IMG/VR virus record: IMGVR_UViG_3300031759_000027
Coordinates: 1 to 56,410 of that record
Direction: 5' to 3' (one strand)
DNA length: 56,410 nt
DNA from: a virus
Lineage: Duplodnaviria; Caudoviricetes
Below are positions 1 through 56,410 of this stretch, one piece after another. A model generated the notes under the pieces. The model made no database searches and was not told the DNA's origin. It was given only the letters and a program-made list of their open reading frames with translations. Numbering within the stretch: position 1 is the stretch's first letter; every line of letters begins with the position of its first letter. The position numbers were made by a program, and so were the translations under genes.

Positions 1-17
1 AACTATGAAAGAACAAA

Positions 18-761
18 ATGGCAACTAAAAAAATAATTCCAATTAAGCAGATCACTGCGTGGTCATTTAGTCGTTACAGTACGTACAAATCTTGCCCGTT
101 AAAAGCAAAGCTGGCATTCATTGACAAGATCAGTGAACCACCAAATGATGCGATGGTACGTGGAACTAAGATTCATGAACTTGCTGAGGACTACATCAAA
201 GGCAAGATTAGAGCGCTTCCACCTGAACTGAAGCTCTTTAAAGATGACTTCAAGTTTTACAAGACGCAGTACAAGAAAAGCATCAGCGGCATGGTTGTTG
301 AGGACACCTGGTCTTTTAGAAAAGATTGGACTGAAACCCAATGGAATGATTGGGCAGGTTGTTGGGTTCGGATTAAGCTTGACTGCGCGCACCATGAAGA
401 TGATCAGACACTTATTATCACGGACTTTAAGACCGGTAAATACCGTCAACAATCAAATGAGGAATATGTTGAGCAGCTTGAGCTTTATGCGCTTGCAGCC
501 TTGTTGTTGCATCCACACATCGAGGTGGCTAAACCACGGCTTCAGTACTTAGATGAGGGCGTAACTTACCCACCAGCTGACGAAGATTCATTAGTATTCA
601 CGCGTGCTGATATTCCAAAGCTTAAAAAGCTCTGGGAGAAGCGCACCAAGGCAATGCTTAGTGACACAACTTTCGCGCCTAAGGCAAATAACTTCTGCAG
701 ATGGTGTTGGTATGGTCAAAGCAAGAAAGCTGCAGGTGGTCCAGGACTTTGCAAGTATTAG
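18..761 (+). CDS. PD-(D/E)XK RecB/Cas4-like exonuclease
   Basis: WSFSR..Y..CP, GTKIHE, KLD...ITDFKTGK, QL..YAL motifs; C-terminal CRWC...C (possible Fe-S ligands). Confidence 0.85.
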   Translation: MATKKIIPIKQITAWSFSRYSTYKSCPLKAKLAFIDKISEPPNDAMVRGTKIHELAEDYIKGKIRALPPELKLFKDDFKFYKTQYKKSISGMVVEDTWSFRKDWTETQWNDWAGCWVRIKLDCAHHEDDQTLIITDFKTGKYRQQSNEEYVEQLELYALAALLLHPHIEVAKPRLQYLDEGVTYPPADEDSLVFTRADIPKLKKLWEKRTKAMLSDTTFAPKANNFCRWCWYGQSKKAAGGPGLCKY

Positions 762-762
762 C

Positions 763-1257
763 ATGCAAAAACCAGAGTCAAAGATTGAGCGTAAAGCTTG
801 CGAATTAGTTAAGCAGCATCTTGGTATCATCGGGTCAAAGTTAGTTGTGCCTGGTGATACCGGCTTTCCTGATAGAATCTTTTGGATTCCAGGTGGTAAG
901 CCGCTGCTTATTGAATTTAAAAGACCTGGTGAAGAACCAAAACCAAAACAACTTCATAATCATCAGCAACTTAGAAAATTAGGATATAGGGTAGAAGTAC
1001 ATGACAACGAACTTAGAGCTCTTCAAGCCGTCATCGACGCCGTGGAAACCACACAACTACCAAAAGAAGGCCGTGAAATTCTTGCTAGAGCACGCAGCAT
1101 CTGCGCTCTTCTTAGACCCAGGGTTGGGCAAGACATCGATCACATTAGCAGCCATCAAGATGTTAAAAAAGAAAAAGCTCCTAAACAAGGTGCTACTCAT
1201 CGCCCCATTAAGGGTGTGCTACAGCGTGTGGCCAAAAGAAATCGAAAAATGGACTGA
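763..1257 (+). CDS. VRR-NUC domain nuclease
   Basis: ESKIE...GFPDR...IEFKRPG....Q pattern; start moved to ATG 763 just after the upstream stop. Confidence 0.8.
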   Translation: MQKPESKIERKACELVKQHLGIIGSKLVVPGDTGFPDRIFWIPGGKPLLIEFKRPGEEPKPKQLHNHQQLRKLGYRVEVHDNELRALQAVIDAVETTQLPKEGREILARARSICALLRPRVGQDIDHISSHQDVKKEKAPKQGATHRPIKGVLQRVAKRNRKMD

Positions 1258-2479
1258 GTTCAATGATTTAAAAGTTGTTGTCTTACATGGCAAGCACAAA
1301 GAAAAGGCACTTCAAGAAGATGCTGACATCTACGTGATTAACCCAGAAGGTCTTGATTGGCTTTTAAAAGTTCAAAAAGAAAAGACCACGTCAGGCAAAA
1401 CCAAAGTAGCTTTAGACCTGAGAAGATGGAAGCAACTTGGATTTGACACGTTAATTGTTGACGAGCTTTCTAAGTTTAAGAACACGAACACCAACAGATT
1501 TAAAGCGATCAAGTTGATTCTTCATACATTTGGTCGTCGCTGGGGTTTGACAGGATCACCAGCATCAAATGGACTGCTAGACCTGTTCGGTCAGTGCTTT
1601 GTGATTGATCAGGGTAGAACCTTGGGTCCTTATATCACCCATTACCGCATGAAGTACTTCAATCCGACCTATGACGGCTTTGGCTGGGAAATCAGAGAAG
1701 GAGCTGAAGAAGAGATCTATGAGAGGTTGGCCCCGTTGGCCCTCAGAATGGCTGCTGACGATTATCTTGAGATGCCTACTCTAATTGAAAACAACATCAG
1801 AGTAGACCTTCCTGATGACATTAGAGATCTTTATGACCAGTTAGAAGAGGACCTGATTGCCAAAGTTGGTGATGGTGTAATTGTTGCAGCTACAGCCGCC
1901 GCCGCTTCGATTAAGTGTCGGCAAGTTGCGTCTGGTGGAATCTATCTAGATCCTGAGGTTGAGGCGTTAGTCAAGGTGCCAAAGACTAAGCGTGAATGGA
2001 TCAACCTACACACTGAGAAGGTGGATGCCTTAGCAGACCTCATTGATGAGCTGCAGGGATCACCCTTATTAGTAGCTTATGATTTTGCGCATGATCTAGA
2101 TCGGCTACAAGAGAAGCTTGGTAAAGAGGTGCCGTATATCGGAGGTGGAGTTAGCGCGACCAGGTCAGCCGAACTAGAGAAGCTTTGGAACGCTGGTAAG
2201 CTGCCAGTCCTATTAGGTCACCCACAGGCCATGGCGCATGGTCTAAACCTCCAAGAGATGGGCCATCATGTGGCTTGGCACAGCATGACTTGGGACTATG
2301 AGCTTTATGACCAGTTTATCCGCCGAGTCCTTAGACAGGGAAACAAGTCCAAGAAGGTGTTTGTTCACCACATTATGGCAAATGACACAATTGATGACGC
2401 AATGTTGGGATCTTTAAAAGCTAAAAAACGTGGTCAGAATGCTCTTTTTGATGCCTTAAAGCGGCTGCGGAAGAACTAG
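1001..2479 (+). CDS. SNF2-family (SF2) helicase
   Basis: YQ, GLGKT, DE(LS), LTGSP, HGLNLQ and Q..RRV.RQG motifs. Confidence 0.9.
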   Translation: MTTNLELFKPSSTPWKPHNYQKKAVKFLLEHAASALFLDPGLGKTSITLAAIKMLKKKKLLNKVLLIAPLRVCYSVWPKEIEKWTEFNDLKVVVLHGKHKEKALQEDADIYVINPEGLDWLLKVQKEKTTSGKTKVALDLRRWKQLGFDTLIVDELSKFKNTNTNRFKAIKLILHTFGRRWGLTGSPASNGLLDLFGQCFVIDQGRTLGPYITHYRMKYFNPTYDGFGWEIREGAEEEIYERLAPLALRMAADDYLEMPTLIENNIRVDLPDDIRDLYDQLEEDLIAKVGDGVIVAATAAAASIKCRQVASGGIYLDPEVEALVKVPKTKREWINLHTEKVDALADLIDELQGSPLLVAYDFAHDLDRLQEKLGKEVPYIGGGVSATRSAELEKLWNAGKLPVLLGHPQAMAHGLNLQEMGHHVAWHSMTWDYELYDQFIRRVLRQGNKSKKVFVHHIMANDTIDDAMLGSLKAKKRGQNALFDALKRLRKN

Positions 2480-2510
2480 TATAAGTAATAGCTAAAAATA
2501 GTTGAAAATA

Positions 2511-2590
2511 TTTGTAAATATGTGTTTACAAAGTGATTGTGAAGCACTATACTAATCATGTAGTCACTAATTAACTCTTGCTGAGGAAAT
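2511..2590 (+). promoter_or_regulatory. Early sigma70-type promoter copy 1 with palindrome and CTTGCTGAGG leader box
   Basis: TTTACA 2525-2530, 17 bp, TATACT 2548-2553; TTGTAA-N8-TTACAA over the -35; AATTAACTCTTGCTGAGGAAA before ATG 2595. Confidence 0.85.
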
Positions 2591-2594
2591 ACAA

Positions 2595-2771
2595 ATGAAA
2601 ACACTTTGGACACATGATGAAATGGTTGCTGCTGCAACCACTGATTTACCAACAGGTATTGATTATAAGAAATACCTTTTGCAAACAACAAATATGTACT
2701 CTCGCGCAGACGTCGAGGCAGCTAGAAGAATTTGCGTTGTAGTCGCTAAAAAACTTCTTGTTCCTGCCTAG
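2595..2771 (+). CDS. Hypothetical early protein (58 aa, MKTLWTHDEM...)
   Basis: Translated by hand; GAGG SD; first gene after promoter. Confidence 0.7.
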   Translation: MKTLWTHDEMVAAATTDLPTGIDYKKYLLQTTNMYSRADVEAARRICVVVAKKLLVPA

Positions 2772-2787
2772 TACGGAGATATGCAAA

Positions 2788-2994
2788 ATGAAATTTAGTC
2801 TCTATTTTGGTGGCTTCAAGCTTGCTGGCGGTCCCATCGAAGCTGCAAATATCGATGAAGCTCAAGGTATCGCAAATAAAAAATATCCACCAAACCGTCG
2901 TGGTAGCTGTGTTGCAGTCCGCGCAGATGCCGATTCACAAATTATTGCATACGCGAAAGCGCATTCAAAACAACTCTCACTACCTACAATCTAA
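2788..2994 (+). CDS. Hypothetical protein
   Basis: GGAG SD then ATG 2788; fills gap in operon. Confidence 0.65.
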   Translation: MKFSLYFGGFKLAGGPIEAANIDEAQGIANKKYPPNRRGSCVAVRADADSQIIAYAKAHSKQLSLPTI

Positions 2995-3012
2995 CTCTTG
3001 CTGAGGAAAACC

Positions 3013-3447
3013 ATGTCTAATATTAAAGTCTATTCTAACAGAGACTCTGCCACATCTGCGCTTCGTAAGATGGGCATTGAAGCTCGCGATTACAACCTAT
3101 TTATCTTCAAGGTTAAAGATGACAAAACTAAAGTTGAATGCAACTTTGATCTTGCAGATGCCTACTTAAAAAACAAACACAAATTTGAGAAGCCATTGGG
3201 ATCTCATAAGTTGAAATACATCAAGCAGCCAAAGCCACCTAAAGAACCAAAGATTCCACGTAAGACGTTGTCTGGAGATGTGCGCAAGATGATTCTTGAG
3301 GGTAAATCAAATCAAGAAATTTGGGCAATTATTAAAGTTGACTGGAAACTTGATGATTCTAAAAAGCACTATCCTACTTGGTATCGTTGTGAGATGTCTC
3401 GTAAAGGTTTACTTATTAAGACTGTTGGTTACGGAGACGCACAATGA
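3013..3447 (+). CDS. Hypothetical basic protein with putative DNA-binding C-terminal domain
   Basis: AACTCTTGCTGAGGAAAA box before ATG 3013; C-terminus paralogous to that of 3754..4350. Confidence 0.7.
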   Translation: MSNIKVYSNRDSATSALRKMGIEARDYNLFIFKVKDDKTKVECNFDLADAYLKNKHKFEKPLGSHKLKYIKQPKPPKEPKIPRKTLSGDVRKMILEGKSNQEIWAIIKVDWKLDDSKKHYPTWYRCEMSRKGLLIKTVGYGDAQ

Positions 3448-3532
3448 AAGACTTCATCTTAGCTTGTCTAATGGGTCTAGTACTTGGTGCTGGTCTAATG
3501 TATGTCTATCTACTTAGAATTGGTGTTTACGC

Positions 3533-3757
3533 ATGGCCGCTATAGAAATTGTTGACGAAGGTATGTATGATCATGTGCGATTTCAACTGTACATTGATGG
3601 CAGTCGTTGCGCAGCAATTACTAAAGCACCAAAGTGCCCAGTTCAATTTGTTTGGCAAGTCCATGGCCCGCAGTATTGGCCAGCAGCTAAGGAGTTGCTT
3701 CAAGGTTTACTTGAGCTTTCGGTAATCGCAGATAACCTAACAGGAGAGAAGCAATGA
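3533..3757 (+). CDS. Hypothetical protein
   Basis: ORF with ATGA overlap to next gene. Confidence 0.6.
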   Translation: MAAIEIVDEGMYDHVRFQLYIDGSRCAAITKAPKCPVQFVWQVHGPQYWPAAKELLQGLLELSVIADNLTGEKQ

Positions 3758-4350
3758 TTGCGCCATATTGGGACAGAGAAAGGAGAACTTGCATTGTAGT
3801 TCACCGGACGGATGATCTTGTGAAATACATCCCGCTTGAAGTTGCAATTGGTTTAGAAGTTTTGCAAATGAAGGCAAAAGAATTTGACCAGAAGTTTTCG
3901 CTAATGGTTAACTACTCGGCTGAAAAGGCATGTCGTTTATACACTGACTATGCACAGACAATCGGGGCAACAAAGGAGGCTCTAGATTTTCTAGGGAAAC
4001 TAATTGAAATCACTGAAAAGGAGTACAAAATGGCAACTACTAAGAAAAATGCCGCTGCAGTTAAATCAGTACCAACGAAGAAAGCAAGCGCTGCACCTAA
4101 AGAAGCAAAAGCCAGTTCACCGGCTAAGGAAAAGCCAGTGGCGACTGCTAAGCCTGCTAAGAGCGCTGGTAAGAAGCCGTCTGCAGCTCAGATGTTCCAA
4201 GATTTAATCATGGAAGGTAAACTGACAGACGACCAGATTTTTGAGAAGGTCCAAGCTGAATTTGGCCTTGATGAGAAAAAGCGAGCCTACGTCAAGTGGT
4301 ATCGCAACAACTTGCGCAAGCAAGGTAAAACTCCACCAGACGCAAAATAA
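3754..4350 (+). CDS. Hypothetical protein with Lys/Ala-rich linker and putative DNA-binding C-terminal domain
   Basis: GGAG SD; second AAGGAG SD before in-frame ATG 4030. Confidence 0.7.
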   Translation: MIAPYWDRERRTCIVVHRTDDLVKYIPLEVAIGLEVLQMKAKEFDQKFSLMVNYSAEKACRLYTDYAQTIGATKEALDFLGKLIEITEKEYKMATTKKNAAAVKSVPTKKASAAPKEAKASSPAKEKPVATAKPAKSAGKKPSAAQMFQDLIMEGKLTDDQIFEKVQAEFGLDEKKRAYVKWYRNNLRKQGKTPPDAK

Positions 4351-4366
4351 CTAAGGAAAAACTAAA

Positions 4367-5197
4367 ATGGTACAACGTAAAGAAAAGAACCGCGACGACC
4401 GCGAATTTGATAACACCCAGTTGCGCGAAGCTGGTCATGGCCGCACGCTGCATCGTGACTACTCAGCTCACTTTTTTCGCTGGTCATTTGCTCGTCGTTT
4501 TATTACACCTAAAGACACGGTCCTAGAGATTGGTTGCGGTGAAGATAAGCCGCTTAGCAAGATCTTGACTGGTGGCGCAGCAGCTCGTGTCGATAAGTAT
4601 GTTGGTGTTGATCTAAATAAACTTAAACCATCAGGTAGTCAGCGCTTGACTTTCCTAGGTGAGTTTAATTTTGTTGAGCGCCATAAAGAACTTCTTAAAG
4701 ACGAATTTAAGGATGGCTTTGATGTTGTGGTTCATTATGAAGTCATTGAGCACATGCACAGCAAGTACACCTTAAAGTTCTTGAAGAATTGCTTTGATTC
4801 ATTAAAGCCAGGTGGCGCAATGTTAATGTCTACTCCAGTTTGGGATCATGTACGCATGGCGGCAAATCACATCAATGAGATGGACGTTGAGACTTTGCAA
4901 AAGCATACTGAAAAAGCAGGCTTCATAGTTGAGCGTCGCTTTGGAACTTTTATGGACATCAAGCACATCGGTAAGGTAGATACTGACCGCGCATCTAAAG
5001 CTTCAATCGCAGAAGTTCGTACTGCATTAGCTGAGTACTTTGACAACGACGCAATCAGCAACATCTTTGGCCCGCTTTATCCAGATAGTTCACGCAACAA
5101 TCTTTGGGTTTGTCGTAAGCCTTTAGATGGCGCAGCAGCTAAACCTACTAAAGCACCAGCCAAAAAAGTTGCTGCTAAAGGAAAGGCTCCATTCTGA
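4367..5197 (+). CDS. Class I SAM-dependent methyltransferase
   Basis: VLEIGCG motif I, YVGVD, FDVVV..EVIEH, LKPGG...STP; small-molecule (UbiG-like) pattern; no PC or (D/N)PPY DNA-MTase motif seen. Confidence 0.85.
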   Translation: MVQRKEKNRDDREFDNTQLREAGHGRTLHRDYSAHFFRWSFARRFITPKDTVLEIGCGEDKPLSKILTGGAAARVDKYVGVDLNKLKPSGSQRLTFLGEFNFVERHKELLKDEFKDGFDVVVHYEVIEHMHSKYTLKFLKNCFDSLKPGGAMLMSTPVWDHVRMAANHINEMDVETLQKHTEKAGFIVERRFGTFMDIKHIGKVDTDRASKASIAEVRTALAEYFDNDAISNIFGPLYPDSSRNNLWVCRKPLDGAAAKPTKAPAKKVAAKGKAPF

Positions 5198-5658
5198 TGG
5201 GAATCAAATTCACGAATCACGTGGATGTGGCCGACTTCCAAAAGAAGTTTGGCCATCTTCATAACAATAAACCAACGCATTTGACATTGAGAAAACTTCA
5301 AGAGCGCACTGCTTGCATGCTTGAAGAGCTTCAAGAATTTGTTGATGCCGCACATGCGCAAGATTTGGCTGGTCAGGCAGATGCACTTGTAGACCTGGTC
5401 TACTTTGCGCTAGGAACTGCAAACATGATGGGTCTTCCATGGCAAGCATTGTGGGACGACGTCCATCAAGCAAACATGCGAAAGGTCCCAGGTGTTACGA
5501 AGCGAGGCCATTTGGTTGATTGTGTCAAACCTGAAGGTTGGGTCGGGCCAAAGACACTAGAAATCCTTGAGCGCTTTGGGTATAACAAGGAAGTCGATTC
5601 AAAAGAGGAGAACCATTGTGATGATGCCGAATATCAGCGCAGCCCTGACAATCTTTGA
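5197..5658 (+). CDS. MazG-like all-alpha nucleotide pyrophosphohydrolase
   Basis: EELQEF...DALVDLVYFA.G...VH.ANM.K...KPEGW pattern. Confidence 0.85.
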   Translation: MGIKFTNHVDVADFQKKFGHLHNNKPTHLTLRKLQERTACMLEELQEFVDAAHAQDLAGQADALVDLVYFALGTANMMGLPWQALWDDVHQANMRKVPGVTKRGHLVDCVKPEGWVGPKTLEILERFGYNKEVDSKEENHCDDAEYQRSPDNL

Positions 5659-6553
5659 AGGTCCTGATGGTTCTGGTAAGTCAACTGCAGCAAAGGCTTA
5701 CGCAGAACTCACAGGAGCTAAGTACGTCCATTTTCCTGCTTTGCCTAGAGTATCACGTGGCTTAGCTAGAATGTATGTCGAGGCCATGCTTCCTGCGCTT
5801 CTCGGGTACCAGTCAGTTGTCTTTGACCGCTGCTGGTTAAGTGAAATCCCTTACGGAATTGCTTTTCGTGAGGGTTATGATCGGATGACCAGAGCTGACC
5901 GCCGGATGCTTGAGCGCTTGGCGATGCGTTGCGGAGCTGTTGTGGTGAAGTGCTTACCGCCTTGGGAGGACGTTAAACGAACTTATCTAAGTCGTAAGCA
6001 CATGGAGATGTTAGACAATGATGCGCAGTTGAAAACTGTTTACGAGCTTTATGTTAAGCAGAATACTGATCTACCAGTCTACGACTACGATTACACCATG
6101 CAGCCTGCGGGCATTACACCTGATGATTTAACAGGTCTAAGAATGATTTTGCATCCAACTGGTATGGCGTCAGCTGGTAATCTAAGTCCAACATCAATTG
6201 TACTTGTTGGTGAATCATTTGCAGAGCGCAAAGACAATGATTCATTTTATCAATGGCCGTTTGCCTCATTTACAAATGAAGGTTGCAGCCGCTGGTTAAC
6301 AGATCAACTAGACATTGCTGACATCAGAGAGAATAATCTATTTTGGATAAATGCTGATCAAGATCTTTCGGTTTTGAAATCATTTCTCAGAAAACCAGCA
6401 ATTGCATTAGGCGCAGAAGCTTGTCTAAAACTAGAAAAATTAGATATCGATGCGATTGGTATTCCGCATCCTCAATATCACAAAAGATTTAATGGTCGAG
6501 AAAACTACGCACTGATAACAACTATTAACAAAGTAAAGGCACAAAAGGTATGA
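5621..6553 (+). CDS. dNMP (thymidylate-type) kinase fused to a UDG-like domain
   Basis: IFEGPDGSGKST P-loop and FDR motif; C-terminal IVLVGE...PF...INA...IALG..A...PHP; AGGAG SD before ATG 5621. Confidence 0.8.
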   Translation: MMPNISAALTIFEGPDGSGKSTAAKAYAELTGAKYVHFPALPRVSRGLARMYVEAMLPALLGYQSVVFDRCWLSEIPYGIAFREGYDRMTRADRRMLERLAMRCGAVVVKCLPPWEDVKRTYLSRKHMEMLDNDAQLKTVYELYVKQNTDLPVYDYDYTMQPAGITPDDLTGLRMILHPTGMASAGNLSPTSIVLVGESFAERKDNDSFYQWPFASFTNEGCSRWLTDQLDIADIRENNLFWINADQDLSVLKSFLRKPAIALGAEACLKLEKLDIDAIGIPHPQYHKRFNGRENYALITTINKVKAQKV

Positions 6554-7365
6554 ACTACTTCCCAGAAGTCTGGATTGATACATTAGACGACCTTATGAAC
6601 AACGGCAGATTCGTTGCTCCTAGGGGTAAGATGACACGTGAGCTCCCGCAGCGGACTATTGAAGTTGATATGCGCCGCCCAGTTCTTACAGTGCCAGCTA
6701 GAAAGCTTAGCTACCAGTTCATGGCTGCTGAAGCTTATTGGATTTTAACTGGTGATGATCGTGTTGCTTCAATTGCGCCGTATAACAAGAACATTGCTAA
6801 CTTTAGCGATGATGGTGAAACTTTCTTTGGGGCTTATGGTCCGAAGATCTTAAATCAGATTGAGTACGTAGTTGCTAAGTTAGTTGCTGACCCCGGTAGT
6901 AGGCAGGCAGGATTGACTATCTGGCGAGAGAATCCTCCTGAGACTAAGGATGTACCTTGCACAGTTGCTGTCTTCTTCTCAATTCGAGGATTAGAACTGA
7001 ATTGCCACGTGTTTATGAGGTCCTCTGATGCATGGTTAGGTGTACCTTATGATGTGTTTAACTTCAGCATGCTATCACACCTAGTTTGCAGCCTAGTTAA
7101 TGAGAAGACGTGGGCAATAAATGACGCGACAACTGAAGAACGAATTTTATACGCCCCAGGCACCTTGTACCTGACTGCTGCGTCGTCTCATATTTACTCT
7201 GAGCACTGGGAAGCTGCGCAAAGTCCAGCAATTAGAAAGTGGGAGCATCAACATGCAACACCTCACCAATGTTTTACTAAGGCCACTGCGATTTACGCAA
7301 CGCTTCAAAAGCTTCGTGACTCTAAACCTGGCGATTCAATTCGTTGGTGGGAGCAAATGAAATGA
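6550..7365 (+). CDS. Thymidylate synthase superfamily enzyme, dCMP-modifying (Asp) type
   Basis: GAYG, SRQA, DVPC (catalytic Cys), MRSSD..LGVPYD, S.HIY; Asp168 at the ThyA Asn177 position. Confidence 0.85.
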   Translation: MNYFPEVWIDTLDDLMNNGRFVAPRGKMTRELPQRTIEVDMRRPVLTVPARKLSYQFMAAEAYWILTGDDRVASIAPYNKNIANFSDDGETFFGAYGPKILNQIEYVVAKLVADPGSRQAGLTIWRENPPETKDVPCTVAVFFSIRGLELNCHVFMRSSDAWLGVPYDVFNFSMLSHLVCSLVNEKTWAINDATTEERILYAPGTLYLTAASSHIYSEHWEAAQSPAIRKWEHQHATPHQCFTKATAIYATLQKLRDSKPGDSIRWWEQMK

Positions 7366-7832
7366 GGCCAGATCGTGATGAGTGGGCGATGGACTTGGCC
7401 TTGTTGACCTCTAGAAGATCAACTTGCTTACGCCGTCAAGTAGGTTGTATTCTATTAAACGAGCGAGGACATGTTTTAGCAACCGGGTACAACGGGGTCG
7501 CTGCTGGGCAACCTCATTGCAATCATCACGATCAGTATCATGAGCTTGGGTTTCCTAACGCGTGTTCTGGTGCCCACTCACCAAGTGGGACAAATTTAGA
7601 TGGTTGTCAAGCAATTCACGCAGAGCAAAATGCTTTGTTACAGTGTCGTGATGTTTACACGATTCATACAGCCTACACAACAACAAGTCCATGCGTTACT
7701 TGCGCAAAGCTTTTGCTAAACACTAGCTGCCAGCGAATTGTCTTCTTTGAGGCATACGTTAATCAAGACGCCAAAAAGCTTTGGGAAGATGCCGGACGTG
7801 AGTGGGTTCATTTTAAATACATGAGGGAATAA
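7362..7832 (+). CDS. dCMP deaminase family protein
   Basis: STC.RR.VG, GYNG, HAEQNA, PCxxC. Confidence 0.9.
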   Translation: MRPDRDEWAMDLALLTSRRSTCLRRQVGCILLNERGHVLATGYNGVAAGQPHCNHHDQYHELGFPNACSGAHSPSGTNLDGCQAIHAEQNALLQCRDVYTIHTAYTTTSPCVTCAKLLLNTSCQRIVFFEAYVNQDAKKLWEDAGREWVHFKYMRE

Positions 7833-7834
7833 TC

Positions 7835-8119
7835 ATGGAAGATAATTTTCAGATGTTTGAGTTCATGCGAAAAACTATTGAACACAAAGGCCCAAAGTTT
7901 GCTGATCTAGTCCAAGCAATTTCAAATATTCAAACTGCACTGGGTTTGATTGATCAGGTGCATGGAGAAGAACTTGCCAAGCGGCTTGGTATTGCGATCA
8001 TGATGCCATTGATTTCATTAGCTAGCAGCTTAGAGATTGAAGAGTTTGATTTACTGAAGCATGTGGATATGATCCATAAGCTTGCAAGAGAAGATATCGA
8101 CGAGCTTAGGAAGGGGTAA
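7835..8119 (+). CDS. Hypothetical protein
   Basis: GAGG SD; packed after deaminase. Confidence 0.65.
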   Translation: MEDNFQMFEFMRKTIEHKGPKFADLVQAISNIQTALGLIDQVHGEELAKRLGIAIMMPLISLASSLEIEEFDLLKHVDMIHKLAREDIDELRKG

Positions 8120-8121
8120 TC

Positions 8122-8521
8122 ATGGTAATGATTTTACTTTTAGCTGGTATTATTTTTGGTCTGTTTGCAGTAGTTCAAACTATCTTATTGATTTTTCACC
8201 TGATTGGAAAAATGTATGCGTACCTTAACAAAGCTTAAATTGTCAATGATTTGCGGAGTCAAAATGTTTAAACGAGCATGGACTGAACTTGGCAAAATTC
8301 AGTCTATTGCAAAAGAAGGCGATAATATTGTCGTGGTTCACGAAGTGGAGTTTAGACTATGAAAGGACAACGAAAATATGGTAGGAACTATAACGATCGA
8401 CTCAAGCTTGATAATTTGGTCATTGTTGGAGATAGTCATTTGGTATGGAAGTTTTCTCCTGGGAGCATTTCTGGGCTACCTTATCTTATGCCTGTTCTTG
8501 TACATACTGAGGAAATAAGCT
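8122..8521 (+). other. Three tightly packed tiny ORFs (about 38-58 aa; first is hydrophobic)
   Basis: Hand translation: MVMILLLAGII..., MRTLTKLKL..., MKGQRKYGR...; overlapping starts and stops. Confidence 0.45.
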
Positions 8522-8959
8522 ATGGAAACAACTGAGTTTAAAACAGCTGTGACGTTTATTATCATAGTTTTAATTGCGATTATATTTGAGTTACCCGCGC
8601 GAATTATTAAACGATTGCAGCGCAAACAGATTGTTAAAGTTCAGATCGACGTTAATAAAATATTTGATAAGCCAGTAGATAAAGACAACGGATATTCAGA
8701 GCTTATGGCTACATGGACCGAACAAGATTTTTGGTACCCGCCTGAAATAAAGCCTGTTAGAGAAGGGGTTTACCGGGTCAAGTGGATCTCAACTATAGGC
8801 ACACCAATATTAAACTTTGCGTATTGGCGCCTTGGTGGCTGGGGAGTCATCTCCCATACGATCGATGGAGCTGCTGCAAACAAACATTCACAAAACTGTG
8901 TTATTCAAGACTTCGAATGGCGAGGTGTAACCTATGAAACTGAGCCCGTGGTTTCCTAA
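8522..8959 (+). CDS. Hypothetical protein with N-terminal TM helix
   Basis: Hydrophobic N-terminus; C-terminal W.P...PV..GVY...WRG domain shared with next gene. Confidence 0.65.
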   Translation: METTEFKTAVTFIIIVLIAIIFELPARIIKRLQRKQIVKVQIDVNKIFDKPVDKDNGYSELMATWTEQDFWYPPEIKPVREGVYRVKWISTIGTPILNFAYWRLGGWGVISHTIDGAAANKHSQNCVIQDFEWRGVTYETEPVVS

Positions 8960-9140
8960 AGGAGTTGATCCAGTTCATATTGGGGTCTACCAGACTGTTT
9001 TAAAGGGCGGTCTTATAGGATATCAATATTGGACTGGTAGATACTGGTCGCTGCAATCAACTACTATTGATGGAGCTGACGAGTGGCAAGGTTGGAGAAC
9101 AAGCTGGAAAACTAAACAATGGAGAGGAATTTTAAAATGA
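8934..9140 (+). CDS. Hypothetical Trp-rich protein
   Basis: Paralog of preceding C-terminal domain. Confidence 0.65.
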   Translation: MKLSPWFPKGVDPVHIGVYQTVLKGGLIGYQYWTGRYWSLQSTTIDGADEWQGWRTSWKTKQWRGILK

Positions 9141-9367
9141 CTGCAAATGACAAAAACTTACTAAAGCAAATGATTGAGCGCGGTAGATTTAATGGCGCGA
9201 TCTATGACTTACTAGTTAAACAAAATGAGATTAACGCCAAAGAGATGATTGCTCAGATGGGAAATAAGTGGTGTTTGCACAAGGATAACCAAGTAAAGAG
9301 ATTAGACGTACCTCTGCCGCTTCTAAGCGACCTAAGAATCAGTAAGATCTTAAAGGCCAGAAGATGA
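9137..9367 (+). CDS. Hypothetical protein
   Basis: GAGG SD, ATGA overlaps on both sides. Confidence 0.6.
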   Translation: MTANDKNLLKQMIERGRFNGAIYDLLVKQNEINAKEMIAQMGNKWCLHKDNQVKRLDVPLPLLSDLRISKILKARR

Positions 9368-9540
9368 CAGCTGAGATTATTCCATTGGCTCCTCCACTAA
9401 TAATTGAGGAGCGCTGCTCATTTTGTGATGCTGCAAAAACATCAACAAAAGCTTTAATTGGTAGCGGAAACGGACATTATATTTGTGATGCCTGTGTCCG
9501 CCTAGCTAAGCAAAGAATGGCTCCAAAGGAGACAGCATGA
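9364..9540 (+). CDS. ClpX C4-type zinc-finger-like small protein (58 aa)
   Basis: Hand translation: RCSFCDAAKTSTKALIGSGNGHYICDACV, matching the CSFC...LI.G...IC..CV pattern. Confidence 0.7.
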   Translation: MTAEIIPLAPPLIIEERCSFCDAAKTSTKALIGSGNGHYICDACVRLAKQRMAPKETA

Positions 9541-9640
9541 AATTTAGTTGGGCAGATAAGATAGCGCAAGCTGTAGCCATTATTGCGGCAGTCATTATAT
9601 TATCAGCCATTAGGCTTTCCATCAAATTAGGAGGATTTTC

Positions 9641-10198
9641 ATGATTTATTTAGAGTACGCACTATTGGCTGTAATTAACATCTTTGTGACTTTACTAGCC
9701 ATTCTTCTGGCTCCAATTTTGCCCTTGTTTGCGTCAAATAAGTCAGGGCCAATTAACAATGGATCGGGTGTCGGAGTAGAACCAAGATTGCCGTCGTGGC
9801 TAAATTGGTTTCAGACACCAGATAACAGCTTGTTAGGTGATGATACCTTCATCATTGACAATCTAGATGTGCCTATGTATTGGCATCAAGTAAAATGGCT
9901 TCTACGAAATCCAGCGTACAGCTTTGCTTTAAGATATATCCCTGGATTAACACCTGCCACCTTTACTGGCAACAATCTCATTAAGGATAACGACAATGCC
10001 GTTGCAGGACATCTCACAGTGCACGCCGACAGTTTATTTCAGTATACTTTGGTTAGGCAACTTTTTGGTTCTTCTAGGTGTCTTTACGTTAATTTTGGTT
10101 GGAATATTCGTGCTCTCGTTGACCCTAACGTTAAAAGACAAGATCGTCCGTATGAAGCAACGTTTGTTTTTTCACCTAGGATTTCAGGATTTAGATAA
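9641..10198 (+). CDS. Phage membrane-anchored hypothetical protein
   Basis: AGGAGG SD; N-terminal TM segment; LP.WL.WFQTPDN.L.GD...WL.RNPAY. Confidence 0.7.
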   Translation: MIYLEYALLAVINIFVTLLAILLAPILPLFASNKSGPINNGSGVGVEPRLPSWLNWFQTPDNSLLGDDTFIIDNLDVPMYWHQVKWLLRNPAYSFALRYIPGLTPATFTGNNLIKDNDNAVAGHLTVHADSLFQYTLVRQLFGSSRCLYVNFGWNIRALVDPNVKRQDRPYEATFVFSPRISGFR

Positions 10199-10386
10199 TG
10201 ACAAAGATTAAACACACGCCATCAATTCAAGTACTACCATCAACAAAGATCTACGATGGAAAAGAATTAAAAAAGAAAAATCATCTTCGTCCAGGCGCTT
10301 ACAGCTTAGATACAACACCTAGCTTATATTGCGGGGTGTTGTACTTTCCAAATGGTGCCACAAAGGAGTTCGTAAATCATGAATGA
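10198..10386 (+). CDS. Hypothetical protein
   Basis: TAATG coupling to upstream gene. Confidence 0.55.
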   Translation: MTKIKHTPSIQVLPSTKIYDGKELKKKNHLRPGAYSLDTTPSLYCGVLYFPNGATKEFVNHE

Positions 10387-10555
10387 TCACCAACATTGTG
10401 AAAAGCCTTGTGATGATAATGAATGTAAATCCCTACGACGGATGCCAATCCAACGGCCAATGAGTCATAAGGAGGCTGATGATCTTCTTAACATAATTGG
10501 AAATGGCAGCTTTGCCTTAATCAGAGCCGTTGAACGATTTCATGGGATTGAATAA
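10379..10555 (+). CDS. Hypothetical protein (58 aa)
   Basis: AAGGAG SD; hand translation MNDHQHCEKPC... Confidence 0.55.
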   Translation: MNDHQHCEKPCDDNECKSLRRMPIQRPMSHKEADDLLNIIGNGSFALIRAVERFHGIE

Positions 10556-10701
10556 TGTCTGCCTGGCTTATCATCGTCACAGGTATGATTTACTCATATA
10601 TTGCCTGCGAGCAGCTCTACCGTGGAAATGTTTGGATGGCTGTTGTTTACTTCGGGTATTCATTCTCAAATATTGGCTTGTACATGTTAGCTACTAAATG
10701 A
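10555..10701 (+). CDS. Small membrane protein (48 aa)
   Basis: Hand translation MSAWLIIVTGMIYSYIACEQ...; two hydrophobic segments; TAATG coupling. Confidence 0.6.
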   Translation: MSAWLIIVTGMIYSYIACEQLYRGNVWMAVVYFGYSFSNIGLYMLATK

Positions 10702-10722
10702 CTTATAAACGAGTCATTTAGT
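10693..10722. terminator. Hairpin at the convergence of the two gene blocks
   Basis: ACTAAATGACT / AGTCATTTAGT 11-bp inverted repeat with 8-nt loop between converging stops; no strong U tract. Confidence 0.55.
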
Positions 10723-10724
10723 AC

Positions 10725-11144
10725 TTATAGGTTGTAAGTTTTAATAGGTTCGTGACTCTTTAGATCAACATTACAAGCCCATTTGACAGCCTCTTCAGCA
10801 GTTAGACCCATGCGCATGCAAACTTCAGCAGCCATGGCGCCAGATCCAATTGCCATAAAAGTTTTAGCTCTTTCCCATTCAAGATCTTCACCACAGTAAA
10901 AGAGACCTTCTTTAGTTAGCTTGATAAAAGAACTATCAGGCTTAAGCTTTGGTTTTACTTTACTCTTTTTGTTAATGTACTCGACTACCTTGTCACAATC
11001 ACTCCAGTTGCCAGCCACCCCTAACCACCCACCTTCAATCGGCACAATTTTCTCTTCAAAGTACTTAATGCCAGTGTCCTCATCTGAAAATTGACTGTCA
11101 GACACCAGAATTTTATTAGTCCAATCACCAACGATAGTAGTCAT
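10725..11144 (-). CDS. Ntn-hydrolase (HslV/proteasome beta-like) protein
   Basis: N-terminal MTTI (Thr nucleophile), DSQ, K, GVAG, AIGSGA, AV..A...D..S. Confidence 0.75.
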   Translation of the reverse strand: MTTIVGDWTNKILVSDSQFSDEDTGIKYFEEKIVPIEGGWLGVAGNWSDCDKVVEYINKKSKVKPKLKPDSSFIKLTKEGLFYCGEDLEWERAKTFMAIGSGAMAAEVCMRMGLTAEEAVKWACNVDLKSHEPIKTYNL

Positions 11145-11146
11145 AA

Positions 11147-12124
11147 TTACACCTTATTTATGCAACCTCTAAATTCAAACTCGTCTTCACCTGACACCAT
11201 AATGAGCTCAGGCATTAGCATCCTACCATTTTCAAATGACAGTAAGACAAAACCAGATCGCCAATCTGTTGGTGCGTCCTCGATGTAGTGAATAAACGCC
11301 TCAGATTTAGGATCTGCCAATGTACCAGTCTGCACACCCCATCGTGTTCCGTTGTAATCTGTTATTGGGGCGGCTGATAGATTGTGCGTGTGGCCAGTGA
11401 TCATGTTGACGCCGGAGTTTAATGCGTTTGCCCGACCAGCCCCAAAACCACCTTTCCAGCGATGTTTGATGCAGGTATCTTCATTTACCCAAAAGCTCCA
11501 GCAACTCTTCCAGAATGGGAAGTGATCTTTTAATGTAAAGCCTTGGACACCTTCATACGAGGTTGCACCAGAATTGCTCAGGAACGTCTCAAATCTAGCG
11601 TCGTGATTACCTAAGCACCAGATCAGTTCAGCGTTTCCTGCAAGCTTCTCGATGCCTCCCATGAATTCCTGGCAGGCTTCTAGTTCTTCTTTGACAGTTG
11701 GTGTTGATGACCAGTTAATTCGTGGGTGCCTAGAAGCTTGTGAACCATCAAAGATATCACCATTAGCCACAATTGCTTTAATCTCGCCCTTAAATGTTTT
11801 AAGGACCGCTAGCAAAGCCCTATACGCAGTGGTGACTTCATCTGGTTGAAAATGAGCGTCAGAGAATACAACAACCCGACCCTTTTTAATGTCCATCCCG
11901 CGGCGGACATGGCCATTAGTCTGTTCGATCTTTTTGATAATTTCAAATGGCCTACCTGGCCCACTCTTTGACACAAGCTTAATGCCGTACTTAACTTCAA
12001 GCGAGCGTCTTCTAAAATAAACTGCTCTAATGTCAGTTGCTAAAGCTTTGCTGACTGCCGAGGCGCTTTTTAATTCATTCCAACACTTGATGAATGACTC
12101 ATCATCTACTATGTAACCTGGCAT
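11147..12124 (-). CDS. Calcineurin-like metallophosphoesterase with N-terminal HTH-like region
   Basis: SDAH, NGDIFD, GNHD, H, GHTH motifs. Confidence 0.88.
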   Translation of the reverse strand: MPGYIVDDESFIKCWNELKSASAVSKALATDIRAVYFRRRSLEVKYGIKLVSKSGPGRPFEIIKKIEQTNGHVRRGMDIKKGRVVVFSDAHFQPDEVTTAYRALLAVLKTFKGEIKAIVANGDIFDGSQASRHPRINWSSTPTVKEELEACQEFMGGIEKLAGNAELIWCLGNHDARFETFLSNSGATSYEGVQGFTLKDHFPFWKSCWSFWVNEDTCIKHRWKGGFGAGRANALNSGVNMITGHTHNLSAAPITDYNGTRWGVQTGTLADPKSEAFIHYIEDAPTDWRSGFVLLSFENGRMLMPELIMVSGEDEFEFRGCINKV

Positions 12125-12133
12125 AGAACTCCT

Positions 12134-12316
12134 TTATTTTAGGTGGTATTTATCCCTACATGGTGCGCATACATTAAAGACCAGTCTTGGTGAGTATTCA
12201 CCACAGAGTTCGCATTCACCAGGCTCGCCTTTTGGCATAGGCTTAGCGGCTCGGAGCCTGGCGGCTCGAATGACCGCTTCTATTTCATGTTCTGCGTCGT
12301 CTGCAATATCACTCAT
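12134..12316 (-). CDS. TraR/DksA-like C4 zinc-finger protein
   Basis: MSDIADDA (DxxDxA) N-terminus; CELC...CAPC. Confidence 0.65.
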   Translation of the reverse strand: MSDIADDAEHEIEAVIRAARLRAAKPMPKGEPGECELCGEYSPRLVFNVCAPCRDKYHLK

Positions 12317-12807
12317 TTTGGCCAACTCTTATCAAACATTTGAAGATCTAGTTCTGTTGTGTCAGCATGTCCTGCCAACGCTGAATATTCTGCTGTGCAC
12401 TCTGTGACCACTGTTGTGAGGGTTTCGACTCGCTTCTCGAGGGCTTGTCTGGAATAGTAGGACAGATTAAGGTTGTACTTGGCGGTTGATTCGCGCAGCT
12501 TGCTAGTAAGCTGATTGTTAGTACTAGTAAGAGTAGCAAGCTTTTGCTTTTGAATGTTGAGTTCATTTTGGGCCTCATTAAGTTGGTGTTGAAGTTCTTT
12601 TGTTTTTTCTGCGGCGGCTTTTAGATCCTTAATGCCTTGCACCTGCTCTTCAGAAATCCGTCGTTGATAGCCAACGTTTTCAAAGTGTTTTGCAGTCCCG
12701 TAAAGACCAGCAATGACTAAAGCAATGGCAGTCAGTATGGCGCCAATTTTTACCCAGATTGACATGCCACCCGATGCCGTATCTACAACATCTCCGATTA
12801 GACTCAT
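12313..12807 (-). CDS. Rz-like inner-membrane spanin
   Basis: N-terminal TM helix, coiled coil, follows endolysin, embedded lipoprotein gene. Confidence 0.75.
   Translation of the reverse strand: MSLIGDVVDTASGGMSIWVKIGAILTAIALVIAGLYGTAKHFENVGYQRRISEEQVQGIKDLKAAAEKTKELQHQLNEAQNELNIQKQKLATLTSTNNQLTSKLRESTAKYNLNLSYYSRQALEKRVETLTTVVTECTAEYSALAGHADTTELDLQMFDKSWPK
12348..12578 (-). CDS. Rz1-like outer-membrane spanin (embedded)
   Basis: Signal peptide with lipobox LASC, Pro-rich mature part, nested in another frame of Rz; exact start uncertain. Confidence 0.75.
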   Translation of the reverse strand: MRPKMNSTFKSKSLLLLLVLTISLLASCANQPPSTTLICPTIPDKPSRSESKPSQQWSQSAQQNIQRWQDMLTQQN

Positions 12808-13289
12808 GATAGTCCTTCCATGCAGACAGCTACTTCAGCAGCTCTGCGTTTTGTTAAACCAGGCAGCGGAACTAACTTGCCACCAACTTTTGCCTTATTC
12901 CACTTAGGAAGCTGCTGACATGCCTCTTTAAGTTTACCGGCTTTTAAAAGACGCGCCGCAGTTGATCTAGAGGTGTCACAGGCTGCAGTTCTTCCTTCGT
13001 TATAGGTAACATCACCAAAAGCACCTAAGACGTTTGCTGGAAGCCCTGGCACACAATGCTCTACAATCTCAACGGCTTTTTTCATATCATCATTCATGAA
13101 TTGATCACACTCAGCAAGACTGTACTTCTTCCCGATGACAACGTCATGACCAGTGTGACCACGGCAAACGGTTAAGATGCCGCCTGTGTCGTCGTACGCG
13201 TATTGACGTAAGCCTTCTGCAGGAACAGCTAAAGCTGTTGCTATGGCAGTTGCTGCAATGATCCGGCGTTGATTATCTGTGAGACTCAT
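12804..13289 (-). CDS. Endolysin, GH24 lysozyme, probable SAR type
   Basis: E-x8-D-x5-T triad (EGLRQYAYDDTGGILT), Ala-rich N-terminal anchor, GL..RR..E. Confidence 0.9.
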   Translation of the reverse strand: MSLTDNQRRIIAATAIATALAVPAEGLRQYAYDDTGGILTVCRGHTGHDVVIGKKYSLAECDQFMNDDMKKAVEIVEHCVPGLPANVLGAFGDVTYNEGRTAACDTSRSTAARLLKAGKLKEACQQLPKWNKAKVGGKLVPLPGLTKRRAAEVAVCMEGLS

Positions 13290-13489
13290 ACGTTTTGTTG
13301 GCGAACCAATCTAGAGACATACGCGCCAGCAACTGCAAGAATGATAAGAGCCGTAAAGACATCTCTTGGAATCACATCAGTGTACATTGGAAGAACTACC
13401 TGCGCGACCTCGCAAATAACCGCCAATTCCATGAATCTTAATGACCATGCTTCTTTGACGATTGTCTTCCAGTTGTCGTAAAGTTTCAT
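13286..13489 (-). CDS. Holin
   Basis: 67 aa, two TM segments, NWK...AWS...RLV.Q; directly upstream of endolysin. Confidence 0.75.
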   Translation of the reverse strand: MKLYDNWKTIVKEAWSLRFMELAVICEVAQVVLPMYTDVIPRDVFTALIILAVAGAYVSRLVRQQNV

Positions 13490-13752
13490 TTTGGACGACT
13501 CATCATTTCAATACGATCAAAGCGGTCGTCCAAGTACTTTTTTAAGTTTTCAACAATCGCATTGATTTCAGTCTTTGGGTAGTGATTCTCAGCAATCTTT
13601 ACCTCCAACGTCTGCAACTTTGAAGCATCTGCCTCATGCTTCTTATAGAGATCTTCTAATTGAGCTTCTTGCGCAGCATCTTTTTTAGCTAGCAGATAGC
13701 CCATAATTCCAACAACAACTGCACACACTACACCAATGATTGCCGAATCCAT
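13486..13752 (-). CDS. Single-TM coiled-coil protein of the lysis cassette
   Basis: N-terminal TM, GGAG SD, position. Confidence 0.65.
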   Translation of the reverse strand: MDSAIIGVVCAVVVGIMGYLLAKKDAAQEAQLEDLYKKHEADASKLQTLEVKIAENHYPKTEINAIVENLKKYLDDRFDRIEMMSRPK

Positions 13753-13768
13753 ACTACTCTCCCTATTG

Positions 13769-14095
13769 TTAATTTTCGTTGATGTCTTTGGATGGCGCAG
13801 CCATTGGAAGGGCTGATAATCCGCTTAGAAAAACTTGTCTGCTTGCTTGATTTGCATCAACCATCTCGTTTCTAAATGATTCTACAGCTGCCGCTGTGCT
13901 CATTTGTTGACGAGAATTTTCTACCAAAAGAACAGGTAGCCAGGCCATTGCGCAACCATTTTCATCTACAGTTTCGCCAGTGTTTGGATTTGTACCAGCT
14001 AACTTCGTAAACCAAATGCAGCGATGCATCTGATTATTTTTGATTTCTTCGCACTTGCTGCCTAATGGGCAAGTAAGAACTGTTTTAGTTTCCAC
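13769..14095 (-). CDS. Cys-rich fibre-associated protein, copy 1
   Basis: AGGAG SD and GTG at 14095; CPL...C...C.WF...GCAMAWLP...AAVESFRNEMV shared with 36311..36619. Confidence 0.75.
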   Translation of the reverse strand: METKTVLTCPLGSKCEEIKNNQMHRCIWFTKLAGTNPNTGETVDENGCAMAWLPVLLVENSRQQMSTAAAVESFRNEMVDANQASRQVFLSGLSALPMAAPSKDINEN

Positions 14096-14336
14096 TTGCT
14101 GGCTCCTCAACAGTTTGCGCAGATTCTTCAACTGCTTCAGGTTCAGCGGCAGGCCCTGTCAAAGTCCAAGCTTCCCCGTTCCAAATCGCCTCTTGACCTT
14201 CTGGGATTGTCGGAGGTGCAATAAGCGTCGTGTGTGGAGGCATGTGAATTGGTTGATCTTCTTGATGGACAATTTGATACTCACCAATATATTGGTTATG
14301 TGTACCCCATTGATATCCAGTAGTGGAAATTTCCAT
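14085..14336 (-). CDS. Tail fibre assembly-like protein
   Basis: Follows fibre gene; P..TTL.APP...G..A.W.G..W pattern. Confidence 0.65.
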   Translation of the reverse strand: MEISTTGYQWGTHNQYIGEYQIVHQEDQPIHMPPHTTLIAPPTIPEGQEAIWNGEAWTLTGPAAEPEAVEESAQTVEEPASGN

Positions 14337-14346
14337 TTTTCAGTCC

Positions 14347-15108
14347 TTAGTTTTTCTGACAGATGATTAAATTAACGTATCTTGGAGACCAGTTTTGTTG
14401 ACTAGAGCCGCCATCAGTTCCACCTGAGTGGGAGTGATTGATGTCAGTATTATATATGCCAATGCCTGTTGCAGCACCAGCAGTGGTACCACCTCCGTCG
14501 TAGCTAGCATTTACACCGCCGTCAACTAAGTTACCACCATTGCCGTCCCAGTTTGTTTGAACTATAAATTGAGTGCCATGCAAAGGTGAATGAGCGTGAC
14601 CAGGATCATATACACCATGGCTATGCGGATTATTTCCGCTCATACCACCTGTTGTAAATCCGTGTGTATGGTATGGAACAACATTCATGATTGTAGGATC
14701 TGCGCTACCACCTACACCACCGCCTGCTGTACTAACAACTCTCATCATACGATTGTTTGCAGTGTCTGAAGTATCTTGCGTCCAACCTGTTGGTGCAGCT
14801 GCCTGGGCGAAAACCATTCTTGTACCAGATGGGACAAAGATATTCTTAATGGCAGTTGTTAAGTTAGTAACAAACCCGCTTAAGTTGCCATCATCGTTTG
14901 CGTTGTTTCCGTCATTGGCAATGAGTTGAGCAACTGCAGCGGCTACAAATGTCGCTTGACGCCAAACAGTATTTGCTTGCTGAGACGATGCAAGACCTGG
15001 TTGAAATCCTTGACCGACGACAGTTGTTAAAGCTGCGTAAGCAGTAGGTGTGAGCGTATTTGCACCTGATTGGGTGGCAAACGGCAAAAATTGATTAGTA
15101 CCTGACAT
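14347..15108 (-). CDS. Baseplate-attached tail fibre
   Basis: N.FLPFA...N.VWRQ anchor, collar-like APTGW, HxH tip repeats. Confidence 0.8.
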   Translation of the reverse strand: MSGTNQFLPFATQSGANTLTPTAYAALTTVVGQGFQPGLASSQQANTVWRQATFVAAAVAQLIANDGNNANDDGNLSGFVTNLTTAIKNIFVPSGTRMVFAQAAAPTGWTQDTSDTANNRMMRVVSTAGGGVGGSADPTIMNVVPYHTHGFTTGGMSGNNPHSHGVYDPGHAHSPLHGTQFIVQTNWDGNGGNLVDGGVNASYDGGGTTAGAATGIGIYNTDINHSHSGGTDGGSSQQNWSPRYVNLIICQKN

Positions 15109-15118
15109 AATCTAATCC

Positions 15119-15694
15119 TTATGGTGGGAAGTGGAAAGTTTGAAGGACACCAGCCGGTCTAAGTGGCAGATATCCATTTTGAAGCAGGCCAATTAGTAAT
15201 GCTGATGGCTTAGCTGAAAAGTAAACGTCGATCGTATCGTTTTGATTATCGACAAATGTAATTGTGATGCCAGTTCCTGAAAACACCTCTTGAAAATCAA
15301 CCAGATACTGCTCAGTAGAACCGTCCCATTGATTCGCTGCGATTTTTGCCTTAAGCATAATCCTATACGTGCCATCGTCCATGGTCACTGAATAGTTAAT
15401 TGGCTGTCCATTTCCATACCAGATACCTTGATCCCAACCTAGTCCTGTAGTGTCCCAACTAAAATAGACTAGTAACGGAGTTTGAATGGTTCTTGGAAGA
15501 CCAACCCATAAACCAATTGCGTCTAATTGCGCTCCAAATGCTACATCAATGTCATAAAGACTTGGTGTTGATTGTGCCAGCGCAATAGTATCTGCCCATG
15601 CTTGGCAAACACTTGACACCATGGACATAAATTTAGGAGCCGTCTGATATTCAGACGTGATCAAGCTGGTGTAGGGAGTAACGTTGCCGCTCAT
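15119..15694 (-). CDS. Baseplate wedge protein (DUF2612-like)
   Basis: D.A.G.QLD.IG.WVG..R, YR..LKAKI..N.WDG, P.GV. Confidence 0.85.
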   Translation of the reverse strand: MSGNVTPYTSLITSEYQTAPKFMSMVSSVCQAWADTIALAQSTPSLYDIDVAFGAQLDAIGLWVGLPRTIQTPLLVYFSWDTTGLGWDQGIWYGNGQPINYSVTMDDGTYRIMLKAKIAANQWDGSTEQYLVDFQEVFSGTGITITFVDNQNDTIDVYFSAKPSALLIGLLQNGYLPLRPAGVLQTFHFPP

Positions 15695-16881
15695 TAGGTC
15701 ACCGTCACAGTAATGTTAGAAGCTGCGCAATTGGCACCTTGATTATAGGCGATCGGAATATTTGACGTACCAGTTGGACTTGGAGCTGTTCCTAATCTAA
15801 AGTCTGTGATATAGAAAGTCTGACCTTCTGGCAATCCAATCATTGAAGCAATTGCTTGCACTTGCGAGATATAAACACTTTCTCCAATCGACAATCCCGT
15901 AACATAGTTAGTCAAGGCGCTAATGATATCGGCTGTTGTTGTGCTAACGTAACCCGCTAAAGCCTTAATTGTCACTGAGAAGTAAATGTTCACTTCGCCA
16001 AGCACAAAATAGTTGATGACGGATGTCAAACCAAGTGGACTTGTTTGGGTGTAGCTTGTTGTGCCGTAAGTTTGAATGCCTGGCGACTTGCGCTTAAAGA
16101 TTGCTGCAGTAATATCAGCTACTGAGCCACCCTCAACAATACAAGCAATCGCGTGAGCTGGCACACCATTAGCGTCAGTTGATCCTGTTGGGTTCTCGTA
16201 AACAGTGTAACGATTTACGCCGCTAACAGCTCCAATTGCTGCGTAAATTGATTCCCTGACAGACAAAGCTGGCGTAGCAACAGAAGCCGCTTGTCGTGTC
16301 CTAAGCGCTGCATCTGTTTCAATGGGTTCACCAACAACTGCTGGCGTAGTATTTGAGAAGGTCTGCCAACCAACTTGTGGGTTGTATATCTGGTTGATCG
16401 AAGCTACAACAGCTGAGATAGCTCCAGCTTGTTGCGCTGTTACTGTCACAGTAATTGATCCGCCGGTCGGGATGGTTACTGATGCCGGTAAGTTCCAAAG
16501 ATTTCCACTGGAATCTTGAACAACACCATTTGTGATGATGGTTCCTACCACGCCAGTAACTACGCCAGTTGCAGATGAGTTTGTTGCAATTGTCCTAGTC
16601 AACCCGTTAAGCTTAACTTGAGCTGACAATCCTGTACCTTGCGCATAGTAAGGTGAATAACCTTGAAAAACTGCTATCATCGCTTGGTTGCTGTCATTGA
16701 TTGCGGCTGCAATAACCGCTATGAATTGCCCGTCTTGCGAATCAGGGGCTACGTAAATATCTGACCCGTAAATATTTTGAAACGTTGCAATTAAGCTTTG
16801 ATAGATGTCAGCGTATTGTGGCGCTGAAATGCCAGAATTGCTAACTGTCGGGGCTAAGGTTGCTAGTGGATATGTGGCCAT
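15694..16881 (-). CDS. Baseplate J/gp47-like protein
   Basis: DGQ, ETDAALR.R, V.EN.T...D.NG.P.H; synteny. Confidence 0.85.
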   Translation of the reverse strand: MATYPLATLAPTVSNSGISAPQYADIYQSLIATFQNIYGSDIYVAPDSQDGQFIAVIAAAINDSNQAMIAVFQGYSPYYAQGTGLSAQVKLNGLTRTIATNSSATGVVTGVVGTIITNGVVQDSSGNLWNLPASVTIPTGGSITVTVTAQQAGAISAVVASINQIYNPQVGWQTFSNTTPAVVGEPIETDAALRTRQAASVATPALSVRESIYAAIGAVSGVNRYTVYENPTGSTDANGVPAHAIACIVEGGSVADITAAIFKRKSPGIQTYGTTSYTQTSPLGLTSVINYFVLGEVNIYFSVTIKALAGYVSTTTADIISALTNYVTGLSIGESVYISQVQAIASMIGLPEGQTFYITDFRLGTAPSPTGTSNIPIAYNQGANCAASNITVTVT

Positions 16882-16888
16882 AGTGATC

Positions 16889-17242
16889 TCATAGATTTAT
16901 TGCAAGTTGAGCTTGACCATACTGCGTATTGATTGTGCAGTTGACAAGAGCCGCTCGGGTTGTAGGATCTACTCCGCTGGCGTATGAATCGATACTAGTT
17001 ACCCCTTGGGTATCTAGAATGACTTGTTGAATTGCCGCATCGTAAGTAGAGATTGTGCCAGCTCCCAAAATTTGAGAGTTGTATGGTGTTCCGTAGGTTA
17101 TGTCTAAAAACCACTCACCTTCAAATACTTTTAATCTGGTCATAACAGCTTGAGCCACTGCAGCCGGAACATCCTGATAGAAATTCCCGCCTCCTAGGCC
17201 AAAGGTGTAATCACCGGTAGAAGATAGTTGACGATATTTCAT
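16889..17242 (-). CDS. Baseplate wedge/sheath initiator (gp25-like)
   Basis: AVAQAV.TRL...GEWFLD...G.P...T.GV. Confidence 0.8.
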   Translation of the reverse strand: MKYRQLSSTGDYTFGLGGGNFYQDVPAAVAQAVMTRLKVFEGEWFLDITYGTPYNSQILGAGTISTYDAAIQQVILDTQGVTSIDSYASGVDPTTRAALVNCTINTQYGQAQLAINL

Positions 17243-17244
17243 AA

Positions 17245-18018
17245 TTAGCCTGTAGGTAATCCTGTAGTGCCACCTTGAGGATCTGGGTGGGTGTGATGTC
17301 CGACAGTATGTCCATTGAAGGTGCCCTCGCCAGTGGCTGTGACAGGTCCTGTAATAGAAACTCCAGAACCTCCAGTTCCGCCATTTCCTGAGATACTGCC
17401 ATTAACTACTAAATTTCCATTGAGTGTTGTAGTTGGCGCATTAACAATCACCTGTGCGGCGTTAATCGTAACGTTTCCTGATGTGGTAACTGTTGATCCT
17501 GCTGGCGCGGTTAGGTTTATATGGTGGTCTGTTGTGATCTCTACGTAAGTTTCACCGGTATCAGTTCTTAACTGGACATTGCTAGTGCTAACAGACGGGA
17601 CAGTTCTAACTTGTGATCTTGGTCCAACTAGAGCAAAACCATCTGAAAGGTCATTCATTCTTAAAAGCGGTAGCTGGTTCTTATACCCGCCATTTTGCCA
17701 CCAGGTGTCAATGCAGCGCGATGAAAAGATCACAAGGCATTCGTCACCGTTCTTAATCGGAAAGGTCAGGGTAAAGCCGCCGCCAGACGGGTAAATGACT
17801 GGAACGTCTAATAGAACAGGAATCTCAACCTGGGATATCTCTGCGGTCTCAGGATCTTTCAGAGGGATCAAAACTGCTGGCTTTACTGTGCAGGTCATAG
17901 CAGAAGGATTAAATGACTGGATGATCCCTGGTAAAGCCGTCCAGACTTCTTTCTGGTGACCTTCCATTGCCGTTAAGATGGCAAGCGTATTATTCTCGTA
18001 GCGCTCGTTCCGGTTCAT
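17245..18018 (-). CDS. Baseplate central spike
   Basis: T.LPG.I, DVPV..P.GG, GDECLV.F..RCID.W, C-terminal HTH metal tip; start moved to ATG 18018. Confidence 0.85.
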   Translation of the reverse strand: MNRNERYENNTLAILTAMEGHQKEVWTALPGIIQSFNPSAMTCTVKPAVLIPLKDPETAEISQVEIPVLLDVPVIYPSGGGFTLTFPIKNGDECLVIFSSRCIDTWWQNGGYKNQLPLLRMNDLSDGFALVGPRSQVRTVPSVSTSNVQLRTDTGETYVEITTDHHINLTAPAGSTVTTSGNVTINAAQVIVNAPTTTLNGNLVVNGSISGNGGTGGSGVSITGPVTATGEGTFNGHTVGHHTHPDPQGGTTGLPTG

Positions 18019-18020
18019 TC

Positions 18021-19013
18021 TTAAACTCCAGGCACCTTGCCAGTTGTCAAATCGATTGCCAGACAGATGAGATCTGTGTACCACTCATCACCTCTGGTAT
18101 CACCCACGTGCTCGACCACAAAAGCCATATAAGTTCCGTTTTTTGAGACCGGCGCTAAGGGCTGTCTTGCACTTCGGCTATTATAAAGAATTTGTGAAGG
18201 ATTCGACACAGCATTAGTGGTCTGGTTAATATCATTGCTATTCAGCTCCACAAGCTGACCAATTTTGATCTTGCTGTTTAGCAGGCATCGAACCCGGATG
18301 CCGCCGTCTGTCTGCTCTGGGATGCCAATCATGCCAGTTGCAGAATTGATTTTGACAACCTCATTTGAAGCGTATTGCGTCAATGGTGTGACTACGACTT
18401 TACCATTTTGGATTGACCACTGAGATCCCAGTGACCTGCTGTACATTCTCATTTGTGATCTACTCATTCCAAATAGGACCTGTCCCCTGATCACTGGAAC
18501 GAAAGCGGGAGTCCATGTAGCAAACATCTGATTGAGGTCTGATGCTGGTTGACCATTTTTGGAGTTTATGTCATCGGCAATCCGTTGCATTGCGTCTTTT
18601 GGGGTCTCACCGGCTTTGATATTTTCATTGATAAACGATTGAGAATATCCAAGGTCACCGTCAGAAGCCAAGATATCAACATAAGAGTTAATGTTGTTCT
18701 CGCGCCCGATTCTGAGCTGTTTAATGGTCCCATCAAAAATGATACCAAAATTGCCTTCACCCTCATAGCCAGCTTCTAAAATAACCCGGTTAAATTCGCC
18801 CAGATTTTGAAGATTGCCCTTATCCCGGCTAAGGATCTGGTTAATTGTGTTTTGAGATAGGTTATAAACCCGAGCTACCAGATTATCAGGAACTTCGACA
18901 TCAGCATTTTGTGTGCTAAATTTAATTTTGAATTCAGACAGATTGATAACAGCTTTGTCGCTGATGACACTAAGTTTGATCTTTCTGATCCATTGATTTG
19001 AAAGAGTGGTCAT
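18021..19013 (-). CDS. Baseplate hub protein
   Basis: YNLS, LEAGY, IF.G.I, WSIQNG, TGMIG.P, H.GDTRG..W. Confidence 0.8.
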   Translation of the reverse strand: MTTLSNQWIRKIKLSVISDKAVINLSEFKIKFSTQNADVEVPDNLVARVYNLSQNTINQILSRDKGNLQNLGEFNRVILEAGYEGEGNFGIIFDGTIKQLRIGRENNINSYVDILASDGDLGYSQSFINENIKAGETPKDAMQRIADDINSKNGQPASDLNQMFATWTPAFVPVIRGQVLFGMSRSQMRMYSRSLGSQWSIQNGKVVVTPLTQYASNEVVKINSATGMIGIPEQTDGGIRVRCLLNSKIKIGQLVELNSNDINQTTNAVSNPSQILYNSRSARQPLAPVSKNGTYMAFVVEHVGDTRGDEWYTDLICLAIDLTTGKVPGV

Positions 19014-19318
19014 GGTGTGGTAAAGATTAGATGCGAAGATGTACCAATGTTAGAAAAGGTCGGAACAGCCGTAGCGTTGCCGTCTGTTGAAACTGTAAGA
19101 GTCCCGCCAAAATACATGTCTGGATAAGGCTCTAATAAATTAGTTCCAGTCACCAAAGGAATTCCTTGAACCATAGGATTTCCCTGACTATCTGAAATAT
19201 CGATCGTCCAAATATTAGAAAAGCTGTTCCAACGCATGTAAATCTGATAAGTTTGTCCGCCTAACTGGATAGAAAAACTTTGCGCTTGGGGACTTAATGG
19301 AATTTCGTATGCTGCCAT
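19010..19318 (-). CDS. Baseplate plug-like virion protein
   Basis: EIPL...Q.F.I.L.G..Y....WN...W..D...GIPLV.G; synteny. Confidence 0.7.
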   Translation of the reverse strand: MAAYEIPLSPQAQSFSIQLGGQTYQIYMRWNSFSNIWTIDISDSQGNPMVQGIPLVTGTNLLEPYPDMYFGGTLTVSTDGNATAVPTFSNIGTSSHLIFTTP

Positions 19319-19320
19319 GA

Positions 19321-20046
19321 TTATGCCACCTTCACGTCGCTGTAAGGAATGACGCTTTGATTACCTTTAGGGACAGTAGATTCTGTTTTACCTGGGTCTG
19401 CTTGAGTTTCGCTAGAAAGCAAAACAGTTTGGGAATTCACAAGAATAACTTCTTTGCAGTTCATCACAACAAATAATGCATTCTCGCTTTTTTCCTCAGT
19501 TTCAACAACTAAGCTTTTGCAGATCATATTTTGATAAAGTCGTTTTCCAGTTTGAATTGAAAAGAGTGCTCTATTTTTCTGCAAAGTTTGAAGTTGTTTA
19601 TAGATCGAATTGATTTGACTAGCTTCAGAACCTGTCATTGCTGATTGAATTAAGCTACCTGCTTGATAAGCCGCAACCCCAATAGCTGCAGCATTAACAA
19701 TTCGATTGGCTGATGCATTTGTAGCTCCAACAGCTGTGGCTGCAGATAAACCAGCATTGATCAATGGCCCAAAACCTGATGGGCTGTTTGACCAGGCAAT
19801 CTCTAAAACTAGTTCTGCAGGTCTTTTAAACGCGTGGTCAGAGATCATTGCTCCGACCTCAACAGGATGCTCAGTGACTTCCAATTCGTCGTTATGAATC
19901 TCTCTGATGGTAGCTTGTGCCTTGATTGATTGCAATGTAGAACCATCAGGATTCTTGATATTAAAGAATCGACGGTTAGGTTTGATAATAATTGCATTCA
20001 GACCTAATTGAAGGCCGGCAATTGCGTAGCCAGTAAAATTGCTCAT
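19321..20046 (-). CDS. Tail tube initiator / Dit-like baseplate protein
   Basis: E.H..EL.VTEHPVE.G..ISDHA...P, TG.R.Y.NM. Confidence 0.75.
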   Translation of the reverse strand: MSNFTGYAIAGLQLGLNAIIIKPNRRFFNIKNPDGSTLQSIKAQATIREIHNDELEVTEHPVEVGAMISDHAFKRPAELVLEIAWSNSPSGFGPLINAGLSAATAVGATNASANRIVNAAAIGVAAYQAGSLIQSAMTGSEASQINSIYKQLQTLQKNRALFSIQTGKRLYQNMICKSLVVETEEKSENALFVVMNCKEVILVNSQTVLLSSETQADPGKTESTVPKGNQSVIPYSDVKVA

Positions 20047-21443
20047 GGTTGTAGTCCCGCAGTATTTCTTGTTACATCACCAATCTGCCGTTGAAGCGTC
20101 ATAGCAATGCTCTTTGAGATTGATTGGGCATCAGTACCAGTAACATTAAAATCATTTTTGATAGTCACATTATTTGCAGTAGAAGAATTTCCGCCACCAC
20201 CTAATGATCGGTTAAAACGATCTTGATATTGTTCTGACGTGAACCCTCTGTTTGCAGCTAGACCTTCAGAGGTCATTTTGCCTTGTGGGTTTCCGGTGTA
20301 CCAGACATTTGCCGCCTTGCCCATATCGCCGTATTGTTGAAGTAATTCAGACGCGTACTTTTTTGCAACTGTGTCTTGGATTTCTTTTGGTGCTGATTTA
20401 GCGCTGCCAAATTCTTGACCAACGCCATATTTTTTAGTTAACGACTGCCAGGTGCTATCAATAAACTGATACGCCCCAGATGCTGTTGAAAGAGGATTTT
20501 TTGCGCCGTAGTTTCCGCCAGATGATTCAACGCCTTTAATGCCCTTTAAAAACTTATCTACGTTTTCGCTTGTATTTTCAGCAGGTGAAGCTCCTTCAGG
20601 TTTTGGGCCGTTTAAAGGCTTGGACTTACTACCCCAGCGTTTTTCTGCATCTTCTCCTGAGGTTGTCAACCAATCCCAGAATCCAATTTCTCCGTGCGCC
20701 CACTTTGATAGTCCTGCAACTTGCGCGTCAGCTTTAGATGCGATGCTATCTAATGCAGGACCAAATTTGTATAGAAGAGCTTCACCAGCAAAGACGAATG
20801 AATTTTTTAGGCTGTCTACGGTGTTTGCGTAGTGAGCTAATTTTTGTTGATCTTCTTCATTAAACAGTGAGTCTTGTTGATTTTTGTAGCTTCTTGTTTT
20901 TTCAGCTAGCAAATCAAAATTTTGAGCCATTAAAAGATATTGCTCTTTACTGATTCCAAACTGCTCTGCAAACTGCGCAGCAACACCCCTACCTTCGGCA
21001 GTATCTCCAAACTTCTTTTTTAAAGCTTCAACAAGCCGAAGATAATTTTCTAAGTTGTTTGTATCAGCTTTTCTACCGGTGATTGTTTCAAAAAACCCCT
21101 TCATTGCAGGAGTATTTTGTAAGGTAGATCCAAATGATTGTAAGCTAGATTCTGCAGAGTCTGCTGAGATGCCAATCTGTTCTGCAGCTTTACTGAACGC
21201 CTTTACTGAGTTTGGCGTCGTGCCAGAAATACCTGACTCAAAAAATGTTTTTCGTGTCGCGTAAGCAAACTTTGTGGTGGCCGCAACAGTGGCTGCGACG
21301 GCTGCAGCAGCGGCTGTACCGACACCGAGCAGGCGCTTTTGAGTTGTGTTAAGGTTCTCATTAAATTTCAGGTAGGATGAAGCATCAACTTGATAACCAA
21401 GCTTAACTAAATACTCCTGAAGAATTTCAGCGCTTCCTTGCAT
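20043..21443 (-). CDS. Tape measure protein with lytic transglycosylase-like domain
   Basis: EYLV.LG..VD start, helical Ala-rich body, ES.GGNY.A.N..S.ASGAYQF...TW. Confidence 0.85.
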   Translation of the reverse strand: MQGSAEILQEYLVKLGYQVDASSYLKFNENLNTTQKRLLGVGTAAAAAVAATVAATTKFAYATRKTFFESGISGTTPNSVKAFSKAAEQIGISADSAESSLQSFGSTLQNTPAMKGFFETITGRKADTNNLENYLRLVEALKKKFGDTAEGRGVAAQFAEQFGISKEQYLLMAQNFDLLAEKTRSYKNQQDSLFNEEDQQKLAHYANTVDSLKNSFVFAGEALLYKFGPALDSIASKADAQVAGLSKWAHGEIGFWDWLTTSGEDAEKRWGSKSKPLNGPKPEGASPAENTSENVDKFLKGIKGVESSGGNYGAKNPLSTASGAYQFIDSTWQSLTKKYGVGQEFGSAKSAPKEIQDTVAKKYASELLQQYGDMGKAANVWYTGNPQGKMTSEGLAANRGFTSEQYQDRFNRSLGGGGNSSTANNVTIKNDFNVTGTDAQSISKSIAMTLQRQIGDVTRNTAGLQP

Positions 21444-21594
21444 GGCTCACCCGTTCCTGATTCTCTGCTTCTACATCAAGTGCCTCATTCATCTTTGCAA
21501 TATCTATGAGATTGATTTTCCCATTAACTAAAGATTCGTATTGACACATCCCTCGAAGAACAGGTCGAAGAAGCCAGTCTTCTTCACCTGACAT
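21427..21594 (-). CDS. Tail assembly chaperone, distal (T-like) ORF
   Basis: Hand translation MSGEEDWLLRPVLRGMCQYESL...NEALD; lies in the -1 frame of the upstream chaperone. Confidence 0.75.
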   Translation of the reverse strand: MSGEEDWLLRPVLRGMCQYESLVNGKINLIDIAKMNEALDVEAENQERVSHARKR

Positions 21595-21605
21595 CCGAGC
21601 AAGTA

Positions 21606-21998
21606 CTATTGATCCACCGCCCCTTGTTGCAAACTGGCTAGGGCGGAATTGAAAAAACTTCCAAGATTCTCCACAATGACAGATGCTGTCAACTGCAATA
21701 AAGTAGCTAGGTCAATCTCAGAGAACATCAACACGCCATTGGGCATTAACTTCACCCAACCGGTATCTTGCTTGATTGAGACTACACCTAAGCACTTCTT
21801 AACAATCTCATCTGACTCTTCATCAGACAATCTAGAAAGCAATAAAACGACAAGCAAGGTAACATCCTTGCCTGCGTTTCGATCAGCCACTAGACCTTCT
21901 ACGATTGGAATTGCAGGACCTAATTTGCGAGCAACCGCTAACTGCTCGAAAACAGTTAGCTTGCCGATATCAAACTGGCCACAATTGAGGTCAATCAT
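21606..21998 (-). CDS. Tail assembly chaperone (G-like)
   Basis: Between tube and tape measure; KL..F.Q..VARKL...ENLG.FF; slippery T TTT TTC. Confidence 0.8.
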   Translation of the reverse strand: MIDLNCGQFDIGKLTVFEQLAVARKLGPAIPIVEGLVADRNAGKDVTLLVVLLLSRLSDEESDEIVKKCLGVVSIKQDTGWVKLMPNGVLMFSEIDLATLLQLTASVIVENLGSFFNSALASLQQGAVDQ

Positions 21999-22441
21999 TA
22001 TGCACCGCTCCCGAGTGTACGATCAATAATACCGGCTTGGAAAGTCCATTCATTCATGCCGGCTTCTTTTGCGTAGGTAATCGCAGGCGCCTTACGGAAC
22101 GCCACGATCTGACATGTGATCACGTCTTGAGTTTGACTGTTAGCGATACTAATCGTATTCTGGCCATGATTAGCACCAGATGCGGTTTGAAACGCGTACA
22201 TCAAGCTCAATTGCTGATTTACCGGTGAGGTCTTAAGCAGACGCACAGTAATGGTGCCAGACTTATTGGCATGCAATGAGTGCATTGGCGTACCATCAGC
22301 TGCGATAGTCATGGTGTTGATATCTTCAGTAGGCTCTACTGTGATACCTTCTTCTGAAACTGCTGCACCAGCACCTAAGTTAATAGAACCACCAGGTCCG
22401 GTGATTGCAACTTGCGTATCTAAGAAGCTATATGTTGTCAT
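21998..22441 (-). CDS. Tail tube protein (DUF3277-like)
   Basis: YSF.D...GPGG...EEGI...ADG..MHSL....G..T.RLLKTSP.N; follows sheath. Confidence 0.85.
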   Translation of the reverse strand: MTTYSFLDTQVAITGPGGSINLGAGAAVSEEGITVEPTEDINTMTIAADGTPMHSLHANKSGTITVRLLKTSPVNQQLSLMYAFQTASGANHGQNTISIANSQTQDVITCQIVAFRKAPAITYAKEAGMNEWTFQAGIIDRTLGSGA

Positions 22442-22454
22442 TGATCTCTCCTAA

Positions 22455-23948
22455 TTATTGATTAACGTTGATGATGATATCAACTGTATGGATGGCTCCA
22501 GCTAACTTAGCAGCTACTTGGAACACAACTGATTTGCGAGCTGCACGATCAGCAGGGTTTTGAGTTGCGATTGGAGGGGCATAAACATAGAAGCCTTTAG
22601 GTAGGTAGTCACCTTGATTCAACGCACCAAAGCCGCCGCTATTCCAAACACCTGGAGCTAACAAACCGTTAGTCACGCCTTGTGAGCAAACTGCTTCAAT
22701 TGTTGTTGCAATCAAATGGTTACCGGCGTCAGTTTGTGGCACCTTAGTTGGTGTTGTGTAGAGCAGGTTGTAGACGCTAGTCTGAATATCAAGCGCTAAC
22801 CAATCTGTTCCTGTAATCACGTCGATAAACTGTCCAGACGCGCAAACACCAGGCTCAATAATTGCTGTGTTGTTGTTATAAGCAACAAACACGTTGCAAT
22901 TAAATGACTCAAGGGCATTTAACTGATTTACGTTTAAGGTTTCAGCAGCGATACCAGGCTCTTGTTTGTACATCAGCGTGATAACAGTGTTGTTGCCGTT
23001 ATAGTTAGTTGTTAAAATGCGAGCTAGCAAAGAGCAAACTGCATACGCGCTAGAGCTAGAGTACTGAGTTTGCGTGCGGTTATATCCAAGCTGTTTAACT
23101 TGATAGGCAATGTTCGTTGTATCAGAAGAATTCAATACCGCAGCTTCTTGTGTACTAATGCCGTATAGATGCTTAGTGGTTGCGCCTTCAATGTAAGCAG
23201 CACAAGCAAGATGGTCAGAATCAGATGCGCCAAGGATTGTTGTTGCGTACCACTGTGGGCCAAACTGGAGGTCAAACAACTCTAATGCTTGGATTGCTGT
23301 TTCAGCGGCAATACCAGGAACTAGGTAGGCGCCAGATGAAGTTGAAGTGCCGCCAAGCAAAGCGCTAATGTCTGTGCCAGTAGCTGCAGCAGTTAAGAAG
23401 CTCACAGAAGAAGTTGTTCCGGTAGTACCAGAAACAAACTCAAAGCGAGAGTAATTAGACGACCATTGAACAGTCACGCCAGTTACGATTAAATCAATTG
23501 CAGCTTGGATTGTTGCAGCAACTGCGTTTAAGTTTGCATCAGCTGAAAAGTTCAAGCCTGTAACATCATGGCCAGTTCCGTCGATTGATACATGGAACGA
23601 TCCAGATAGGATTGAAGTCCAAGTATTCATTGCCTGCGCAGAAGCCGATAAAGATGCGCAATACATCTCGCCAGCAGAATTGGTTTTTGCCCAGCGACCA
23701 ATGTTTAATGTAGTTGGTTGTGGTGATTGTTCAAACCAAAGAGCCGCTGCGTAGTACTCAGGAGCAGTTACCCCAAAGTCAGAAGCAACACCAGATAAAC
23801 TAGTATAAGTTCTCATACGTGTCACTGTGTCAATGACAGTAGAAGAACCAATAATCAACAAAGTTGAAAGATTTTGAAATTGCGCCCCTGCAGGTGTTAA
23901 GTTAACACTTGCATTGACTAATCGATTGATGGGAAGTGTACTGGTCAT
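22455..23948 (-). CDS. Tail sheath protein (DUF3383-like)
   Basis: DFG...PEY.AA..F.Q.P.P, TL.YK.EPG, K.PQTD.G, RAARK, LAGA.H. Confidence 0.9.
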   Translation of the reverse strand: MTSTLPINRLVNASVNLTPAGAQFQNLSTLLIIGSSTVIDTVTRMRTYTSLSGVASDFGVTAPEYYAAALWFEQSPQPTTLNIGRWAKTNSAGEMYCASLSASAQAMNTWTSILSGSFHVSIDGTGHDVTGLNFSADANLNAVAATIQAAIDLIVTGVTVQWSSNYSRFEFVSGTTGTTSSVSFLTAAATGTDISALLGGTSTSSGAYLVPGIAAETAIQALELFDLQFGPQWYATTILGASDSDHLACAAYIEGATTKHLYGISTQEAAVLNSSDTTNIAYQVKQLGYNRTQTQYSSSSAYAVCSLLARILTTNYNGNNTVITLMYKQEPGIAAETLNVNQLNALESFNCNVFVAYNNNTAIIEPGVCASGQFIDVITGTDWLALDIQTSVYNLLYTTPTKVPQTDAGNHLIATTIEAVCSQGVTNGLLAPGVWNSGGFGALNQGDYLPKGFYVYAPPIATQNPADRAARKSVVFQVAAKLAGAIHTVDIIINVNQ

Positions 23949-23959
23949 GGATTTTTCTC

Positions 23960-24547
23960 CTATTGGTTAACCGCGATATCAGTAATGTAGTGCTCATTAT
24001 CTAACCGGATATCTCCAGACAAAATATTGAGCACTGGGTAATCACGAACAATCTGTCTGCGGATTGAAAAAGGCAGATCAACGCGATATAACCACTTTTG
24101 CTTTAACAACTCTGGCAGCGTAACAATCTCGCCGCAAGCTACTAAGCCCATATTGTTCAGGCTAAGGATTTCCCTATTCTGAGACAAATACATGCCTTCT
24201 CGCAGCACCTGTGAATTAAGATCAGCATTAGGACCATAAAATGAAATCAAGAAATGCATGATCTCATGGTTAATTACTTGACCATATCCACCGGTCTCAT
24301 TCGGGATAAATTTTTCATACGCGAACGTCTGAATTTCACGCCGAACAACACCAAGCGCTGCCCAACTTACATCTTCTTGCGGGATATTTGTTGACTCTGG
24401 CTGCCAACGAGGCCTAACATTTTTGCCTAGCATACCAGTGATTCCTACAACCCAAGATTGCACAAAGTCGACAAGGGCTTCACCTTCCAATGGAGCTGGT
24501 GAGCTCGATGGTGTTAGGTAACCGCCAGTTGCCGAAGTGTTGCTCAT
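23960..24547 (-). CDS. Neck/tail terminator protein
   Basis: S.TGGYL.P, VRPRWQ, FYGP; directly upstream of sheath. Confidence 0.75.
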   Translation of the reverse strand: MSNTSATGGYLTPSSSPAPLEGEALVDFVQSWVVGITGMLGKNVRPRWQPESTNIPQEDVSWAALGVVRREIQTFAYEKFIPNETGGYGQVINHEIMHFLISFYGPNADLNSQVLREGMYLSQNREILSLNNMGLVACGEIVTLPELLKQKWLYRVDLPFSIRRQIVRDYPVLNILSGDIRLDNEHYITDIAVNQ

Positions 24548-24915
24548 CTTGTACCCGCTCCTTGCTGGTATTTTACTGTGAAAGTACCATCTGAATTTTT
24601 AACATGTGATACCACAAACCAGCCCTTGGTCTTCATGGCTGCCACTGCTTTTTCCATTTGATACAAGGATGTGTAAGATTCTTCTTTTGTGGAGTCTTTA
24701 GCTGAGCGGGCTTTCTTTAAGAGCTCTTGAAGATGTTTAGAGACCTCTGACAGTGACATCCTCTTGACTACTGCGATGAGCATCTGTTTTTCAGAAGAGG
24801 AAAGATCTTTCCTGGCCTCGAGCAAGCGAATCGCTGAAGCAATCTGACCGGCGTGGAATACACTGCCTTCCATTGAATCTCTATACTTCTTATGGATATG
24901 AATGTGAACTGCCAT
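24544..24915 (-). CDS. HIHIH-leader protein 5
   Basis: MAVHIHIHKKYRDS; internal SAKDS. Confidence 0.75.
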   Translation of the reverse strand: MAVHIHIHKKYRDSMEGSVFHAGQIASAIRLLEARKDLSSSEKQMLIAVVKRMSLSEVSKHLQELLKKARSAKDSTKEESYTSLYQMEKAVAAMKTKGWFVVSHVKNSDGTFTVKYQQGAGTR

Positions 24916-24916
24916 G

Positions 24917-25192
24917 TTACCACTCCTTGCATGTAAATTGAACTCCCTGATTGCCCAGGATTGATACTTCGCCCTTAGCTACTGGGTAGTATTGTAATGT
25001 TGAATGCATGTGACCTGGGTCAATTCTGATTGAACCTAGACCAGACGATGCAGGTCCTAGATCGTTTATCCAGATCGAATGGCTTGGACTGAGGTTCTGG
25101 ATAAAGAAGCCCTTTCGAAGATCATTCTTTTCTAAGAGGATCTGGGCCGTACCCGTTTTAAGGACAGTGCCTGATTTATCTTCTAATCTCAT
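24917..25192 (-). CDS. Hypothetical small virion-module protein
   Basis: ATGA overlap with upstream gene; beta-rich, RKGFFIQN. Confidence 0.6.
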   Translation of the reverse strand: MRLEDKSGTVLKTGTAQILLEKNDLRKGFFIQNLSPSHSIWINDLGPASSGLGSIRIDPGHMHSTLQYYPVAKGEVSILGNQGVQFTCKEW

Positions 25193-25584
25193 ATTCTTAC
25201 CTTAGCTGGGTTGACGTCAGTCTTATCCATGGATTCACATTCGGCTTGGTAAAAACCCTCGCCAAATTGTGGGTAGTAGTCCACATGACGGACCACATAA
25301 TTATCACCACGCCATACTATCACGTCAGCTTGATATCCAGTCACCTCTGATTGGAGTTGGAACTTGAGCACCACCGAGATTGTTCTTGTCGTCGCTTGAA
25401 AGTCTACGTCGCGCCCAAGATCTGATGGACTACTCATCGTCACAGTTCCGTACACTGGATTGTAGGTTCTGATGACATTTTCACCCCGGCCATTATCTCC
25501 CATAACTTCCTGACGTCTTAGCACCTTGAAGGTATCTAAGAACATTGGATCTAGAAGGGCATCTGACATGTCTAAGAGAGCCAT
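25189..25584 (-). CDS. Head-tail adaptor/closure protein
   Basis: LD.SD.L.DP.F...V.RR...G, D...W.G..Y.V...G.GF; synteny. Confidence 0.7.
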   Translation of the reverse strand: MALLDMSDALLDPMFLDTFKVLRRQEVMGDNGRGENVIRTYNPVYGTVTMSSPSDLGRDVDFQATTRTISVVLKFQLQSEVTGYQADVIVWRGDNYVVRHVDYYPQFGEGFYQAECESMDKTDVNPAKVRI

Positions 25585-26144
25585 TATTTTTTCACCACGT
25601 AGATGATTGAATTTCTAAGTTGGCCAGTATTGACCAACGGTGTAATGCCAACAGATGCTTGGGCTTCTGCAGGAGAAGCTCCTTCAGCGATCTGCTTCAT
25701 GTATTCTTTTTCGCCCTTGCGCATAGACTTTGTCTTGCGCCCATATTTACGGGCTTCAATTGTTGCAGGCTTTAACGGTGGTGGAATACCTTCTGTGATA
25801 ACACCACGAATTGCGTTTTGAGCAGCTAGGCCAGCTCGGTTTAAGCAGGCATTGACCAAGCCTTCGTTGCCAGTCAGGACTGCTGAAGCAGCTACTTTAA
25901 ATTCTGCCCGAATGGTTGGCGTGGCGCGTTTAATACCAGGGCGCATAAAAGGCCTTGCAGGCACATTATTTGCAGGAGCCCCGTTGTCATGAATGTAAGC
26001 CAAGGTTGCATTATTGATCGGTTCATCTGTTCTCGCAGTCTTTGATCTAGGCACGCCAACAAGCACATCTTTCTGCACTAAAGCATCAAAAGCTGCCAGT
26101 AACTTGGGCAGCTTATTTGTGATGAGTTTAGCAGGGTTTTGCAT
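25584..26144 (-). CDS. Neck/tail completion protein
   Basis: VLVGVP, NA.LAYIH..G.P...PARPF.RP, PLV.TGQLR.SI. Confidence 0.8.
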   Translation of the reverse strand: MQNPAKLITNKLPKLLAAFDALVQKDVLVGVPRSKTARTDEPINNATLAYIHDNGAPANNVPARPFMRPGIKRATPTIRAEFKVAASAVLTGNEGLVNACLNRAGLAAQNAIRGVITEGIPPPLKPATIEARKYGRKTKSMRKGEKEYMKQIAEGASPAEAQASVGITPLVNTGQLRNSIIYVVKK

Positions 26145-26150
26145 TAGGAG

Positions 26151-26528
26151 TTATAAATCACCAAGCTGCATACGAACAACAGCACCAAGTCTGTTATATG
26201 AGGAAACAGCTTTCTCCATTGCTGCGCGTTCAGCTGGAGTAACAGTTTCTTTTCGAGATTCTTTGTGTTTAACTTCTTTCATCAAGTCTTGAGCTTTTTT
26301 CTTTAGCACAAGCGCGTTATCACGTTTTCTGATGAGATCATCAATGATCGCTTTTACCTCATTGATATTTTTCTTATCTGAATTTTTAGGGTACGGCAAA
26401 AGTCCAGAGCCCTGCCCAACGTGGGCTCCGTTCCATGTATTAAAGACAGTTTCGAGGATTCTATAACCTTTATATTCCACGACTTGTGTATCTTTTGTTT
26501 TGCGGTGGACGTGAATATGAATTGCCAT
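26151..26528 (-). CDS. HIHIH-leader protein 4
   Basis: MAIHIHVHRKTKDT. Confidence 0.75.
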   Translation of the reverse strand: MAIHIHVHRKTKDTQVVEYKGYRILETVFNTWNGAHVGQGSGLLPYPKNSDKKNINEVKAIIDDLIRKRDNALVLKKKAQDLMKEVKHKESRKETVTPAERAAMEKAVSSYNRLGAVVRMQLGDL

Positions 26529-26530
26529 GA

Positions 26531-27010
26531 TTAGCTTCCAAAGTTAGTAAAGCCAGGGGTGGTCAAAGGACCTTGCCAGCCTGGACCATTTAATGGGGGA
26601 GTGTAGCCGATGCCGACTTGTAGTGGGCCAGCTCCAAAGATCTTAGCAAGGCGGTAGAACCTGGTGCCATAAATCGTTTGATTCCAGTGACCAGCATCTT
26701 TTTCTGTTACTGCGCCAGTATCATACCCGATCGAGACCTTGTCAACGCCCTTGCTGCTAATTGGGCCAGTCTGTTGACCTGGAATGCCGCCGACAGAAGA
26801 TTCTTTTTGGGCCTTGGCCTCTAGTACGATTTGATGAGCCGTATAAAGAGCAACCCCTAGGTTTGTTGAGTTTGCCCAACGTGACCCATCGACAAACCGG
26901 CCTGCAACATCTAACCAAAAATCAATCTGCGCTTTTGGATAGGTTTGTGTGCATTCAAACTCAGGAAATTGCTGCCTAAAGGTTGCCGTGTCAAGGGTTG
27001 GAGTTGCCAT
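26531..27010 (-). CDS. Head-tail connector (DUF4054-like)
   Basis: FR..FPEF...YP, L.TAH, S..V.KVS..Y, W..T.YG..F. Confidence 0.85.
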   Translation of the reverse strand: MATPTLDTATFRQQFPEFECTQTYPKAQIDFWLDVAGRFVDGSRWANSTNLGVALYTAHQIVLEAKAQKESSVGGIPGQQTGPISSKGVDKVSIGYDTGAVTEKDAGHWNQTIYGTRFYRLAKIFGAGPLQVGIGYTPPLNGPGWQGPLTTPGFTNFGS

Positions 27011-27018
27011 GATAGTTC

Positions 27019-27243
27019 CTAGCGTGGATTTGCTTTGATTGCGGCTTCGACAGCTTCTAATGCGGTTCTGGCAGCTCCTGCAGCTTTATCAACTGAGAAT
27101 CTGTTTGTAAGAACACGCTCGTTGCCAGCAAGTGCTTTTAAATCAGCAGTAATTCTAGCAAGGTCACGCTGCGCACTTGCAAGGGTGCCGATGATGCCAG
27201 CATCTTTTGCTTTACCTGAATGAATGTGAATATGAGTGGTCAT
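27019..27243 (-). CDS. HIHIH-leader protein 3
   Basis: MTTHIHIHSGKAKDA. Confidence 0.75.
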   Translation of the reverse strand: MTTHIHIHSGKAKDAGIIGTLASAQRDLARITADLKALAGNERVLTNRFSVDKAAGAARTALEAVEAAIKANPR

Positions 27244-27245
27244 GA

Positions 27246-27458
27246 TTAGCTCTTTAGAACACGTTGAATTTCAGCCCAGATGCCAGGACCACGAAAGTTT
27301 CCACCAATTGAATAGGCTTCTTTTTTCAAGTCTTCTTTAAGTTTACGAGCTTTCTCTACGACTTCTTTGCGGCGACGCTCCTCATCAGGACCAATGGTGC
27401 CATCTGGGTTCGCGTCTTTTGCACGGCTACTTAGGTGGATATGGATGTGCTTGGTCAT
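27246..27458 (-). CDS. HIHIH-leader protein 2
   Basis: MTKHIHIHLSSRAKDA. Confidence 0.75.
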   Translation of the reverse strand: MTKHIHIHLSSRAKDANPDGTIGPDEERRRKEVVEKARKLKEDLKKEAYSIGGNFRGPGIWAEIQRVLKS

Positions 27459-27883
27459 AGGATTTTTTCAGCCCCAATAATAGAGCCCATGTCAAGTTTG
27501 TGCAACTCTTTTGAGAGATCTTGTTCAGTCAACTTGTCAACTTTTGGTGCAAGTTCATTTGCGTCACGCAAAACAGCCGAGAGCTTTGCTTTGAGCTGCG
27601 CTAAAGAATCAATCTTAGCGATCAAGTTCTCAATACGCCTTGGCAAATTTTTTGCAAGTCTGGCGTTATAGCCTTCTGCATCTTTTGCTTTTTTATCATT
27701 AGCACGCTTCGCACGAAGATCATTATGACCTTTAGACCAGTCTAAATGCTCTTGTGTACCCTTCTCGTATGGGTTCTCATCGTACTTTACGCCTTTGGTC
27801 GCAGCCATCGAACCTTCGTTGTAGTGCTGCTTTGCGTCTCGTGCTTTCGCAGGACCTAAATGAATGTGAATGTGCTTGGCCAT
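27455..27883 (-). CDS. HIHIH-leader protein 1 with Rmf/CrpP-like segment
   Basis: MAKHIHIHLGPAKARDA; Y.EG..A...G.....NPY..G......W..G; internal KAKDA. Confidence 0.75.
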   Translation of the reverse strand: MAKHIHIHLGPAKARDAKQHYNEGSMAATKGVKYDENPYEKGTQEHLDWSKGHNDLRAKRANDKKAKDAEGYNARLAKNLPRRIENLIAKIDSLAQLKAKLSAVLRDANELAPKVDKLTEQDLSKELHKLDMGSIIGAEKIL

Positions 27884-27885
27884 GG

Positions 27886-28128
27886 TTAAGCCTCCGAGCT
27901 TGATTCTTCACCACCACGATGAGCCCAATATTTCTTGTTCTCTTCGTTAATCGTTGCCAAGGTTACGTGCTCAGGCACGCATTCGACAACTGTTGGTTCG
28001 TATTCGTCGTTTGCGCGCTGAGTCTCGTAAGCGATTGCTGCCGCCTGCTTAGGATCTTTGCCATGCTTGATCTCTGTCGCAATATTCTCTTTTAATGCTT
28101 TTTCTGAACTTCCTTGAATTAACGGCAT
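27886..28128 (-). CDS. Conserved small phage protein
   Basis: MPL..GSS.....NI..E...GK..KQA.AIA pattern; AAGGAG SD. Confidence 0.7.
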
Positions 28129-28143
28129 AATCGCTCTCCTTAA

Positions 28144-28467
28144 TTACTTCTTGTAAATTGTAACGCCATTCGCTTTTGCATACCAATGCTCAGCATGCTC
28201 AATTGGCATCTCGCAGATTCCGGCGGCATAATCAACAATGTGATCATGTGTTGTGCGTAGTTTAAATGCTTTTGGCACTGTCACTGTTACGTAAACTGCT
28301 TCATCTGCAGGAGCTGCTTGAGGCTGCTCAGCTTCTGTCGCTGGTTCGGCTTGCTCTGTTGCGTTGGTTTGTTCTGGCAGGGCTTCAGCTTGTTCAGCTT
28401 GCTCTGTTACTTCTGCCTGATCTAATTCTTGATCTTCAACTTGGGTTGCTTGATCTTTTTTAGCCAC
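28144..28467 (-). CDS. Acidic hypothetical protein downstream of capsid gene
   Basis: AGGAG SD, GTG start, Glu/Gln/Ala-rich N-terminal half. Confidence 0.7.
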   Translation of the reverse strand: MAKKDQATQVEDQELDQAEVTEQAEQAEALPEQTNATEQAEPATEAEQPQAAPADEAVYVTVTVPKAFKLRTTHDHIVDYAAGICEMPIEHAEHWYAKANGVTIYKK

Positions 28468-28480
28468 GGTAATTCTCCTA

Positions 28481-28523
28481 AAGAAAAAAGAGACCCCTAC
28501 TTTTCGTGATAAGTAGAGGTCTC
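28481..28523 (-). terminator. Rho-independent terminator after major capsid gene
   Basis: 13-bp stem with one G-U (28490-28502/28511-28523) followed by TTTTTTCTT on the minus strand. Confidence 0.85.
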
Positions 28524-28535
28524 AAGCTGCAAGGT

Positions 28536-29645
28536 TTAGATACCGTCGAAGTAGCCGATGGTCTCTGGGTAGACAACTTCAACTGCGCCTAAGCGGCAGA
28601 AGTAAGTAGTCTTGTGGTAGATCGAGTCGTACTGGATTGGAGTACGTTGCAACAATGTCATTGGGTAACGAACACGTTGCTTCTCTTTTGTGTAAACTAC
28701 CATACGGTCAACTGTACCGAGTGTGCCGATAGTACCGCCTACACCTGCACCGATCAACCATTTCAATGGGAAGATCTCTAACTTGCCCTTACCAGAAGTA
28801 GTCAAGAGGTTGTTCTCTTGGATGTACTTGAGGATGGACACGTTACCAGCATTAGAAACTTTAGCTGTTGAGATGTAACCAAATTGTGCTGGTGGCAACA
28901 ACAAACGACCTGGGATGACTGCCCATGCAGAGGCTTGCCATACTGATGTCAACGCAGTGTTAACGTCAGCAAGGATCTCGTCAGGAGTCTTCTTAGACCA
29001 TTGTGTGAAGGTAGAAGCGCCAGCAACTACAGGCTGAACGTTTGTTACCAAGCTGTTGTTAACTAGACCAGTGTCGCCAGTGGAATAGTCACCAATATAC
29101 ACTTGCTCATCAATGTCCATTTGATGCTTGAGCTGTAAACCTTCATACTTCTGTTGGTCTACTGGACGGCCGAGTTTAGCAGCAGATTCAAGTTCCAAGA
29201 TGGTGTACTTGAGTTCCATTGCCCATGGGCGCAATTGATGTGGTACTTTGGCGATATCAGCAGAGATGCCAGTGATCTGGTCGGTATTCTTACCGATCCA
29301 TGCCTTGCCGTTACCAACGCCTTGTCCAGCGCCTAAACCAGAGGCTGAAGCGAAGGTAGACAATGTGAAGCTAGAAACTTCATCAGCAATCGTTACGTCT
29401 TCACGCAGATCCAAGTCACGACCCCAAGTCACAGAAGCCAAAGGCTCGTGCAAGGTCATGTCTAAGCGCTCTAATTCACCAACCAAGAACGCGCCTGTGC
29501 TATCAACTGTACGACCGTCAGCTGTGCGGAATGAACCACCCAAAGGACGACCAACCATGTTGCCCATTTTGTCGATTGTTCGGAAGCCTGAATCGAAAGT
29601 CATCATGTCGCGAACCTTGCGACGTGGTAAAAGAATGTTGCTCAT
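28536..29645 (-). CDS. Major capsid protein (DUF2184-like)
   Basis: GAFLVGELERLD..L.EPL...TW.RD..LREDV; size, position, strong SD, terminator. Confidence 0.9.
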   Translation of the reverse strand: MSNILLPRRKVRDMMTFDSGFRTIDKMGNMVGRPLGGSFRTADGRTVDSTGAFLVGELERLDMTLHEPLASVTWGRDLDLREDVTIADEVSSFTLSTFASASGLGAGQGVGNGKAWIGKNTDQITGISADIAKVPHQLRPWAMELKYTILELESAAKLGRPVDQQKYEGLQLKHQMDIDEQVYIGDYSTGDTGLVNNSLVTNVQPVVAGASTFTQWSKKTPDEILADVNTALTSVWQASAWAVIPGRLLLPPAQFGYISTAKVSNAGNVSILKYIQENNLLTTSGKGKLEIFPLKWLIGAGVGGTIGTLGTVDRMVVYTKEKQRVRYPMTLLQRTPIQYDSIYHKTTYFCRLGAVEVVYPETIGYFDGI

Positions 29646-29660
29646 TGTTAGCTCCTTATT

Positions 29661-30215
29661 TTAGTTAGCTGGGGTGATGAAGATTTCAGCAACACCGTTT
29701 GCATCCATACCGCCTTGGAAATTAGCATTCGTTACCAAAACGTTATTTGTGCCGTCAGCAGCTGTTTCAAACTGACCGATGATGTGTGCGCCAGAGGTTG
29801 CAGCTACGCGAACGTAAACTGGACCATTTTTAACTGGAGCTGTTTGACCAAGATTAACTTGGACCATGATGTAACCAGAACGCAATACATCAATCACGTT
29901 GCCTGCAATTCCAGCGTTGCCGATAGCAGCAGCACCAAAGTTGTTAGCAGATGATTGTTGGAATGGGTATGGACGAACTGTCACACCGTAAGCAGCGCTA
30001 GAAGCGTCGCCAGTTGTGAAAGGACGTGTACCTTGGCTTGCTGGATCAATCAACACAGCCTGACCAAAAATGGCAGGAGGTGCAGCTGGGTCAACCAAGC
30101 ATGGCTCGATTGAAGCTGGGTGGGTACGGTTTACATCACCGGAGAAGCCTGCGCCCATACGGAATGGGAAGGCCACGTCACGGGTTTTCATGCGTGTAAC
30201 TTGTTTCATTTTCAT
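29661..30215 (-). CDS. Head decoration/cement protein
   Basis: RM..G..GDV, G..VR.YP.Q, VLRSGY..V, G.VYVR; directly upstream of capsid gene. Confidence 0.8.
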   Translation of the reverse strand: MKMKQVTRMKTRDVAFPFRMGAGFSGDVNRTHPASIEPCLVDPAAPPAIFGQAVLIDPASQGTRPFTTGDASSAAYGVTVRPYPFQQSSANNFGAAAIGNAGIAGNVIDVLRSGYIMVQVNLGQTAPVKNGPVYVRVAATSGAHIIGQFETAADGTNNVLVTNANFQGGMDANGVAEIFITPAN

Positions 30216-30221
30216 TTCTCC

Positions 30222-31043
30222 TTAGTGGTTGGCCCAGTATGAGGCGTTCTTCTTGTTCAGTTCAGACAAGGACAGAGGACCGGCTGATTGAGCAGAGTTG
30301 CTCACGTCACCAGTGCGACCGGCATTGTTATTTGCTGTCTTTTTAATCGCGGCAGCAGAACGGAACAGGGTACGAACAGCGTCACAGGTCATCTGTTTAG
30401 TGTTCAAAGTTTTACCAGCTAACAACTCATCAAGAATTGCGCGGGTAGAAGGTTGGTTGTAAGCAACGTCCAAAGCTTGACGACGCAAACCACAAATCTT
30501 CTTGAAAGACTGGCCAGGTTTTGCAGCGCGATCGAACGTAGGAACACGGATGCCAGGAACTAAGATCTCGGCCAAGCCGATTGTGTCTTTGTAAGAATCA
30601 ACTAGCAAGCTAGAATCCTTAGTCATCTTAATTTCTTCATCTGAAGTACCTTCAGGAGCTTCTTCTTTCAAAGCACCTTCGATTTCGCCTTGAATACCTT
30701 CTTCGTCACCGGTAGCTGCGCCTTCACCTGCTTGACCAGCAATCAGCTTCTCTAGTGCTTCGATGCGGGCGCGCATTTCAGCATGTTCAGCTTCGTTCTT
30801 GTCCATGTGCTCTTGGATGTCGTCATCAGTAAAACGAGCGCGAGAACCTAATTCTTCTCCGCCTTCGTCGCCTGTGCCAGCACCAGAAACTGGGGTTGGA
30901 GCAACTTCTCCGCCGTGAACATGCACATGCACGTCACCAGGTTCTGCGTGTGGAGGGAGGTCTTCGTCATGAACCTTTCCTTTACGCAAGGCATCCTTTA
31001 CGCCTTTTGATACAGCATCAGCAATACGGCTATACTTTGGCAT
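30222..31043 (-). CDS. Nested in-frame scaffold protein
   Basis: AAAGGAG SD before in-frame ATG 31043 at the end of the protease domain. Confidence 0.6.
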   Translation of the reverse strand: MPKYSRIADAVSKGVKDALRKGKVHDEDLPPHAEPGDVHVHVHGGEVAPTPVSGAGTGDEGGEELGSRARFTDDDIQEHMDKNEAEHAEMRARIEALEKLIAGQAGEGAATGDEEGIQGEIEGALKEEAPEGTSDEEIKMTKDSSLLVDSYKDTIGLAEILVPGIRVPTFDRAAKPGQSFKKICGLRRQALDVAYNQPSTRAILDELLAGKTLNTKQMTCDAVRTLFRSAAAIKKTANNNAGRTGDVSNSAQSAGPLSLSELNKKNASYWANH

Positions 31044-31595
31044 AGCTATCTCCTTTGGTGAATGGTCGTTAACAGCGCATCGCGGGCCGCAACGACCTTG
31101 GTCGACCAGCGCGATATGGTTGCAAATTATGTTGAGTTGGCGTCCAACACCAGGACGGACTTCTTCATAATCTGCGTCGTAGCCAAGACTAATTTCAACT
31201 TTGTCATTGTCTAAGATTTCTTTGATACCTTCTTTATCAGTGATAATCAGATCACCAATAAGAAGATCGTCGTAAGCACCTTCGCCACGACGAATATTGA
31301 TTGCAGTACCTAAAGCTAATTCTTTCCAGTTTTCAGGAGTTACATCCTCATCAGGATGATCATTTGTGACTGGCTTGCCTAGTAAACTTGCCATTGTTTC
31401 AGGACGGAATACTTCATCATCGTCTCTGAAGATCTTTACTAAACCATCAGGACCTGCGTCAATCGGTGTTTCATCAGGGCCGTAAATCATCATACCAGTT
31501 CTAGCTAATGGAACATCTTCGCAAAGCAAAAATCCCTCAGGTGTAAGCGACCGTTTTGGCCCTAGCTTCTCAGTGGTATAAAAAGAACCCTTCAT
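30222..31595 (-). CDS. Prohead protease-scaffold (DUF2213-like)
   Basis: TPEGFL...ARTG...Y, PVT.DHP, EIS.GY, NH.ALV..GRCG..C; acidic scaffold C-terminus. Confidence 0.88.
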   Translation of the reverse strand: MKGSFYTTEKLGPKRSLTPEGFLLCEDVPLARTGMMIYGPDETPIDAGPDGLVKIFRDDDEVFRPETMASLLGKPVTNDHPDEDVTPENWKELALGTAINIRRGEGAYDDLLIGDLIITDKEGIKEILDNDKVEISLGYDADYEEVRPGVGRQLNIICNHIALVDQGRCGPRCAVNDHSPKEIAMPKYSRIADAVSKGVKDALRKGKVHDEDLPPHAEPGDVHVHVHGGEVAPTPVSGAGTGDEGGEELGSRARFTDDDIQEHMDKNEAEHAEMRARIEALEKLIAGQAGEGAATGDEEGIQGEIEGALKEEAPEGTSDEEIKMTKDSSLLVDSYKDTIGLAEILVPGIRVPTFDRAAKPGQSFKKICGLRRQALDVAYNQPSTRAILDELLAGKTLNTKQMTCDAVRTLFRSAAAIKKTANNNAGRTGDVSNSAQSAGPLSLSELNKKNASYWANH

Positions 31596-31667
31596 ATTAA
31601 CCCGCCTTGTGGTTGATGGATATGTGTGTATTGTAATGCGTTATGTGGTGTGTTGTAAGCACCACAA

Positions 31668-32120
31668 TCAAAGCAATTCTAACACAAGAGCCTCTAGTGT
31701 GTCACGTAAATGTGGATGAAGATCATCAGGTAATTCATGCAACTTGATCCACTTATATTTGCTATGTTCAGGGCTCAATTTTGGCTCGAACTTATCAACA
31801 CGTAACATAAATGTGGTGTAGTCAGCCTGACCATCAACCGTGTGGGCAATCTCTTTTAAGGCATCTGCGTAGCGATCAAAGTCCTTGCTAATTCCACACT
31901 CTTCTCGGCACTCACGAATGGCTGTAGCTCTGATTGATTCATCACCATCATCTGCCTTACCACCTGGAAGATCCCACAGACCTGGATGATTAGATTCCTC
32001 ACTTCTCTTCATCACAAGAATCTCATCATCAGCCACAAACAAAATACCTGCTGCAATGACTCTTGGAGCGGCATCCGTGATGTGGACTCGTTTGCCTAAA
32101 ATGTGTAGTGTGATGTTCAT
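31668..32120 (-). CDS. NUDIX hydrolase
   Basis: W.LPGGK...DES...A.RECREECG Nudix box. Confidence 0.88.
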   Translation of the reverse strand: MNITLHILGKRVHITDAAPRVIAAGILFVADDEILVMKRSEESNHPGLWDLPGGKADDGDESIRATAIRECREECGISKDFDRYADALKEIAHTVDGQADYTTFMLRVDKFEPKLSPEHSKYKWIKLHELPDDLHPHLRDTLEALVLELL

Positions 32121-32890
32121 TCGTTAATCTCCGGTAAGATAGGTTCCATGTAGCACCTGCAGTTGTAAATTCCACCTGGAAGTAATGGTTGACCATCGAC
32201 AATGGGTGGATTGGCAATTTCAAAGATCTTGTTTGCGACCTTCTTGTGTGATTCTCTGACATCATGATCATTGGCTGTCCGCCAAACAAAATGAGTACAT
32301 TGCGCAGTCCTAGCGCGTGCTGCTGTAAGCTCGGTCGCGATTCTAGAGGTTTCAGTCCTTGCAATTAACATCGCACGACTTTCAGTGACCTTTCCAGTCT
32401 TTAAAACTTCTTGCGCAATTGTAGAAGCTCTAGTACCTGCAGACATACCGTCAATAATTACTTTGTGGACTCGCTGCGCAGCTTGTGTTGGCAAGGATGT
32501 GATCAGATCAACTTGCTCGTTAATAGAATCTCTAAATAGTTGACCTGTTGGTGTTGTTTCAATTTCACCACGAAGCTGCTCACCAATGTCTGCTCCAAGA
32601 TCTGCCCACATGGTGGCGTCGCGTCTTGCTACATCTTCAACCATTCTTGTTGCGACAGACTTCGCCCAGGGACGAAGCATCTCAGCATACTTCGACAAGG
32701 CGTTTTGAAGTTGCGTAGAATCGGTGATCTGCTTTGGGCTAACAAAGCCCTTAACAATTGAACCAACTTGTTTAGCTACTTGTCTGAGCTGCCTAGCGTA
32801 AGCTTGCTCAGCCTTTCTACTTTTTAAGTAGATCTGCTGACTTTTACGATACTCAGTCTTCGATCCTCTGGCATCAAATGTTCTTAGCAT
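32117..32890 (-). CDS. Head morphogenesis protein (SPP1 gp7/Mu F-like)
   Basis: RA.LIARTE, W.T..D..VR.SH, PG...NCRC. Confidence 0.88.
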   Translation of the reverse strand: MLRTFDARGSKTEYRKSQQIYLKSRKAEQAYARQLRQVAKQVGSIVKGFVSPKQITDSTQLQNALSKYAEMLRPWAKSVATRMVEDVARRDATMWADLGADIGEQLRGEIETTPTGQLFRDSINEQVDLITSLPTQAAQRVHKVIIDGMSAGTRASTIAQEVLKTGKVTESRAMLIARTETSRIATELTAARARTAQCTHFVWRTANDHDVRESHKKVANKIFEIANPPIVDGQPLLPGGIYNCRCYMEPILPEINE

Positions 32891-34475
32891 TGCTTTGAGC
32901 CTCTAAATCTTCAGGCTTTGCACCAGCTTCATCTGATGAAATTTTCTCAACTGATGGTTCAGCTGCTGGCAAATTTGATTCTTTTGGCTTTATCTGTTTG
33001 ACATGGCTTGCTGGACTAGGTTCTGAAAAACCGGTGAATCCCTCATGCTCGCCACCGTCTTCATGACCTGGCACCAAACCTTCACCTGATGGTGGCATAG
33101 CTGATTCAGCGTCCTCAATGTCCTCATCGGTGATATTCGTGAAGATGCCGGTCTTATCAGATGATTGGCGAAGCTCTTTCATGGCTGCTGCTTGACTGAT
33201 TAGACCTTGCGACTCAGCACCTGAGATAGCTTGAGCTACAGTACTTGCCACGTTGGCCTTATCAAGATCAGACATCTGCCACAAGCTCTTAAACTCAATG
33301 CCAAAACCTTCTGGTAGCTCGATGTCTTCAGAAGCTGCAATCGCACGATAGATCTTAGTCATCGGAACAAGCAGCTGCTTGACCTGTTGTTGGCGAATGT
33401 TATCATAGTAGTTGCGTAAATCAGAATCACCAGAATTAAAGCCTAACGGTGACTGACCAAACAAACGGACTAATGGAATTTGAAGGGCACCAGAAAGTTG
33501 CTGGCCAAACTGTTGTAGAGCGTCAGACAAGCCTGAGAAGCCACCATGTGTTGTTGCCTCCATGCTGTCATTGGCATCTAGCAACGTGATACCCTCAATG
33601 CCCTGGAAGCGACGCATCATGTCGACATATCTAGTCAAAGCTGCAACTGCGTCGCCACCGGCTGCTGAGATCTCACGCATGCCTTCAATCTTATACGTTC
33701 TGATGTAGCTCTTGAAAACAAGCTGCGCAGCTCCTGTTGTGGCTGAATCAAACGCAACCATGCGATCATAGAGACGTTCAAATACGGATAAGCCCCAAAG
33801 GTTCTCCATTACTCGCTGCCAATATGGCAAACGAACACCCTCAAGACGTAAGCAACGGCTGTAATGAATCTTTTGGCGGTTTAATGCGGGCGCGTTTGCT
33901 GTTACTGAATAGAATTTAGGCTCACCCATGTTGGCGCCCATTTCAGTAACCAGGTCTGAAAGACTAGGCTCAACCATCCAGCGGTCTAAAACTAACAAGC
34001 CACGGAACTGACCCTTGCGGATCGTATTTAGTCGCAGCGGCGTCTCAGGATCTTGACCATCAATCAGCATGACGGCAATGCAACCACCATAAAGACGAGA
34101 CCACTTAATGGCGTCGTTGATCTGATTCCAAACGCCGTACATTGTGGCAACTTCTTCGATGTGCTGCATGTCATCAGGATCTAACTTGCCTTTGAGCTCA
34201 ACACCAGCTCTTGTCATGTCATCAGCAACAACGTCAACAGCAACACCACCTAACCAAGATCCGCGATGGATCCATTCAAGCAATGTTCGATTGCGAGTAA
34301 TCGGGTTGAAGCCGTAAGTCGAAGACGTTAATGGATTATCTGAACCGATACCCATGTTCTGAGAAAAATTAACGAAGCTATCAGCTGCAACGCCGCGCTT
34401 CGCTTTGTCTCTTGCCCGATTGTCCTTGTTTAAAGAACTGTTGGCAAATCGTTGAATGCTTTTTTGCTTAGCCAT
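32874..34475 (-). CDS. Portal protein (DUF1073-like)
   Basis: W.....VD..A.DMTR, W.RLYGG, IH.SR, IP..RLFGQSP.G, D..NYYD. Confidence 0.9.
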   Translation of the reverse strand: MAKQKSIQRFANSSLNKDNRARDKAKRGVAADSFVNFSQNMGIGSDNPLTSSTYGFNPITRNRTLLEWIHRGSWLGGVAVDVVADDMTRAGVELKGKLDPDDMQHIEEVATMYGVWNQINDAIKWSRLYGGCIAVMLIDGQDPETPLRLNTIRKGQFRGLLVLDRWMVEPSLSDLVTEMGANMGEPKFYSVTANAPALNRQKIHYSRCLRLEGVRLPYWQRVMENLWGLSVFERLYDRMVAFDSATTGAAQLVFKSYIRTYKIEGMREISAAGGDAVAALTRYVDMMRRFQGIEGITLLDANDSMEATTHGGFSGLSDALQQFGQQLSGALQIPLVRLFGQSPLGFNSGDSDLRNYYDNIRQQQVKQLLVPMTKIYRAIAASEDIELPEGFGIEFKSLWQMSDLDKANVASTVAQAISGAESQGLISQAAAMKELRQSSDKTGIFTNITDEDIEDAESAMPPSGEGLVPGHEDGGEHEGFTGFSEPSPASHVKQIKPKESNLPAAEPSVEKISSDEAGAKPEDLEAQSNAKNI

Positions 34476-34794
34476 TATTTTGTGCCCTTACAGGTAGGAT
34501 GGCAGTTACTGCCAAGCGGCGGTGTGGGATGCTGGTATCACAGAGCATTTGGATGTTGTAGGTCACGTTATCAAGACCACCAACAACTGGCTGCTGTGCA
34601 AATTTTCCAGATGGGTCAATCCAAGAAGCTCCTGAAAGAATATTTGAGGCATTAGGATCGACTCCTGAGTTCAATGTCACAACAACTGAAACAACATTGA
34701 CAAGAATCTCATCGGGAGCTAATGCATCAGAATAGTCAAAAGTGATAATGACATCCTCATCTGGATCTTTATCAGTCAAAATGTTGCATGTCAT
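34468..34794 (-). CDS. Fibre adaptor-like virion protein
   Basis: KDPDE....FD...L...E...GG..G/N..Y......TS..R pattern; ends the fibre cassette. Confidence 0.55.
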   Translation of the reverse strand: MTCNILTDKDPDEDVIITFDYSDALAPDEILVNVVSVVVTLNSGVDPNASNILSGASWIDPSGKFAQQPVVGGLDNVTYNIQMLCDTSIPHRRLAVTAILPVRAQNNG

Positions 34795-36293
34795 TTCAAG
34801 GTCCTCGCTATGTAGTCACGCACCGATGAGTAAGCTGTATAAAACCGCTCGCCAATGTAAGTAGTATATTCTCTCACAAACGACTGGGCTAGGTAGCGGT
34901 AGTCTAGCTCTAGTGGCTTTTTCAACTGGGCGAATAGCGTTATTATACCTTGGACCGCCACGGTCAAAATTGGCCTGATTTGTCGCACAATGGACGCGGT
35001 AGCACTAACTGAGACCATCATTAGATGACCTCGAAGTGTACTGAGTTGAGATTCTACGTAGGTGATCACACTCTGCAACATGTTAATTGACTTAATCATC
35101 AAGTTTGTTGATAGCACGTCCACAAATTTTGTGATACTTAAGAATTTAGCAATGTAAACAAAAGATGAAACTGCAATTGCGTATGATGCACTGATAAATC
35201 TACCGATTTGTATGGACGTAGTCACAGCAACTGAGTACGTAGCGCCGATCACTCGATTGATATACACCAACGAGCTTACAACAACCATGTCGACTAACTT
35301 ACCAATCTGGTTTGTAAGCGTAGCTACTGAACTAACAGCTGCAATGAGTAAGCTGCTAACTTGCTTGTAGACAGCAGCTGAGCCAATAACAAGTGTGCTG
35401 AGAGTAGTACTAATGAACCGGCCAATTGCCAGAAGCGATAAAACGCTAGTTACGTAAGTTACGCTAATCGCGCGGGCAATGTACATGGAAGCTGTTGCAG
35501 TGGTGTTAAGCAGCTTACCAACCTGATTTGTAAGGGCGGCTATTGAATTAGCTGCAACAACTTGTAAGTTGCTGACTTGTTTATAAACTGCGGCCGAGCC
35601 TGTGATTGCCCAACTGATAGCTGTTTTAATAAAGCGGCCGATTTGGATGTCTGTGACAACAAGAACAGCGATTGTAAGAAGATGTCCTGCATTATGTTGA
35701 ATGGAGATATACGTTGCTGAAACAAAATAGTAAACATTGACAAAGAGATTTCTAGGCGTTACGATTGCAGCAGTTGCTGTAGTGAGCAACAACTTACCAG
35801 CTTGCCTAGTCAACGTAGCGACAGCTGTAGAAGCTGCTGAAAGCGGCTTTAAGATATTTTTTGTAGCTACAAGAACAACACTAGATGCAAAAGCAATTGT
35901 CTGGCCAATAAATCTTGAAGTTGTAATTGTTGAAGTTGTTGAAATCGATCTTAGGATGCCTACTGTTTTAGAAAGGGTTACTCCGCCAGATGCACTAAGC
36001 ACAAAGGTCTTTATCATCGACAATTGGACAACTAATGTGGTAGTAATAAAAAACGCTATGGTTTTGCTAATGGCTCTTAATTGAGACACCGCAGCCAAAA
36101 CTAACACCGCTAAGTTCTTATTGACCATTTTCAACATTGAAACAGCTGAAATGCAAGAAATCAAAATATTTTTCAATGTTAGCGTAGATCTTGCTACGAA
36201 AGATGTGACTGAAATGGTCATCACCTTTATAAACGAGTTTCCTGACTTAATACTTGAATAAGGAGTTTCAGAGAACGAAGATCCAGAGAACAT
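34791..36293 (-). CDS. Ser/Thr/Val/Ile/Ala-rich repeat protein, probable fibre component
   Basis: 500 aa ORF; repeated IGRFI and GSAAVYKQVS...LTNQ.GKL units. Confidence 0.7.
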   Translation of the reverse strand: MFSGSSFSETPYSSIKSGNSFIKVMTISVTSFVARSTLTLKNILISCISAVSMLKMVNKNLAVLVLAAVSQLRAISKTIAFFITTTLVVQLSMIKTFVLSASGGVTLSKTVGILRSISTTSTITTSRFIGQTIAFASSVVLVATKNILKPLSAASTAVATLTRQAGKLLLTTATAAIVTPRNLFVNVYYFVSATYISIQHNAGHLLTIAVLVVTDIQIGRFIKTAISWAITGSAAVYKQVSNLQVVAANSIAALTNQVGKLLNTTATASMYIARAISVTYVTSVLSLLAIGRFISTTLSTLVIGSAAVYKQVSSLLIAAVSSVATLTNQIGKLVDMVVVSSLVYINRVIGATYSVAVTTSIQIGRFISASYAIAVSSFVYIAKFLSITKFVDVLSTNLMIKSINMLQSVITYVESQLSTLRGHLMMVSVSATASIVRQIRPILTVAVQGIITLFAQLKKPLELDYRYLAQSFVREYTTYIGERFYTAYSSVRDYIARTLK

Positions 36294-36310
36294 TATGAGC
36301 CCCTATAAAA

Positions 36311-36619
36311 CTATTTTGACTCGTCAATAAGATTTGGCGTGCTTGGAAAATTTGCAGTGGCCAAAAGAATTCTTTGAGTCGATTGATTTGACTTCACCAT
36401 TTCATTACGAAACGACTCAACAGCTGCGCCTGTTTGGCGTTGTTGTTGACTATTTTCAACCATCATAATAGGAAGCCAAGCCATCGCGCAACCCCACTCT
36501 TCAACATCTTTTCCTGTGTTGGGGTTTTTACCGGCGACTTTCATAAACCACGCGCAATCTAGTTTTCTGCATGGGTTAAAGCCGTCTAATGGGCAATTAG
36601 CTTTTGGTTCAATTTGCAT
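36311..36619 (-). CDS. Cys-rich fibre-associated protein, copy 2
   Basis: Paralog of 13769..14095. Confidence 0.75.
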   Translation of the reverse strand: MQIEPKANCPLDGFNPCRKLDCAWFMKVAGKNPNTGKDVEEWGCAMAWLPIMMVENSQQQRQTGAAVESFRNEMVKSNQSTQRILLATANFPSTPNLIDESK

Positions 36620-37127
36620 CTTCAAACTCGTCAATAAAGATTTGTAGGCTTTCCCTAAATGGGGCGTTTAGATTAGTTAATGTAACACTATGCATCAAGG
36701 GAGGTTCAAAAGCTACGCATGTGTTATACGTTGGCACAATTGCTTTAACTTCTTCACCTTCTTCATACGCAAAATATCCGCCCCAATCTTTACTCCATTC
36801 TTGATTGAGGTAGATGGTGATTGAAGTTAGGTGACTACCATCATCATGCCAAGGAATAAAAGATTGTCTAGAGTACAGTGCAACATTGGCTGCATATCTC
36901 TTAGGTTGCTTTTTAATGATCCCTTTTTCTAACAAGGTAGAGATGATCTTTTGCTTCAACTCATCTTCTAACTCAAAAAAGAAAATCGCATTGCTAGATT
37001 GAACTACTGATTGGCTCCAGTTAAAGAAGTTAATCCTTGTCGGAGCCATACCTTGCCGCGTAAATAAATGCAGCTCGTTTAGTAATTCGGCATCTAGTAC
37101 GTTTTTTCGTACCTCTAGAGCACCCAT
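36609..37127 (-). CDS. 2OG-Fe(II) oxygenase (prolyl 4-hydroxylase-like)
   Basis: WHDD (HxD), YLN..W...WGG, distal H.V, R.S. Confidence 0.85.
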   Translation of the reverse strand: MGALEVRKNVLDAELLNELHLFTRQGMAPTRINFFNWSQSVVQSSNAIFFFELEDELKQKIISTLLEKGIIKKQPKRYAANVALYSRQSFIPWHDDGSHLTSITIYLNQEWSKDWGGYFAYEEGEEVKAIVPTYNTCVAFEPPLMHSVTLTNLNAPFRESLQIFIDEFEDAN

Positions 37128-37128
37128 T

Positions 37129-37308
37129 TTATGGGGTTGTAGGTTGATTTACTAAAGGCTCAGGAAAGTTCTGATCTGAGATTGGAGCTGGTATTGGTGG
37201 ATAGTCATATCGTTGTAGTTCATGATTCCACACAAAATAGCATCCTGGAGGAATATCAGCTGGGTTTACAGGTGGGATATAAGGTGGAACATACGGAGCG
37301 TCAGACAT
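37129..37308 (-). CDS. Pro-rich small protein (59 aa)
   Basis: Hand translation MSDAPYVPPYIPPVNPADIPPG...; AAGGA SD; fills the gap exactly. Confidence 0.65.
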   Translation of the reverse strand: MSDAPYVPPYIPPVNPADIPPGCYFVWNHELQRYDYPPIPAPISDQNFPEPLVNQPTTP

Positions 37309-37321
37309 TTTTCTTTATCCT

Positions 37322-39436
37322 TTAATTTTTAGATGCTGCAATTACGTCTACATATTTTACGGCGAGATTGATTGCTGTGCCCGTAAATGTATGCGTGTGA
37401 GCTGCTCCAGTAAAGGCAACAGCTACGCCTGATACTCCGTGTGAGTGAGCTGCATTGCTACCGTTAGCTTGCGTGCTGATACCAGTTCCTGCGCCGTAAA
37501 TACCAATACCTGTATATGCTCCTGCTGTACTTGTAGGAGCTGCCAAGTTCCAGTAAGAACCTGGGTTTACTGGCCAGTTACCATAAGCACCTTGTCCGTG
37601 GGCGTGAGTTGGATCAGCAACACCGTGGGCGTGACCAGGGTCATTGATACCGTGGTTATGCGATGGCATTTGAGCTGTGGTGATTGCTGTACCATCAACG
37701 CTACCAGACACTGCATTTGTACCAGATGCAGTAGTATTGGCGTTTGTTCCCGATACCGCTTGAGACGCAAAAGCTGTTGTAAATGCTACCGTACCACCAG
37801 TTCCTGCAGTTCCACTAACGACGCGCAAAGCAGCATTATCGTTTGTAGTTATCTTTGTCCATCCTGTAGGAGCTGCTGTTTGCTGGAATATTAGTACTGT
37901 TCCAGATGCAAACTCAGAAAAACCTGCAGGTAAGTCAGACTGAACTAAAGATCTAAATCCTGGAACCGCTGCTGCGCCACTAGAAGGCCCTGCAAATACT
38001 TGATTTGCTGTTTGAACACCGGCAAGTTCATTGTATTGGGCCAGTGTTAAATGGTAGTACTGAGATGCTGCGCCACCTTGAAGTCCACCCAAGCTATTGT
38101 GGTCTGCGACTGTTGTGCCTGAAAACACTTGCGTAAATGCAGAATCAATCTCAGTTGCTGTTGCAGCACCATTTTGAACAATGATACGACCAACTAAAAT
38201 TGCCATTGTCGACAAGATTGCAGGTGGTGTTGGAACGCTTGCAGTAATTGCCTGGTTTAAATTGTACGAGCCAGTGCCCAAAACATAAGCTATCTTAGGT
38301 AAGCCAGATCCGTCAATGTAGCGATACACCCAGTTTACAGCGTATTGAGAAGCGGCTAATGAAGCTAAATTTGTGCCGTTGTCGTATTGGGTGTTGTTGT
38401 ATGTTGAAACTGTTGAGCTTGTCCAAGCTCCTGCTGAGTGATACCAAAATTCGGCATTTGACGAAGCAGATGTTTGCGCAGTTTCATTGTACTGATTTAC
38501 ACCGTACCAAATGACGCCAGCACCTACAGTAATCACGTTGCCTGTTGATTCACCTAACGCTAAGCCCGAAGCCCATTGATATCGGTTTGTCTGAACTAAG
38601 CGGCGATTTAATCTTGATGCGGTTGACAAGCCCCAGTTGATGGGCTGATAGTGAACTGCTGTGCCATTGCGCCAAAGTAGCGTGGCACCAACAATTGCGG
38701 AGTTGTCAATGTTTCCGACGTTTGTGGTAACTGAATAAACAGGTGTTCCACTGTTGTAGCTAACAACTAGGTAGTTCGCCGACTGGTCAGTCAGTGCTAA
38801 ACCTGAAGCTGCTGGGATGGTGTAAGTCTTTAAATCACCAGTCCAACCTGTTTGGCTAAACAACAACGCTTTAACTGAACTTGCGCTAAACGTTGCGCCA
38901 CCAGCATCAACTGTGATTGTCGGAGCTGTAAGTACGCCAGGCGTATTGCCACGAAGATCTATTTGGCTGATGTAAGAAGTGTTCTTTGAGAAGTAGCCAT
39001 TGGCCTCTTGCCAAATATCACCAGTTAACGGAGCTGTAGGTGCAACACCCTGTGGAATGTTAAACGAAGCTGCAGCTGTTGTTGATGGGTTGAATGTGAC
39101 TTCGCCATTTGCATCTTGCACAACAGCCTTAGCTGCGGGGTACACAACAAAGATGTCTTTAATTCCTGTGGAGAAGTTAACAAGCGCGTTGCTGTTAGAT
39201 GAACGAAGTGGAGTTGTTCTTGTAAGTGCGTTGCTTGAAACAGAATACGAACCAAGACCAACTTCCCAGTTTGTTCCAGTCCCCTGATCACTGATGCAGT
39301 AGTAACAAGTATTTCCGTCGCCGATACCAGAACTAAAAGACTGGTAAGGACCTAACGCAACTCCTAAGAGCGTCGCAGGACCTGTACCAGTTACGGCCGT
39401 TGTTTCACGGACACGATCATTGTTAATTAACGCCAT
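37322..39436 (-). CDS. Long fibre protein
   Basis: DRVRET...GTG...WEVG.G N-terminal domain; C-terminal APTGW collar and HxH tip. Confidence 0.8.
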   Translation of the reverse strand: MALINNDRVRETTAVTGTGPATLLGVALGPYQSFSSGIGDGNTCYYCISDQGTGTNWEVGLGSYSVSSNALTRTTPLRSSNSNALVNFSTGIKDIFVVYPAAKAVVQDANGEVTFNPSTTAAASFNIPQGVAPTAPLTGDIWQEANGYFSKNTSYISQIDLRGNTPGVLTAPTITVDAGGATFSASSVKALLFSQTGWTGDLKTYTIPAASGLALTDQSANYLVVSYNSGTPVYSVTTNVGNIDNSAIVGATLLWRNGTAVHYQPINWGLSTASRLNRRLVQTNRYQWASGLALGESTGNVITVGAGVIWYGVNQYNETAQTSASSNAEFWYHSAGAWTSSTVSTYNNTQYDNGTNLASLAASQYAVNWVYRYIDGSGLPKIAYVLGTGSYNLNQAITASVPTPPAILSTMAILVGRIIVQNGAATATEIDSAFTQVFSGTTVADHNSLGGLQGGAASQYYHLTLAQYNELAGVQTANQVFAGPSSGAAAVPGFRSLVQSDLPAGFSEFASGTVLIFQQTAAPTGWTKITTNDNAALRVVSGTAGTGGTVAFTTAFASQAVSGTNANTTASGTNAVSGSVDGTAITTAQMPSHNHGINDPGHAHGVADPTHAHGQGAYGNWPVNPGSYWNLAAPTSTAGAYTGIGIYGAGTGISTQANGSNAAHSHGVSGVAVAFTGAAHTHTFTGTAINLAVKYVDVIAASKN

Positions 39437-39449
39437 TTGGCGATCCTAA

Positions 39450-39815
39450 TTAACTAAATGAAACGCGGAATGTGAACTGAATCGAGTCGTTTGCCTGCAA
39501 AGGAATACCTGCAAAATCACCCTTCACAAACAGATTACCTGATGTCAATGCGTCAAACAAACCAGCATTTGTGATTGTTTCAGGTGTTGCTGCTACTTGC
39601 GTGGCTACAACTTGAAATGTATCGTTTGTGGTGTTTGTAGTTTGTTGGGTAACTGTACCGGCTACTCGTGGAGATACTTCAGCAAATAACGTGGTATCTG
39701 TTTGACCAGTTGTGCCAGCGCCTGTGCCCCACGCAACGAATGATGGAATTGTTCCGCCAGAATTCAAGCGGTTAGTGATGATTGCGCGTCCAGTGTTAAC
39801 AAGTAATGTGGCCAT
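39450..39815 (-). CDS. Small fibre-anchor-like virion protein
   Basis: N.G, A.GTG, D..L..E, IT.AGLF, D.I..T pattern resembling fibre N-terminal domains. Confidence 0.6.
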   Translation of the reverse strand: MATLLVNTGRAIITNRLNSGGTIPSFVAWGTGAGTTGQTDTTLFAEVSPRVAGTVTQQTTNTTNDTFQVVATQVAATPETITNAGLFDALTSGNLFVKGDFAGIPLQANDSIQFTFRVSFS

Positions 39816-39817
39816 AA

Positions 39818-40015
39818 TTATTGTCCTTTAAAGAGAGTTGATACGCGCTTTGAGCCGCGCAAGAGAGCTTGTTTGAGATTCCAGCAGAGCATAGAAACAG
39901 GATTGCGATCGTAAAAAGCAACTGTGCCATGATTGACGATAGTTCCATCAGCCTTGGTAACCACAGCGTCGATTTCGATTCGCTTCGCATTAAGAATTGT
40001 TGAAAGGATTGACAC
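39818..40015 (-). CDS. Hypothetical protein
   Basis: GGAG SD, GTG start, fills gap after terL. Confidence 0.55.
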   Translation of the reverse strand: MSILSTILNAKRIEIDAVVTKADGTIVNHGTVAFYDRNPVSMLCWNLKQALLRGSKRVSTLFKGQ

Positions 40016-40018
40016 TGA

Positions 40019-41506
40019 TTATCTCCCAAGTTTTTGCCAGATGGCAAGGGTTGATGAAACAACTAAAAATTCGTTGATCGCGTCAATCATTGGATCGATT
40101 TGATCGTCATGCATGTGCGAATCGTCTGCAGTAAAACTTTCGCACTCGGTGATGAAGTCGTTGAGCCAAGGTGCATTTTTAGGCAGATGGACCTTTCCAG
40201 CTTCGATGTACCCGACCACGTCGAGCACCCTGGTGTACTTGTCTTTTGTCCGTTCGACACCTTCAACAAGCACTAGGCCTTCTGACTTCATGTCTTGGAT
40301 CAATCCAGTTCCTGATGCCTTGTCTTCGATTTTCATTTTACGAAGAACACCCAATTCTGGGCCATTCAGTGCTTTGTGCTTTTGCCAGAAAGTCACAGCT
40401 CGTCTGCGAAGTTCTGGAGCTTCCCACTTGCCCCGAATCAAGTCAATCAGATACGCATTGCCATCAACACCTGCTCCCCAACACTCAAACACCGAATAAT
40501 CGTTTCGTTCTGCTGTCTTTTGTGCAGTATCTGCGAAGATTATACGATGCTTTATAACTGGAAGAGTTTCATAGAGCCTAAAATACTGACCCTTGATAAT
40601 CTCGCCACCTTCAATTTGCGGATTTTGTTGGTACAACGCTTCAAAGTTCAACGTGCCCATGATGGTCCGGCGTTCTTCTAAGAATTCTTTGCTCTTTAAT
40701 TGTGGAAAAAGGGCTTCACCGACTTCACGGTGCTCATCACTCTTTGTGGCAAGCGCTGGGTAGGAAAGGCTTTTAATCTGGTCGCCAAATGTAAGCTTCA
40801 AGCGGCCAATTGGATCATCAATGTGCCAACGTGTCATGATGGCTAGCAGCCCAGCATCTTCACTAAATCGGGTGAAGAAGTCATCGGTAAACCATTCCCA
40901 AGTTTTCTCACGTACAAGAGCAGACCTTGCATCTTCGCGCCCCTTGATCGGATCATCAATGATGCCTAAGTCTAAGGATTCACCGGTGATCTGTCCACGC
41001 ACGGTGGTGTTTCTGAAATAACCTAACCTGCCCATGAACTCAATGAGGCTGCGATTTCTTGTGGACCAGGTGCCTGATGAGCCTGAGCTGATGATGGTCT
41101 CAGGGAAAATGGCCTTGTAAATGTCAGACTCCATGATGCGTTGAATCTGCAAGTTAGCTCGTTCACCAAGGCGGTCAGAGAATGAGGTGTAGATGGTCTT
41201 GCAATCTGGGTTCTTACCAGCAAGCCAAGTCACAAAGTCCACAACTACCCAGGACTTACCATGTTGTGGAGGTGCTTCGATGCAAAGCTTTGGGCGCAGT
41301 CCGCCAACCAGGTCCTCGTAGAATTCTTGCAGTTGACCGGTCACTTCTTGGATAAACCACCCCTGCTTCATGGTGGGGCGGATCAACTTGCGGTATTCGA
41401 AGAACGAGTCCCTAGCCGGGCGGTAGAGGTTTAATTCAGCCTCGATCTGATCGTACAGTCGTTGAAGTTTTTGCCGATCATACTGATCAAGCGTCGTCTT
41501 TTCCAC
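40019..41506 (-). CDS. terL: Terminase large subunit
   Basis: PPQHGKS Walker A, IIDDP.K Walker B, TRWH..D, ALYQQ.P, DTA.K...D.S, IEDKASG, HDDQ.D. Confidence 0.95.
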   Translation of the reverse strand: MEKTTLDQYDRQKLQRLYDQIEAELNLYRPARDSFFEYRKLIRPTMKQGWFIQEVTGQLQEFYEDLVGGLRPKLCIEAPPQHGKSWVVVDFVTWLAGKNPDCKTIYTSFSDRLGERANLQIQRIMESDIYKAIFPETIISSGSSGTWSTRNRSLIEFMGRLGYFRNTTVRGQITGESLDLGIIDDPIKGREDARSALVREKTWEWFTDDFFTRFSEDAGLLAIMTRWHIDDPIGRLKLTFGDQIKSLSYPALATKSDEHREVGEALFPQLKSKEFLEERRTIMGTLNFEALYQQNPQIEGGEIIKGQYFRLYETLPVIKHRIIFADTAQKTAERNDYSVFECWGAGVDGNAYLIDLIRGKWEAPELRRRAVTFWQKHKALNGPELGVLRKMKIEDKASGTGLIQDMKSEGLVLVEGVERTKDKYTRVLDVVGYIEAGKVHLPKNAPWLNDFITECESFTADDSHMHDDQIDPMIDAINEFLVVSSTLAIWQKLGR

Positions 41507-41933
41507 TATTCACCCCAGCTTTGACCAATAGCGTTTTGAGTTGAGCCAGCTCAGAAGTTCCTAAATTTTGAAGGCCCCTGATGTCAAGGTTTAGTGGACG
41601 GTTTGGATCGCCACCTTCAATTGCAATTGGCATCTTCTTGTGGAGGTATGGCGCTGCGACCTTAGCCGCTTCGATTCTTGTGTCCATTGATTCGTCTTCA
41701 TCACGAGCAATTGAGATCAAAAGATAAAGCGGCGTGATGCCGTCAGTGGCCTCAGCTAATTTCTTTCGCTGCTCATTGGTCAGTATAGACCTTTTATTCA
41801 GTGAGCCCTTAGGCCGTCCCTTGGGGTTCAGAGGCCCAGTTCCTTTAACAAGGATGCCTTTTGCTCCATTCGTTCTGGTGACGGGCTTTGCGGCTTTGCG
41901 CTCTGATGTGTTTTGTGGAGCAGTATCTTCCAC
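41487..41933 (-). CDS. terS: Terminase small subunit
   Basis: NPKGRPKGSLNK, TP...L, R..AAK.AAPY.H; overlaps terL. Confidence 0.75.
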   Translation of the reverse strand: MEDTAPQNTSERKAAKPVTRTNGAKGILVKGTGPLNPKGRPKGSLNKRSILTNEQRKKLAEATDGITPLYLLISIARDEDESMDTRIEAAKVAAPYLHKKMPIAIEGGDPNRPLNLDIRGLQNLGTSELAQLKTLLVKAGVNSGKDDA

Positions 41934-42082
41934 GATTTTCTCCAGTAGTTTTCAAATAGACTTCACAAGACAGATATTACCACTTTCTATGGAGGTGTGA
42001 TTAAGACGCGGAATTTCGCCAAGAATGGGCTGAAATAGCAAACTCCACATGCTGCTACAGCATCTACTAGGGGGTACCGTCT

Positions 42083-42165
42083 CCTATTATATATACGTTA
42101 GATTAGATATTTATAATATAATTAAGATAATATATAAATAGGAAAGATAGTATATATATAATAGG
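42083..42165. repeat. Very AT-rich core bracketed by a 13-bp inverted repeat
   Basis: CCTATTATATATA 42083-42095 / TATATATAATAGG 42153-42165 in the divergent intergenic region. Confidence 0.8.
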
Positions 42166-42259
42166 GGATGGGGCCCTAAGCAGCTTGGTGTAGCGGGCAA
42201 AGCGCAAGGCTCTACGAACAAACATCTTGCAAATCAAGTACTTATAGGAAAACTACATA

Positions 42260-42739
42260 ATGTCCACAAAACCGACAACTACGCAACTAGAAGCGGCATT
42301 TCATGAAATTATTATCAAACTGCCACGTGCAAAGCGCAAGGAGCTTAGTCCACAAATTGAAGTTTTTAAGTCCTTTTTAGGTATTACTAAGGACATCGTA
42401 AACCTCGATCGTCGCTCGTTGACCTGGGCGCCTGGTAGCGAGACACGAAAAGCTGTGGAGGAAAATCGTAACCTTGAGCTCATTTTTAGAGGTGCTGACG
42501 TCATTAAATGCAACATCTATGAAGCTTCAAAGCTGCTAAATAAACCAGTTCATTCGATCAGAGTTCTTTTAGGCCGTGGTGAAGGCAAGTGGTTTGGGCA
42601 GGTCAAAGGTGAAGATGGTGAGGTAGACTTTGCGCAGCTCTATAAACTAGACAGTGAAGGTAAAAGAATCTATCAAGCTCCTGTTGCTAAGCCGAAAAAA
42701 TCAGAGTTCCAAGTTCCTGAGGGGTCAAGGTCTTACTAA
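42260..42739 (+). CDS. Hypothetical protein
   Basis: AGGA SD; 159 aa ORF. Confidence 0.7.
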   Translation: MSTKPTTTQLEAAFHEIIIKLPRAKRKELSPQIEVFKSFLGITKDIVNLDRRSLTWAPGSETRKAVEENRNLELIFRGADVIKCNIYEASKLLNKPVHSIRVLLGRGEGKWFGQVKGEDGEVDFAQLYKLDSEGKRIYQAPVAKPKKSEFQVPEGSRSY

Positions 42740-42749
42740 GCTCCATATA

Positions 42750-42778
42750 TTTACGATTGATTTTACATGCGCTATTAT
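42750..42778 (+). promoter_or_regulatory. Putative sigma70 promoter for structured RNA/primase
   Basis: TTTACG, 17 bp, TATTAT; predicted +1 falls at the base of the 12-bp stem. Confidence 0.55.
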
Positions 42779-42784
42779 CGATCC

Positions 42785-42861
42785 TGCCAGTTGAGCCGAA
42801 TGTCTACTACCTACAAGGTAGTTTGTCAAAAGCCCTCAGCAAGCCCATCGCTCAACTGGCA
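42785..42861 (+). ncRNA. Candidate 77-nt antisense/regulatory RNA
   Basis: Perfect 12-bp closing stem TGCCAGTTGAGC/GCTCAACTGGCA, inner hairpin ACTACC/GGTAGT, exposed CCTCAGCAAG. Confidence 0.6.
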
Positions 42862-42945
42862 CCTTCTTATTGGCTGAGCAAAAGAAGAAAGCGAGTCCGC
42901 TGAGGGGACATTGACAATTAGACAGATAACCGGGAAATAATAATT

Positions 42946-45078
42946 TTGGCAACTAAACAAACGAAAAGATCTCCATCAGAGATCCTTGGTAAGCCGTCAG
43001 CTGAGTTAAAAGCTGCTGACCTTGGCTTATTAAAGTTAGCAAGTTCAGGCCTAGATCTTGATGACGCTAAAAAGTTGAGCATGTCCTTCTTAGGTCCAAT
43101 CTCCACAAGTAAGCTGCATCCCTCGTTCAAGGCGCTTAGTGCGTTAAAGATTGATTATCTTGGCATCGATGGTAAGCCCATCAGTGACTGGCACGCAGCA
43201 CCACCCTTCTACCGCATCAGGTACTTAGAAGCCGGAACTGGTTTTGATGCCATTAGTGTGAAGAAAGAAATCAGGTATACCCAAGAACCAAATACAGCTC
43301 CAGTTGCCTACTACCCTGGTAATTGTGACTGGACGAAAATTTCAAAGAACGTTGATGTGCCAATCATCATCACTGAAGGTGAGCTGAAAGCTGCAAAGGC
43401 CTGCAAGGAAGGTTTTCCGACCATTGGCCTTGGTGGTGTCTATAACTGGCGAAGCGCAAAACTGGGGTTAGGTTGGTTGCCAAGCCTAGAGCTCATTGAT
43501 TGGAAGCGGCGCAATATCTACATTTGCTTTGACTCAGACTACCAAACAAATCCGATGGTGTGTGCTGCTTTAAAAGAGCTTGCTGATGAGCTAGAGCGGC
43601 GCGGCAGCTTTGCGCACATCGTCACGCTACCTAGCCTTGATGGCTTAGAAAAGGTTGGTCTTGATGACTTCTTAGTGCATGCTGGTGTTGATGCGAATGA
43701 TCAGTTTGCAAATTTGTTACGTGTTGCTGAGCCACTTGGCATGGCCAAGGTGCTGTTCGCGTTTAATGAGAAATATGTGTATGCTGACAGTCCTGGCCTG
43801 ATTGTGAATCAGGAGACGAGTCAGAAGATTAGCCCATCTGCGTTTAAGGACCACTTAGAATCGGTGGCAAACTATCAGGAGCGGAAGCTGAAGGCCGATG
43901 GTTCAGTTGTCTTTCAAACTGTATCAGCCGGAGGAGCTTGGATTAAGTGGCCACTCAGGCAACGAGTTGATAAGATTACTTATGTGCCAGGAGCCGAGCG
44001 CTTTGTGCATGGTGAGAACCGCGTGATGCTGAATACCTGGCCAGGTTGGGGTTGCGAACCGAAAGCCGGTGATGTGCAGCCGTTCTTAGATTTGCTTGAT
44101 CACATCTTTAAGGGTGCTGAATCAGGCGCCTTGCAGTGGTTCTTACGTTGGTGCGCCTATCCAATTCAGTACCCAGGGACGAAGTTGTTTAGTAGTGCGG
44201 TGATTCATGGTATTAGACACGGAACTGGTAAGTCACTCATTGGCTATACGTTAGGTAGGATCTACGGCAAGAACTTCACTGAGATCAGCCAAATGGACTT
44301 GCACAACGGCTTTAATGAGTGGGCAGAGTCGAAGCAGCTGGCCATGGGCGATGACGTGACAGGTAGTAATAAACGGGCTGATGCCGACTTCTTGAAGAAG
44401 CTGATCACGCAGCGTGAGCTTAGGATTAACGCGAAGTTTATTCCTAGCTACACGGTCCCTGATTGCCTGAACTACTTCTTTACAGCAAACCATCCTGACT
44501 CGTTCTTTTTAGAAGACGACGATCGGCGGATGTTTGTGCATGAGGTGCATGTTGGTCCCTTGCCAGAACAGTTCTATATGGAATATGACCTGTGGCTAGA
44601 TACTGGCGGTGCTGAGGCGATCTTTCATTACTTGCTGAACTTAGATCTTGGTGACTTCAATCCAGCAGCTCCTGCCTTTAAGACAGCTGCGAAAGAGCGC
44701 ATGATCAGCAACGTGCAGAGTGACTTAGCCGGTTGGGTTCGCAGCTTACAATCTGTTCCTGATCACGTCCTTAAGGTTGGTGAGATTGTGGTGAACAAGG
44801 ACTTGTTTACAAGTAAAGAGTTGCTGCAGTTCTATGATCCATCTGGAAAGACCGGCACGACAGCAAATGGCCTGGGCCGTGAACTTGCCAGAGCAGGAAT
44901 TCGTCAGGTGATTAGCGGCAAGCCCGTTAGGTTGGCTGATGGTAGTCAAGCCAGGTACTACGCCGTGCGAAATGCTGACCACTGGTTAACAGCTGGAATA
45001 GCAGATGTGACAAGCCACCTGAATGCCTGGAACAAGGGGCATGGCGCCGGAAGCCCAGTGAAAGCTGCAAAGTACTAG
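42946..45078 (+). CDS. Primase-helicase (Toprim DUF3854-like plus SF3-like NTPase)
   Basis: ITEGELKA, IGLGGV, FDSD, GLDD; GTGKS Walker A, TANH...DDRR; TTG start. Confidence 0.88.
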   Translation: MATKQTKRSPSEILGKPSAELKAADLGLLKLASSGLDLDDAKKLSMSFLGPISTSKLHPSFKALSALKIDYLGIDGKPISDWHAAPPFYRIRYLEAGTGFDAISVKKEIRYTQEPNTAPVAYYPGNCDWTKISKNVDVPIIITEGELKAAKACKEGFPTIGLGGVYNWRSAKLGLGWLPSLELIDWKRRNIYICFDSDYQTNPMVCAALKELADELERRGSFAHIVTLPSLDGLEKVGLDDFLVHAGVDANDQFANLLRVAEPLGMAKVLFAFNEKYVYADSPGLIVNQETSQKISPSAFKDHLESVANYQERKLKADGSVVFQTVSAGGAWIKWPLRQRVDKITYVPGAERFVHGENRVMLNTWPGWGCEPKAGDVQPFLDLLDHIFKGAESGALQWFLRWCAYPIQYPGTKLFSSAVIHGIRHGTGKSLIGYTLGRIYGKNFTEISQMDLHNGFNEWAESKQLAMGDDVTGSNKRADADFLKKLITQRELRINAKFIPSYTVPDCLNYFFTANHPDSFFLEDDDRRMFVHEVHVGPLPEQFYMEYDLWLDTGGAEAIFHYLLNLDLGDFNPAAPAFKTAAKERMISNVQSDLAGWVRSLQSVPDHVLKVGEIVVNKDLFTSKELLQFYDPSGKTGTTANGLGRELARAGIRQVISGKPVRLADGSQARYYAVRNADHWLTAGIADVTSHLNAWNKGHGAGSPVKAAKY

Positions 45079-45123
45079 GTATTTCACCGGTTTGAAGCTA
45101 GTAAATGTATTAGGCTGATTATT

Positions 45124-45203
45124 TTGTAAATAAGTGTTTACAAGGCTACTTTTAGGCACTATACTAGCCCTGTAGTAACAAATTAACTCTTGCTGAGGAA
45201 AAC
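45124..45203 (+). promoter_or_regulatory. Early promoter copy 2 with palindrome and CTTGCTGAGG box
   Basis: TTTACA 45137-45142, 17 bp, TATACT 45160-45165; same palindrome and leader as copy 1. Confidence 0.85.
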
Positions 45204-45207
45204 ACAA

Positions 45208-45558
45208 ATGAAACAGATTTATAGTCACTTGATACCCTGTGAGGATCACGTGTATGTAACAGACAACTTTGGTATCTACGACCTTAAGGGCCGTGAAATT
45301 GGAGCCATCTACACGATTAGCCATTGCGAGTTTGTTGAGTACGATCCTGTTGCTCATAAGAACTATGGGTCACGCGCAATTTTACCTGGGAAGTACTTCT
45401 TTACGAACGCGCAAGCTGCTAGAGACGGCTACGCGTATGGAGCTTGTCAACCATCGAAGTTCTTTAAAACAATTGAAGAAGCGCAGCGTGAAATTGCTAG
45501 GTATTTAGGAGTTGCGAAGCTTTACGCCTTTAAGAAATACGCGAAGGAGCAAGCATGA
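45208..45558 (+). CDS. Hypothetical early protein
   Basis: ATG 45208 after conserved leader box. Confidence 0.7.
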   Translation: MKQIYSHLIPCEDHVYVTDNFGIYDLKGREIGAIYTISHCEFVEYDPVAHKNYGSRAILPGKYFFTNAQAARDGYAYGACQPSKFFKTIEEAQREIARYLGVAKLYAFKKYAKEQA

Positions 45559-45854
45559 GCTGCATTAAAACTGGCTGCACCGTGCTGGCCAATGGAAAGT
45601 ATTATCACGGCGATTTGTTTTTAAGTTCATTTGGTTTTGAGCTGCGTGGTGTGCCTGAAGGTGGTGATGGCTATGAACCAAACGGACTTCATCATTGTGA
45701 AGTTTGCGAAGTTGGTGGTGTTGAGCTTGCAAAAACTTCTGGTGGGTACAAACTTTTTTGGATTCATGGATGGCTAACTGCTACAAAAGAGTTTTACAAG
45801 TATCTTCAACAATGGGAACCTGCAGCAGTTCAATACTTCAAGGTGGCAGAATGA
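45555..45854 (+). CDS. Hypothetical protein
   Basis: AAGGAG SD, ATGA overlap. Confidence 0.65.
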   Translation: MSCIKTGCTVLANGKYYHGDLFLSSFGFELRGVPEGGDGYEPNGLHHCEVCEVGGVELAKTSGGYKLFWIHGWLTATKEFYKYLQQWEPAAVQYFKVAE

Positions 45855-46120
45855 ACTTAAATCTTTCGCCAGAAGATCTTGCTGAATATACAAGACGATG
45901 CTTAGAGAATGAAATCAACAAGCAAGCTGCGATAGCTTGTGGCAACGTGCAAGGCGCAAAGCGCGCAAGACAAGCCAATACGTATCTTTATAAAGAGTTC
46001 GCAAAGCGTCAACTTCCTCCGTCACCACCAACACCGTGGGAGCGTGAACAATCAATGAGCTTAGAGGATCGGATAAGCCGCATTGAGCAACATTTAAAAC
46101 TAGGAGTTTGGTCAGAATGA
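45851..46120 (+). CDS. Hypothetical protein
   Basis: ATGA overlap at 45851 (MNLNLSPED...). Confidence 0.6.
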   Translation: MNLNLSPEDLAEYTRRCLENEINKQAAIACGNVQGAKRARQANTYLYKEFAKRQLPPSPPTPWEREQSMSLEDRISRIEQHLKLGVWSE

Positions 46121-46317
46121 AAATCATTGAAACCAAAGAAGGAAGGGCTGTGTTTTCATTTAACGGCAGAGTGCACCCTGCAAAGCTGCTTAGATATGAG
46201 AACAATCAGTTCGAGTTGAAGCTCACGTGCTCTTGTCCTGATACTCAGAAGCTGAATGGTGTTCGCTTCTTAGAAGGACGTGATGGCATAAATTGCTTAG
46301 GATCTAGGAGACATTGA
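46117..46317 (+). CDS. Hypothetical protein
   Basis: ATGA overlap, GGAG SD. Confidence 0.55.
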   Translation: MKIIETKEGRAVFSFNGRVHPAKLLRYENNQFELKLTCSCPDTQKLNGVRFLEGRDGINCLGSRRH

Positions 46318-46318
46318 G

Positions 46319-46921
46319 ATGGCTAGAAAAAACGAGCGAGTTGAGACGTACATCCCAGATCTTGAAGGTGAGATTTGGAAACCTGTTGAAGGTTACGAAG
46401 ATGCTTATCATGTTTCAAATATGGGGCGCGTGAAATCATTAGATAGAGAAATTTTGACCTCACATGGAAATGTTCGCTGGGTAACTGGTAGGCTGTTAAC
46501 AGTGTCGCATGGAAAACTTGGACATCGAAAAAGTGGTGTAAACACTGGAACAGTAGTTTTTTCAAGTTGTGGCGAAAAAATTGTAGTTGTTGTTTCAAGA
46601 TTGGTGTTAAAACATTTTGTAAGTACTCCAGAAAATTTAAAAAACTTGTGGGCTATTCATCGTGATGGTAATGTAAAAAATAATTGCGTAAAAAATCTTT
46701 TTTGGGGTACTGAAAAAGAAAGCATTGACGAAAAATATAAACGCGGTAATGGCCATGAAGGTATTAAGCACCCGCACGCCAAAATAACAGATGCGCAAGT
46801 TCTTGAAGTTAGAAGACGATTTGAAGCAGGTGAAAAACAGTGCCATATAGCACGTTCAATGCAACTAACAGATAAGCTTGTTTGGAAACTTGTGCATAAA
46901 AAAGAATGGAAACATATTTAA
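46319..46921 (+). CDS. NUMOD4-HNH homing endonuclease-like protein
   Basis: EIWKPV.GYE..Y.VSN.GRVKS (NUMOD4), HRDGN..NN...NL.WGT, C-terminal HTH-like tail. Confidence 0.85.
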   Translation: MARKNERVETYIPDLEGEIWKPVEGYEDAYHVSNMGRVKSLDREILTSHGNVRWVTGRLLTVSHGKLGHRKSGVNTGTVVFSSCGEKIVVVVSRLVLKHFVSTPENLKNLWAIHRDGNVKNNCVKNLFWGTEKESIDEKYKRGNGHEGIKHPHAKITDAQVLEVRRRFEAGEKQCHIARSMQLTDKLVWKLVHKKEWKHI

Positions 46922-46939
46922 CGTAAAGGAGAAGTAAAA

Positions 46940-47329
46940 ATGGCAACAAAGAAATTAGCAACGGCAGCAGAACTTGAAGCAAGCGCAAAAAAGACTGAAA
47001 AAAGAGTTTGGGGAAATAATCCATCAACAGCTCTTGTTGATGAGGTGGTGGTAGATCACCCACTTTATGACATCATGATAGCTGCAATCAATCAAGCCAT
47101 GTATGGCAAGGGTGAGCGCCACGGCGGCAACGTGACCCCGTTCATGGACCAGCCTTGGGTACATTACTCAAAGCTGCATGGTCGTGGATTCTTAACTGGT
47201 CAAGCAGCAAAGAAGTTAGAAGAAGCTGCATCGCAGCGAACTGGTGAGGCATTTGAGGCCGAGGTGCTTGGAGCTATCGTCTACGCAGCTATGGCAATTC
47301 TGAAAGACCGCGAGGATCAGGCGAAATGA
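46940..47329 (+). CDS. Conserved alpha-helical phage protein, possible nucleotide pyrophosphohydrolase
   Basis: GKGERH....F..QP...GQA.KK..EA...LGAI.Y pattern; function tentative. Confidence 0.5.
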   Translation: MATKKLATAAELEASAKKTEKRVWGNNPSTALVDEVVVDHPLYDIMIAAINQAMYGKGERHGGNVTPFMDQPWVHYSKLHGRGFLTGQAAKKLEEAASQRTGEAFEAEVLGAIVYAAMAILKDREDQAK

Positions 47330-47439
47330 CATTTGAAGAATTTGCGATTGGTTTTTGTTTAATCTGCGCTATGTGGGCATGCAGCCTTGTAGCTGTTGGA
47401 GTTACTTATGTCGTTTACAAGCTTTGGACGGATTGAACC

Positions 47440-47640
47440 ATGAGAACCCTTGATGCGATTTGGTATGCACCAGGAATGAGCTGCATTGGAATTGTCCGAG
47501 CTGAAGATCCAATTGGAGGACCTAGGTACTACATTGGTGTTGCAGGTGGTGAAGATGAGCAAGCGGACATGGAGTTTATTGCAGCTCATGGAGCAAAGTT
47601 CAGCTGGAATGCCGGACGACTATTGTTTGGAGATAAGTAA
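47440..47640 (+). CDS. Hypothetical protein
   Basis: Packed ORF; YIGVA.G.DE..D...I...GAKF. Confidence 0.55.
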   Translation: MRTLDAIWYAPGMSCIGIVRAEDPIGGPRYYIGVAGGEDEQADMEFIAAHGAKFSWNAGRLLFGDK

Positions 47641-47858
47641 TGAAGCAAATTAAAAAGGTTGTGGTTTACTACGATGATGGTACGTATGTTGAGCTTGCAA
47701 ACAATCCTTGGAATACAGCGATGGCAAGACCTATAGAGCATATCCATACGCCGCACCCAAGATGTACATGCATACTTTGCGGTGGTTCTGACCATGCTGT
47801 AACCTGCAAACATACTTCGCATTACCAAACGACTAAAACAACAGGGGCGGCTTCATAA
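47640..47858 (+). CDS. Hypothetical protein
   Basis: TAATG coupling, GGAG SD. Confidence 0.5.
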   Translation: MKQIKKVVVYYDDGTYVELANNPWNTAMARPIEHIHTPHPRCTCILCGGSDHAVTCKHTSHYQTTKTTGAAS

Positions 47859-47996
47859 TGTGCCTTAAATCAAGCGGTGAGTATCAGTACTGTCTACTAA
47901 AGCGCAAGGTAGCTCAATGCAAAGCAGATTGGGAAAGTTCAATTGCTTACCTGATTGCTAAACGTCGAGGTTGGTTAGAACTATTAGAGGAAGACT

Positions 47997-48296
47997 ATGA
48001 AGCCAGGACCGTTTGAAATTATGGGCCTTGAGCTCACATCAACGCCCGAAGAGGTGAAGCAACGATGGCGAGATCTTTGCATGATCCATCATCCTGATCG
48101 GCCAACGGGGAATGCTGTTGAGTTTAATACCATCAGGCAAGCTTATAAGAAATGCATGGCAATCGCTTTGGAGCCGAAGCTTTGCGCTGATTGCAAGGGA
48201 TCTGGTAAGGTAAGGATTCAGCACGGGTTTAATACAACTGAGATTGTTTGCGGTGAGTGCAAAGGAGTAGGCCATGAGTTACCTAATCAGAAATGA
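47997..48296 (+). CDS. Mini DnaJ-like protein (J domain plus zinc finger)
   Basis: HHPDR motif; two CxxCxGxG repeats. Confidence 0.85.
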   Translation: MKPGPFEIMGLELTSTPEEVKQRWRDLCMIHHPDRPTGNAVEFNTIRQAYKKCMAIALEPKLCADCKGSGKVRIQHGFNTTEIVCGECKGVGHELPNQK

Positions 48297-48434
48297 GGAC
48301 AACGAGGTGATGCGTGTTGTAGGCCGCTTAGAGGAGGCTCAGATCATTTGCGCCCTTCGTCCTGGCTGGACGTTTAAGCGAGTCCTTGAAAGAAGACCTA
48401 AAAGAGATCTGAGTATATTTGAGGAGGCGTTATT

Positions 48435-48803
48435 TTGAACACCCCAATTAGCCGCGAAGAAGCTGAGGAAATAATGCTAGACGGCCATCAAAAGTATTGG
48501 TATGACAAGGGCGTTGCTTCTGCACAAACTGAGCTTGAGTACCGTAAGAAAGATAATAAGGAACTTCATGAAGAGATTTGGCAGTTAGAGGACAAAATAG
48601 CTTCATTAGAAGCGCAGTTAAGAAGAAAGCCAATATTTGAAATAAGACATCACGTTGCTTCTGCGCAGGCTGAAATAGAGGCGTTTAAAGCAAATGTGAA
48701 AGTTGTGTTAGATGCAGTTTTATATGAATATGGGTCTACGACTAACATGGTTGACGAACTTGCAAATGCTACTATTGAATTGCAGAAAAGGATAGAAAAA
48801 TGA
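48435..48803 (+). CDS. Hypothetical coiled-coil protein
   Basis: GAGGAGG SD, TTG start; repeated VASAQ.E. Confidence 0.6.
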   Translation: MNTPISREEAEEIMLDGHQKYWYDKGVASAQTELEYRKKDNKELHEEIWQLEDKIASLEAQLRRKPIFEIRHHVASAQAEIEAFKANVKVVLDAVLYEYGSTTNMVDELANATIELQKRIEK

Positions 48804-48939
48804 GCGAAATTATTTATACTTGGATCTGGCTATTTATTGCTTTTCTAATAGTTCATCCATGGGCTGCAGTAGTTCTTTATTTAATCGCAGGTTTATGCGT
48901 GTGGGATTTTATTTATACATTACATAGGACACAAGAAAA

Positions 48940-49674
48940 ATGATATTTCAATTTCCAAAAAAGAAAATAGTTTTAGATTGCTTTACAGCAGACGAAGTGG
49001 CTATTAGAACAGCCCCAATAGATTTTGCAATTAAGCACATGCCTGAATGGTGGCAAGATTTACCAGCTACATACACGCGAGATTCATTTCCATTTGGCAC
49101 TATGAAGAACTGCGCTGGCATGGTTGACTTCTACAGGTATTCAATCGCTATTCCAATGTGGTCAGACCTAGTAATAAGCATCGGGAAAAATCAATTTAGC
49201 TGGAAATTTTCTGACTATATGTCTAGCGCAGATTTGCATAACACTGCTCAAGAAGCAACAGGATTTTTGCCGCCAAACTACAACCATCTAAAGTTAATAT
49301 CACCGTGGCATTTATCATGCAAGCAGTCTATTAACTGGTTATGGAACACTCCGTTGTATAACCTAAATAAAAATCCTGATATTTTAATTCCTCCTGGAAT
49401 TGTGAACTATTCAAAGCAAAACATAACGAATGTAAATATTCTATTCAACACAGAAAAAGAGCGCGTTATTAAATTGGCTCAGGGGTCACCTATTGCCATG
49501 ATTACCCCTATGACAGATAGAAAAATAGAAATCGTAAGGCATTTAGTATCAAGGCAAGAACTAGAACGAAAATCAAGAATACTTATCACCTTTAATCGAC
49601 CGTATGATCGCCGCAATGAATTAGTTAAAAAGTTTAAAGATTGTCCGTTTCATAATCATGTGGGAAGAAAATGA
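48940..49674 (+). CDS. Hypothetical beta-rich protein
   Basis: P.WW, T.K.C.G..D, IP.W.D, K..SPW, PG.V, G.P.A...P pattern. Confidence 0.65.
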   Translation: MIFQFPKKKIVLDCFTADEVAIRTAPIDFAIKHMPEWWQDLPATYTRDSFPFGTMKNCAGMVDFYRYSIAIPMWSDLVISIGKNQFSWKFSDYMSSADLHNTAQEATGFLPPNYNHLKLISPWHLSCKQSINWLWNTPLYNLNKNPDILIPPGIVNYSKQNITNVNILFNTEKERVIKLAQGSPIAMITPMTDRKIEIVRHLVSRQELERKSRILITFNRPYDRRNELVKKFKDCPFHNHVGRK

Positions 49675-49853
49675 ATACTAGAATCCTTGAAGTTTTACAA
49701 GAGGTAATGTGCACATGCAATTTATCAGAAGAGCAGAAAAACGCGCTGCACTTATCAATTACAAGTCTTCTTCAACTTAAACTAGAGAACAAGACATTGC
49801 GTGAAAGAAATCAATATCTAGAAGCCCAAGTTTACGGAGGATCTACAAAATGA
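49671..49853 (+). CDS. Hypothetical protein
   Basis: ATGA overlaps. Confidence 0.55.
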   Translation: MNTRILEVLQEVMCTCNLSEEQKNALHLSITSLLQLKLENKTLRERNQYLEAQVYGGSTK

Positions 49854-50041
49854 CAACGTTTACTGGTGACGAATATGGCGGACCTGAATTGCAGATTGGT
49901 AAGTACCGCCTAAGGTCTAACCTAACAAACTCAAAGATCCACATCAGCTTAATGGATGGTGATCGGTTTGTTGAAGCCGGGCAATTTAGCGCAAAGCAGC
50001 TAGAAGCTGTGATTGACCAGTTTTATAAGGAGAAGTTCTGA
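49850..50041 (+). CDS. Hypothetical protein
   Basis: GGAGG SD, coupled to ligase. Confidence 0.6.
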   Translation: MTTFTGDEYGGPELQIGKYRLRSNLTNSKIHISLMDGDRFVEAGQFSAKQLEAVIDQFYKEKF

Positions 50042-50946
50042 TGTCTGAATTTAAACCCATGCTTGCCAGCCCGACTGATGGTCACAAGCTTACGTTTCCG
50101 ATGCTAGTCAGCCCGAAGCTAGATGGCGTCAGGTGCCTGATCATCGACGGCGTGGCTATGAGCCGGTCACTCAAGCCCATTCCTAACAAGCACGTGCAAA
50201 AGCTGTTTGGGCGCAAGGACCTAAATGGCTTAGATGGCGAGCTGATTGTAGGACCACCAACTGCAAAAGATGTGTACAACAAAACCACGTCAGGCATCAT
50301 GACGATTGAAGGTGAGCCTGCAGTTAAGTTTTACGTGTTTGATGACTTTAGCGCCAAGGACAAGGTAAAAGAAAACTTGTTTGGTCAATCGTCTCATTTT
50401 GAACATCGATTGCTGAGTTCCATTAGAAGGATTACTTTAGAAGATAACTGTAAGGAAGTTAAGCACTACAAGGCAAATAACGAAGCTGATTTATTTCACT
50501 ATGAAGCCCACTTTTTAAAGCAAGGCTATGAGGGCATGATGCTTAGATTGCCAACTAGCCCATACAAATTTGGTAGATCTACTACTAAAGAGGCTTGGCT
50601 ACTAAAGCTAAAGAGGTTTATTGATAGTGAGGCCGAGATCATTGGCATGACTGAGCTCATGACAAACACCAATGAAGCGGTTAGAAATGAGCTGGGTCAT
50701 CTAGAGAGGTCCTCAAAGAAGGCTGGAATGAAGGGTAAAGATACCCTTGGGTCCTTGATTGTTAGAGATATTAAAACTAAGGTGGAATTTGAAATTGGAA
50801 CTGGGTTTACTGCAGAGCAGCGAGCTGGCATCTGGAAGCTAAACCCAATTGGAACACTTGTGAAATATAAGAGTCAACCTGTGGGCGTAAAAGATAAACC
50901 ACGCTTTCCGGTCTTTTTAGGCTTTAGAAACACAATAGACCTATAA
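50041..50946 (+). CDS. ATP-dependent DNA ligase
   Basis: PKLDGVR motif I, LDGEL, FYVFD, GYEG.M.R, LLKLK, OB-fold GTGF...RFP.F.GFR. Confidence 0.93.
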   Translation: MSEFKPMLASPTDGHKLTFPMLVSPKLDGVRCLIIDGVAMSRSLKPIPNKHVQKLFGRKDLNGLDGELIVGPPTAKDVYNKTTSGIMTIEGEPAVKFYVFDDFSAKDKVKENLFGQSSHFEHRLLSSIRRITLEDNCKEVKHYKANNEADLFHYEAHFLKQGYEGMMLRLPTSPYKFGRSTTKEAWLLKLKRFIDSEAEIIGMTELMTNTNEAVRNELGHLERSSKKAGMKGKDTLGSLIVRDIKTKVEFEIGTGFTAEQRAGIWKLNPIGTLVKYKSQPVGVKDKPRFPVFLGFRNTIDL

Positions 50947-50967
50947 CATGTACTAGGTACTAAAATA

Positions 50968-51042
50968 GTTGTAATTAGTTGTTTACAACAATAAAAGAAG
51001 CGCTGTAGAATAAAACTGTAATTAACTTGCTGAGGAAAAAAA
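50968..51042 (+). promoter_or_regulatory. Early promoter copy 3 with palindrome and CTTGCTGAGG box
   Basis: TTTACA 50982-50987, 18 bp, TAGAAT 51006-51011; GTTGTAA-N8-TTACAAC; AATTAACTTGCTGAGGAAA. Confidence 0.75.
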
Positions 51043-51044
51043 TC

Positions 51045-51191
51045 ATGTTTATTGAAGTTGTTGTGGTCATTGCTGCCACACTAGCCCTTATTAACTGGCT
51101 GCTCTTTGGGTCGTTGCCAGTCAACACCTTCCATTTCTATTTTGGCCTAGCCTTACTCATCATCACAATCAACAGAAAGAAAGACAAATGA
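51045..51191 (+). CDS. Small two-TM membrane protein (48 aa)
   Basis: Hand translation MFIEVVVVIAATLALINWLLFG...RKKDK; first gene after promoter 3. Confidence 0.65.
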   Translation: MFIEVVVVIAATLALINWLLFGSLPVNTFHFYFGLALLIITINRKKDK

Positions 51192-51427
51192 GCTTTAATC
51201 AATTTTCTAATACTCGTCAAGAAGGCGAGTCCTTTGATGACTATCGTCTGCGCCTAAGGTCAGAGAAGTTTCGTAAGCAACTAGTTAGCCGTGGTGTTCA
51301 AGTTTGGAATAGCGGCAAGCAAGGTACTTACACAAAGATCAAAGCGATGCAGCTAAAAGCAGCGCAAGCGATGGTTCAGATCGAAAAAGACAAGCAAGCT
51401 AAAAAAGAAGAGGTTAAAAATGGCTGA
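51188..51427 (+). CDS. Hypothetical basic protein
   Basis: ATGA overlap. Confidence 0.6.
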   Translation: MSFNQFSNTRQEGESFDDYRLRLRSEKFRKQLVSRGVQVWNSGKQGTYTKIKAMQLKAAQAMVQIEKDKQAKKEEVKNG

Positions 51428-51818
51428 GAAAGAGGTTGTTTATAAATTTCCTAAGGGTTTAGGCGCCTGCGCCGATAAGCTATATCAAATTAAGCAGAAG
51501 CGTCTAGACGCGCAAAAGATTGTTGATGCATTTGCAGCTGAAGAATCTGCTTTAAAGAATCACATCATTGAGAATCTTCCAAAGTCTGACGCATCAGGCA
51601 TTGCAGGTAAACTTGCTAGGGTAACTGTTGTAACTAAAGAGGTGCCACAAGTAACTGATTGGGACGCGCTTTATAAGTACGTTGTAAAGACCAAGGATTT
51701 CAGCTTGTTGCAGCGCCGTGTTGGTGATGCTGCCATTAAGGAGCGTTGGGAAGCAGGTAAGGAAGTCCCTGGTGTTGGTCACTTTAATGCCGTAACAGTT
51801 AGCATGAACAAGGTTTAA
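51420..51818 (+). CDS. Conserved phage replication/recombination-module protein
   Basis: Coiled coil then P.V.DW..LY.Y......LLQRR...G..VPGV; GAGG SD. Confidence 0.65.
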   Translation: MAEKEVVYKFPKGLGACADKLYQIKQKRLDAQKIVDAFAAEESALKNHIIENLPKSDASGIAGKLARVTVVTKEVPQVTDWDALYKYVVKTKDFSLLQRRVGDAAIKERWEAGKEVPGVGHFNAVTVSMNKV

Positions 51819-51820
51819 TT

Positions 51821-52033
51821 ATGAGGATCATTGCTCTAGCTCTCAGCGGCAACGTGTTTAGCGCAGTCAAGTGGATCAACGACAAGGTGCTTGGTCAACA
51901 CTTGCTGCAAGTAGATTGCCGCGATGGCTATAACACAGTTGCGGTCTTTAAATTTCCAGATTATCCAAGCTATGTCAGGTACTGTGAGAAGACAAAGCAA
52001 GAACCAATGAGTGCAGATGAATTTTTTAATTGA
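51821..52033 (+). CDS. Hypothetical protein
   Basis: Packed ORF. Confidence 0.55.
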   Translation: MRIIALALSGNVFSAVKWINDKVLGQHLLQVDCRDGYNTVAVFKFPDYPSYVRYCEKTKQEPMSADEFFN

Positions 52034-52039
52034 AGTAAG

Positions 52040-52102
52040 CAGTGTCCTTAGAGCCTGGTCTTTGGACACTGAACATTTAACCGCCAGGGACTAGTCACTA
52101 GT
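52040..52102 (+). promoter_or_regulatory. Candidate H-type pseudoknot in leader of SSB-like gene
   Basis: CAGTGTCC/GGACACTG stem; loop CCTGG pairs with downstream CCAGG. Confidence 0.5.
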
Positions 52103-52120
52103 TACTAATAGGAGCATCAA

Positions 52121-52984
52121 ATGGCAACAACAAAACGAGCAGCAACAAAAGACGCGGCAGCTAAGGGAACTGGCACCGCAATTACTAAATGGGAAGAAGA
52201 ACTTGCTAAGCAAGCTGATGTTGCATCAGCAATGGAAGCAAATGCTGGTGGAGGTCAGTTCTTTAGTTTAAAGTCAGGCATTCTCAGCTGGCAAGACGCT
52301 CCGCTGCCTGGAAATCAGATGGCAGTCATCATCGTTGACGGCATTCTTGAGAACGTGTTTTACGAAGGTGAATACGATCCAGATACCCCACAGGGACCAA
52401 CTTGCTTTGCGTTTGGGCGTGAAGAGAAAACAATCGCGCCGCATCAACTAGTTGTAGAGGCTGGCAATGCGCAGCATGATCAGTGTCATGGTTGCCCAAT
52501 GAATGAATGGGGTACAGCAGATAAAGGCAAGGGTAAAGCTTGTCGTAACAGCCGTCGCTTGGCGATGATTCCGGCTGGTAACTTTGACCAGGCGGGAAAG
52601 TTTCAACTGTTTGAAGATGAGGATCACTTTGCATCAACACCAATTGCGTTTATGAAGTTACCTGTGACCTCAGTAAAGGGTTATGCAGGCTTTGTTAAAC
52701 AAGTTGCTGGTGCACTTCGTCGTCCACCGCATGGCATCATCACGAAGGTGAAGGTTGTTCCAGATCCGAAGAGCCAATTCAAGGTGTTATTTGAGCCTAT
52801 CATGAATGTACCTGATGAGTACATGAGCATCGTCATGCAGCGCCATGAAGAAGGTAAATCAACTATTGACTTTCCATACCAACCGTTTGACGCTGAACAA
52901 GCACCAGCACCAAAAGCAAAGAGCCGCGCAGCTCAGCGCCCACCGGTAAAAGGTAAGCCAGCAGTTAAAGGTCGTAAGTATTAA
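52121..52984 (+). CDS. Putative zinc-binding single-stranded DNA-binding/annealing protein
   Basis: PTC...CHGCP.N.WG....GKGKACRN.RRL; replication-module position; function inferred. Confidence 0.55.
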   Translation: MATTKRAATKDAAAKGTGTAITKWEEELAKQADVASAMEANAGGGQFFSLKSGILSWQDAPLPGNQMAVIIVDGILENVFYEGEYDPDTPQGPTCFAFGREEKTIAPHQLVVEAGNAQHDQCHGCPMNEWGTADKGKGKACRNSRRLAMIPAGNFDQAGKFQLFEDEDHFASTPIAFMKLPVTSVKGYAGFVKQVAGALRRPPHGIITKVKVVPDPKSQFKVLFEPIMNVPDEYMSIVMQRHEEGKSTIDFPYQPFDAEQAPAPKAKSRAAQRPPVKGKPAVKGRKY

Positions 52985-52992
52985 GGTTTGAG

Positions 52993-53062
52993 CGGGAAAG
53001 AACCTCAGGACTAAAAGCAATGCTTTGGACAGCGGCGAATTTTAGTTCTGAGGATCGATCCG
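52993..53062 (+). ncRNA. Long intergenic hairpin A
   Basis: CCTCAGGACTAAAA 53003-53016 / TTTTAGTTCTGAGG 53040-53053 with inner and outer short helices. Confidence 0.55.
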
Positions 53063-53081
53063 AAACACACAGGAGAATAAG

Positions 53082-53459
53082 ATGTCAGATACAAATGAGA
53101 TACTAGACGCAAAAGAAATAGCGACAGAAATACCGCAACCAGATACAAAAGTTGCGATGAAACAAAACAAAGGTTTTTGTAAACTTGATTTAGAACCTGT
53201 TGTCTATAGGACTAAAGCTTTTACCTTAACTGCAGAAATCGCGATGCGCCTGCTTGAAAAGTTTGCGATGGTTACTTGCATCGAAGACGGTGAGGACAGC
53301 GCAGGTCGTCAAAAATTAAAGCTTATGGACCCAAAACACGTGGTAGATAGGTCGTTTGAACTTGCTGAAGAGTTTATGCACCAAGCAGATTTAGGAAACT
53401 ATATTGTTGACATTCCAGATCCTGCTTTTGATGTTCCCGCAGCAGAAGATTTAGATTAA
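53082..53459 (+). CDS. Hypothetical acidic protein
   Basis: AGGAG SD; DGEDSAGRQKL.L..P..VV.R. Confidence 0.7.
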   Translation: MSDTNEILDAKEIATEIPQPDTKVAMKQNKGFCKLDLEPVVYRTKAFTLTAEIAMRLLEKFAMVTCIEDGEDSAGRQKLKLMDPKHVVDRSFELAEEFMHQADLGNYIVDIPDPAFDVPAAEDLD

Positions 53460-53466
53460 ATTTTAC

Positions 53467-53539
53467 GGGGTGAAAGCAATGACACTATTCAGCTCAAGTA
53501 CTCGAAGACGAACGACTAAAAAGACTTGCAAGTAACCCC
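53467..53539 (+). ncRNA. Structured intergenic element B with loop E-like internal loop
   Basis: GGGGT-GAAA-GCAA ... TTGC-AAGTA-ACCCC. Confidence 0.55.
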
Positions 53540-53560
53540 ACCCAATTTAGAAAGGTTGTT

Positions 53561-53770
53561 ATGAAAAGTATGCAGTATGAAAAACAAGTTGCAAAAATTA
53601 TTAAGCCGCTCAAATATATTAGGGAAAACGACGGTATGTGGGTTGTTCACCCTAAACAAGGAAAAATTTGGGAGCCTGATAAGCTTTACAAGATTGCTTT
53701 GTTGGCAGCAAAAGCTGGTAATGGTCTTCGTGTAAATCAGATAGCATTTGGTTTGTTAAAAGCAGCTTAA
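53561..53770 (+). CDS. Hypothetical protein
   Basis: AAGG SD; lies between elements B and C. Confidence 0.6.
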   Translation: MKSMQYEKQVAKIIKPLKYIRENDGMWVVHPKQGKIWEPDKLYKIALLAAKAGNGLRVNQIAFGLLKAA

Positions 53771-53775
53771 TCACC

Positions 53776-53872
53776 GGGGCAAAAGCGGATGCTGTGAATG
53801 GCAACCACTGGGAATTTCTTTAAGAAGGAAATTAAAGATTGCGACCCCAGCACAGACGCAGCGAGTAGCCCC
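53776..53872 (+). ncRNA. Structured intergenic element C, related to B
   Basis: GGGGC-AAAA-GC ... GC-GAGTA-GCCCC with inner CTGTG/CACAG, CTGGG/CCCAG, AATTTC/GAAATT helices. Confidence 0.65.
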
Positions 53873-53891
53873 ACCCATTTTAGGAGTTAAC

Positions 53892-54293
53892 ATGACAACA
53901 GAAGTTGCAGAAAATAAGACGTTTCAAGAGCGTATGTTTGAACGCATTCGCGATCAGATGGGCGACCTCATGACTCAAGAAGAGCTTAAGAAGATCGTTG
54001 AGACGGCAGTTGATAAAGCCTTCTTTCAGCCAACAGTCATTAAGCGCGACTATGGGCGAGATGAAACAGCACCTCCACCTTTTGTAAAACTTGTGGAAAA
54101 AGAATTGCAAGAACAAGTGCAAACTTATGCGTCAGCCTGGATGAAGGACAACTCAGACAAAGTTGAAAAGATTATCAACGACGCAATTGGTAAGGGGATG
54201 TTTGGAATTATTACCTCCTACGTTGAAGGAATTGCAAGGCAGCCGCTGTATAACTTTGCTAACGAGCTTAGAAATAAGGGCCTTCTTGTTTAA
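53892..54293 (+). CDS. Hypothetical protein
   Basis: AGGAG SD; 133 aa. Confidence 0.7.
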   Translation: MTTEVAENKTFQERMFERIRDQMGDLMTQEELKKIVETAVDKAFFQPTVIKRDYGRDETAPPPFVKLVEKELQEQVQTYASAWMKDNSDKVEKIINDAIGKGMFGIITSYVEGIARQPLYNFANELRNKGLLV

Positions 54294-54313
54294 GAGATCT
54301 ATTTGAGAAAATT

Positions 54314-54526
54314 ATGTATAAAAAAGAAATTAAGAACACAGCTTTAAAATCATGGATTGGTTTAAATGATTTTCTACCAACTGCAGATGAAGCAGTCTGC
54401 AAACAACTACTCCGTGAAGAGATGAAGGGAAGATCAAGAGAGTCTTTTTTAAACCGCATCCACAGCCGCTTGAACAAGGTCAGGGCTGATCGTGAGCGTG
54501 CTGAGTTGAAAGAAAAATCAAAATGA
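54314..54526 (+). CDS. Hypothetical protein coupled to polymerase
   Basis: ATGA overlap with polymerase start. Confidence 0.65.
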   Translation: MYKKEIKNTALKSWIGLNDFLPTADEAVCKQLLREEMKGRSRESFLNRIHSRLNKVRADRERAELKEKSK

Positions 54527-56410
54527 AGCAGCCAAAGCCTGTTGTAGTTGACTTTGAGACCTTTGGAATTGAAGGTCGTCCTGATTACCCACCTAAGCCG
54601 GTGGGAGTCTCGATTAAGTACCCTGGAAAGAAGGCAAAATATTATGGTTGGGGTCATCCAACAAAGAACAACAGCACGTTTGCTGAAGCGCAAGCAGAGT
54701 TAAAGAAGGCCTACGAGCATAAAGATGGGCTGCTCTTTCAAAATGCTAAGTTTGACGTGGATGTGGCTGATGCGCACATGGGCTTACCAGTGCCTGCATG
54801 GCATCTAATCCATGACACATTGTTCTTATTGTTCTTAGATGATCCTCATCAGAAAGAGCTAGGTTTGAAGCCATCATCTGAGCGGCTGCTAGGTCTTCCA
54901 CCTGAAGAACAAGATGCTGTTGGTGAATGGCTAGTAGAAAATCAACCCCTTAAAGGCGTTAAGATCAGCAAAGCAAAATCATCTGAGCACTATTTTGGCC
55001 GGTACATTGCGCTAGCTCCTGGTGACATTGTTGGTAAGTATGCCAATGGTGACGTTGACAGAACCGAGCAGCTATTCAATTTACTGTGGCCAAAGACATT
55101 AGAGCGTAAGATGCTTGAAGCTTATGATCGTGAGCGCGAGCTTATGCCAATTCTTTTAGAGATGGAGCGCAATGGAGTTCCTGTTGATTTAAAACGGCTT
55201 AGATCAGATGTTGAGATCTACAACGAGTGGCGCCATAAGATTGACGTATGGATCATTAAGTCATTAAAGGCAGATCCGCTGATTAACTTAGATTCTGGTG
55301 AACAGCTTGTCAAAGCCATGGTGCTATGCGGTAAAGCAGATCCTAATTTGATTCCAAAGACTCCGACAGGGAAGTTTCAAACAAATAAGGCTGCTTTGTT
55401 GTTAGGAGTTACTGACAAGGTACTTTTAGCGATGCTTAAATACAGGACTCAACTAAACACCTGTATGAACACCTTCATGGAGCCTTGGCTTAGAGTCGCT
55501 GAGAAGTCAGGTGGCAAGATCTTTACTACTTGGAACCAAACTAAATCAACTGAGTCTGGTGGTTCAGTAGGCACACGGACTGGTCGCTTGTCAAGCACCC
55601 CAAACTTTCAAAACGTCCCCAAGATCTTTAAGCCGATCTTTGATCACGAGCAACCTAAGGCAAAACTGCCAAAGTGCCCACTCAAAGATCTACCTGGTTT
55701 GCCACTTGTAAGAAGCTACATCATCTCGTCAAAGGGCCACGTGCTATGTGGCAGGGACTTCAGCAGCCAGGAGCTTCGCGTATTAGCCCACTTTGAAGAT
55801 GGTGAAATGAAAGACAGATACAACGTAGAACCAAAAACTGACTTGCATCAATATGCTGCAGACTTGATCACAAGCACAACAGGCGTTGTTGTTAGCCGGT
55901 CAGACGCTAAGACGATCGCGTTCTCAATTTTGTATGGTAGTGGTCTTGGTAAGTTGGCTGAAGGTGTTGGATGCTCAGTTGATGAGGCCAAGCAACTTCG
56001 CAATGCTTACTTGGGCACCTTTGCAGGTATTAAGAACATGCAGAAGGACATGAAGTCAAGAGCAGGTGAGAAGTTACCTATTAGAACTTGGGGCGGTCGT
56101 GAGTATTACTGCGAGGAGCCAAAGTTTGTCGATGGCAGATTAAGAACTTTTGACTACAAGCTTTTAAACGTCCTCATTCAAGGATCATCAGCAGATCAGA
56201 CCAAAGCAGCAATGATCAGGTTCTATAATGCTAAAACTTCTGGAAAGCTGCTCTTAACAGTGCACGATGAAATTATTGTTGAGGCCCCTGTCAAGCAAGC
56301 TAAGGCGGTCATGGCTGCATTAAAGACTGCAATGAACGAAGCAGGATTAGACGTGCCAATGATCAGTGATGGTGAGATGGGTAATATCTGGACTGAAATG
56401 AAAGAGTGTG
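54523..56410 (+). CDS. polA: Family A DNA polymerase (missing from ORF track; completes at nt 8 across the join)
   Basis: Hand translation: DFET and NAKFD exonuclease motifs, TGRLSS.PN.QN, DFSSQELR (A), RSDAKTIAFSILYG (B), IQGSSAD, TVHDEI (C). Confidence 0.95.
   Translation, partial: MKQPKPVVVDFETFGIEGRPDYPPKPVGVSIKYPGKKAKYYGWGHPTKNNSTFAEAQAELKKAYEHKDGLLFQNAKFDVDVADAHMGLPVPAWHLIHDTLFLLFLDDPHQKELGLKPSSERLLGLPPEEQDAVGEWLVENQPLKGVKISKAKSSEHYFGRYIALAPGDIVGKYANGDVDRTEQLFNLLWPKTLERKMLEAYDRERELMPILLEMERNGVPVDLKRLRSDVEIYNEWRHKIDVWIIKSLKADPLINLDSGEQLVKAMVLCGKADPNLIPKTPTGKFQTNKAALLLGVTDKVLLAMLKYRTQLNTCMNTFMEPWLRVAEKSGGKIFTTWNQTKSTESGGSVGTRTGRLSSTPNFQNVPKIFKPIFDHEQPKAKLPKCPLKDLPGLPLVRSYIISSKGHVLCGRDFSSQELRVLAHFEDGEMKDRYNVEPKTDLHQYAADLITSTTGVVVSRSDAKTIAFSILYGSGLGKLAEGVGCSVDEAKQLRNAYLGTFAGIKNMQKDMKSRAGEKLPIRTWGGREYYCEEPKFVDGRLRTFDYKLLNVLIQGSSADQTKAAMIRFYNAKTSGKLLLTVHDEIIVEAPVKQAKAVMAALKTAMNEAGLDVPMISDGEMGNIWTEMKEC

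Follow-up and report, generated by a model that had tools for sequence, protein, structure and literature searches.

The hydroxymethylcytosine pathway of phage T4 is built from a dCTPase (gp56), a dCMP hydroxymethylase (gp42), a dNMP kinase (gp1), a dCMP deaminase (cd) and a beta-glucosyltransferase, the last encoded by a decorating gene (b-gt) that adjoins gene 42. The Xp12 5-methylcytosine (5mC) pathway and the 5mC-selective deaminases offer a further point of reference: here a thymidylate synthase (TS) homologue carrying Asp177 adjoins a deaminase of the dCMP family, as it does in the locus described below. Also close is a module published from metaviromes for C5-modified cytosine, with a core of Asp177 TS, PRA-PH, deaminase and PolA (PMC8670742; bioRxiv 2024.12.05.627091, in the passages cited). 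MetaGPA associated TS, PRA-PH and deaminase domains with contigs carrying modified cytosine (eLife 2021, PMC8670742), and the same passages describe a carbamoyltransferase that converts 5-hydroxymethylcytosine (5hmC) to 5-carbamoyloxymethylcytosine (PMC8670742; bioRxiv 10.1101/2024.12.05.627091).

The locus of interest lies at positions 4367–7832 of a viral sequence of 56,410 nucleotides (IMG/VR record IMGVR_UViG_3300031759_000027, analysed over its whole length and hereafter the window). It comprises five genes, all on the + strand. A class I SAM methyltransferase (MT; 4367..5197, 276 aa; Pfam Methyltransf_23, 6e-13, also Methyltransf_12/11/31/25) is followed by a MazG-like all-alpha NTP pyrophosphohydrolase of the PRA-PH family (5197..5658, 153 aa; PF01503, 6.2e-19, above cut-off; phrog_671 nucleotide pyrophosphohydrolase, 3.1e-25). 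Next comes a fusion of a thymidylate-kinase-like P-loop nucleotide kinase domain (5618..6142; phrog_761, 5.5e-16) with a minimal family-4 UDG-fold domain (6143..6553), then a TS-fold enzyme of the cytosine type, a predicted dCMP 5-hydroxymethylase (6550..7365, 271 aa; PF00303, Thymidylat_synt, 3.7e-22), and finally a zinc deaminase of the dCMP/dCTP family (7362..7832; PF00383, dCMP_cyt_deam_1, 3.3e-20; phrog_174, 4.4e-40) with HAE and PCxxC motifs in its translation. The junctions fit translational coupling, as an initial annotation of this DNA had proposed for the five genes. The MT stop codon (TGA, 5195-5197) has one base in common with the MazG ATG at 5197; the kinase-UDG frame, which ends at 6553 and begins at 5567 in the ORF list or at 5618, has its start candidates (GTG 5618 or ATG 5621/5624), with GAGGAG ahead of them at 5605-5610, within the 3′-end of the MazG gene (stop 5656-5658); and ATGA overlaps occur at 6550-6553 and 7362-7365, the latter making 7362, rather than 7344, the most likely deaminase start. 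Directly 5′ of the MT is a conserved + strand ORF with an Ala/Lys/Pro-rich centre (3754..4350), matched by tblastn at the same place in 30 of 51 related loci; a Pfam search assigned it to no family and its membership of the cassette is uncertain. The phage PolA noted in the initial annotation is present at 54523..56409 (+; PF00476, 1.5e-61), in an ORF that is open at its 3′-end, where the record finishes.

The cassette was found again in 51 IMG/VR loci and in four GenBank phages, and the arrangement of its genes is therefore not a product of chance. The PRA-PH gene is present in 49 and the deaminase gene in 44 of these 51 loci. As a unit for nucleotide modification the cassette is genuine and conserved. 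All four core domains of the metavirome module are shared with the window, and in both cases the cluster should hold one more enzyme, which would decorate the 5-CH2OH group. The identity of that enzyme differs: a carbamoyltransferase in the published module, a class I SAM methyltransferase here. A six-frame search of the whole record (PF02543) returned no carbamoyltransferase. The MT is the new part of the cassette. The word ‘methyltransferase’ is absent from the main text of the eLife paper (PMC8670742) and is used four times in the preprint (bioRxiv 2024.12.05.627091); the supplements of either paper may list this family. With T4 the window shares pathway logic and enzyme classes: an NTP pyrophosphatase, a TS-fold enzyme with Asp at the 177 site and Thr after the catalytic Cys, an NMP kinase and a dCMP deaminase. 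In contrast to T4, the pyrophosphatase is of PRA-PH/MazG type, the TMPK-like kinase is joined to a UDG fold, and a SAM methyltransferase stands in the place of the glycosyltransferase.

The TS homologue is well supported, by its conserved residues, as a cytosine-type enzyme. At the site of ThyA Asn177 it carries Asp (residue 168, codon GAT, 7051-7053, motif PYD), precisely where the initial annotation had placed the substitution in arguing for a dCMP-type synthase; the nucleophile is Cys137 (codon 6958-6960). In each of the 50 members of the family that were aligned, Asp occupies the Asn177 site and Thr the His147 site, and the equivalents of Glu58, Tyr94, Cys146, Arg166, Asp169, His207 and Tyr209 are all retained. 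The same Thr and Asp are found in T4 gp42 (alignment) and in MilA (pairwise alignment with the window TS), whereas Xp12 has Pro at the His147 site. An argument from Trp80 changes with the alignment used (two were compared).

The product of this enzyme is probably 5-hydroxymethyl-dCMP rather than 5-methyl-dCMP, a reading for which several comparisons argue. The closest solved relative, and best PDB match, is the CMP 5-hydroxymethylase MilA (1e-20; the best true TS scores 3.5e-14), to which the window TS is nearer than to T4 gp42 (23% identity). In an unrooted tree E. coli ThyA and the Xp12 5mC synthase are split, with support of 0.917, from the window TS family, an SPO1-like enzyme and gp42; the window family itself has a modest clade support of 0.741. 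In five related contigs a homologue of the T4 beta-glucosyltransferase (PF09198, 1.1e-23; 29.6% identical to b-gt) lies between TS and deaminase. The TS proteins of these contigs form a subclade nested inside the window family, although the support for the nesting is modest (0.686) and identity to the window TS is just 43-48%. Lastly, no DHFR, second TS or ThyX was found in the window, while in Xp12 a DHFR gene adjoins the TS.

The MT belongs to a family that is virus-only. Its acceptor atom is not given by fold or sequence: the matches to an AF2 model (pLDDT 86.7; Foldseek, VIA) are generic class I small-molecule enzymes tied at Z 17-19, with N-, C- and O-methyltransferases among them. A profile search of the PDB places the O-methyltransferase UbiG first (6.7e-10) and Hen1 domains next, and all NCBIfam matches fall far under their cut-offs. 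The E-x-x-E-H motif common to the MT and Hen1 also occurs in UbiG and so is not diagnostic; 31 residues are invariant among 32 aligned sequences, and the nearest PHROGs family is labelled ‘tRNA methyltransferase’. Pfam (E up to 0.01) returned neither PF00145 nor any N6/N4 DNA methylase family, and the translation holds no (D/N/S)PP(Y/F)-type motif. Thus the earlier claim that this is not a DNA C5/N6 enzyme agrees with these searches; that it looks like an O-methyltransferase is consistent with its profile relatives, while the tied fold matches give no acceptor atom.

Of particular interest is the company that the MT keeps: it occurs almost only beside a TS of this family. In a sample anchored on the TS, 40 of 51 contigs contain the MT; anchored on the MT, 73 of 80 loci contain the TS, and five of the seven loci without it are truncated where the contig stops (two loci, L135 and L141, with an MT 40-41% identical, have no TS within 7 kb). 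Among 50,697 GenBank phage records a homologue of the MT is found in five, each of which also has the TS; Xp12 has no MT homologue. Judged by GenBank homologues the MT has diverged least among the cassette genes (71-74% identity, including the proteins of AXL3, PW916 and MW202621.1; TS 52-61%, kinase 47-49%). No glucosyltransferase accompanies the MT in 39 MT contigs, in the 80 MT-anchored loci or in the window, and no MT accompanies the glucosyltransferase in its five contigs. This exclusion (Fisher p = 1.8e-4) should be read as one evolutionary event, not as the many that the p-value suggests, because the glucosyltransferase contigs are essentially one clade (support 1.0). Five TS contigs (the L027 group) have neither gene. 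The absence of a glycosyltransferase reported earlier is consistent with a six-frame search of the whole record (PF09198, PF00535, PF00534) and with a scan of 56 ORFs against Pfam or PHROGs, both of which returned none.

Two cultured siphoviruses, Stenotrophomonas phage AXL3 (gp27-gp31) and Pseudoxanthomonas phage PW916, with genomes of 47.5-47.8 kb, carry the identical five-gene set in identical order (MT 71%, kinase-UDG 47-48% and TS 52-55% identical to the window), though their genomes otherwise differ from it (no megablast match). According to the cited portion of the AXL3 report (PMC7504290), AXL3 DNA resisted 35 of 37 restriction enzymes: only the two with A/T-only sites cut, and all 35 with G or C in the site failed. 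This points to a modified C or G, not to bulk replacement of T, and leaves unsupported the suggestion in the initial annotation that the modified nucleotide is deaminated to a modified uracil. In that portion the authors assigned the cassette genes to the dTMP pathway, left the DNA modification unidentified, and recorded that AXL3 also encodes ThyX.

The pathway that we propose begins with conversion of dCTP to dCMP by the MazG-like enzyme, a putative dCTPase. The TS-fold enzyme would then transfer the CH2-THF methylene to C5 of dCMP, with water resolving the adduct to 5-hydroxymethyl-dCMP; the thymidylate-kinase-like domain would phosphorylate the modified dNMP; and host NDP kinase followed by phage PolA would lead to its incorporation. 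The deaminase may channel dUMP, or a deaminated product, to dTTP. On this sequence-based argument cytosine in the phage DNA is probably replaced by 5hmC. Gene linkage suggests that the MT acts on the new hydroxymethylcytosine, and O-methylation of the 5-CH2OH group to 5-methoxymethylcytosine is plausible; the compact, small-molecule-type architecture of the MT makes action on the nucleotide more likely than action on DNA. Of the O-methylated bases envisaged in the initial annotation only methoxymethyl fits, because a TS-fold enzyme adds a one-carbon unit; a plain methoxy base does not fit. We hold the whole reading (T4-type pre-replicative replacement of dC by 5hmC, then an MT derivative, most likely by O-methylation) tentatively, at somewhat less than even chances. 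If the MT does modify 5hmC, the base in this phage may be one as yet undescribed.

It is possible, if unlikely, that the DNA contains plain 5hmC and that the MT has a substrate of another kind, for instance a protein, the end of an RNA or a small metabolite, and is linked to the cassette only by co-inheritance or co-regulation. Such an account draws on the same TS evidence (MilA, the tree, the b-gt homologue in relatives); the MT fold is of a small-molecule/RNA type, with Hen1, mRNA-cap and tRNA enzymes among its matches, the PHROGs label points the same way, and the L027 group manages with neither MT nor glucosyltransferase. Against it are the linkage itself (73/80 loci, 5/5 GenBank records), the overlap of the MT stop codon with the MazG start, the conservation of the MT above every other cassette gene, and its absence where a 5hmC glucosyltransferase is present. 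The same linkage would also serve if the MT acted on the modified cytosine, as nucleotide or DNA, at N4, N3 or a phosphate, giving for example N4-methyl-5-hydroxymethylcytosine, and the fold neighbours do include phosphoethanolamine N-MT, toxoflavin N1-MT and cypemycin N-MT. However, the MT lacks the motif of DNA N4/N6 enzymes and has no match to their families at E up to 0.01, the only nucleophile newly made by the pathway is the hydroxyl, and in sister contigs it is an enzyme targeting that hydroxyl that stands in for the MT: we regard these other acceptor atoms as rather improbable.

Least probable, in our judgement, is that the TS is a dCMP methylase of the Xp12 type, the DNA carrying 5mC, with a 5mC-selective deaminase leading from 5-methyl-dCTP to dTTP and the MT having an unrelated or unknown role. 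Asp177 by itself cannot tell methylases from hydroxymethylases, and in the cited part of the preprint (bioRxiv 2024.12.05.627091) five of the seven deaminase-linked Asp177 TS homologues that were assayed yielded 5-methyl-dCMP, so methylation is common in modules of this kind. Moreover, no separate thymidylate synthase was found in the window, which fits a route to dTTP via 5mC, and the restriction resistance of AXL3 DNA would fit 5mC too. Yet the 0.917 split sets the TS family apart from Xp12, which falls on the ThyA side; Thr, not Pro, follows the catalytic Cys; a hydroxymethylase is the best-matching solved structure; sister contigs encode a 5hmC glucosyltransferase; and the window lacks the DHFR that adjoins the TS in Xp12. 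In AXL3, with its own ThyX (PMC7504290, as cited), a 5mC route to dTTP is unneeded.

The proposed dNMP kinase-UDG fusion held up on a predicted model (pLDDT 93.7), in which both folds were matched. Residues 7-176 match thymidylate kinase 5x7j (VIA Z 13.6), Foldseek matches are to TMPK, dNK and YorR, and G15, G20, K21, R71 and Y79 are invariant in the alignment; Pfam Thymidylate_kin falls below cut-off (8.9e-4). Residues 176-311 match the T. maritima family-4 UDG 1l9g (VIA Z 10.3, rmsd 2.8, 128 aligned, 27% identity) and UdgX 6ail (VIA Z 9.9). The Pfam UDG HMM gave no match to this domain, and although 26 of 28 profile matches in the PDB are family-4 UDG or UdgX, their E-values are no better than 0.1-0.3; its atlas neighbours are stand-alone viral proteins of 119-127 aa, 19-36% of them with PF03167. 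A comparable association, of a P-loop kinase with a pyrimidine hydroxymethylase and a DNA-glycosylase-like fold, is found in 5-HMUDK/aGPT-Pplase thymidine hypermodification (PMC8989533), and by analogy the fusion may act on a base within DNA. Those systems differ in having a helix-hairpin-helix glycosylase-like partner and thymidine as substrate, in place of a UDG fold and cytosine; the window kinase is TMPK-like, with a DR(W) nucleotide-kinase motif, and tblastn returned no match in 5-HMUDK-encoding phages. The UDG-fold domain retains the pyrimidine-pocket Asn and motif-B His, and its probable ligand is a flipped base or a pyrimidine nucleotide. A kinase-only form, without the UDG fold, occurs in six loci.

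The five genes that the initial annotation placed at 4367–7832, namely a class I SAM-dependent methyltransferase (MT, 4367–5197), a MazG-like pyrophosphohydrolase, a nucleotide kinase fused to a uracil-DNA glycosylase (UDG) domain, a thymidylate synthase homologue (TS, 6550–7365) and a dCMP deaminase, were found at exactly these positions, and Pfam and PHROGs assignments agree. The Pfam matches are to Methyltransf_23 (MT; 6e-13), PRA-PH (PF01503, the pyrophosphatase; 6.2e-19, 68.6 bits against a cut-off of 21.3), Thymidylat_synt (PF00303; 3.7e-22, 79.2 bits against 24.3) and dCMP_cyt_deam_1 (PF00383; 3.3e-20, 72.3 bits against 25); the kinase matches Thymidylate_kin at 8.9e-4, its 19.4 bits lying below the cut-off of 27. 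The junctions are compatible with translational coupling: MT and the MazG-like gene meet in TGATG (5195–5199), the kinase starts at GTG/ATG (5618–5626) behind GAGGAG and within the 3′ end of the MazG-like gene, and ATGA overlaps occur at 6550–6553 and 7362–7365, the second of which puts the deaminase start probably at 7362. The deaminase translation carries both zinc motifs (HAE and PCxxC) and belongs to the dCMP deaminase family. The predicted substrate of the MazG-like enzyme is dCTP; the deaminase may prefer dCMP, dCTP or a 5-substituted form.

The window spans an entire IMG/VR virus record (56,410 bp), with replication and nucleotide genes on the + strand: an exonuclease (18–761), an SNF2-type helicase (1001–2479), a primase-like protein (42946–45078), an HNH endonuclease, an ATP-dependent ligase (50041–50946) and a family A polymerase (PolA, 54523–56409). 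Terminase, portal, major head, sheath-like, baseplate and lysis genes lie on the − strand. The PolA reading frame is open at the record end, without a stop, which means that the record is truncated or circularly permuted at a point within this gene or shortly beyond it. Neither DHFR, ThyX nor a second TS was found in the window; searches for T4 β-glucosyltransferase (BGT), GT1 and GT2 were likewise empty, in agreement with the earlier remark that no glycosyltransferase was seen in the genome, and so was that for a carbamoyltransferase. Between the early and the lysis genes, the − strand at 10725–12124 encodes a peptidase-like protein of the HslV family (phrog_1040, 1.8e-25) and a calcineurin-like metallophosphoesterase (phrog_221; PF00149). 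Upstream of MT is an ORF (3754–4350) that matches no Pfam family and encodes a protein with an extended Ala/Lys/Pro-rich middle; in translation, the last ∼50 residues of this protein are similar to the end of the 2998–3447 product, and a homologous ORF lies immediately upstream of MT in 30 of 51 related loci.

The TS homologue has Asp168 (GAT, 7051–7053) where ThyA has Asn177, the substitution on which the first interpretation turned. Both this Asp and the catalytic Cys137 (codon 6958–6960) fill their columns in 50 of 50 family members, and the equivalents of Glu58, Tyr94, Cys146, Arg166, Asp169, His207 and Tyr209 are all kept in the family. His214 and Tyr216, which correspond to the E. coli H207/Y209 pair, are invariant in the TS family alignment and found in all 50 members; we take this pair to be of the deoxyribose type. 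Given Asp at the Asn177 site, a canonical ThyA converting dUMP to dTMP was rejected, and the seven NCBIfam TS models all score far below their cut-offs (e.g., 54.7 against 174.55). On sequence grounds the view that the enzyme is cytosine-specific is well supported.

Asp alone cannot separate a methyl from a hydroxymethyl product, but four further lines lean to hydroxymethyl. The residue directly after the catalytic Cys is Thr in all 50 family members, as in T4 gp42, where the 5-methylcytosine synthase of Xanthomonas phage Xp12 has Pro and ThyA has His. The best PDB match is the CMP 5-hydroxymethylase MilA (1e-20; the top-scoring thymidylate synthase reaches 3.5e-14). A tree of 54 sequences (MAFFT and FastTree; SH-like supports from this single method) separates ThyA and Xp12 from the TS family, T4 gp42 and an SPO1-like enzyme with a support of 0.917; the SPO1-like enzyme is presumably a dUMP hydroxymethylase, an annotation that its record does not carry. 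Finally, in five related contigs a gene for a BGT homologue (PF09198, 1.1e-23; 29.6% identity with T4 b-gt across 324 residues) lies between TS and deaminase, much as b-gt adjoins gene 42 in T4, and the TS proteins of these contigs make up a subclade within the TS family (support 1.0).

A 5-methyl product, as made by Xp12, draws its strength from elsewhere: five of seven tested deaminase-linked Asp177 TS homologues made 5mdCMP, and deaminases adjoining such genes are often 5mC-selective (bioRxiv 2024.12.05.627091). Moreover, support for the TS family clade (0.741) and for the nesting of the BGT subclade (0.686) is modest, and the BGT-linked TS proteins are only 43–48% identical to that of the window. 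Xp12 TS, the one characterised methylase compared, is 29% identical to the window TS and groups with ThyA outside the clade in which the TS family lies (0.917); Xp12 also has a DHFR beside its TS, whereas the window has none. Loss of Trp80, considered as a sign of a hydroxymethylase, was given little weight: the family alignment and the 54-sequence alignment disagree on this column, and T4 gp42 itself retains Trp there. Overall, these comparisons make 5-hydroxymethyl rather than 5-methyl the probable product, and we regard this with fair confidence.

At the level of whole contigs MT and BGT are mutually exclusive: 41 contigs, the window included, have MT and no BGT, five have BGT and no MT, none has both and six have neither (the PF09198 search covered the window and 39 of 40 related MT contigs, that of locus L037 being left out). 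The corresponding Fisher p of 1.8e-4 overstates the case, because the BGT contigs all fall in a single clade and thus amount to about one event in evolution. Five TS contigs that lack both genes (L027, L028–L030 and L032) encode a YibB/HtrL-like protein (L027:8171–8920; NCBIfam 3.8e-18, below cut-off) ∼0.8 kb downstream of the deaminase.

MT (model pLDDT 86.7) has a compact class I architecture. Among 32 aligned sequences 31 residues are invariant, including an N-terminal R-D-Y-x-x-H-x-x-R-W, E-V-x-E-H, S-T-P and N-H. The initial annotation had judged that this is not a DNA C5 or N6 methylase, and rightly so: there is no family match to C5 (PF00145) or N6/N4 enzymes, and neither a PC nor a (D/N/S)PP(Y/F) motif in the translation, while PF00145 was detected in neighbouring genes of two related loci (L004 and L020) as a positive control. 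Pfam matches at E up to 0.01 are confined to the generic Methyltransf_11/12/23/25/31 and CMAS. Among solved structures, profile comparison places UbiG (6.7e-10) closest, followed by Hen1 domains, a result with which the NCBIfam matches agree, every one of them far below cut-off; membership of the UbiG and Hen1 families was rejected (TIGR01983, 35 bits against 102.95; TIGR04074, 26 bits against 340). Fold comparison (Foldseek against PDB; VIA-align, 48,161 chains) returned only generic class I small-molecule methyltransferases tied at Z 17–19 and gave no substrate lead, with Hen1 absent among the 50 matches listed. A Hen1-like metal site formed by the E-x-x-E-H…N-H residues was considered and dropped, the motif being common to UbiG.

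The C-terminus of MT (5122–5197) is an Ala/Lys/Pro-rich basic tail ending in A-P-F. Seven of the 32 aligned homologues end in APF after the basic linker and one in ASF; a more distant clade has instead a tail with a conserved W-S-S-S…W motif. An aromatic residue placed at the very end of a flexible linker is reminiscent of the docking tails of replication proteins.

What sets MT apart is where it occurs. Only five of 50,697 GenBank phage records contain one, and all five also contain the TS. An MT-anchored scan of IMG/VR confirmed 303 loci; in 73 of the best 80 of these the TS lies within 7 kb of MT, five of the remaining seven end within ∼1.5 kb of MT, and two (L135 and L141) are truly without a TS within the 7 kb fetched. 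A wider protein collection yielded 814 MT clusters (90% identity; E up to 0.001), and for each of the best 120 the identity is 67% or more and the contig no longer than ∼64 kb. ESM Atlas neighbours of MT are nearly all viral. No other gene in the cassette is as well conserved as MT, which shows 71–74% identity to its counterparts in Stenotrophomonas phage AXL3, Pseudoxanthomonas phage PW916 and the metagenomic MW202621.1, compared with 52–61% for TS and 47–49% for the kinase.

Those three GenBank phages carry the same five genes in the same order, and in MW202510.1 MT and TS lie near each other. The cassette DNA had no megablast match in the 50,697 records; its relatives are detectable at the protein level only. 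In a TS-anchored IMG/VR scan, which returned 51 related loci, the MazG-like gene is present in 49, the deaminase in 44, MT in 40 (39 inside the locus and one just outside L037) and the kinase in 37 (six as kinase-only proteins of 166–186 aa, one cut by the contig end). The homologue upstream of L037 (G007:C1:10497–11245) matches in two adjacent frames (10497–11045 and 11048–11245), which suggests a frameshift or sequencing error. In the 12 loci where the kinase-UDG gene is swapped (L005:5618–5992 and 11 others), its place is taken by an unrelated protein of 120–139 aa with no Pfam family; part of this protein is 52% identical to an Xp12 protein (L057, 46249–46446) that adjoins the Xp12 TS and is annotated as a HAD hydrolase.

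The fusion of a kinase to a UDG, proposed from the sequence, is borne out by a predicted structure. The AlphaFold model is confident (pLDDT 93.7, pTM 0.92; alignment of 30 sequences): in it, residues 7–176 align to thymidylate kinases (Z 13.6 against 5x7j) and residues 176–311 to the family-4 UDG of T. maritima (1l9g; Z 10.3, rmsd 2.8, 128 residues, 27% identity) and to UdgX (6ail; Z 9.9). In the kinase P-loop/DR-x-W/Y motif G15, G20, K21 and R71 are invariant and D70 nearly so; in the second domain all 23 relatives compared keep the pocket Asn (N70) and the motif-B residues H109 and P110. The UDG fold is revealed only by structure, by the ESM Atlas (neighbours of the C-terminal part are stand-alone viral proteins of ∼125 aa, 19–36% with Pfam UDG) and weakly by profile, family-4 UDG or UdgX accounting for 26 of 28 PDB rows at E of only 0.1–0.3. 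Single-sequence phmmer against PDB gave weak kinase matches only. Membership of family 4 was rejected: PF03167 has no match in six frames at E up to 10, motif A reads GESFA rather than GE(A/G)PG (its Glu varies among relatives), and, where the segment carrying the family-4 Fe-S cluster was sought, ∼28 residues of UdgX/UDG4 have no counterpart. For these reasons we file the domain, as modelled, as a minimal UDG fold and not as a family-4 UDG. The kinase-UDG proteins of the L027 group lack the HPQ motif.

Enzyme classes, active-site residues and gene linkage are directly established, and the interpretation advanced in the initial annotation is supported in part. The core of the cassette belongs to a known type of system that is already in print. 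In the MetaGPA study, TS, PRA-PH and dCMP-deaminase domains co-occur specifically on cytosine-modified contigs, TS positions 177 and 147 are the discriminating residues, and a carbamoyltransferase decorating 5hmC (5-hydroxymethylcytosine) is characterised (PMC8670742). The window likewise has TS-Asp177, PRA-PH, deaminase and PolA together, with TS and deaminase less than 3 kb apart, which is how bioRxiv 2024.12.05.627091 defines the module (four domains on one contig, TS and deaminase within 3 kb). What is undescribed is the variant with MT and the kinase-UDG fusion, although the MetaGPA supplements may list the MT family among associated domains; both proteins would represent new enzyme activities on modified pyrimidines.

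We envisage the following route, the substrates and products of which we infer throughout. The MazG-like enzyme would convert dCTP to dCMP and the TS would convert dCMP to 5hm-dCMP; MT, with SAM, would then methylate the 5-CH2OH group to give 5-methoxymethyl-dC. The modified nucleotide would reach DNA through the kinase, an NDP kinase of the host and PolA, and the deaminase would serve dTTP supply. Action of MT at the nucleotide level is favoured because the protein is without any DNA-recognition domain. The whole chain, O-methylation included, is put forward tentatively, and we would rate it a little below an even chance. Somewhat more doubtful is the extended form, in which the cassette and its several hundred metavirome relatives (the 814 MT clusters) would build DNA with 5-methoxymethylcytosine in place of every cytosine. 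In this form an O-methyltransferase confined to viruses would modify 5-hydroxymethyl-dC nucleotides ahead of replication, with the kinase-UDG gating entry so that only the finished nucleotide reaches the dNTP pool.

Whether a phage evades a given restriction or other defence system is decided by hypermodification of its DNA, and such modifications have yielded tools for epigenome sequencing. If the proposal is true, capping 5hmC with a small uncharged ether would counter, by a new chemistry, the enzymes directed at 5hmC or glucosyl-5hmC; the enzyme family concerned is abundant. Among the matches listed in the literature searched, none reports methoxymethylcytosine in nucleic acids of any organism, and no paper was found there that assigns AXL3 an identified cytosine base. 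Of the two cultured phages with the cassette, AXL3 is already known to have restriction-resistant DNA: of 37 restriction enzymes tried, TasI and Tru1I, both with A/T-only sites, were the only two to cut it and the other 35 failed; the AXL3 paper lists the five genes as a dTMP pathway and leaves the modification unidentified (PMC7504290). The available part of the PW916 paper contains no restriction data (PMC9414467).

In some related loci a C5-cytosine DNA methylase gene (PF00145, 4e-16 and 6e-18) directly follows MT (L004:3200–4546 and L020:3512–4621), and the same insertion recurs in L122, L124, L125, L127, L128, L130, L131, L133 and L135. Its presence is odd, since these phages would be expected to have no unmodified cytosine.

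Follow-up and report, generated by a model that had tools for sequence, protein, structure and literature searches.

Five mutually unrelated small proteins encoded by this uncultured tailed phage begin with a common N-terminal leader that probably acts as an address for head loading, because the same tag recurs in the head scaffold and, in relatives, on an enzyme directed against host immunity. The window, i.e. the whole stretch of 56,410 nt that was analysed, carries five late genes on the minus strand whose products start with M-x-x-HIH(I/V)H, followed by basic-x-basic-Asp (Table 1). All five open reading frames listed in the first-pass annotation were recovered.

Table 1. Features of the window discussed in the text; minus-strand genes start at the higher coordinate
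Feature	Position	Strand	Length (aa)	Remarks
Putative cargo c1	27455-27883	-	142	leader MAKHIHIHLGPAKARD (aa 1-16), then A; candidate RMF-like small domain, aa ~18-68; helical tail; body after Asp pI 9.2
Putative cargo c2	27246-27458	-	70	leader MTKHIHIHLSSRAKD, then A; basic helical body, pI 9.5
Putative cargo c3	27019-27243	-	74	leader MTTHIHIHSGKAKD, then A; body pI 10.2
Putative cargo c4	26151-26528	-	125	leader MAIHIHVHRKTKD, then T; body pI 9.7
Putative cargo c5	24544-24915	-	123	leader MAVHIHIHKKYRD, then S; body pI 9.8
Major capsid protein (PF09950)	28536-29645	-	369	Pfam E 6.5e-78
Capsid N-terminal extension	29607-29645	-	13	MSNILLPRRKVRD
Cement/decoration protein (XM1 gp53 / E217 gp24 family)	29661-30215	-	184	PF23982 E 7e-23; PF22758 E 1e-18
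Cement N-terminal extension	30177-30215	-	13	MKMKQVTRMKTRD
DUF2213 prohead protease-scaffold fusion	30222-31595	-	457	Pfam DUF2213 E 3.5e-47
Internal HVHVH of protease-scaffold	30915-30929	-		aa 223-227; short linear motif in disordered linker

A six-frame scan found H[IV]H[IV]H exactly six times in the whole window: five times at the N-termini of these proteins and once, as DVHVHVH, within the DUF2213 gene, where it had been noticed before. In 60 first-order Markov simulations of the window, by which chance was estimated, the motif occurred 0.05 times on average and at most once, and the arrangement M-x-x-HxHxH, observed five times, never appeared. The five-fold leader is a real observation, far beyond chance. 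His and Ile/Val codons differ among the five copies, and 42 distinct leaders from the window and related loci use 36 different 15-nt encodings (His: CAC 59, CAT 67; Ile: ATT 35, ATC 22, ATA 7). Outside M1, H4, H6, H8 and D16, mean column identity among the 42 leaders is 9%, and the conserved Asp stands at a variable distance after HxHxH. The excess over the simulated windows and the diversity of encodings indicate that the leader is selected as a peptide, as had been proposed from the synonymous variation in the window.

The five genes are wedged between conserved head and neck genes, with starts and stops that touch or overlap, which bears out their earlier description as slotted into the head/neck region. 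The c2 start overlaps the c1 stop, c4 is located between a DUF4054 gene and a Neck1-type gene, and the end of c5 overlaps the beginning of the conserved gene that follows (23960-24547). Promoter- or terminator-like sites are not enriched around the five genes. As the first-pass annotation had claimed, the bodies diverge after the leader: An all-against-all blastp comparison revealed no meaningful mutual similarity, and the best cross-match, in a database of these five sequences only, is a 20-residue Lys/Glu-rich stretch. All bodies are small, largely helical and basic (pI 9.2-10.2), the latter as expected if the proteins are packed with DNA. For c2, c3 and c4, no family was found in Pfam or PHROG, and c4 has no informative Atlas neighbour. 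c1 matches the Pfam RMF family with an E-value of 5.6e-4 and 20.4 bits, which is under the cut-off of 27.9, and has 55-aa 'putative ribosome modulation factor' clusters as Atlas structural neighbours (TM 0.85 by target); this RMF-like identity is a lead only. Among 92 related sources, homologues of c2 and c5 are present in seven and four, respectively, the proteins themselves counted. For c1, c3 and c4, the other 91 sources yielded no homologue, whereas the capsid protein is present in 87. A 75-aa relative of c3, P0026, is present in the representative library.

The leader extends far beyond this phage. Together, the window and related IMG/VR head modules encode 42 distinct tagged proteins. 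A leader profile of 44 positions searched against 1.84 billion cluster representatives (E<=0.001) yielded 98 matches of 56-467 aa, 97 of them with the leader at the N-terminus and 94 with the best stretch beginning at residue 1. An unbiased search with degenerate DNA patterns for MAKHIHIH, MTKHIHIH and MARHIHIH detected 17 IMG/VR stretches, 15 of which encode homologues of the portal, scaffold, capsid or neck genes of this phage. In 596 Gb of bacterial and archaeal genomes, the MAKHIHIH pattern had five matches, none adjoining such head genes. All 55 mapped tagged genes lie in the head/neck module on the strand of the head genes, in at least eight different slots. Co-occurrence of leader and HxHxH-bearing DUF2213 scaffolds, for which a test had been suggested, was observed with 61 distinct full-length scaffolds by searching the fetched DNA for tagged genes: These accompany 29 of 52 motif-bearing scaffolds and none of nine motif-less ones (Fisher p 0.002, kinship ignored, although the counts are not independent phylogenetically). 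Among cultured DUF2213 phages, seven of seven are concordant. Edwardsiella phage vB_EpM_ZHS and Phage WC36-2 combine leader and scaffold motif, the two are degenerate in BgManors32, and neither was found in IFTN9, Ab105-1phi, PY059YO380 and PB1. By these comparisons, the leader is a lineage-wide, portable N-terminal module on unrelated proteins, confined to phages with this head module; portability had already been suggested from the five window copies.

The protease-scaffold comprises a protease domain (aa 1-178), a disordered acidic/Gly linker (aa 204-252) and a helical scaffold (aa 257-456). It matches phrog_530 'head maturation protease' (E 2.6e-51), Pa193 gp24 'scaffolding protein' (9b40_G, E 2.8e-5) and 104 BFVD entries at E<=0.001, many of them named prohead or capsid maturation protease. 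The best PDB fold match of its AF2 model (mean pLDDT 80.8) is the T4 gp21 protease (5jbl_B, E 0.037, prob 0.90). A description of the catalytic activity or specificity of DUF2213 was not found in the literature searched. In the AF2 monomer, the linker with HVHVH has a pLDDT of about 31-36, and the motif is predicted to be disordered. In an alignment of 59 scaffolds, H225 and H227 show at least 90% conservation within an otherwise gappy linker, and relatives display the motif as (G)(D/E)T-H-I/V-H-I/V-H. A basic-x-basic-Asp-type site within 70 residues after the motif was found in only 15 of the 52 motif-bearing scaffolds, so scaffold and cargo are not alike in build throughout. Furthermore, 23 of these 52 loci have no tagged gene within the fetched DNA, which suggests a function of the scaffold motif independent of the tagged proteins. 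The I/V variants do not covary between scaffold and cargo; this phage, for instance, combines HVHVH in the scaffold with HIHIH in the cargo. The Leu variant HIHLH is the sole one common to both (L055 and L059, one clade), with L095 as an exception.

The second half of the leader has a counterpart that, in this analysis, is newly recognized: It matches a conserved R-x-K-T-R-D extension of the capsid and cement proteins. In the window, orthologue N-termini place 13-residue extensions before the conserved x-MTFD start of the capsid protein and the conserved VAFxFRMGAGF start of the cement protein. Both proteins have an extension ending in R-x-K/R-T-R/H/Q-D in 45 of 88 loci. In eight loci both lack it, and the initiator Met occupies the position of the post-Asp residue. 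Asp thus appears as a module boundary common to cargo, capsid and cement, and since the extension-less orthologues begin exactly after it, it is suggested to be a cleavage site. The leader has two parts, and because basic-x-basic-Asp is also found without HxHxH on the capsid and cement proteins, these parts probably differ in function. In this detail the first-pass annotation needs amending. In XM1 and Pam3, cement homologues sit on the capsid exterior, so access of an internal prohead protease to the R-x-K-T-R-D site of the cement protein is not obvious. Cleavage at the Asp might therefore take place at another location or be due to a different enzyme, or the site might not serve for cleavage.

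Most tagged bodies belong to no known family, and a Pfam scan of 97 tagged representatives gave only three single weak matches. The identified bodies include the anti-CBASS enzyme Acb1, a topoisomerase IB and a ParB-like protein. A marginal match to Phage_scaffold (E 0.0097) was obtained for one tagged protein. The proposal that the leader marks anti-defence proteins is thus upheld for at least one relative, where L091:7999-8496 encodes the leader and a complete Acb1 domain (Pfam 69 bits, cut-off 27; both HxT motifs). The best PDB sequence match of this protein is the C-terminal part of the Pam3 portal (489-604, E 1.4e-8), which means that the portal of that phage bears a tethered Acb1-like domain. 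In 60 of the 98 profile matches, the leader is followed by W-E-E-x-K-H-P-R-x3-G-x-F and a Gly-rich stretch. This KHPR module aligns to positions 279-312 of phrog_30637, whose positions 3-298 match the portal of this phage. The Acb1-like and KHPR portal fusions can be regarded as precedents for this type of cargo inside capsids.

Taken together, the comparisons lend partial support to the overall interpretation of the first-pass annotation, and the following reading is considered fairly probable: The leader would be a two-part propeptide, in which HxHxH targets the procapsid and a protease cuts after Asp, and the basic cargo would be ejected with the DNA. Five small basic proteins would be made late, alongside the head proteins. 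The first part, (M)-small-K/I-H-I-H-I/V-H, could form an alternating His/aliphatic β-strand with the three His on one face and carry the tagged protein along with the scaffold into the procapsid as it assembles. The cargo HxHxH might pair with the scaffold HxHxH, perhaps by way of a metal ion, or bind the same site as the scaffold motif does; capsid protein, portal and protease domain are other conceivable partners. Designed IHIHIQI-type peptides self-assemble into Zn-binding β-sheets (PMC9656882), which makes strand and metal pairing chemically plausible. At the second part, the prohead protease would cut after Asp and free the body inside the head. The protease-scaffold, closest to T4 gp21, has the right kind of fold for this role. 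In T4, the capsid-targeting sequences (CTSs) are stripped off by gp21, which cleaves behind the acidic residue Glu. The freed basic bodies would stay associated with the DNA in the head and be delivered along with it. Some of the cargo, at least, would then function at an early stage of infection, in part to counter host defence, as the tag on Acb1, topoisomerase IB and ParB-like proteins suggests. From these patterns we infer capsid targeting, cleavage and the protease responsible, as well as retention in the virion and ejection.

Alternatively, the leader might be only a protease-removable pro-sequence that keeps the proteins inactive or times their activation late in infection, without head targeting or ejection. 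HxHxH would then be an exosite or strand recruiting weak sites to the DUF2213 protease. The boundary common to capsid and cement favours this, as do the location of the scaffold HxHxH on the protease side of the linker and the cargo sites, [KR]-x-[KR]-D, which are more degenerate than R-x-K-T-R-D and might need docking help. However, the constant head/neck operon location, the portal fusions of other phages and the basicity of all five bodies are left unexplained. Moreover, prohead proteases of this fold class act inside the procapsid (T4, HK97), which already implies co-localisation, and this explanation is held to be rather unlikely. If, on the other hand, the tagged proteins were packaged as structural or physical components that neutralise DNA charge, help the scaffold or plug the core, the enzymes would be exceptions. 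Small, basic, largely helical bodies, the scarcity of Pfam matches and the marginal Phage_scaffold match agree with such a function. It is nevertheless judged unlikely: The tag is found on complete Acb1, topoisomerase IB and ParB-like domains, and bodies that are not kept in close relatives fit accessory or arms-race genes and not structural parts.

A metal-binding tag serving the protein's own chemistry or stability, with no packaging role, appears quite improbable. An amino-terminal X-X-His binds Cu/Ni (ATCUN), and removal of Met would give most leaders this arrangement, with further His behind it. Among the 97 tagged representatives, 96 have A, T, S or P as residue 2, and 86 have their first His at position 4. 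But the profile search favours that spacing, which is found in 30 of 42 members of the locus-derived set. His/aliphatic heptapeptides do bind Zn or Cu (PMC9656882). Yet the same cofactor site would hardly be needed in all unrelated bodies, and a private metal site does not explain the scaffold-linker motif, operon position, lineage restriction and Asp boundary. Finally, the tight coupling to neighbours by overlapping stops and starts and the insertion-like slots could point to an effect on the nucleic-acid or translation level, e.g. ribosome pausing or coupling at inserted genes, or to a by-product of the gene-insertion mechanism. With synonymous codons freely used, the motif also conserved inside the scaffold protein and the Asp at variable distance, this idea is close to refuted.

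The leader system is unreported in the literature searched, and the preferred reading, i.e. head loading by a cleavable address, resembles several known systems in part. The IHIHIQI-type peptides form an aliphatic/His β-strand with His on one face and inter-strand metal sites (PMC9656882), as proposed for the phage motif, but are synthetic amyloid-forming heptapeptides. Dar proteins of phage P1 and ejection proteins of phiKZ and SPN3US are head-internal proteins that enter the head while it is being built, are processed by the head protease and are injected against defence (PMC12810830, PMC7411985, PMC10052503), as proposed here. In contrast to the present system, P1 relies on ordered protein-protein incorporation, and phiKZ and SPN3US on S/A/G-x-Glu sites without a common address motif; none of them is known to have an HxHxH tag or a scaffold counterpart. 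Portal- or MuF-fused passengers (the Acb1-like C-terminus of the Pam3 portal; phrog_30637 and phrog_15528 fusions) also place Acb1-like, KHPR and NUDIX domains inside the head. There, the passenger is covalently attached to a structural protein, whereas the genes described here are free-standing and carry a leader. As with encapsulin cargo-loading peptides, a short portable peptide would steer diverse, unrelated proteins into a shell of the HK97 fold. In encapsulins, this peptide is typically found at the C-terminus, contacts the shell itself and stays uncleaved, while the phage tag is N-terminal, common to the scaffold and followed by a cleavage-like boundary. Closest are the T4 CTSs, carried by the internal proteins IPI-III, Alt and others. 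Both are short N-terminal peptides on unrelated, mostly small basic phage-encoded proteins with a cleavage-type boundary after an acidic residue (putative in this phage), the protease of this phage is closest to gp21 among solved structures, and cargo in both includes counter-defence functions. The HxHxH motif, however, is unrelated and far more sharply conserved; we know of no such signature in T4 CTSs. The putative site is basic-x-basic-Asp instead of L/I-x-Glu, the leader motif is also present in the scaffold itself, and protease and scaffold form one protein (DUF2213). In addition, this 56-kb myovirus belongs to the E217/Pam3/XM1 structural type. If true, it would be a T4-like capsid-targeting and propeptide system with an unrelated address motif.

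The IMG/VR virus record of the window is complete (56,410 bp). On its minus strand, at about 22.4-36.3 kb, it carries a myovirus head-neck-sheath module into which five small genes (c1-c5) are inserted. Starts and stops of these genes touch or overlap those of their neighbours. All five proteins begin with M-x-x-HIH(I/V)H followed by a basic-x-basic-Asp boundary (the leader or tag). The bodies behind the Asp are all basic (pI 9.2-10.2) and unrelated by blastp.

Features of the head module and the five tagged genes in the window
Feature	Position	Strand	Remark
Large terminase	34791-36293	-	label by position only; 500-aa ORF, no PHROG match at E<=1e-5
Portal	32874-34475	-	
MuF-like head morphogenesis protein	32117-32890	-	
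NUDIX hydrolase	31668-32120	-	phrog_1198, E 1e-23; between MuF and protease-scaffold
DUF2213 protease-scaffold fusion	30222-31595	-	
Cement protein	29661-30215	-	XM1 gp53 / E217 gp24 family
Major capsid protein	28536-29645	-	PF09950
Terminator-like hairpin	28490-28523	-	13-bp stem, then T-run
Two small conserved genes	between major capsid and DUF4054 genes	-	
Small conserved protein after capsid gene	27886-28128	-	phrog_2423
c1	27455-27883	-	MAKHIHIHLGPAKARD
c2	27246-27458	-	MTKHIHIHLSSRAKD
c3	27019-27243	-	MTTHIHIHSGKAKD
DUF4054 protein	26531-27010	-	
c4	26151-26528	-	MAIHIHVHRKTKD
Neck1-type protein	25584-26144	-	
Further head-completion genes	between Neck1-type gene and tail sheath	-	
c5	24544-24915	-	MAVHIHIHKKYRD
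Tail sheath	22455-23948	-	

A six-frame scan of the window for H[IV]H[IV]H yields six copies: the N-termini of the five tagged proteins and, in the DUF2213 protein, DVHVHVH at aa 223-227. By chance, 0.05 motifs per window are expected, and the M-x-x-HxHxH arrangement never arose in 60 Markov simulations. The first-pass annotation, made by a model from the sequence alone, had proposed a leader shared by unrelated genes that are slotted among head and neck genes, selection on the peptide instead of the DNA, and the same motif in the scaffold gene. These proposals hold. Synonymous codons differ among the five window copies, and the 42 distinct leaders collected from the window and related loci use 36 different 15-nt encodings, which argues for selection on the peptide. 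All 55 tagged genes that could be mapped lie within the head/neck module on the strand of the head genes. They occupy slots upstream of the portal gene, in the gap between the MuF and protease genes, on either side of the DUF4054 gene, between neck genes and after the sheath gene. We are nearly certain that the leader is an N-terminal tag that is modular, specific to this lineage, selected as a peptide and linked to the motif in the scaffold.

A search with the window capsid protein found 256 related IMG/VR stretches, and the best 80 of these 256 were kept. Genes that start with the leader are present in many of the loci kept. The joint alignment of the 42 distinct complete tagged proteins shares only M1, H4, H6, H8 and D16. 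The tagged bodies turn over quickly: among 92 sources, c1, c3 and c4 found only themselves, c2 matched 7 and c5 matched 4 sources (their own included), whereas the capsid protein was found in 87. DNA-pattern scans of IMG/VR detected MAKHIHIH in 11, MTKHIHIH in 3 and MARHIHIH in 3 stretches; 15 of the 17 have homologues of the window head module, and the other two are fragments of 4.4 kb and 7.6 kb. In 596 Gb of prokaryote genomes, the MAKHIHIH pattern revealed no prophage copy: there were five matches, near chance level by a rough estimate, and none lies beside head-module genes. A leader profile (44 positions, from the first 34 residues) searched in 1.84 billion cluster representatives at E<=0.001 identified 98 proteins of 56-467 aa. 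The leader is N-terminal in 97 of them, and 94 have a best-scoring stretch that begins with residue 1. Of the 97 tagged representatives, 96 have A, T, S or P as their second residue, and 86 have the first His at position 4. Searches for cultured relatives by megablast of 8 kb against phages gave no match, nor did tblastn against phages with P0002, a tagged representative carrying the KHPR module described below.

The leader displays an (aliphatic-His)n alternation, as in Zn-binding beta-strand peptides. Leaders with one His replaced (MGIVIHYHLPRATARVRVRD, MARHLHIFIHTHD, MAKHIHIYLPARTRD) occur in locus L070 at about 1500-1600 (+), in L098:8214-8747 (+) and in the representatives P0061 and P0098. 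These variants suggest that the alternation counts more than any single His. The NUDIX hydrolase, which also matches positions 517-634 of the portal-fusion family phrog_15528, starts with 16 residues (MNITLHILGKRVHITD-A) comprising alternating aliphatic residues and His, a basic patch and then Asp-Ala. Its resemblance to a decayed leader is unproven. The strong terminator-like hairpin lies directly 3' of the major capsid gene, where late operons usually have an attenuator, and the tagged genes are downstream of it. The phrog_2423 protein encoded after the capsid gene is common to PB1-like phages (locus L104, PB1 gp20) and is conserved, unlike the tagged genes.

The DUF2213 domain scores 161 bits in Pfam (cut-off 22), and in the AF2 model residues 257-456 form a helical scaffold part. 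Its best PDB fold match is T4 gp21, a weak one (E 0.037, TM 0.45 by target). Among predicted structures in BFVD it has 104 neighbours at E<=0.001, with strong matches to many proteins named prohead or capsid maturation protease. S70, H80 and S136 are invariant and H160 nearly so. In sequence, the scaffold matches the Pa193 'scaffolding protein' gp24, whose residues 286-326 bind the capsid interior according to the accessible text of PMC11456595. Cultured phages of Vibrio, Klebsiella, Escherichia, Acinetobacter and Pseudomonas commonly encode DUF2213 proteins (567 records); a description of the mechanism or specificity of these proteins was not found in the accessible portions of the literature searched. 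Across 59 scaffolds, Cys at aa 169, 173, 368 and 404 are invariant or nearly so. The first two form a C-x3-C (GRCGPRCAIGD) that ends the protease domain, and the other two are located in the C-terminal helical part. The four Cys could bind a metal or form disulfides that link both halves, and they might bear on the metal idea discussed below.

In most related protease-scaffolds, (G)(D/E)T-HxHxH occupies the equivalent position in an otherwise gappy acidic/Gly-rich linker, and the conservation of H225 and H227 reaches at least 90% in the 59 scaffolds. In the AF2 monomer this region is a disordered linker (pLDDT about 33), a location typical of short docking motifs. Docking in cis on the protease domain is not seen in this monomer, which is uninformative here as the motif is disordered. 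The motif is present in 52 of 61 distinct full-length scaffolds. The co-occurrence with the leader that the first-pass annotation had suggested checking was found: at least one tagged gene occurs at 29 of these 52 loci vs none at the nine motif-less ones (91 kb of DNA), with a Fisher p of 0.002 on counts uncorrected for shared ancestry. For loci of at least 10 kb, the counts are 23 of 36 vs 0 of 5 (p 0.011, also uncorrected for shared ancestry). Two of the nine motif-less scaffolds have HNHIH variants, and one keeps HIH. Scaffold motif and tagged ORF also go together among seven cultured DUF2213 phages, which include vB_EpM_ZHS (OM621816) and WC36-2 (OL791266).

Scaffold motif and tagged ORF in seven cultured DUF2213 phages
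Phage	Scaffold motif	Tagged ORF
Edwardsiella phage vB_EpM_ZHS	ATHVHIH	ZHS_5, (GTG)-KQIHIHLHRHATQD-TNWEESKHPR...
Phage WC36-2	DTHVHIH	MARHIHVHFYTGD-AGEWKEGDHPR...
Burkholderia phage BgManors32	QIHIHM (degenerate)	gp73, MARHLHIFIHTHD (degenerate)
Bordetella IFTN9	none	none
Acinetobacter Ab105-1phi	none	none
Ralstonia PY059YO380	none	none
Pseudomonas PB1	none	none

ZHS_5 (L108, 2727-3071) is annotated as 'putative portal protein'. In fact, it has 114 aa and consists of the leader and the KHPR module; its name probably stems from likeness to portal-fusion junctions. The gene immediately upstream of it, ZHS_4, bears the annotation 'prohead protease', although the DUF2213 gene is ZHS_11. Judged by titles, the literature naming vB_EpM_ZHS deals with the stability of stored phages and with phage therapy in aquaculture.

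The second half of the leader connects the tagged proteins with the capsid and cement proteins through a shared Asp boundary, which is new relative to the first-pass annotation. Leaders end with [KR]-x-[KR]-D, and the residue behind the Asp is A, S, T or G. The capsid protein starts with MSNILLPRRKVRD-MMTFD and the cement protein with MKMKQVTRMKTRD-VAFPFRMGAGF. An extension with R-x-K/R-T-R/H/Q-D at its end, right before the conserved start, is present on both proteins in 45 of 88 loci. Both are without it in 8 loci, where the initiator Met replaces the residue after Asp. Seven loci combine a direct capsid with an extended cement protein and one shows the reverse; the rest of the 88 are not classifiable. 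The capsid proteins of the cultured phages ZHS, Ab105-1phi and IFTN9 have ...R-A-R/Y-T-R-D, too. A boundary common to three kinds of head protein would be best explained by one protease, and the phage's own putative DUF2213 protease is the obvious candidate. The T4 consensus cleavage motif L/I-x-Glu is absent from the leaders, whose boundary residue is Asp after basic residues. Since T4 gp21 cuts after Glu, an Asp-specific relative is plausible. Cryo-EM papers on two structural relatives describe a capsid N-terminus that is not visible and may have been cleaved off: the first 65 residues in E217 and the first 30 in XM1. The weak point of the protease reading is the cement protein: the accessible descriptions of XM1 and Pam3 place its homologues outside the shell, and thus beyond the reach of an internal protease.

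Further basic-x-basic-Asp sites are found inside c1 (aa 73-77, KKAKD-A, between the RMF-like part and a helical tail), the scaffold (aa ~206-211, KGKVHD-E, 11 residues before HVHVH) and c4 (aa ~81-85, IRKRD-N). If the Asp rule is real, they predict extra cuts. If the tag works as proposed, the R-x-K-T-R-D extension on capsid and cement proteins, with its final Asp, would also predict the specificity of DUF2213 head proteases.

Pfam scans covered the 42 locus-derived tagged proteins and, in a second round, the 97 tagged representatives. A complete Acb1 anti-CBASS domain (69 bits, cut-off 27, residues 29-161) was found outside the window in L091:7999-8496 (-), the HVT and HIT of which align with Acb1 (7t26) and with the C-terminus of the Pam3 portal. 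By its domain this protein classifies as a putative tagged Acb1 anti-CBASS phosphodiesterase. L047:1925-2914 contains a bacterial-type topoisomerase IB (Pfam E 1e-24; 2f4q E 1.8e-30), one of the 42 proteins has a UBA-like Pfam match, and tagged L091:7409-7978 ends with a ParB-like DGHHR region. Because the known domains start at residue 29 in the Acb1 protein and about residue 65 in the topoisomerase protein, the leader is an add-on to a complete domain. For c1, Pfam gave 20.4 bits for RMF vs a gathering threshold of 27.9; as the only support comes from Atlas neighbours of predicted models, c1 is called RMF-like and not RMF, a lead only. No Pfam or PHROGs family was found for c2-c5, and the Atlas gave no useful neighbour for c4. 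Pfam gave no more than three single weak matches for the 97 representatives, and six long tagged proteins, one of 657 aa, had none.

The tagged Acb1 has its best PDB sequence match in residues 489-604 of the Pam3 portal (E 1.4e-8). In this portal (8hds_A, 621 aa), that stretch appears to be an Acb1-like 2H-phosphoesterase region, with both HxT/HxS motifs aligned; the accessible text of the Pam3 paper makes no mention of it. A second passenger, the KHPR module W-E-E-x-K-H-P-R-x3-G-x-F-G-S-G-G-G, is found right behind the Asp of the leader in 60 of the 98 representatives. Its fuller form is (D)-A/S-G-x-W/F-x-E-x-x-H-P/K-R-x3-G-K/Q/E-F and then a Gly/Ser-rich stretch. Carriers are L028, L047, L070, L086, L091, L092, L093, L098 (BgManors32 gp73), L105 and L108 (ZHS_5). 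Copies lacking the leader are internal in L043 and present twice in one L070 protein. The module aligns to positions 279-312 (junction region) of phrog_30637, positions 3-298 of which match the window portal. In L011, again without the leader, it comes after ...AAKD within an open frame of 535 codons, probably the portal gene, which lies about 2.5 kb upstream of the gene for the scaffold. KHPR may serve to join or anchor passenger proteins inside the capsid. Acb1/Pam3 portal and KHPR/phrog_30637 are two lines of evidence suggesting that the same passengers are placed inside capsids elsewhere.

As the Asp site of the capsid and cement proteins is not accompanied by HxHxH, this motif must serve a need of cargo and scaffold only, most simply read as co-localisation in the procapsid core. 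Capsid targeting with subsequent release by the protease seems fairly probable from these comparisons, and ejection of the cargo as effectors is a somewhat doubtful extension. The idea that the cargo leader copies a processing region of the scaffold was dropped: basic-x-basic-Asp follows the motif in only 15 of 52 scaffolds. Metal pairing between the two strands is chemically reasonable, as the available part of PMC9656882 reports Zn-bridged sheets of IHIHIQI-type peptides; it is equally possible that cargo leader and scaffold motif both bind a third site. We regard metal-bridged homotypic docking as unlikely. No I/V covariation between scaffold and cargo motifs was found. A complex prediction without controls (scaffold, capsid protein, 40 leader residues, two Zn; score 0.02, mark 0.32) counts neither way. 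The unassigned trimer of roughly 16-residue chains under the Pa193 hexons (PMC11456595, accessible text) is an association of ideas only, because PB1-like phages are devoid of the motif.

In the most far-reaching reading, which we consider rather unlikely, HxHxH would be a natural metal-bridged beta-strand zipper and with it a programmable encapsidation code. Bridged by Zn or a different divalent ion, the face of the cargo leader that bears the three His would pair with its identical counterpart strand in the disordered linker of each scaffold molecule. Any protein with the 8-residue tag would co-assemble with the scaffold core and be freed by an adjacent Asp-specific cut of the DUF2213 protease. 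The outcome would be a pre-loaded, injected and fast-evolving arsenal comprising Acb1, topoisomerase IB, ParB-like proteins and about a hundred unknown families. If this zipper existed, the leader would be a search key for new anti-defence proteins.

In the literature searched (for HIHIH, among the matches listed), no description of an HxHxH/HIHIH phage leader was found. If capsid targeting proves true, the leader would be the first such signal outside the T4-like phages to have a sequence signature that is sharp and searchable, and also the first that has a counterpart in the scaffold. The recruitment of internal proteins into proheads, a long-open question, would become directly testable via the three His. 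Furthermore, a minimal peptide of 13-16 residues would be at hand to load foreign proteins into an HK97-fold capsid, and injected phage proteins would gain a bioinformatic handle, with 97 tagged representatives almost all of which lack a known family. Encapsulin cargo-loading peptides are C-terminal or attached by a linker and bind the inner face of the shell; in contrast, the HxHxH tag is N-terminal (97 of 98 representatives) and probably cleaved. The closest parallel is the capsid-targeting sequence of T4, likewise a short N-terminal peptide on otherwise unrelated phage proteins. The HxHxH system, known from sequence comparison, would work similarly, but it differs from T4 in using Asp instead of L/I-x-Glu and in having a counterpart of the tag in the scaffold.

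Follow-up and report, generated by a model that had tools for sequence, protein, structure and literature searches.

The primase operon of the phage studied here begins with a structured RNA of about 78 nt, one hairpin loop of which is complementary to two sites further down in the same leader and to boxes in front of several early genes. Judged by sequence comparison, this element is a conserved phage RNA family that is absent from Rfam. On balance it probably acts as an antisense riboregulator of the c4/CI type, directed at the primase leader and at early-gene cassettes. The window mentioned below is the whole stretch of DNA that was analysed, which is a complete virus record of 56,410 bp with a G+C content of 44%.

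In the window, early and replication genes occupy the + strand from 42260 through the end of the record to about 10700, and those that could be named encode the primase, an SNF2 helicase, a PD-(D/E)XK nuclease, a ligase and a NUMOD4 endonuclease. The terminase and the late genes lie on the - strand from 10725 to 41933. The RNA element sits in a 206-nt gap between the gene at 42260-42739 (159 aa), which matched no known family in PHROG and Pfam profile searches, and the primase gene, whose homologues in the cultured phages AXL3 and PW916 are annotated as primase. A scan of 41500-46000 gave no terminator-like site between the RNA and the primase. The features of this locus were as follows:

42750..42778, + strand, sigma-70-type promoter of the RNA and primase operon (TTTACG, 17 nt, TATTAT; 9/12 in the consensus scan)
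42786..42863, + strand, structured RNA core with P1, P2, P3 and an ACC tail, delimited by the fold and the match of covariance model R1
42785/42786-42796 with 42850-42860/42861, + strand, terminal stem P1, 12 bp in the fold of the 77-mer, with covariation
42806-42822, + strand, hairpin P2, inside P1
42832-42844, + strand, mini-hairpin P3, inside P1, with a stem of only 2 bp in the window
42834..42842, + strand, putative seed, the 9-nt loop CCUCAGCAA of P3; the exact antisense 10-mer reaches 42843
42861-42863, + strand, single-stranded ACC tail directly after P1
42863..42887, + strand, hairpin H2 (CUUCUU/AAGAAG), putative first cis site, GCUGAG in the loop at 42873-42878
42895..42909, + strand, hairpin H3 (GUCC/GGAC), putative second cis site, GCUGAGG in the loop, Shine-Dalgarno-like
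42911..42940, + strand, possible leader ORF of 9 codons (TTG...TAA), which starts 5 nt after the GAGG of H3 and ends 5 nt before the primase start
42946..45078, + strand, primase-helicase gene, 710 aa, TTG start, weak ribosome-binding site, Pfam DUF3854 and DUF5906

The minimum free energy (MFE) of the 77-mer was -28.6 kcal/mol (z -4.77), and none of 200 shuffled sequences folded as well. The earlier note had described a 12-bp stem (42785-42796/42850-42861) enclosing a small hairpin and an exposed CCTCAGCAAG, directly behind a plausible promoter, and all of these parts were found in place. Since the opposite strand folded about equally well (z -4.13), the strand cannot be assigned from the fold alone. 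The sequence at 42834-42843 was predicted to be mostly unpaired in both 78-nt and 130-nt contexts, with a mean unpaired probability of 0.71 over 42833-42841, a range offset by one base from the loop of the family. When the leader was extended to 175 nt, the MFE structure paired the seed CCCUCAGC (42833-42840) in cis with GCUGAGGG (42899-42906) of H3 and opened P1, which is compatible with a purely cis-acting device. This complementarity spans 8 bp and gave a duplexfold energy of -19.1 kcal/mol. A tRNA or tmRNA identity was rejected, as ARAGORN detected neither in the window.

The same element heads the primase operon in dozens of uncultured phages as well as in the cultured AXL3 and PW916. Upstream of the relatives' primase the usual order is a promoter, a variable long stem, CCTCAGCAAG, the second arm of the stem, and CACCTTT. 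Relatives were collected through their primase, by a protein search and two alignment-based scans. The first primase scans yielded one viral-contig locus, which lacked the element, and none from metagenomes; megablast against cultured phages gave a 70-nt primase match and nothing else. Primase proteins with 82-88% identity exist; the alignment-based contig scans gave nothing above 72%. The best 80 of 130 primase relatives on viral contigs and the best 80 of 195 on metagenome contigs were used. The phage itself was near-clonal in lake-water metagenomes, with zero variants in 42000-53000 when four DNA runs were mapped, and therefore no covariation at the population level was usable.

Covariance model R1 was built from 21 of 61 relatives (alignment A4), with the window deliberately excluded. 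R1 found the window at 42782-42869 (40.3 bits, E 8.5e-8) and made no second match in it. Of 74 sources, 54 were matched at the syntenic place, as were 35 of another 80 loci; excluded from the 74-source search were L001, the chance loci L003-L018, and ten duplicates recognised by eye (L020, L023, L028, L036, L045, L053, L054, L078, L079, L092). Among the 20 sources without an R1 match, seven (L062, L068, L070, L071, L077, L080, L097) still showed the seed and P1 in the script analysis. R1 matches with E<0.01 in both searches gave 63 distinct copies. Alignments A3 and A6 held 42 of 61 and 35 of 63 sequences, respectively.

Stem P1 was the most strongly supported part of the fold. On the model-fitted alignment 97.1% of its cells were paired and 12 of its 12 pairs showed compensatory change; its covariation score was 0.883, compared with 0.214 after shuffling (0/500 as high) and 0.07-0.11 in slid registers. 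Because a model-fitted alignment leans to its model, the count was repeated on a plain MAFFT alignment of 35 sequences. There the hand-written structure P1+P2a+P3+H2 was paired in 80.7% of cells vs 63.3%, 24 of its 27 pairs were compensatory, and covariation reached 0.480 vs 0.218 (0/500). RNAalifold on the MAFFT alignments predicted P1 only; P3, P2a and H2 were written by hand and then tested. With an anchored script, P1 reached 12 bp or more in 51 of 61 relatives, compared with 13 of 552 cases for random places and 10 of 610 for shuffled sequences. Closing of P3 also covaried, with a mean of 3.97 bp vs 0.39 in shifted registers, and its loop CCUCAGCAA was identical in 58 of 62 distinct copies. 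P3 is joined to the second arm of P1 by a linker of 0-5 nt, and in the tail after P1 the A is present in 45, the first C in 50 and the second C in 52 of 55 aligned members. A like promoter was recognised in 45 of the 55 aligned relatives, and in 43 of these 45 its -10 hexamer ends 6-8 nt before the first base of P1. This placement suggests, from promoter prediction, that the RNA most likely begins at the transcription start, with little or no leader sequence ahead of it.

An Infernal/Rfam search had been proposed earlier for this RNA. No Rfam family reached its gathering score in the window or matched in eight diverse relatives; our own covariance model defines a conserved family. No printed description of the element was found in Rfam or in the full-text literature on AXL3 and on phage small RNAs acting on early genes, and the supplementary tables of PMC10914365 may contain candidates. 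In the available text of the AXL3 paper (PMC7504290) the words promoter, antisense, intergenic and small RNA do not occur.

A strict pattern of the family had 42 matches in viral contigs. It also had 24 matches in a set comprising one genome each of about 185,000 prokaryote species, which is about the number expected by chance by our own arithmetic, and R1 recognised one of these 24, on a 34-kb contig of a metagenome-assembled genome. The near-absence of this narrow pattern from prokaryote genomes fits a non-integrating lineage. AXL3 has been reported to be virulent, unable to lysogenise and with no lysogeny genes found, according to the available text (PMC7504290). The phage lineage is apparently virulent.

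Downstream of the RNA, the leader contains two partial copies of the sequence complementary to the seed, GCTGAG at 42873-42878 and GCTGAGGG at 42899-42906, which are the loop sequences of H2 and H3. Exactly two GCUGRG sites, displayed in hairpin loops within 125 nt downstream, were present in 52 of the 63 distinct copies. The stems around these sites vary from phage to phage and average 6.2 bp, compared with 3.3 bp around random-word controls. H2 was 79.8% paired, with compensatory change in 5 of its 6 pairs. MAFFT split H3 into two registers, and the conservation of H3 is accordingly taken from the anchored script alone. In 45 of 63 leaders the second site is followed, at a distance of 3-14 nt, by the start of a short ORF, and in three more by that of the long ORF itself; these counts ignore relatedness, and by our own arithmetic a start codon falls in such a 12-nt stretch by chance in about four of ten cases. 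In several relatives the leader ORF has 1-5 codons only.

The reverse complement of the seed 10-mer, CTTGCTGAGG, has five exact copies on the + strand of the window, four of which stand 6-9 nt before the ATG of a gene:

2525..2586, + strand, early promoter and leader (TTTACA at 2525, TATACT at 2548), box CTTGCTGAGG at 2577-2586 on the ribosome-binding site of gene 2595, duplexfold -18.4
2997..3006, + strand, box on the ribosome-binding site of gene 3013, the second gene of the 2595 operon, no promoter of its own seen
45137..45198, + strand, early promoter and leader (TTTACA-17-TATACT, 10/12), box at 45189-45198 on the ribosome-binding site of gene 45208
50982..51035, + strand, early promoter and leader (TTTACA at 50982, TAGAAT at 51006), box at 51026-51035 on the ribosome-binding site of gene 51045, duplexfold -19.3
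180..189, + strand, fifth exact copy of the 10-mer, inside the PD-(D/E)XK nuclease gene (18-761)

Near-consensus, repeated promoters of the form TTTACA-N17/18-TAnAnT precede the boxes at 2577, 45189 and 51026. With at most one mismatch, 11 box matches were counted where 4.58 were expected, and none of 100 shuffles reached 11. In duplex energy with the seed, the four start-linked boxes rank 2-5 among 92 candidate translation starts (-18.4 to -19.3; median -9.4), and one late gene without a box scores as well (-19.8). The box occurs at 4 of these 92 starts only, and the others use plain GGAG, AGGA or GAGG, by which the idea that the box is a general ribosome-binding habit of the phage was rejected. 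Genes 2595, 45208 and 51045 matched no PHROG or Pfam family, and gene 3013 had a single weak PHROG match of unknown function (E 0.0083).

Boxes of the type UGCUGAGG recur in the leaders of sigma-70-type early promoters in relatives that carry the RNA and are essentially absent from those without it. Across all loci the 8-mer TGCTGAGG was found in 164 distinct + strand contexts, distributed as follows:

cis leader, 38
5' leader downstream of a promoter, 35
ribosome-binding site downstream of a promoter, 31
ribosome-binding site, no promoter recognised, 23
elsewhere, 37

It was promoter-linked in 66 distinct + strand contexts, compared with 0-1 for five scrambled or altered control 8-mers; outside leaders it was about as frequent on the + strand (37) as on the - strand (40). 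At least one promoter-linked box was present in 58 of 95 RNA-bearing loci, as far as their flanks were examined, and in 7 of 58 loci scored as RNA-less. Inspection of these seven showed that four carry the RNA, two are truncated upstream of the primase, and the last is doubtful. When viral contigs were scanned with a 17-mer box, the outcome was 16 isolated matches in unrelated contigs, which were read as chance and discarded; by tblastx and blastn these contigs showed no likeness beyond a single 24-nt match, located in AT-rich coding sequence.

Most relatives have a syntenic box after the primase, yet the genes behind such boxes are not homologous; what is conserved is therefore the cassette itself. 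In the main clade this post-primase box sits at the extreme 5' end of the message, and some 40 nt separate it from the gene's AAGGAG. The box must then count as a separate site and not just as a ribosome-binding site, and occlusion of the latter cannot be the general mode. The flanks of the seed and those of the boxes did not covary significantly, the contiguity being 9.62 within the same phage and 9.22 across phages. The support is therefore one of co-conservation and not of compensatory seed-target change. That both seed and boxes are frozen is expected where one loop must fit many sites.

These results bear on several statements of the earlier note. Its claim that the box covers the Shine-Dalgarno sequences of genes 2595, 3013, 45208 and 51045, three of them behind repeated promoters, was exact for the window, and its list lacked the fifth copy at 180. 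Its placement of the box on the ribosome-binding site holds for these four genes, but in many relatives the box is found about 40 nt ahead of that site. The conserved structured RNA with an exposed loop matching early-leader boxes was interpreted correctly, but the two cis sites in the RNA's own primase leader had been overlooked. As for the comparison of seed and target in related phages, which it had put forward, the co-conservation was borne out and a covariation of the flanks was not.

The working model is as follows. The RNA of about 78 nt would be the 5' domain of the primase-operon transcript, starting at or next to the transcription start, and the P3 loop CCUCAGCAA would be the recognition element, pairing with two classes of sites. 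The nearest targets would be the H2 and H3 loops of its own leader. Pairing at the Shine-Dalgarno-like sequence of H3, ahead of the possible leader ORF, would lower the translation of the primase, in the way that c4 blocks icd and thereby ant. The second class would be the UGCUGAGG boxes that early promoters of the sigma-70 type have in their short leaders; as the four boxes of the window cover ribosome-binding sites, pairing there would block initiation. We infer the pairing in vivo, the action in trans (with the RNA freed from the mRNA or not) and the repressive effect.

Three other explanations were weighed against this model. In a leader acting purely in cis, the P3 loop would serve as an anti-Shine-Dalgarno sequence on H3, and on H2, and set the translation of the primase or of the leader ORF, while the other boxes would belong to a shared cassette that spread by promoter duplication and is never touched by the RNA. 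This is rather unlikely, though several points favour it: CCCUCAGC and GCUGAGGG are paired in the MFE structure of the 175-nt leader, the RNA lacks its own terminator and starts where the primase message starts, no target is as constant as the cis sites (two of them in 52 of the 63 copies), and flank covariation with the trans boxes is absent. However, P1, P3 and H2 covary as separate hairpins, which argues that the hairpin form has been selected. From relative to relative, promoter-linked boxes at unlinked loci go together with the RNA, and they persist before non-homologous genes and in places that are not ribosome-binding sites, so that a mere Shine-Dalgarno habit offers no explanation; elsewhere in the window, genes have plain GGAG, AGGA or GAGG and lack the box.

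Alternatively, GCUGAGG may be the site of a phage protein, bound on RNA (H2, H3 and the early leaders) or as a DNA operator, the P3 loop being incidental or a decoy. With 6-30 nt between them and the -10 hexamer upstream, the boxes are placed where an operator could be; the H2 and H3 loops display the motif like many protein-binding RNA sites, and the upstream gene at 42260-42739 belongs to no known family. Yet the motif is short, asymmetric, single in each leader and variable in its distance from the promoter. Moreover, the invariant element of P3 is the complement of the box and not a copy of it, and it is displayed in the loop of a covarying hairpin, which RNA-RNA pairing explains at once and a protein site leaves unexplained. 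The c4-like layout, matched feature by feature, also speaks against a protein site, which we regard as improbable. A functionless chance hairpin with a chance 10-mer match can practically be dismissed. Although the reverse strand folds about as well, and by our own arithmetic the expectation for any one 10-mer is about 0.05 per strand over 56 kb, a model built without the window found the window at E 8.5e-8, and the covariation, the invariance of the loop, and the enrichment and co-occurrence of the boxes would all have to be coincidental.

The layout of the antisense riboregulator proposed here matches that of c4 in phage P1, with its a2/b2 sites and icd. The C4 RNA of phages P1 and P7 belongs to the immI operon (c4-icd-ant). 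According to the available text of PMC5320573, RNase P has been reported to trim c4 to about 77 nt, and one of the loops to occlude ribosome-binding sites in part. P1 c4 is annotated with 77 nt, a size similar to the core of about 78 nt in the window. Both fold into a long terminal stem enclosing two hairpins, both have an unpaired 3' ACC after the terminal stem (the annotated c4 ends in ...GCCACC), and both appear to use a 9-nt hairpin loop as recognition element. In c4 the ACC tail matters for RNase P. In both, two complementary sites lie directly downstream in the same transcript, the second over a GAGG Shine-Dalgarno sequence before a small ORF that, judged by sequence, would be tied to the next gene. 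According to the P1 record, a2 follows 4 nt after c4, b2 follows 29 nt after the start of a2, and icd follows 10 nt after b2, with the remark that icd is 'apparently required for expression of ant'. The corresponding order in the window is the RNA, 10 nt, site 1, site 2 at 26 nt from start to start, 4 nt, the short ORF and the primase.

Several differences from c4 were also evident. One loop would serve both sites here, which share a GCUGAG core, whereas c4 uses two distinct elements. The 5' end is predicted to be set by the promoter here, while c4 lies 120 nt downstream of its -10 hexamer and needs RNase P. The analogy to c4 and CI that the earlier note had drawn stood up in detail as far as c4 is concerned, except that this RNA is most likely not cut from a leader at its 5' end. 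The gene controlled would be the primase instead of an antirepressor, and additional unlinked early promoters would be targeted. Furthermore, P1 is temperate, whereas AXL3 has been reported to be virulent in the available text of PMC7504290. As for descent, the Rfam C4 model (RF01695; threshold 45 bits) found P1 c4 at 68.8 bits, but with this model neither 42600-43050 nor the whole record had a match at E<=10, nor had any of eight relatives one at E<=1. In the reverse direction, R1 ranked c4 top in 3 kb of P1, with the P1 stem and the CACCU tail in register, as a weak match (11.4 bits, E 0.027). The element may be a distant relative of c4, yet it fails the C4 family's own model.

The CI RNA of the satellite phage P4 is nearest in biology. 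The P4 operon includes the alpha primase. As described in the available text of PMC4825925, CI derives from the untranslated leader with which the replication operon begins, pairs with two complementary sites in the same transcription unit and in this way holds the phage's own replication genes down. The sites seqA and seqC flank CI, whereas both sites lie downstream here, where the predicted transcript starts at P1; and CI acts by premature transcription termination in the lysogen, whereas neither termination nor lysogeny is indicated here. For virulent Pseudomonas phages, an ONT-cappable-seq survey reported short non-coding RNA candidates derived from 5'UTRs and conserved among relatives (PMC10914365). 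In the available text of that survey these candidates come from transcript mapping, none of them belongs to the present phage group, and no seed/target system is described.

From temperate phages and phage-plasmids, antisense RNAs of the c4/CI type are well known as regulators of immunity. The present family places the c4 design in three new circumstances, namely in a lineage that is widespread, mostly uncultured and shows no sign of lysogeny, at the front of a replication operon, and along with putative unlinked early-gene targets. It also shows that the design is older, or was reinvented more often, than one would gather from the Rfam family. If the pairing is real, it would define an early regulon that can be read from sequence in phages whose early genes are otherwise unknown, add an RNA family of 63 distinct copies to Rfam, make AXL3 or PW916 a cultured entry point, and provide a simple, portable seed/box pair for phage engineering.

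A bolder version of the model, which we consider doubtful, is that one invariant 9-nt loop serves as the master post-transcriptional switch of a virulent phage lineage, throttling the primase operon, shutting off the box-bearing early cassettes and possibly silencing superinfecting relatives. Both the loop and the boxes were unchanged between phages whose primases are only 50-70% identical, so that a resident RNA could silence the early genes of superinfecting relatives. If true, this would amount to a c4-type immunity without lysogeny, and to one that is family-wide instead of strain-specific as in P1 and P7.

In three relatives an extra gene was found to be inserted between the leader, which consists of the c4-like structured RNA and the two hairpins just downstream of it (H2 and H3), and the primase gene, so that the order reads leader, extra gene, primase. 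The inserted genes are about 170 codons long and abundant in cysteine pairs, and occupy the following positions within each locus:

L026, 2468-3000: extra gene between leader and primase
L046, 2471-3000: extra gene between leader and primase
L037, 2419-3000: extra gene between leader and primase

Because this gene separates the two, the RNA/H2/H3 leader was regarded as part of the operon start and not of primase as such. In the region of P2, one of the two hairpins enclosed by the terminal stem of the RNA, GUCUCC is preserved as a further pyrimidine word in most members of the main clade, with GGUCC(R)CGUC after it (e.g. L029 2862-2898). The GUCUCC word, which is not kept in the window, may act as a second seed or make a tertiary contact.

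A fifth exact copy of the box, the 10-mer complementary to the seed in the P3 loop of the RNA, lies at 180-189 within a PD-(D/E)XK nuclease gene (18-761) and may be either a target or a chance match. Among the early genes, 46319-46921 encodes a protein with a NUMOD4 motif, of the sort that occurs in homing endonucleases.

In three sequencing runs there are metagenome contigs whose match to the phage ends at 53480-53550 and 53776-53875, beyond which they continue as unlike sequence, and 53794-53853 is replaced by alternative short inserts. Directly after both divergence points stands a repeated leader word, CCCCACCCA(A/T)TTTAG, which precedes the genes that start at 53561 and 53892. The two intervals look like module-exchange junctions common to related phages.

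In the gap where the small terminase gene on the - strand diverges from the first gene on the + strand, a stretch of alternating TA-type sequence with extremely high AT content was seen (42060-42180). On either side of it stands a GC hairpin, the two being alike in sequence (about 42068-42086 and 42162-42178). The arrangement may represent an origin or a packaging site, or else two terminators placed back to back.

Four late genes with - strand starts at 24893-27891 have a common repeated start region (repeat family D1), which reads on the - strand ...AGCTAATCATG and is followed by first codons that are alike. Since most of these starts are without a Shine-Dalgarno sequence and adjoin the preceding stop codon, translational coupling of these genes is suggested.
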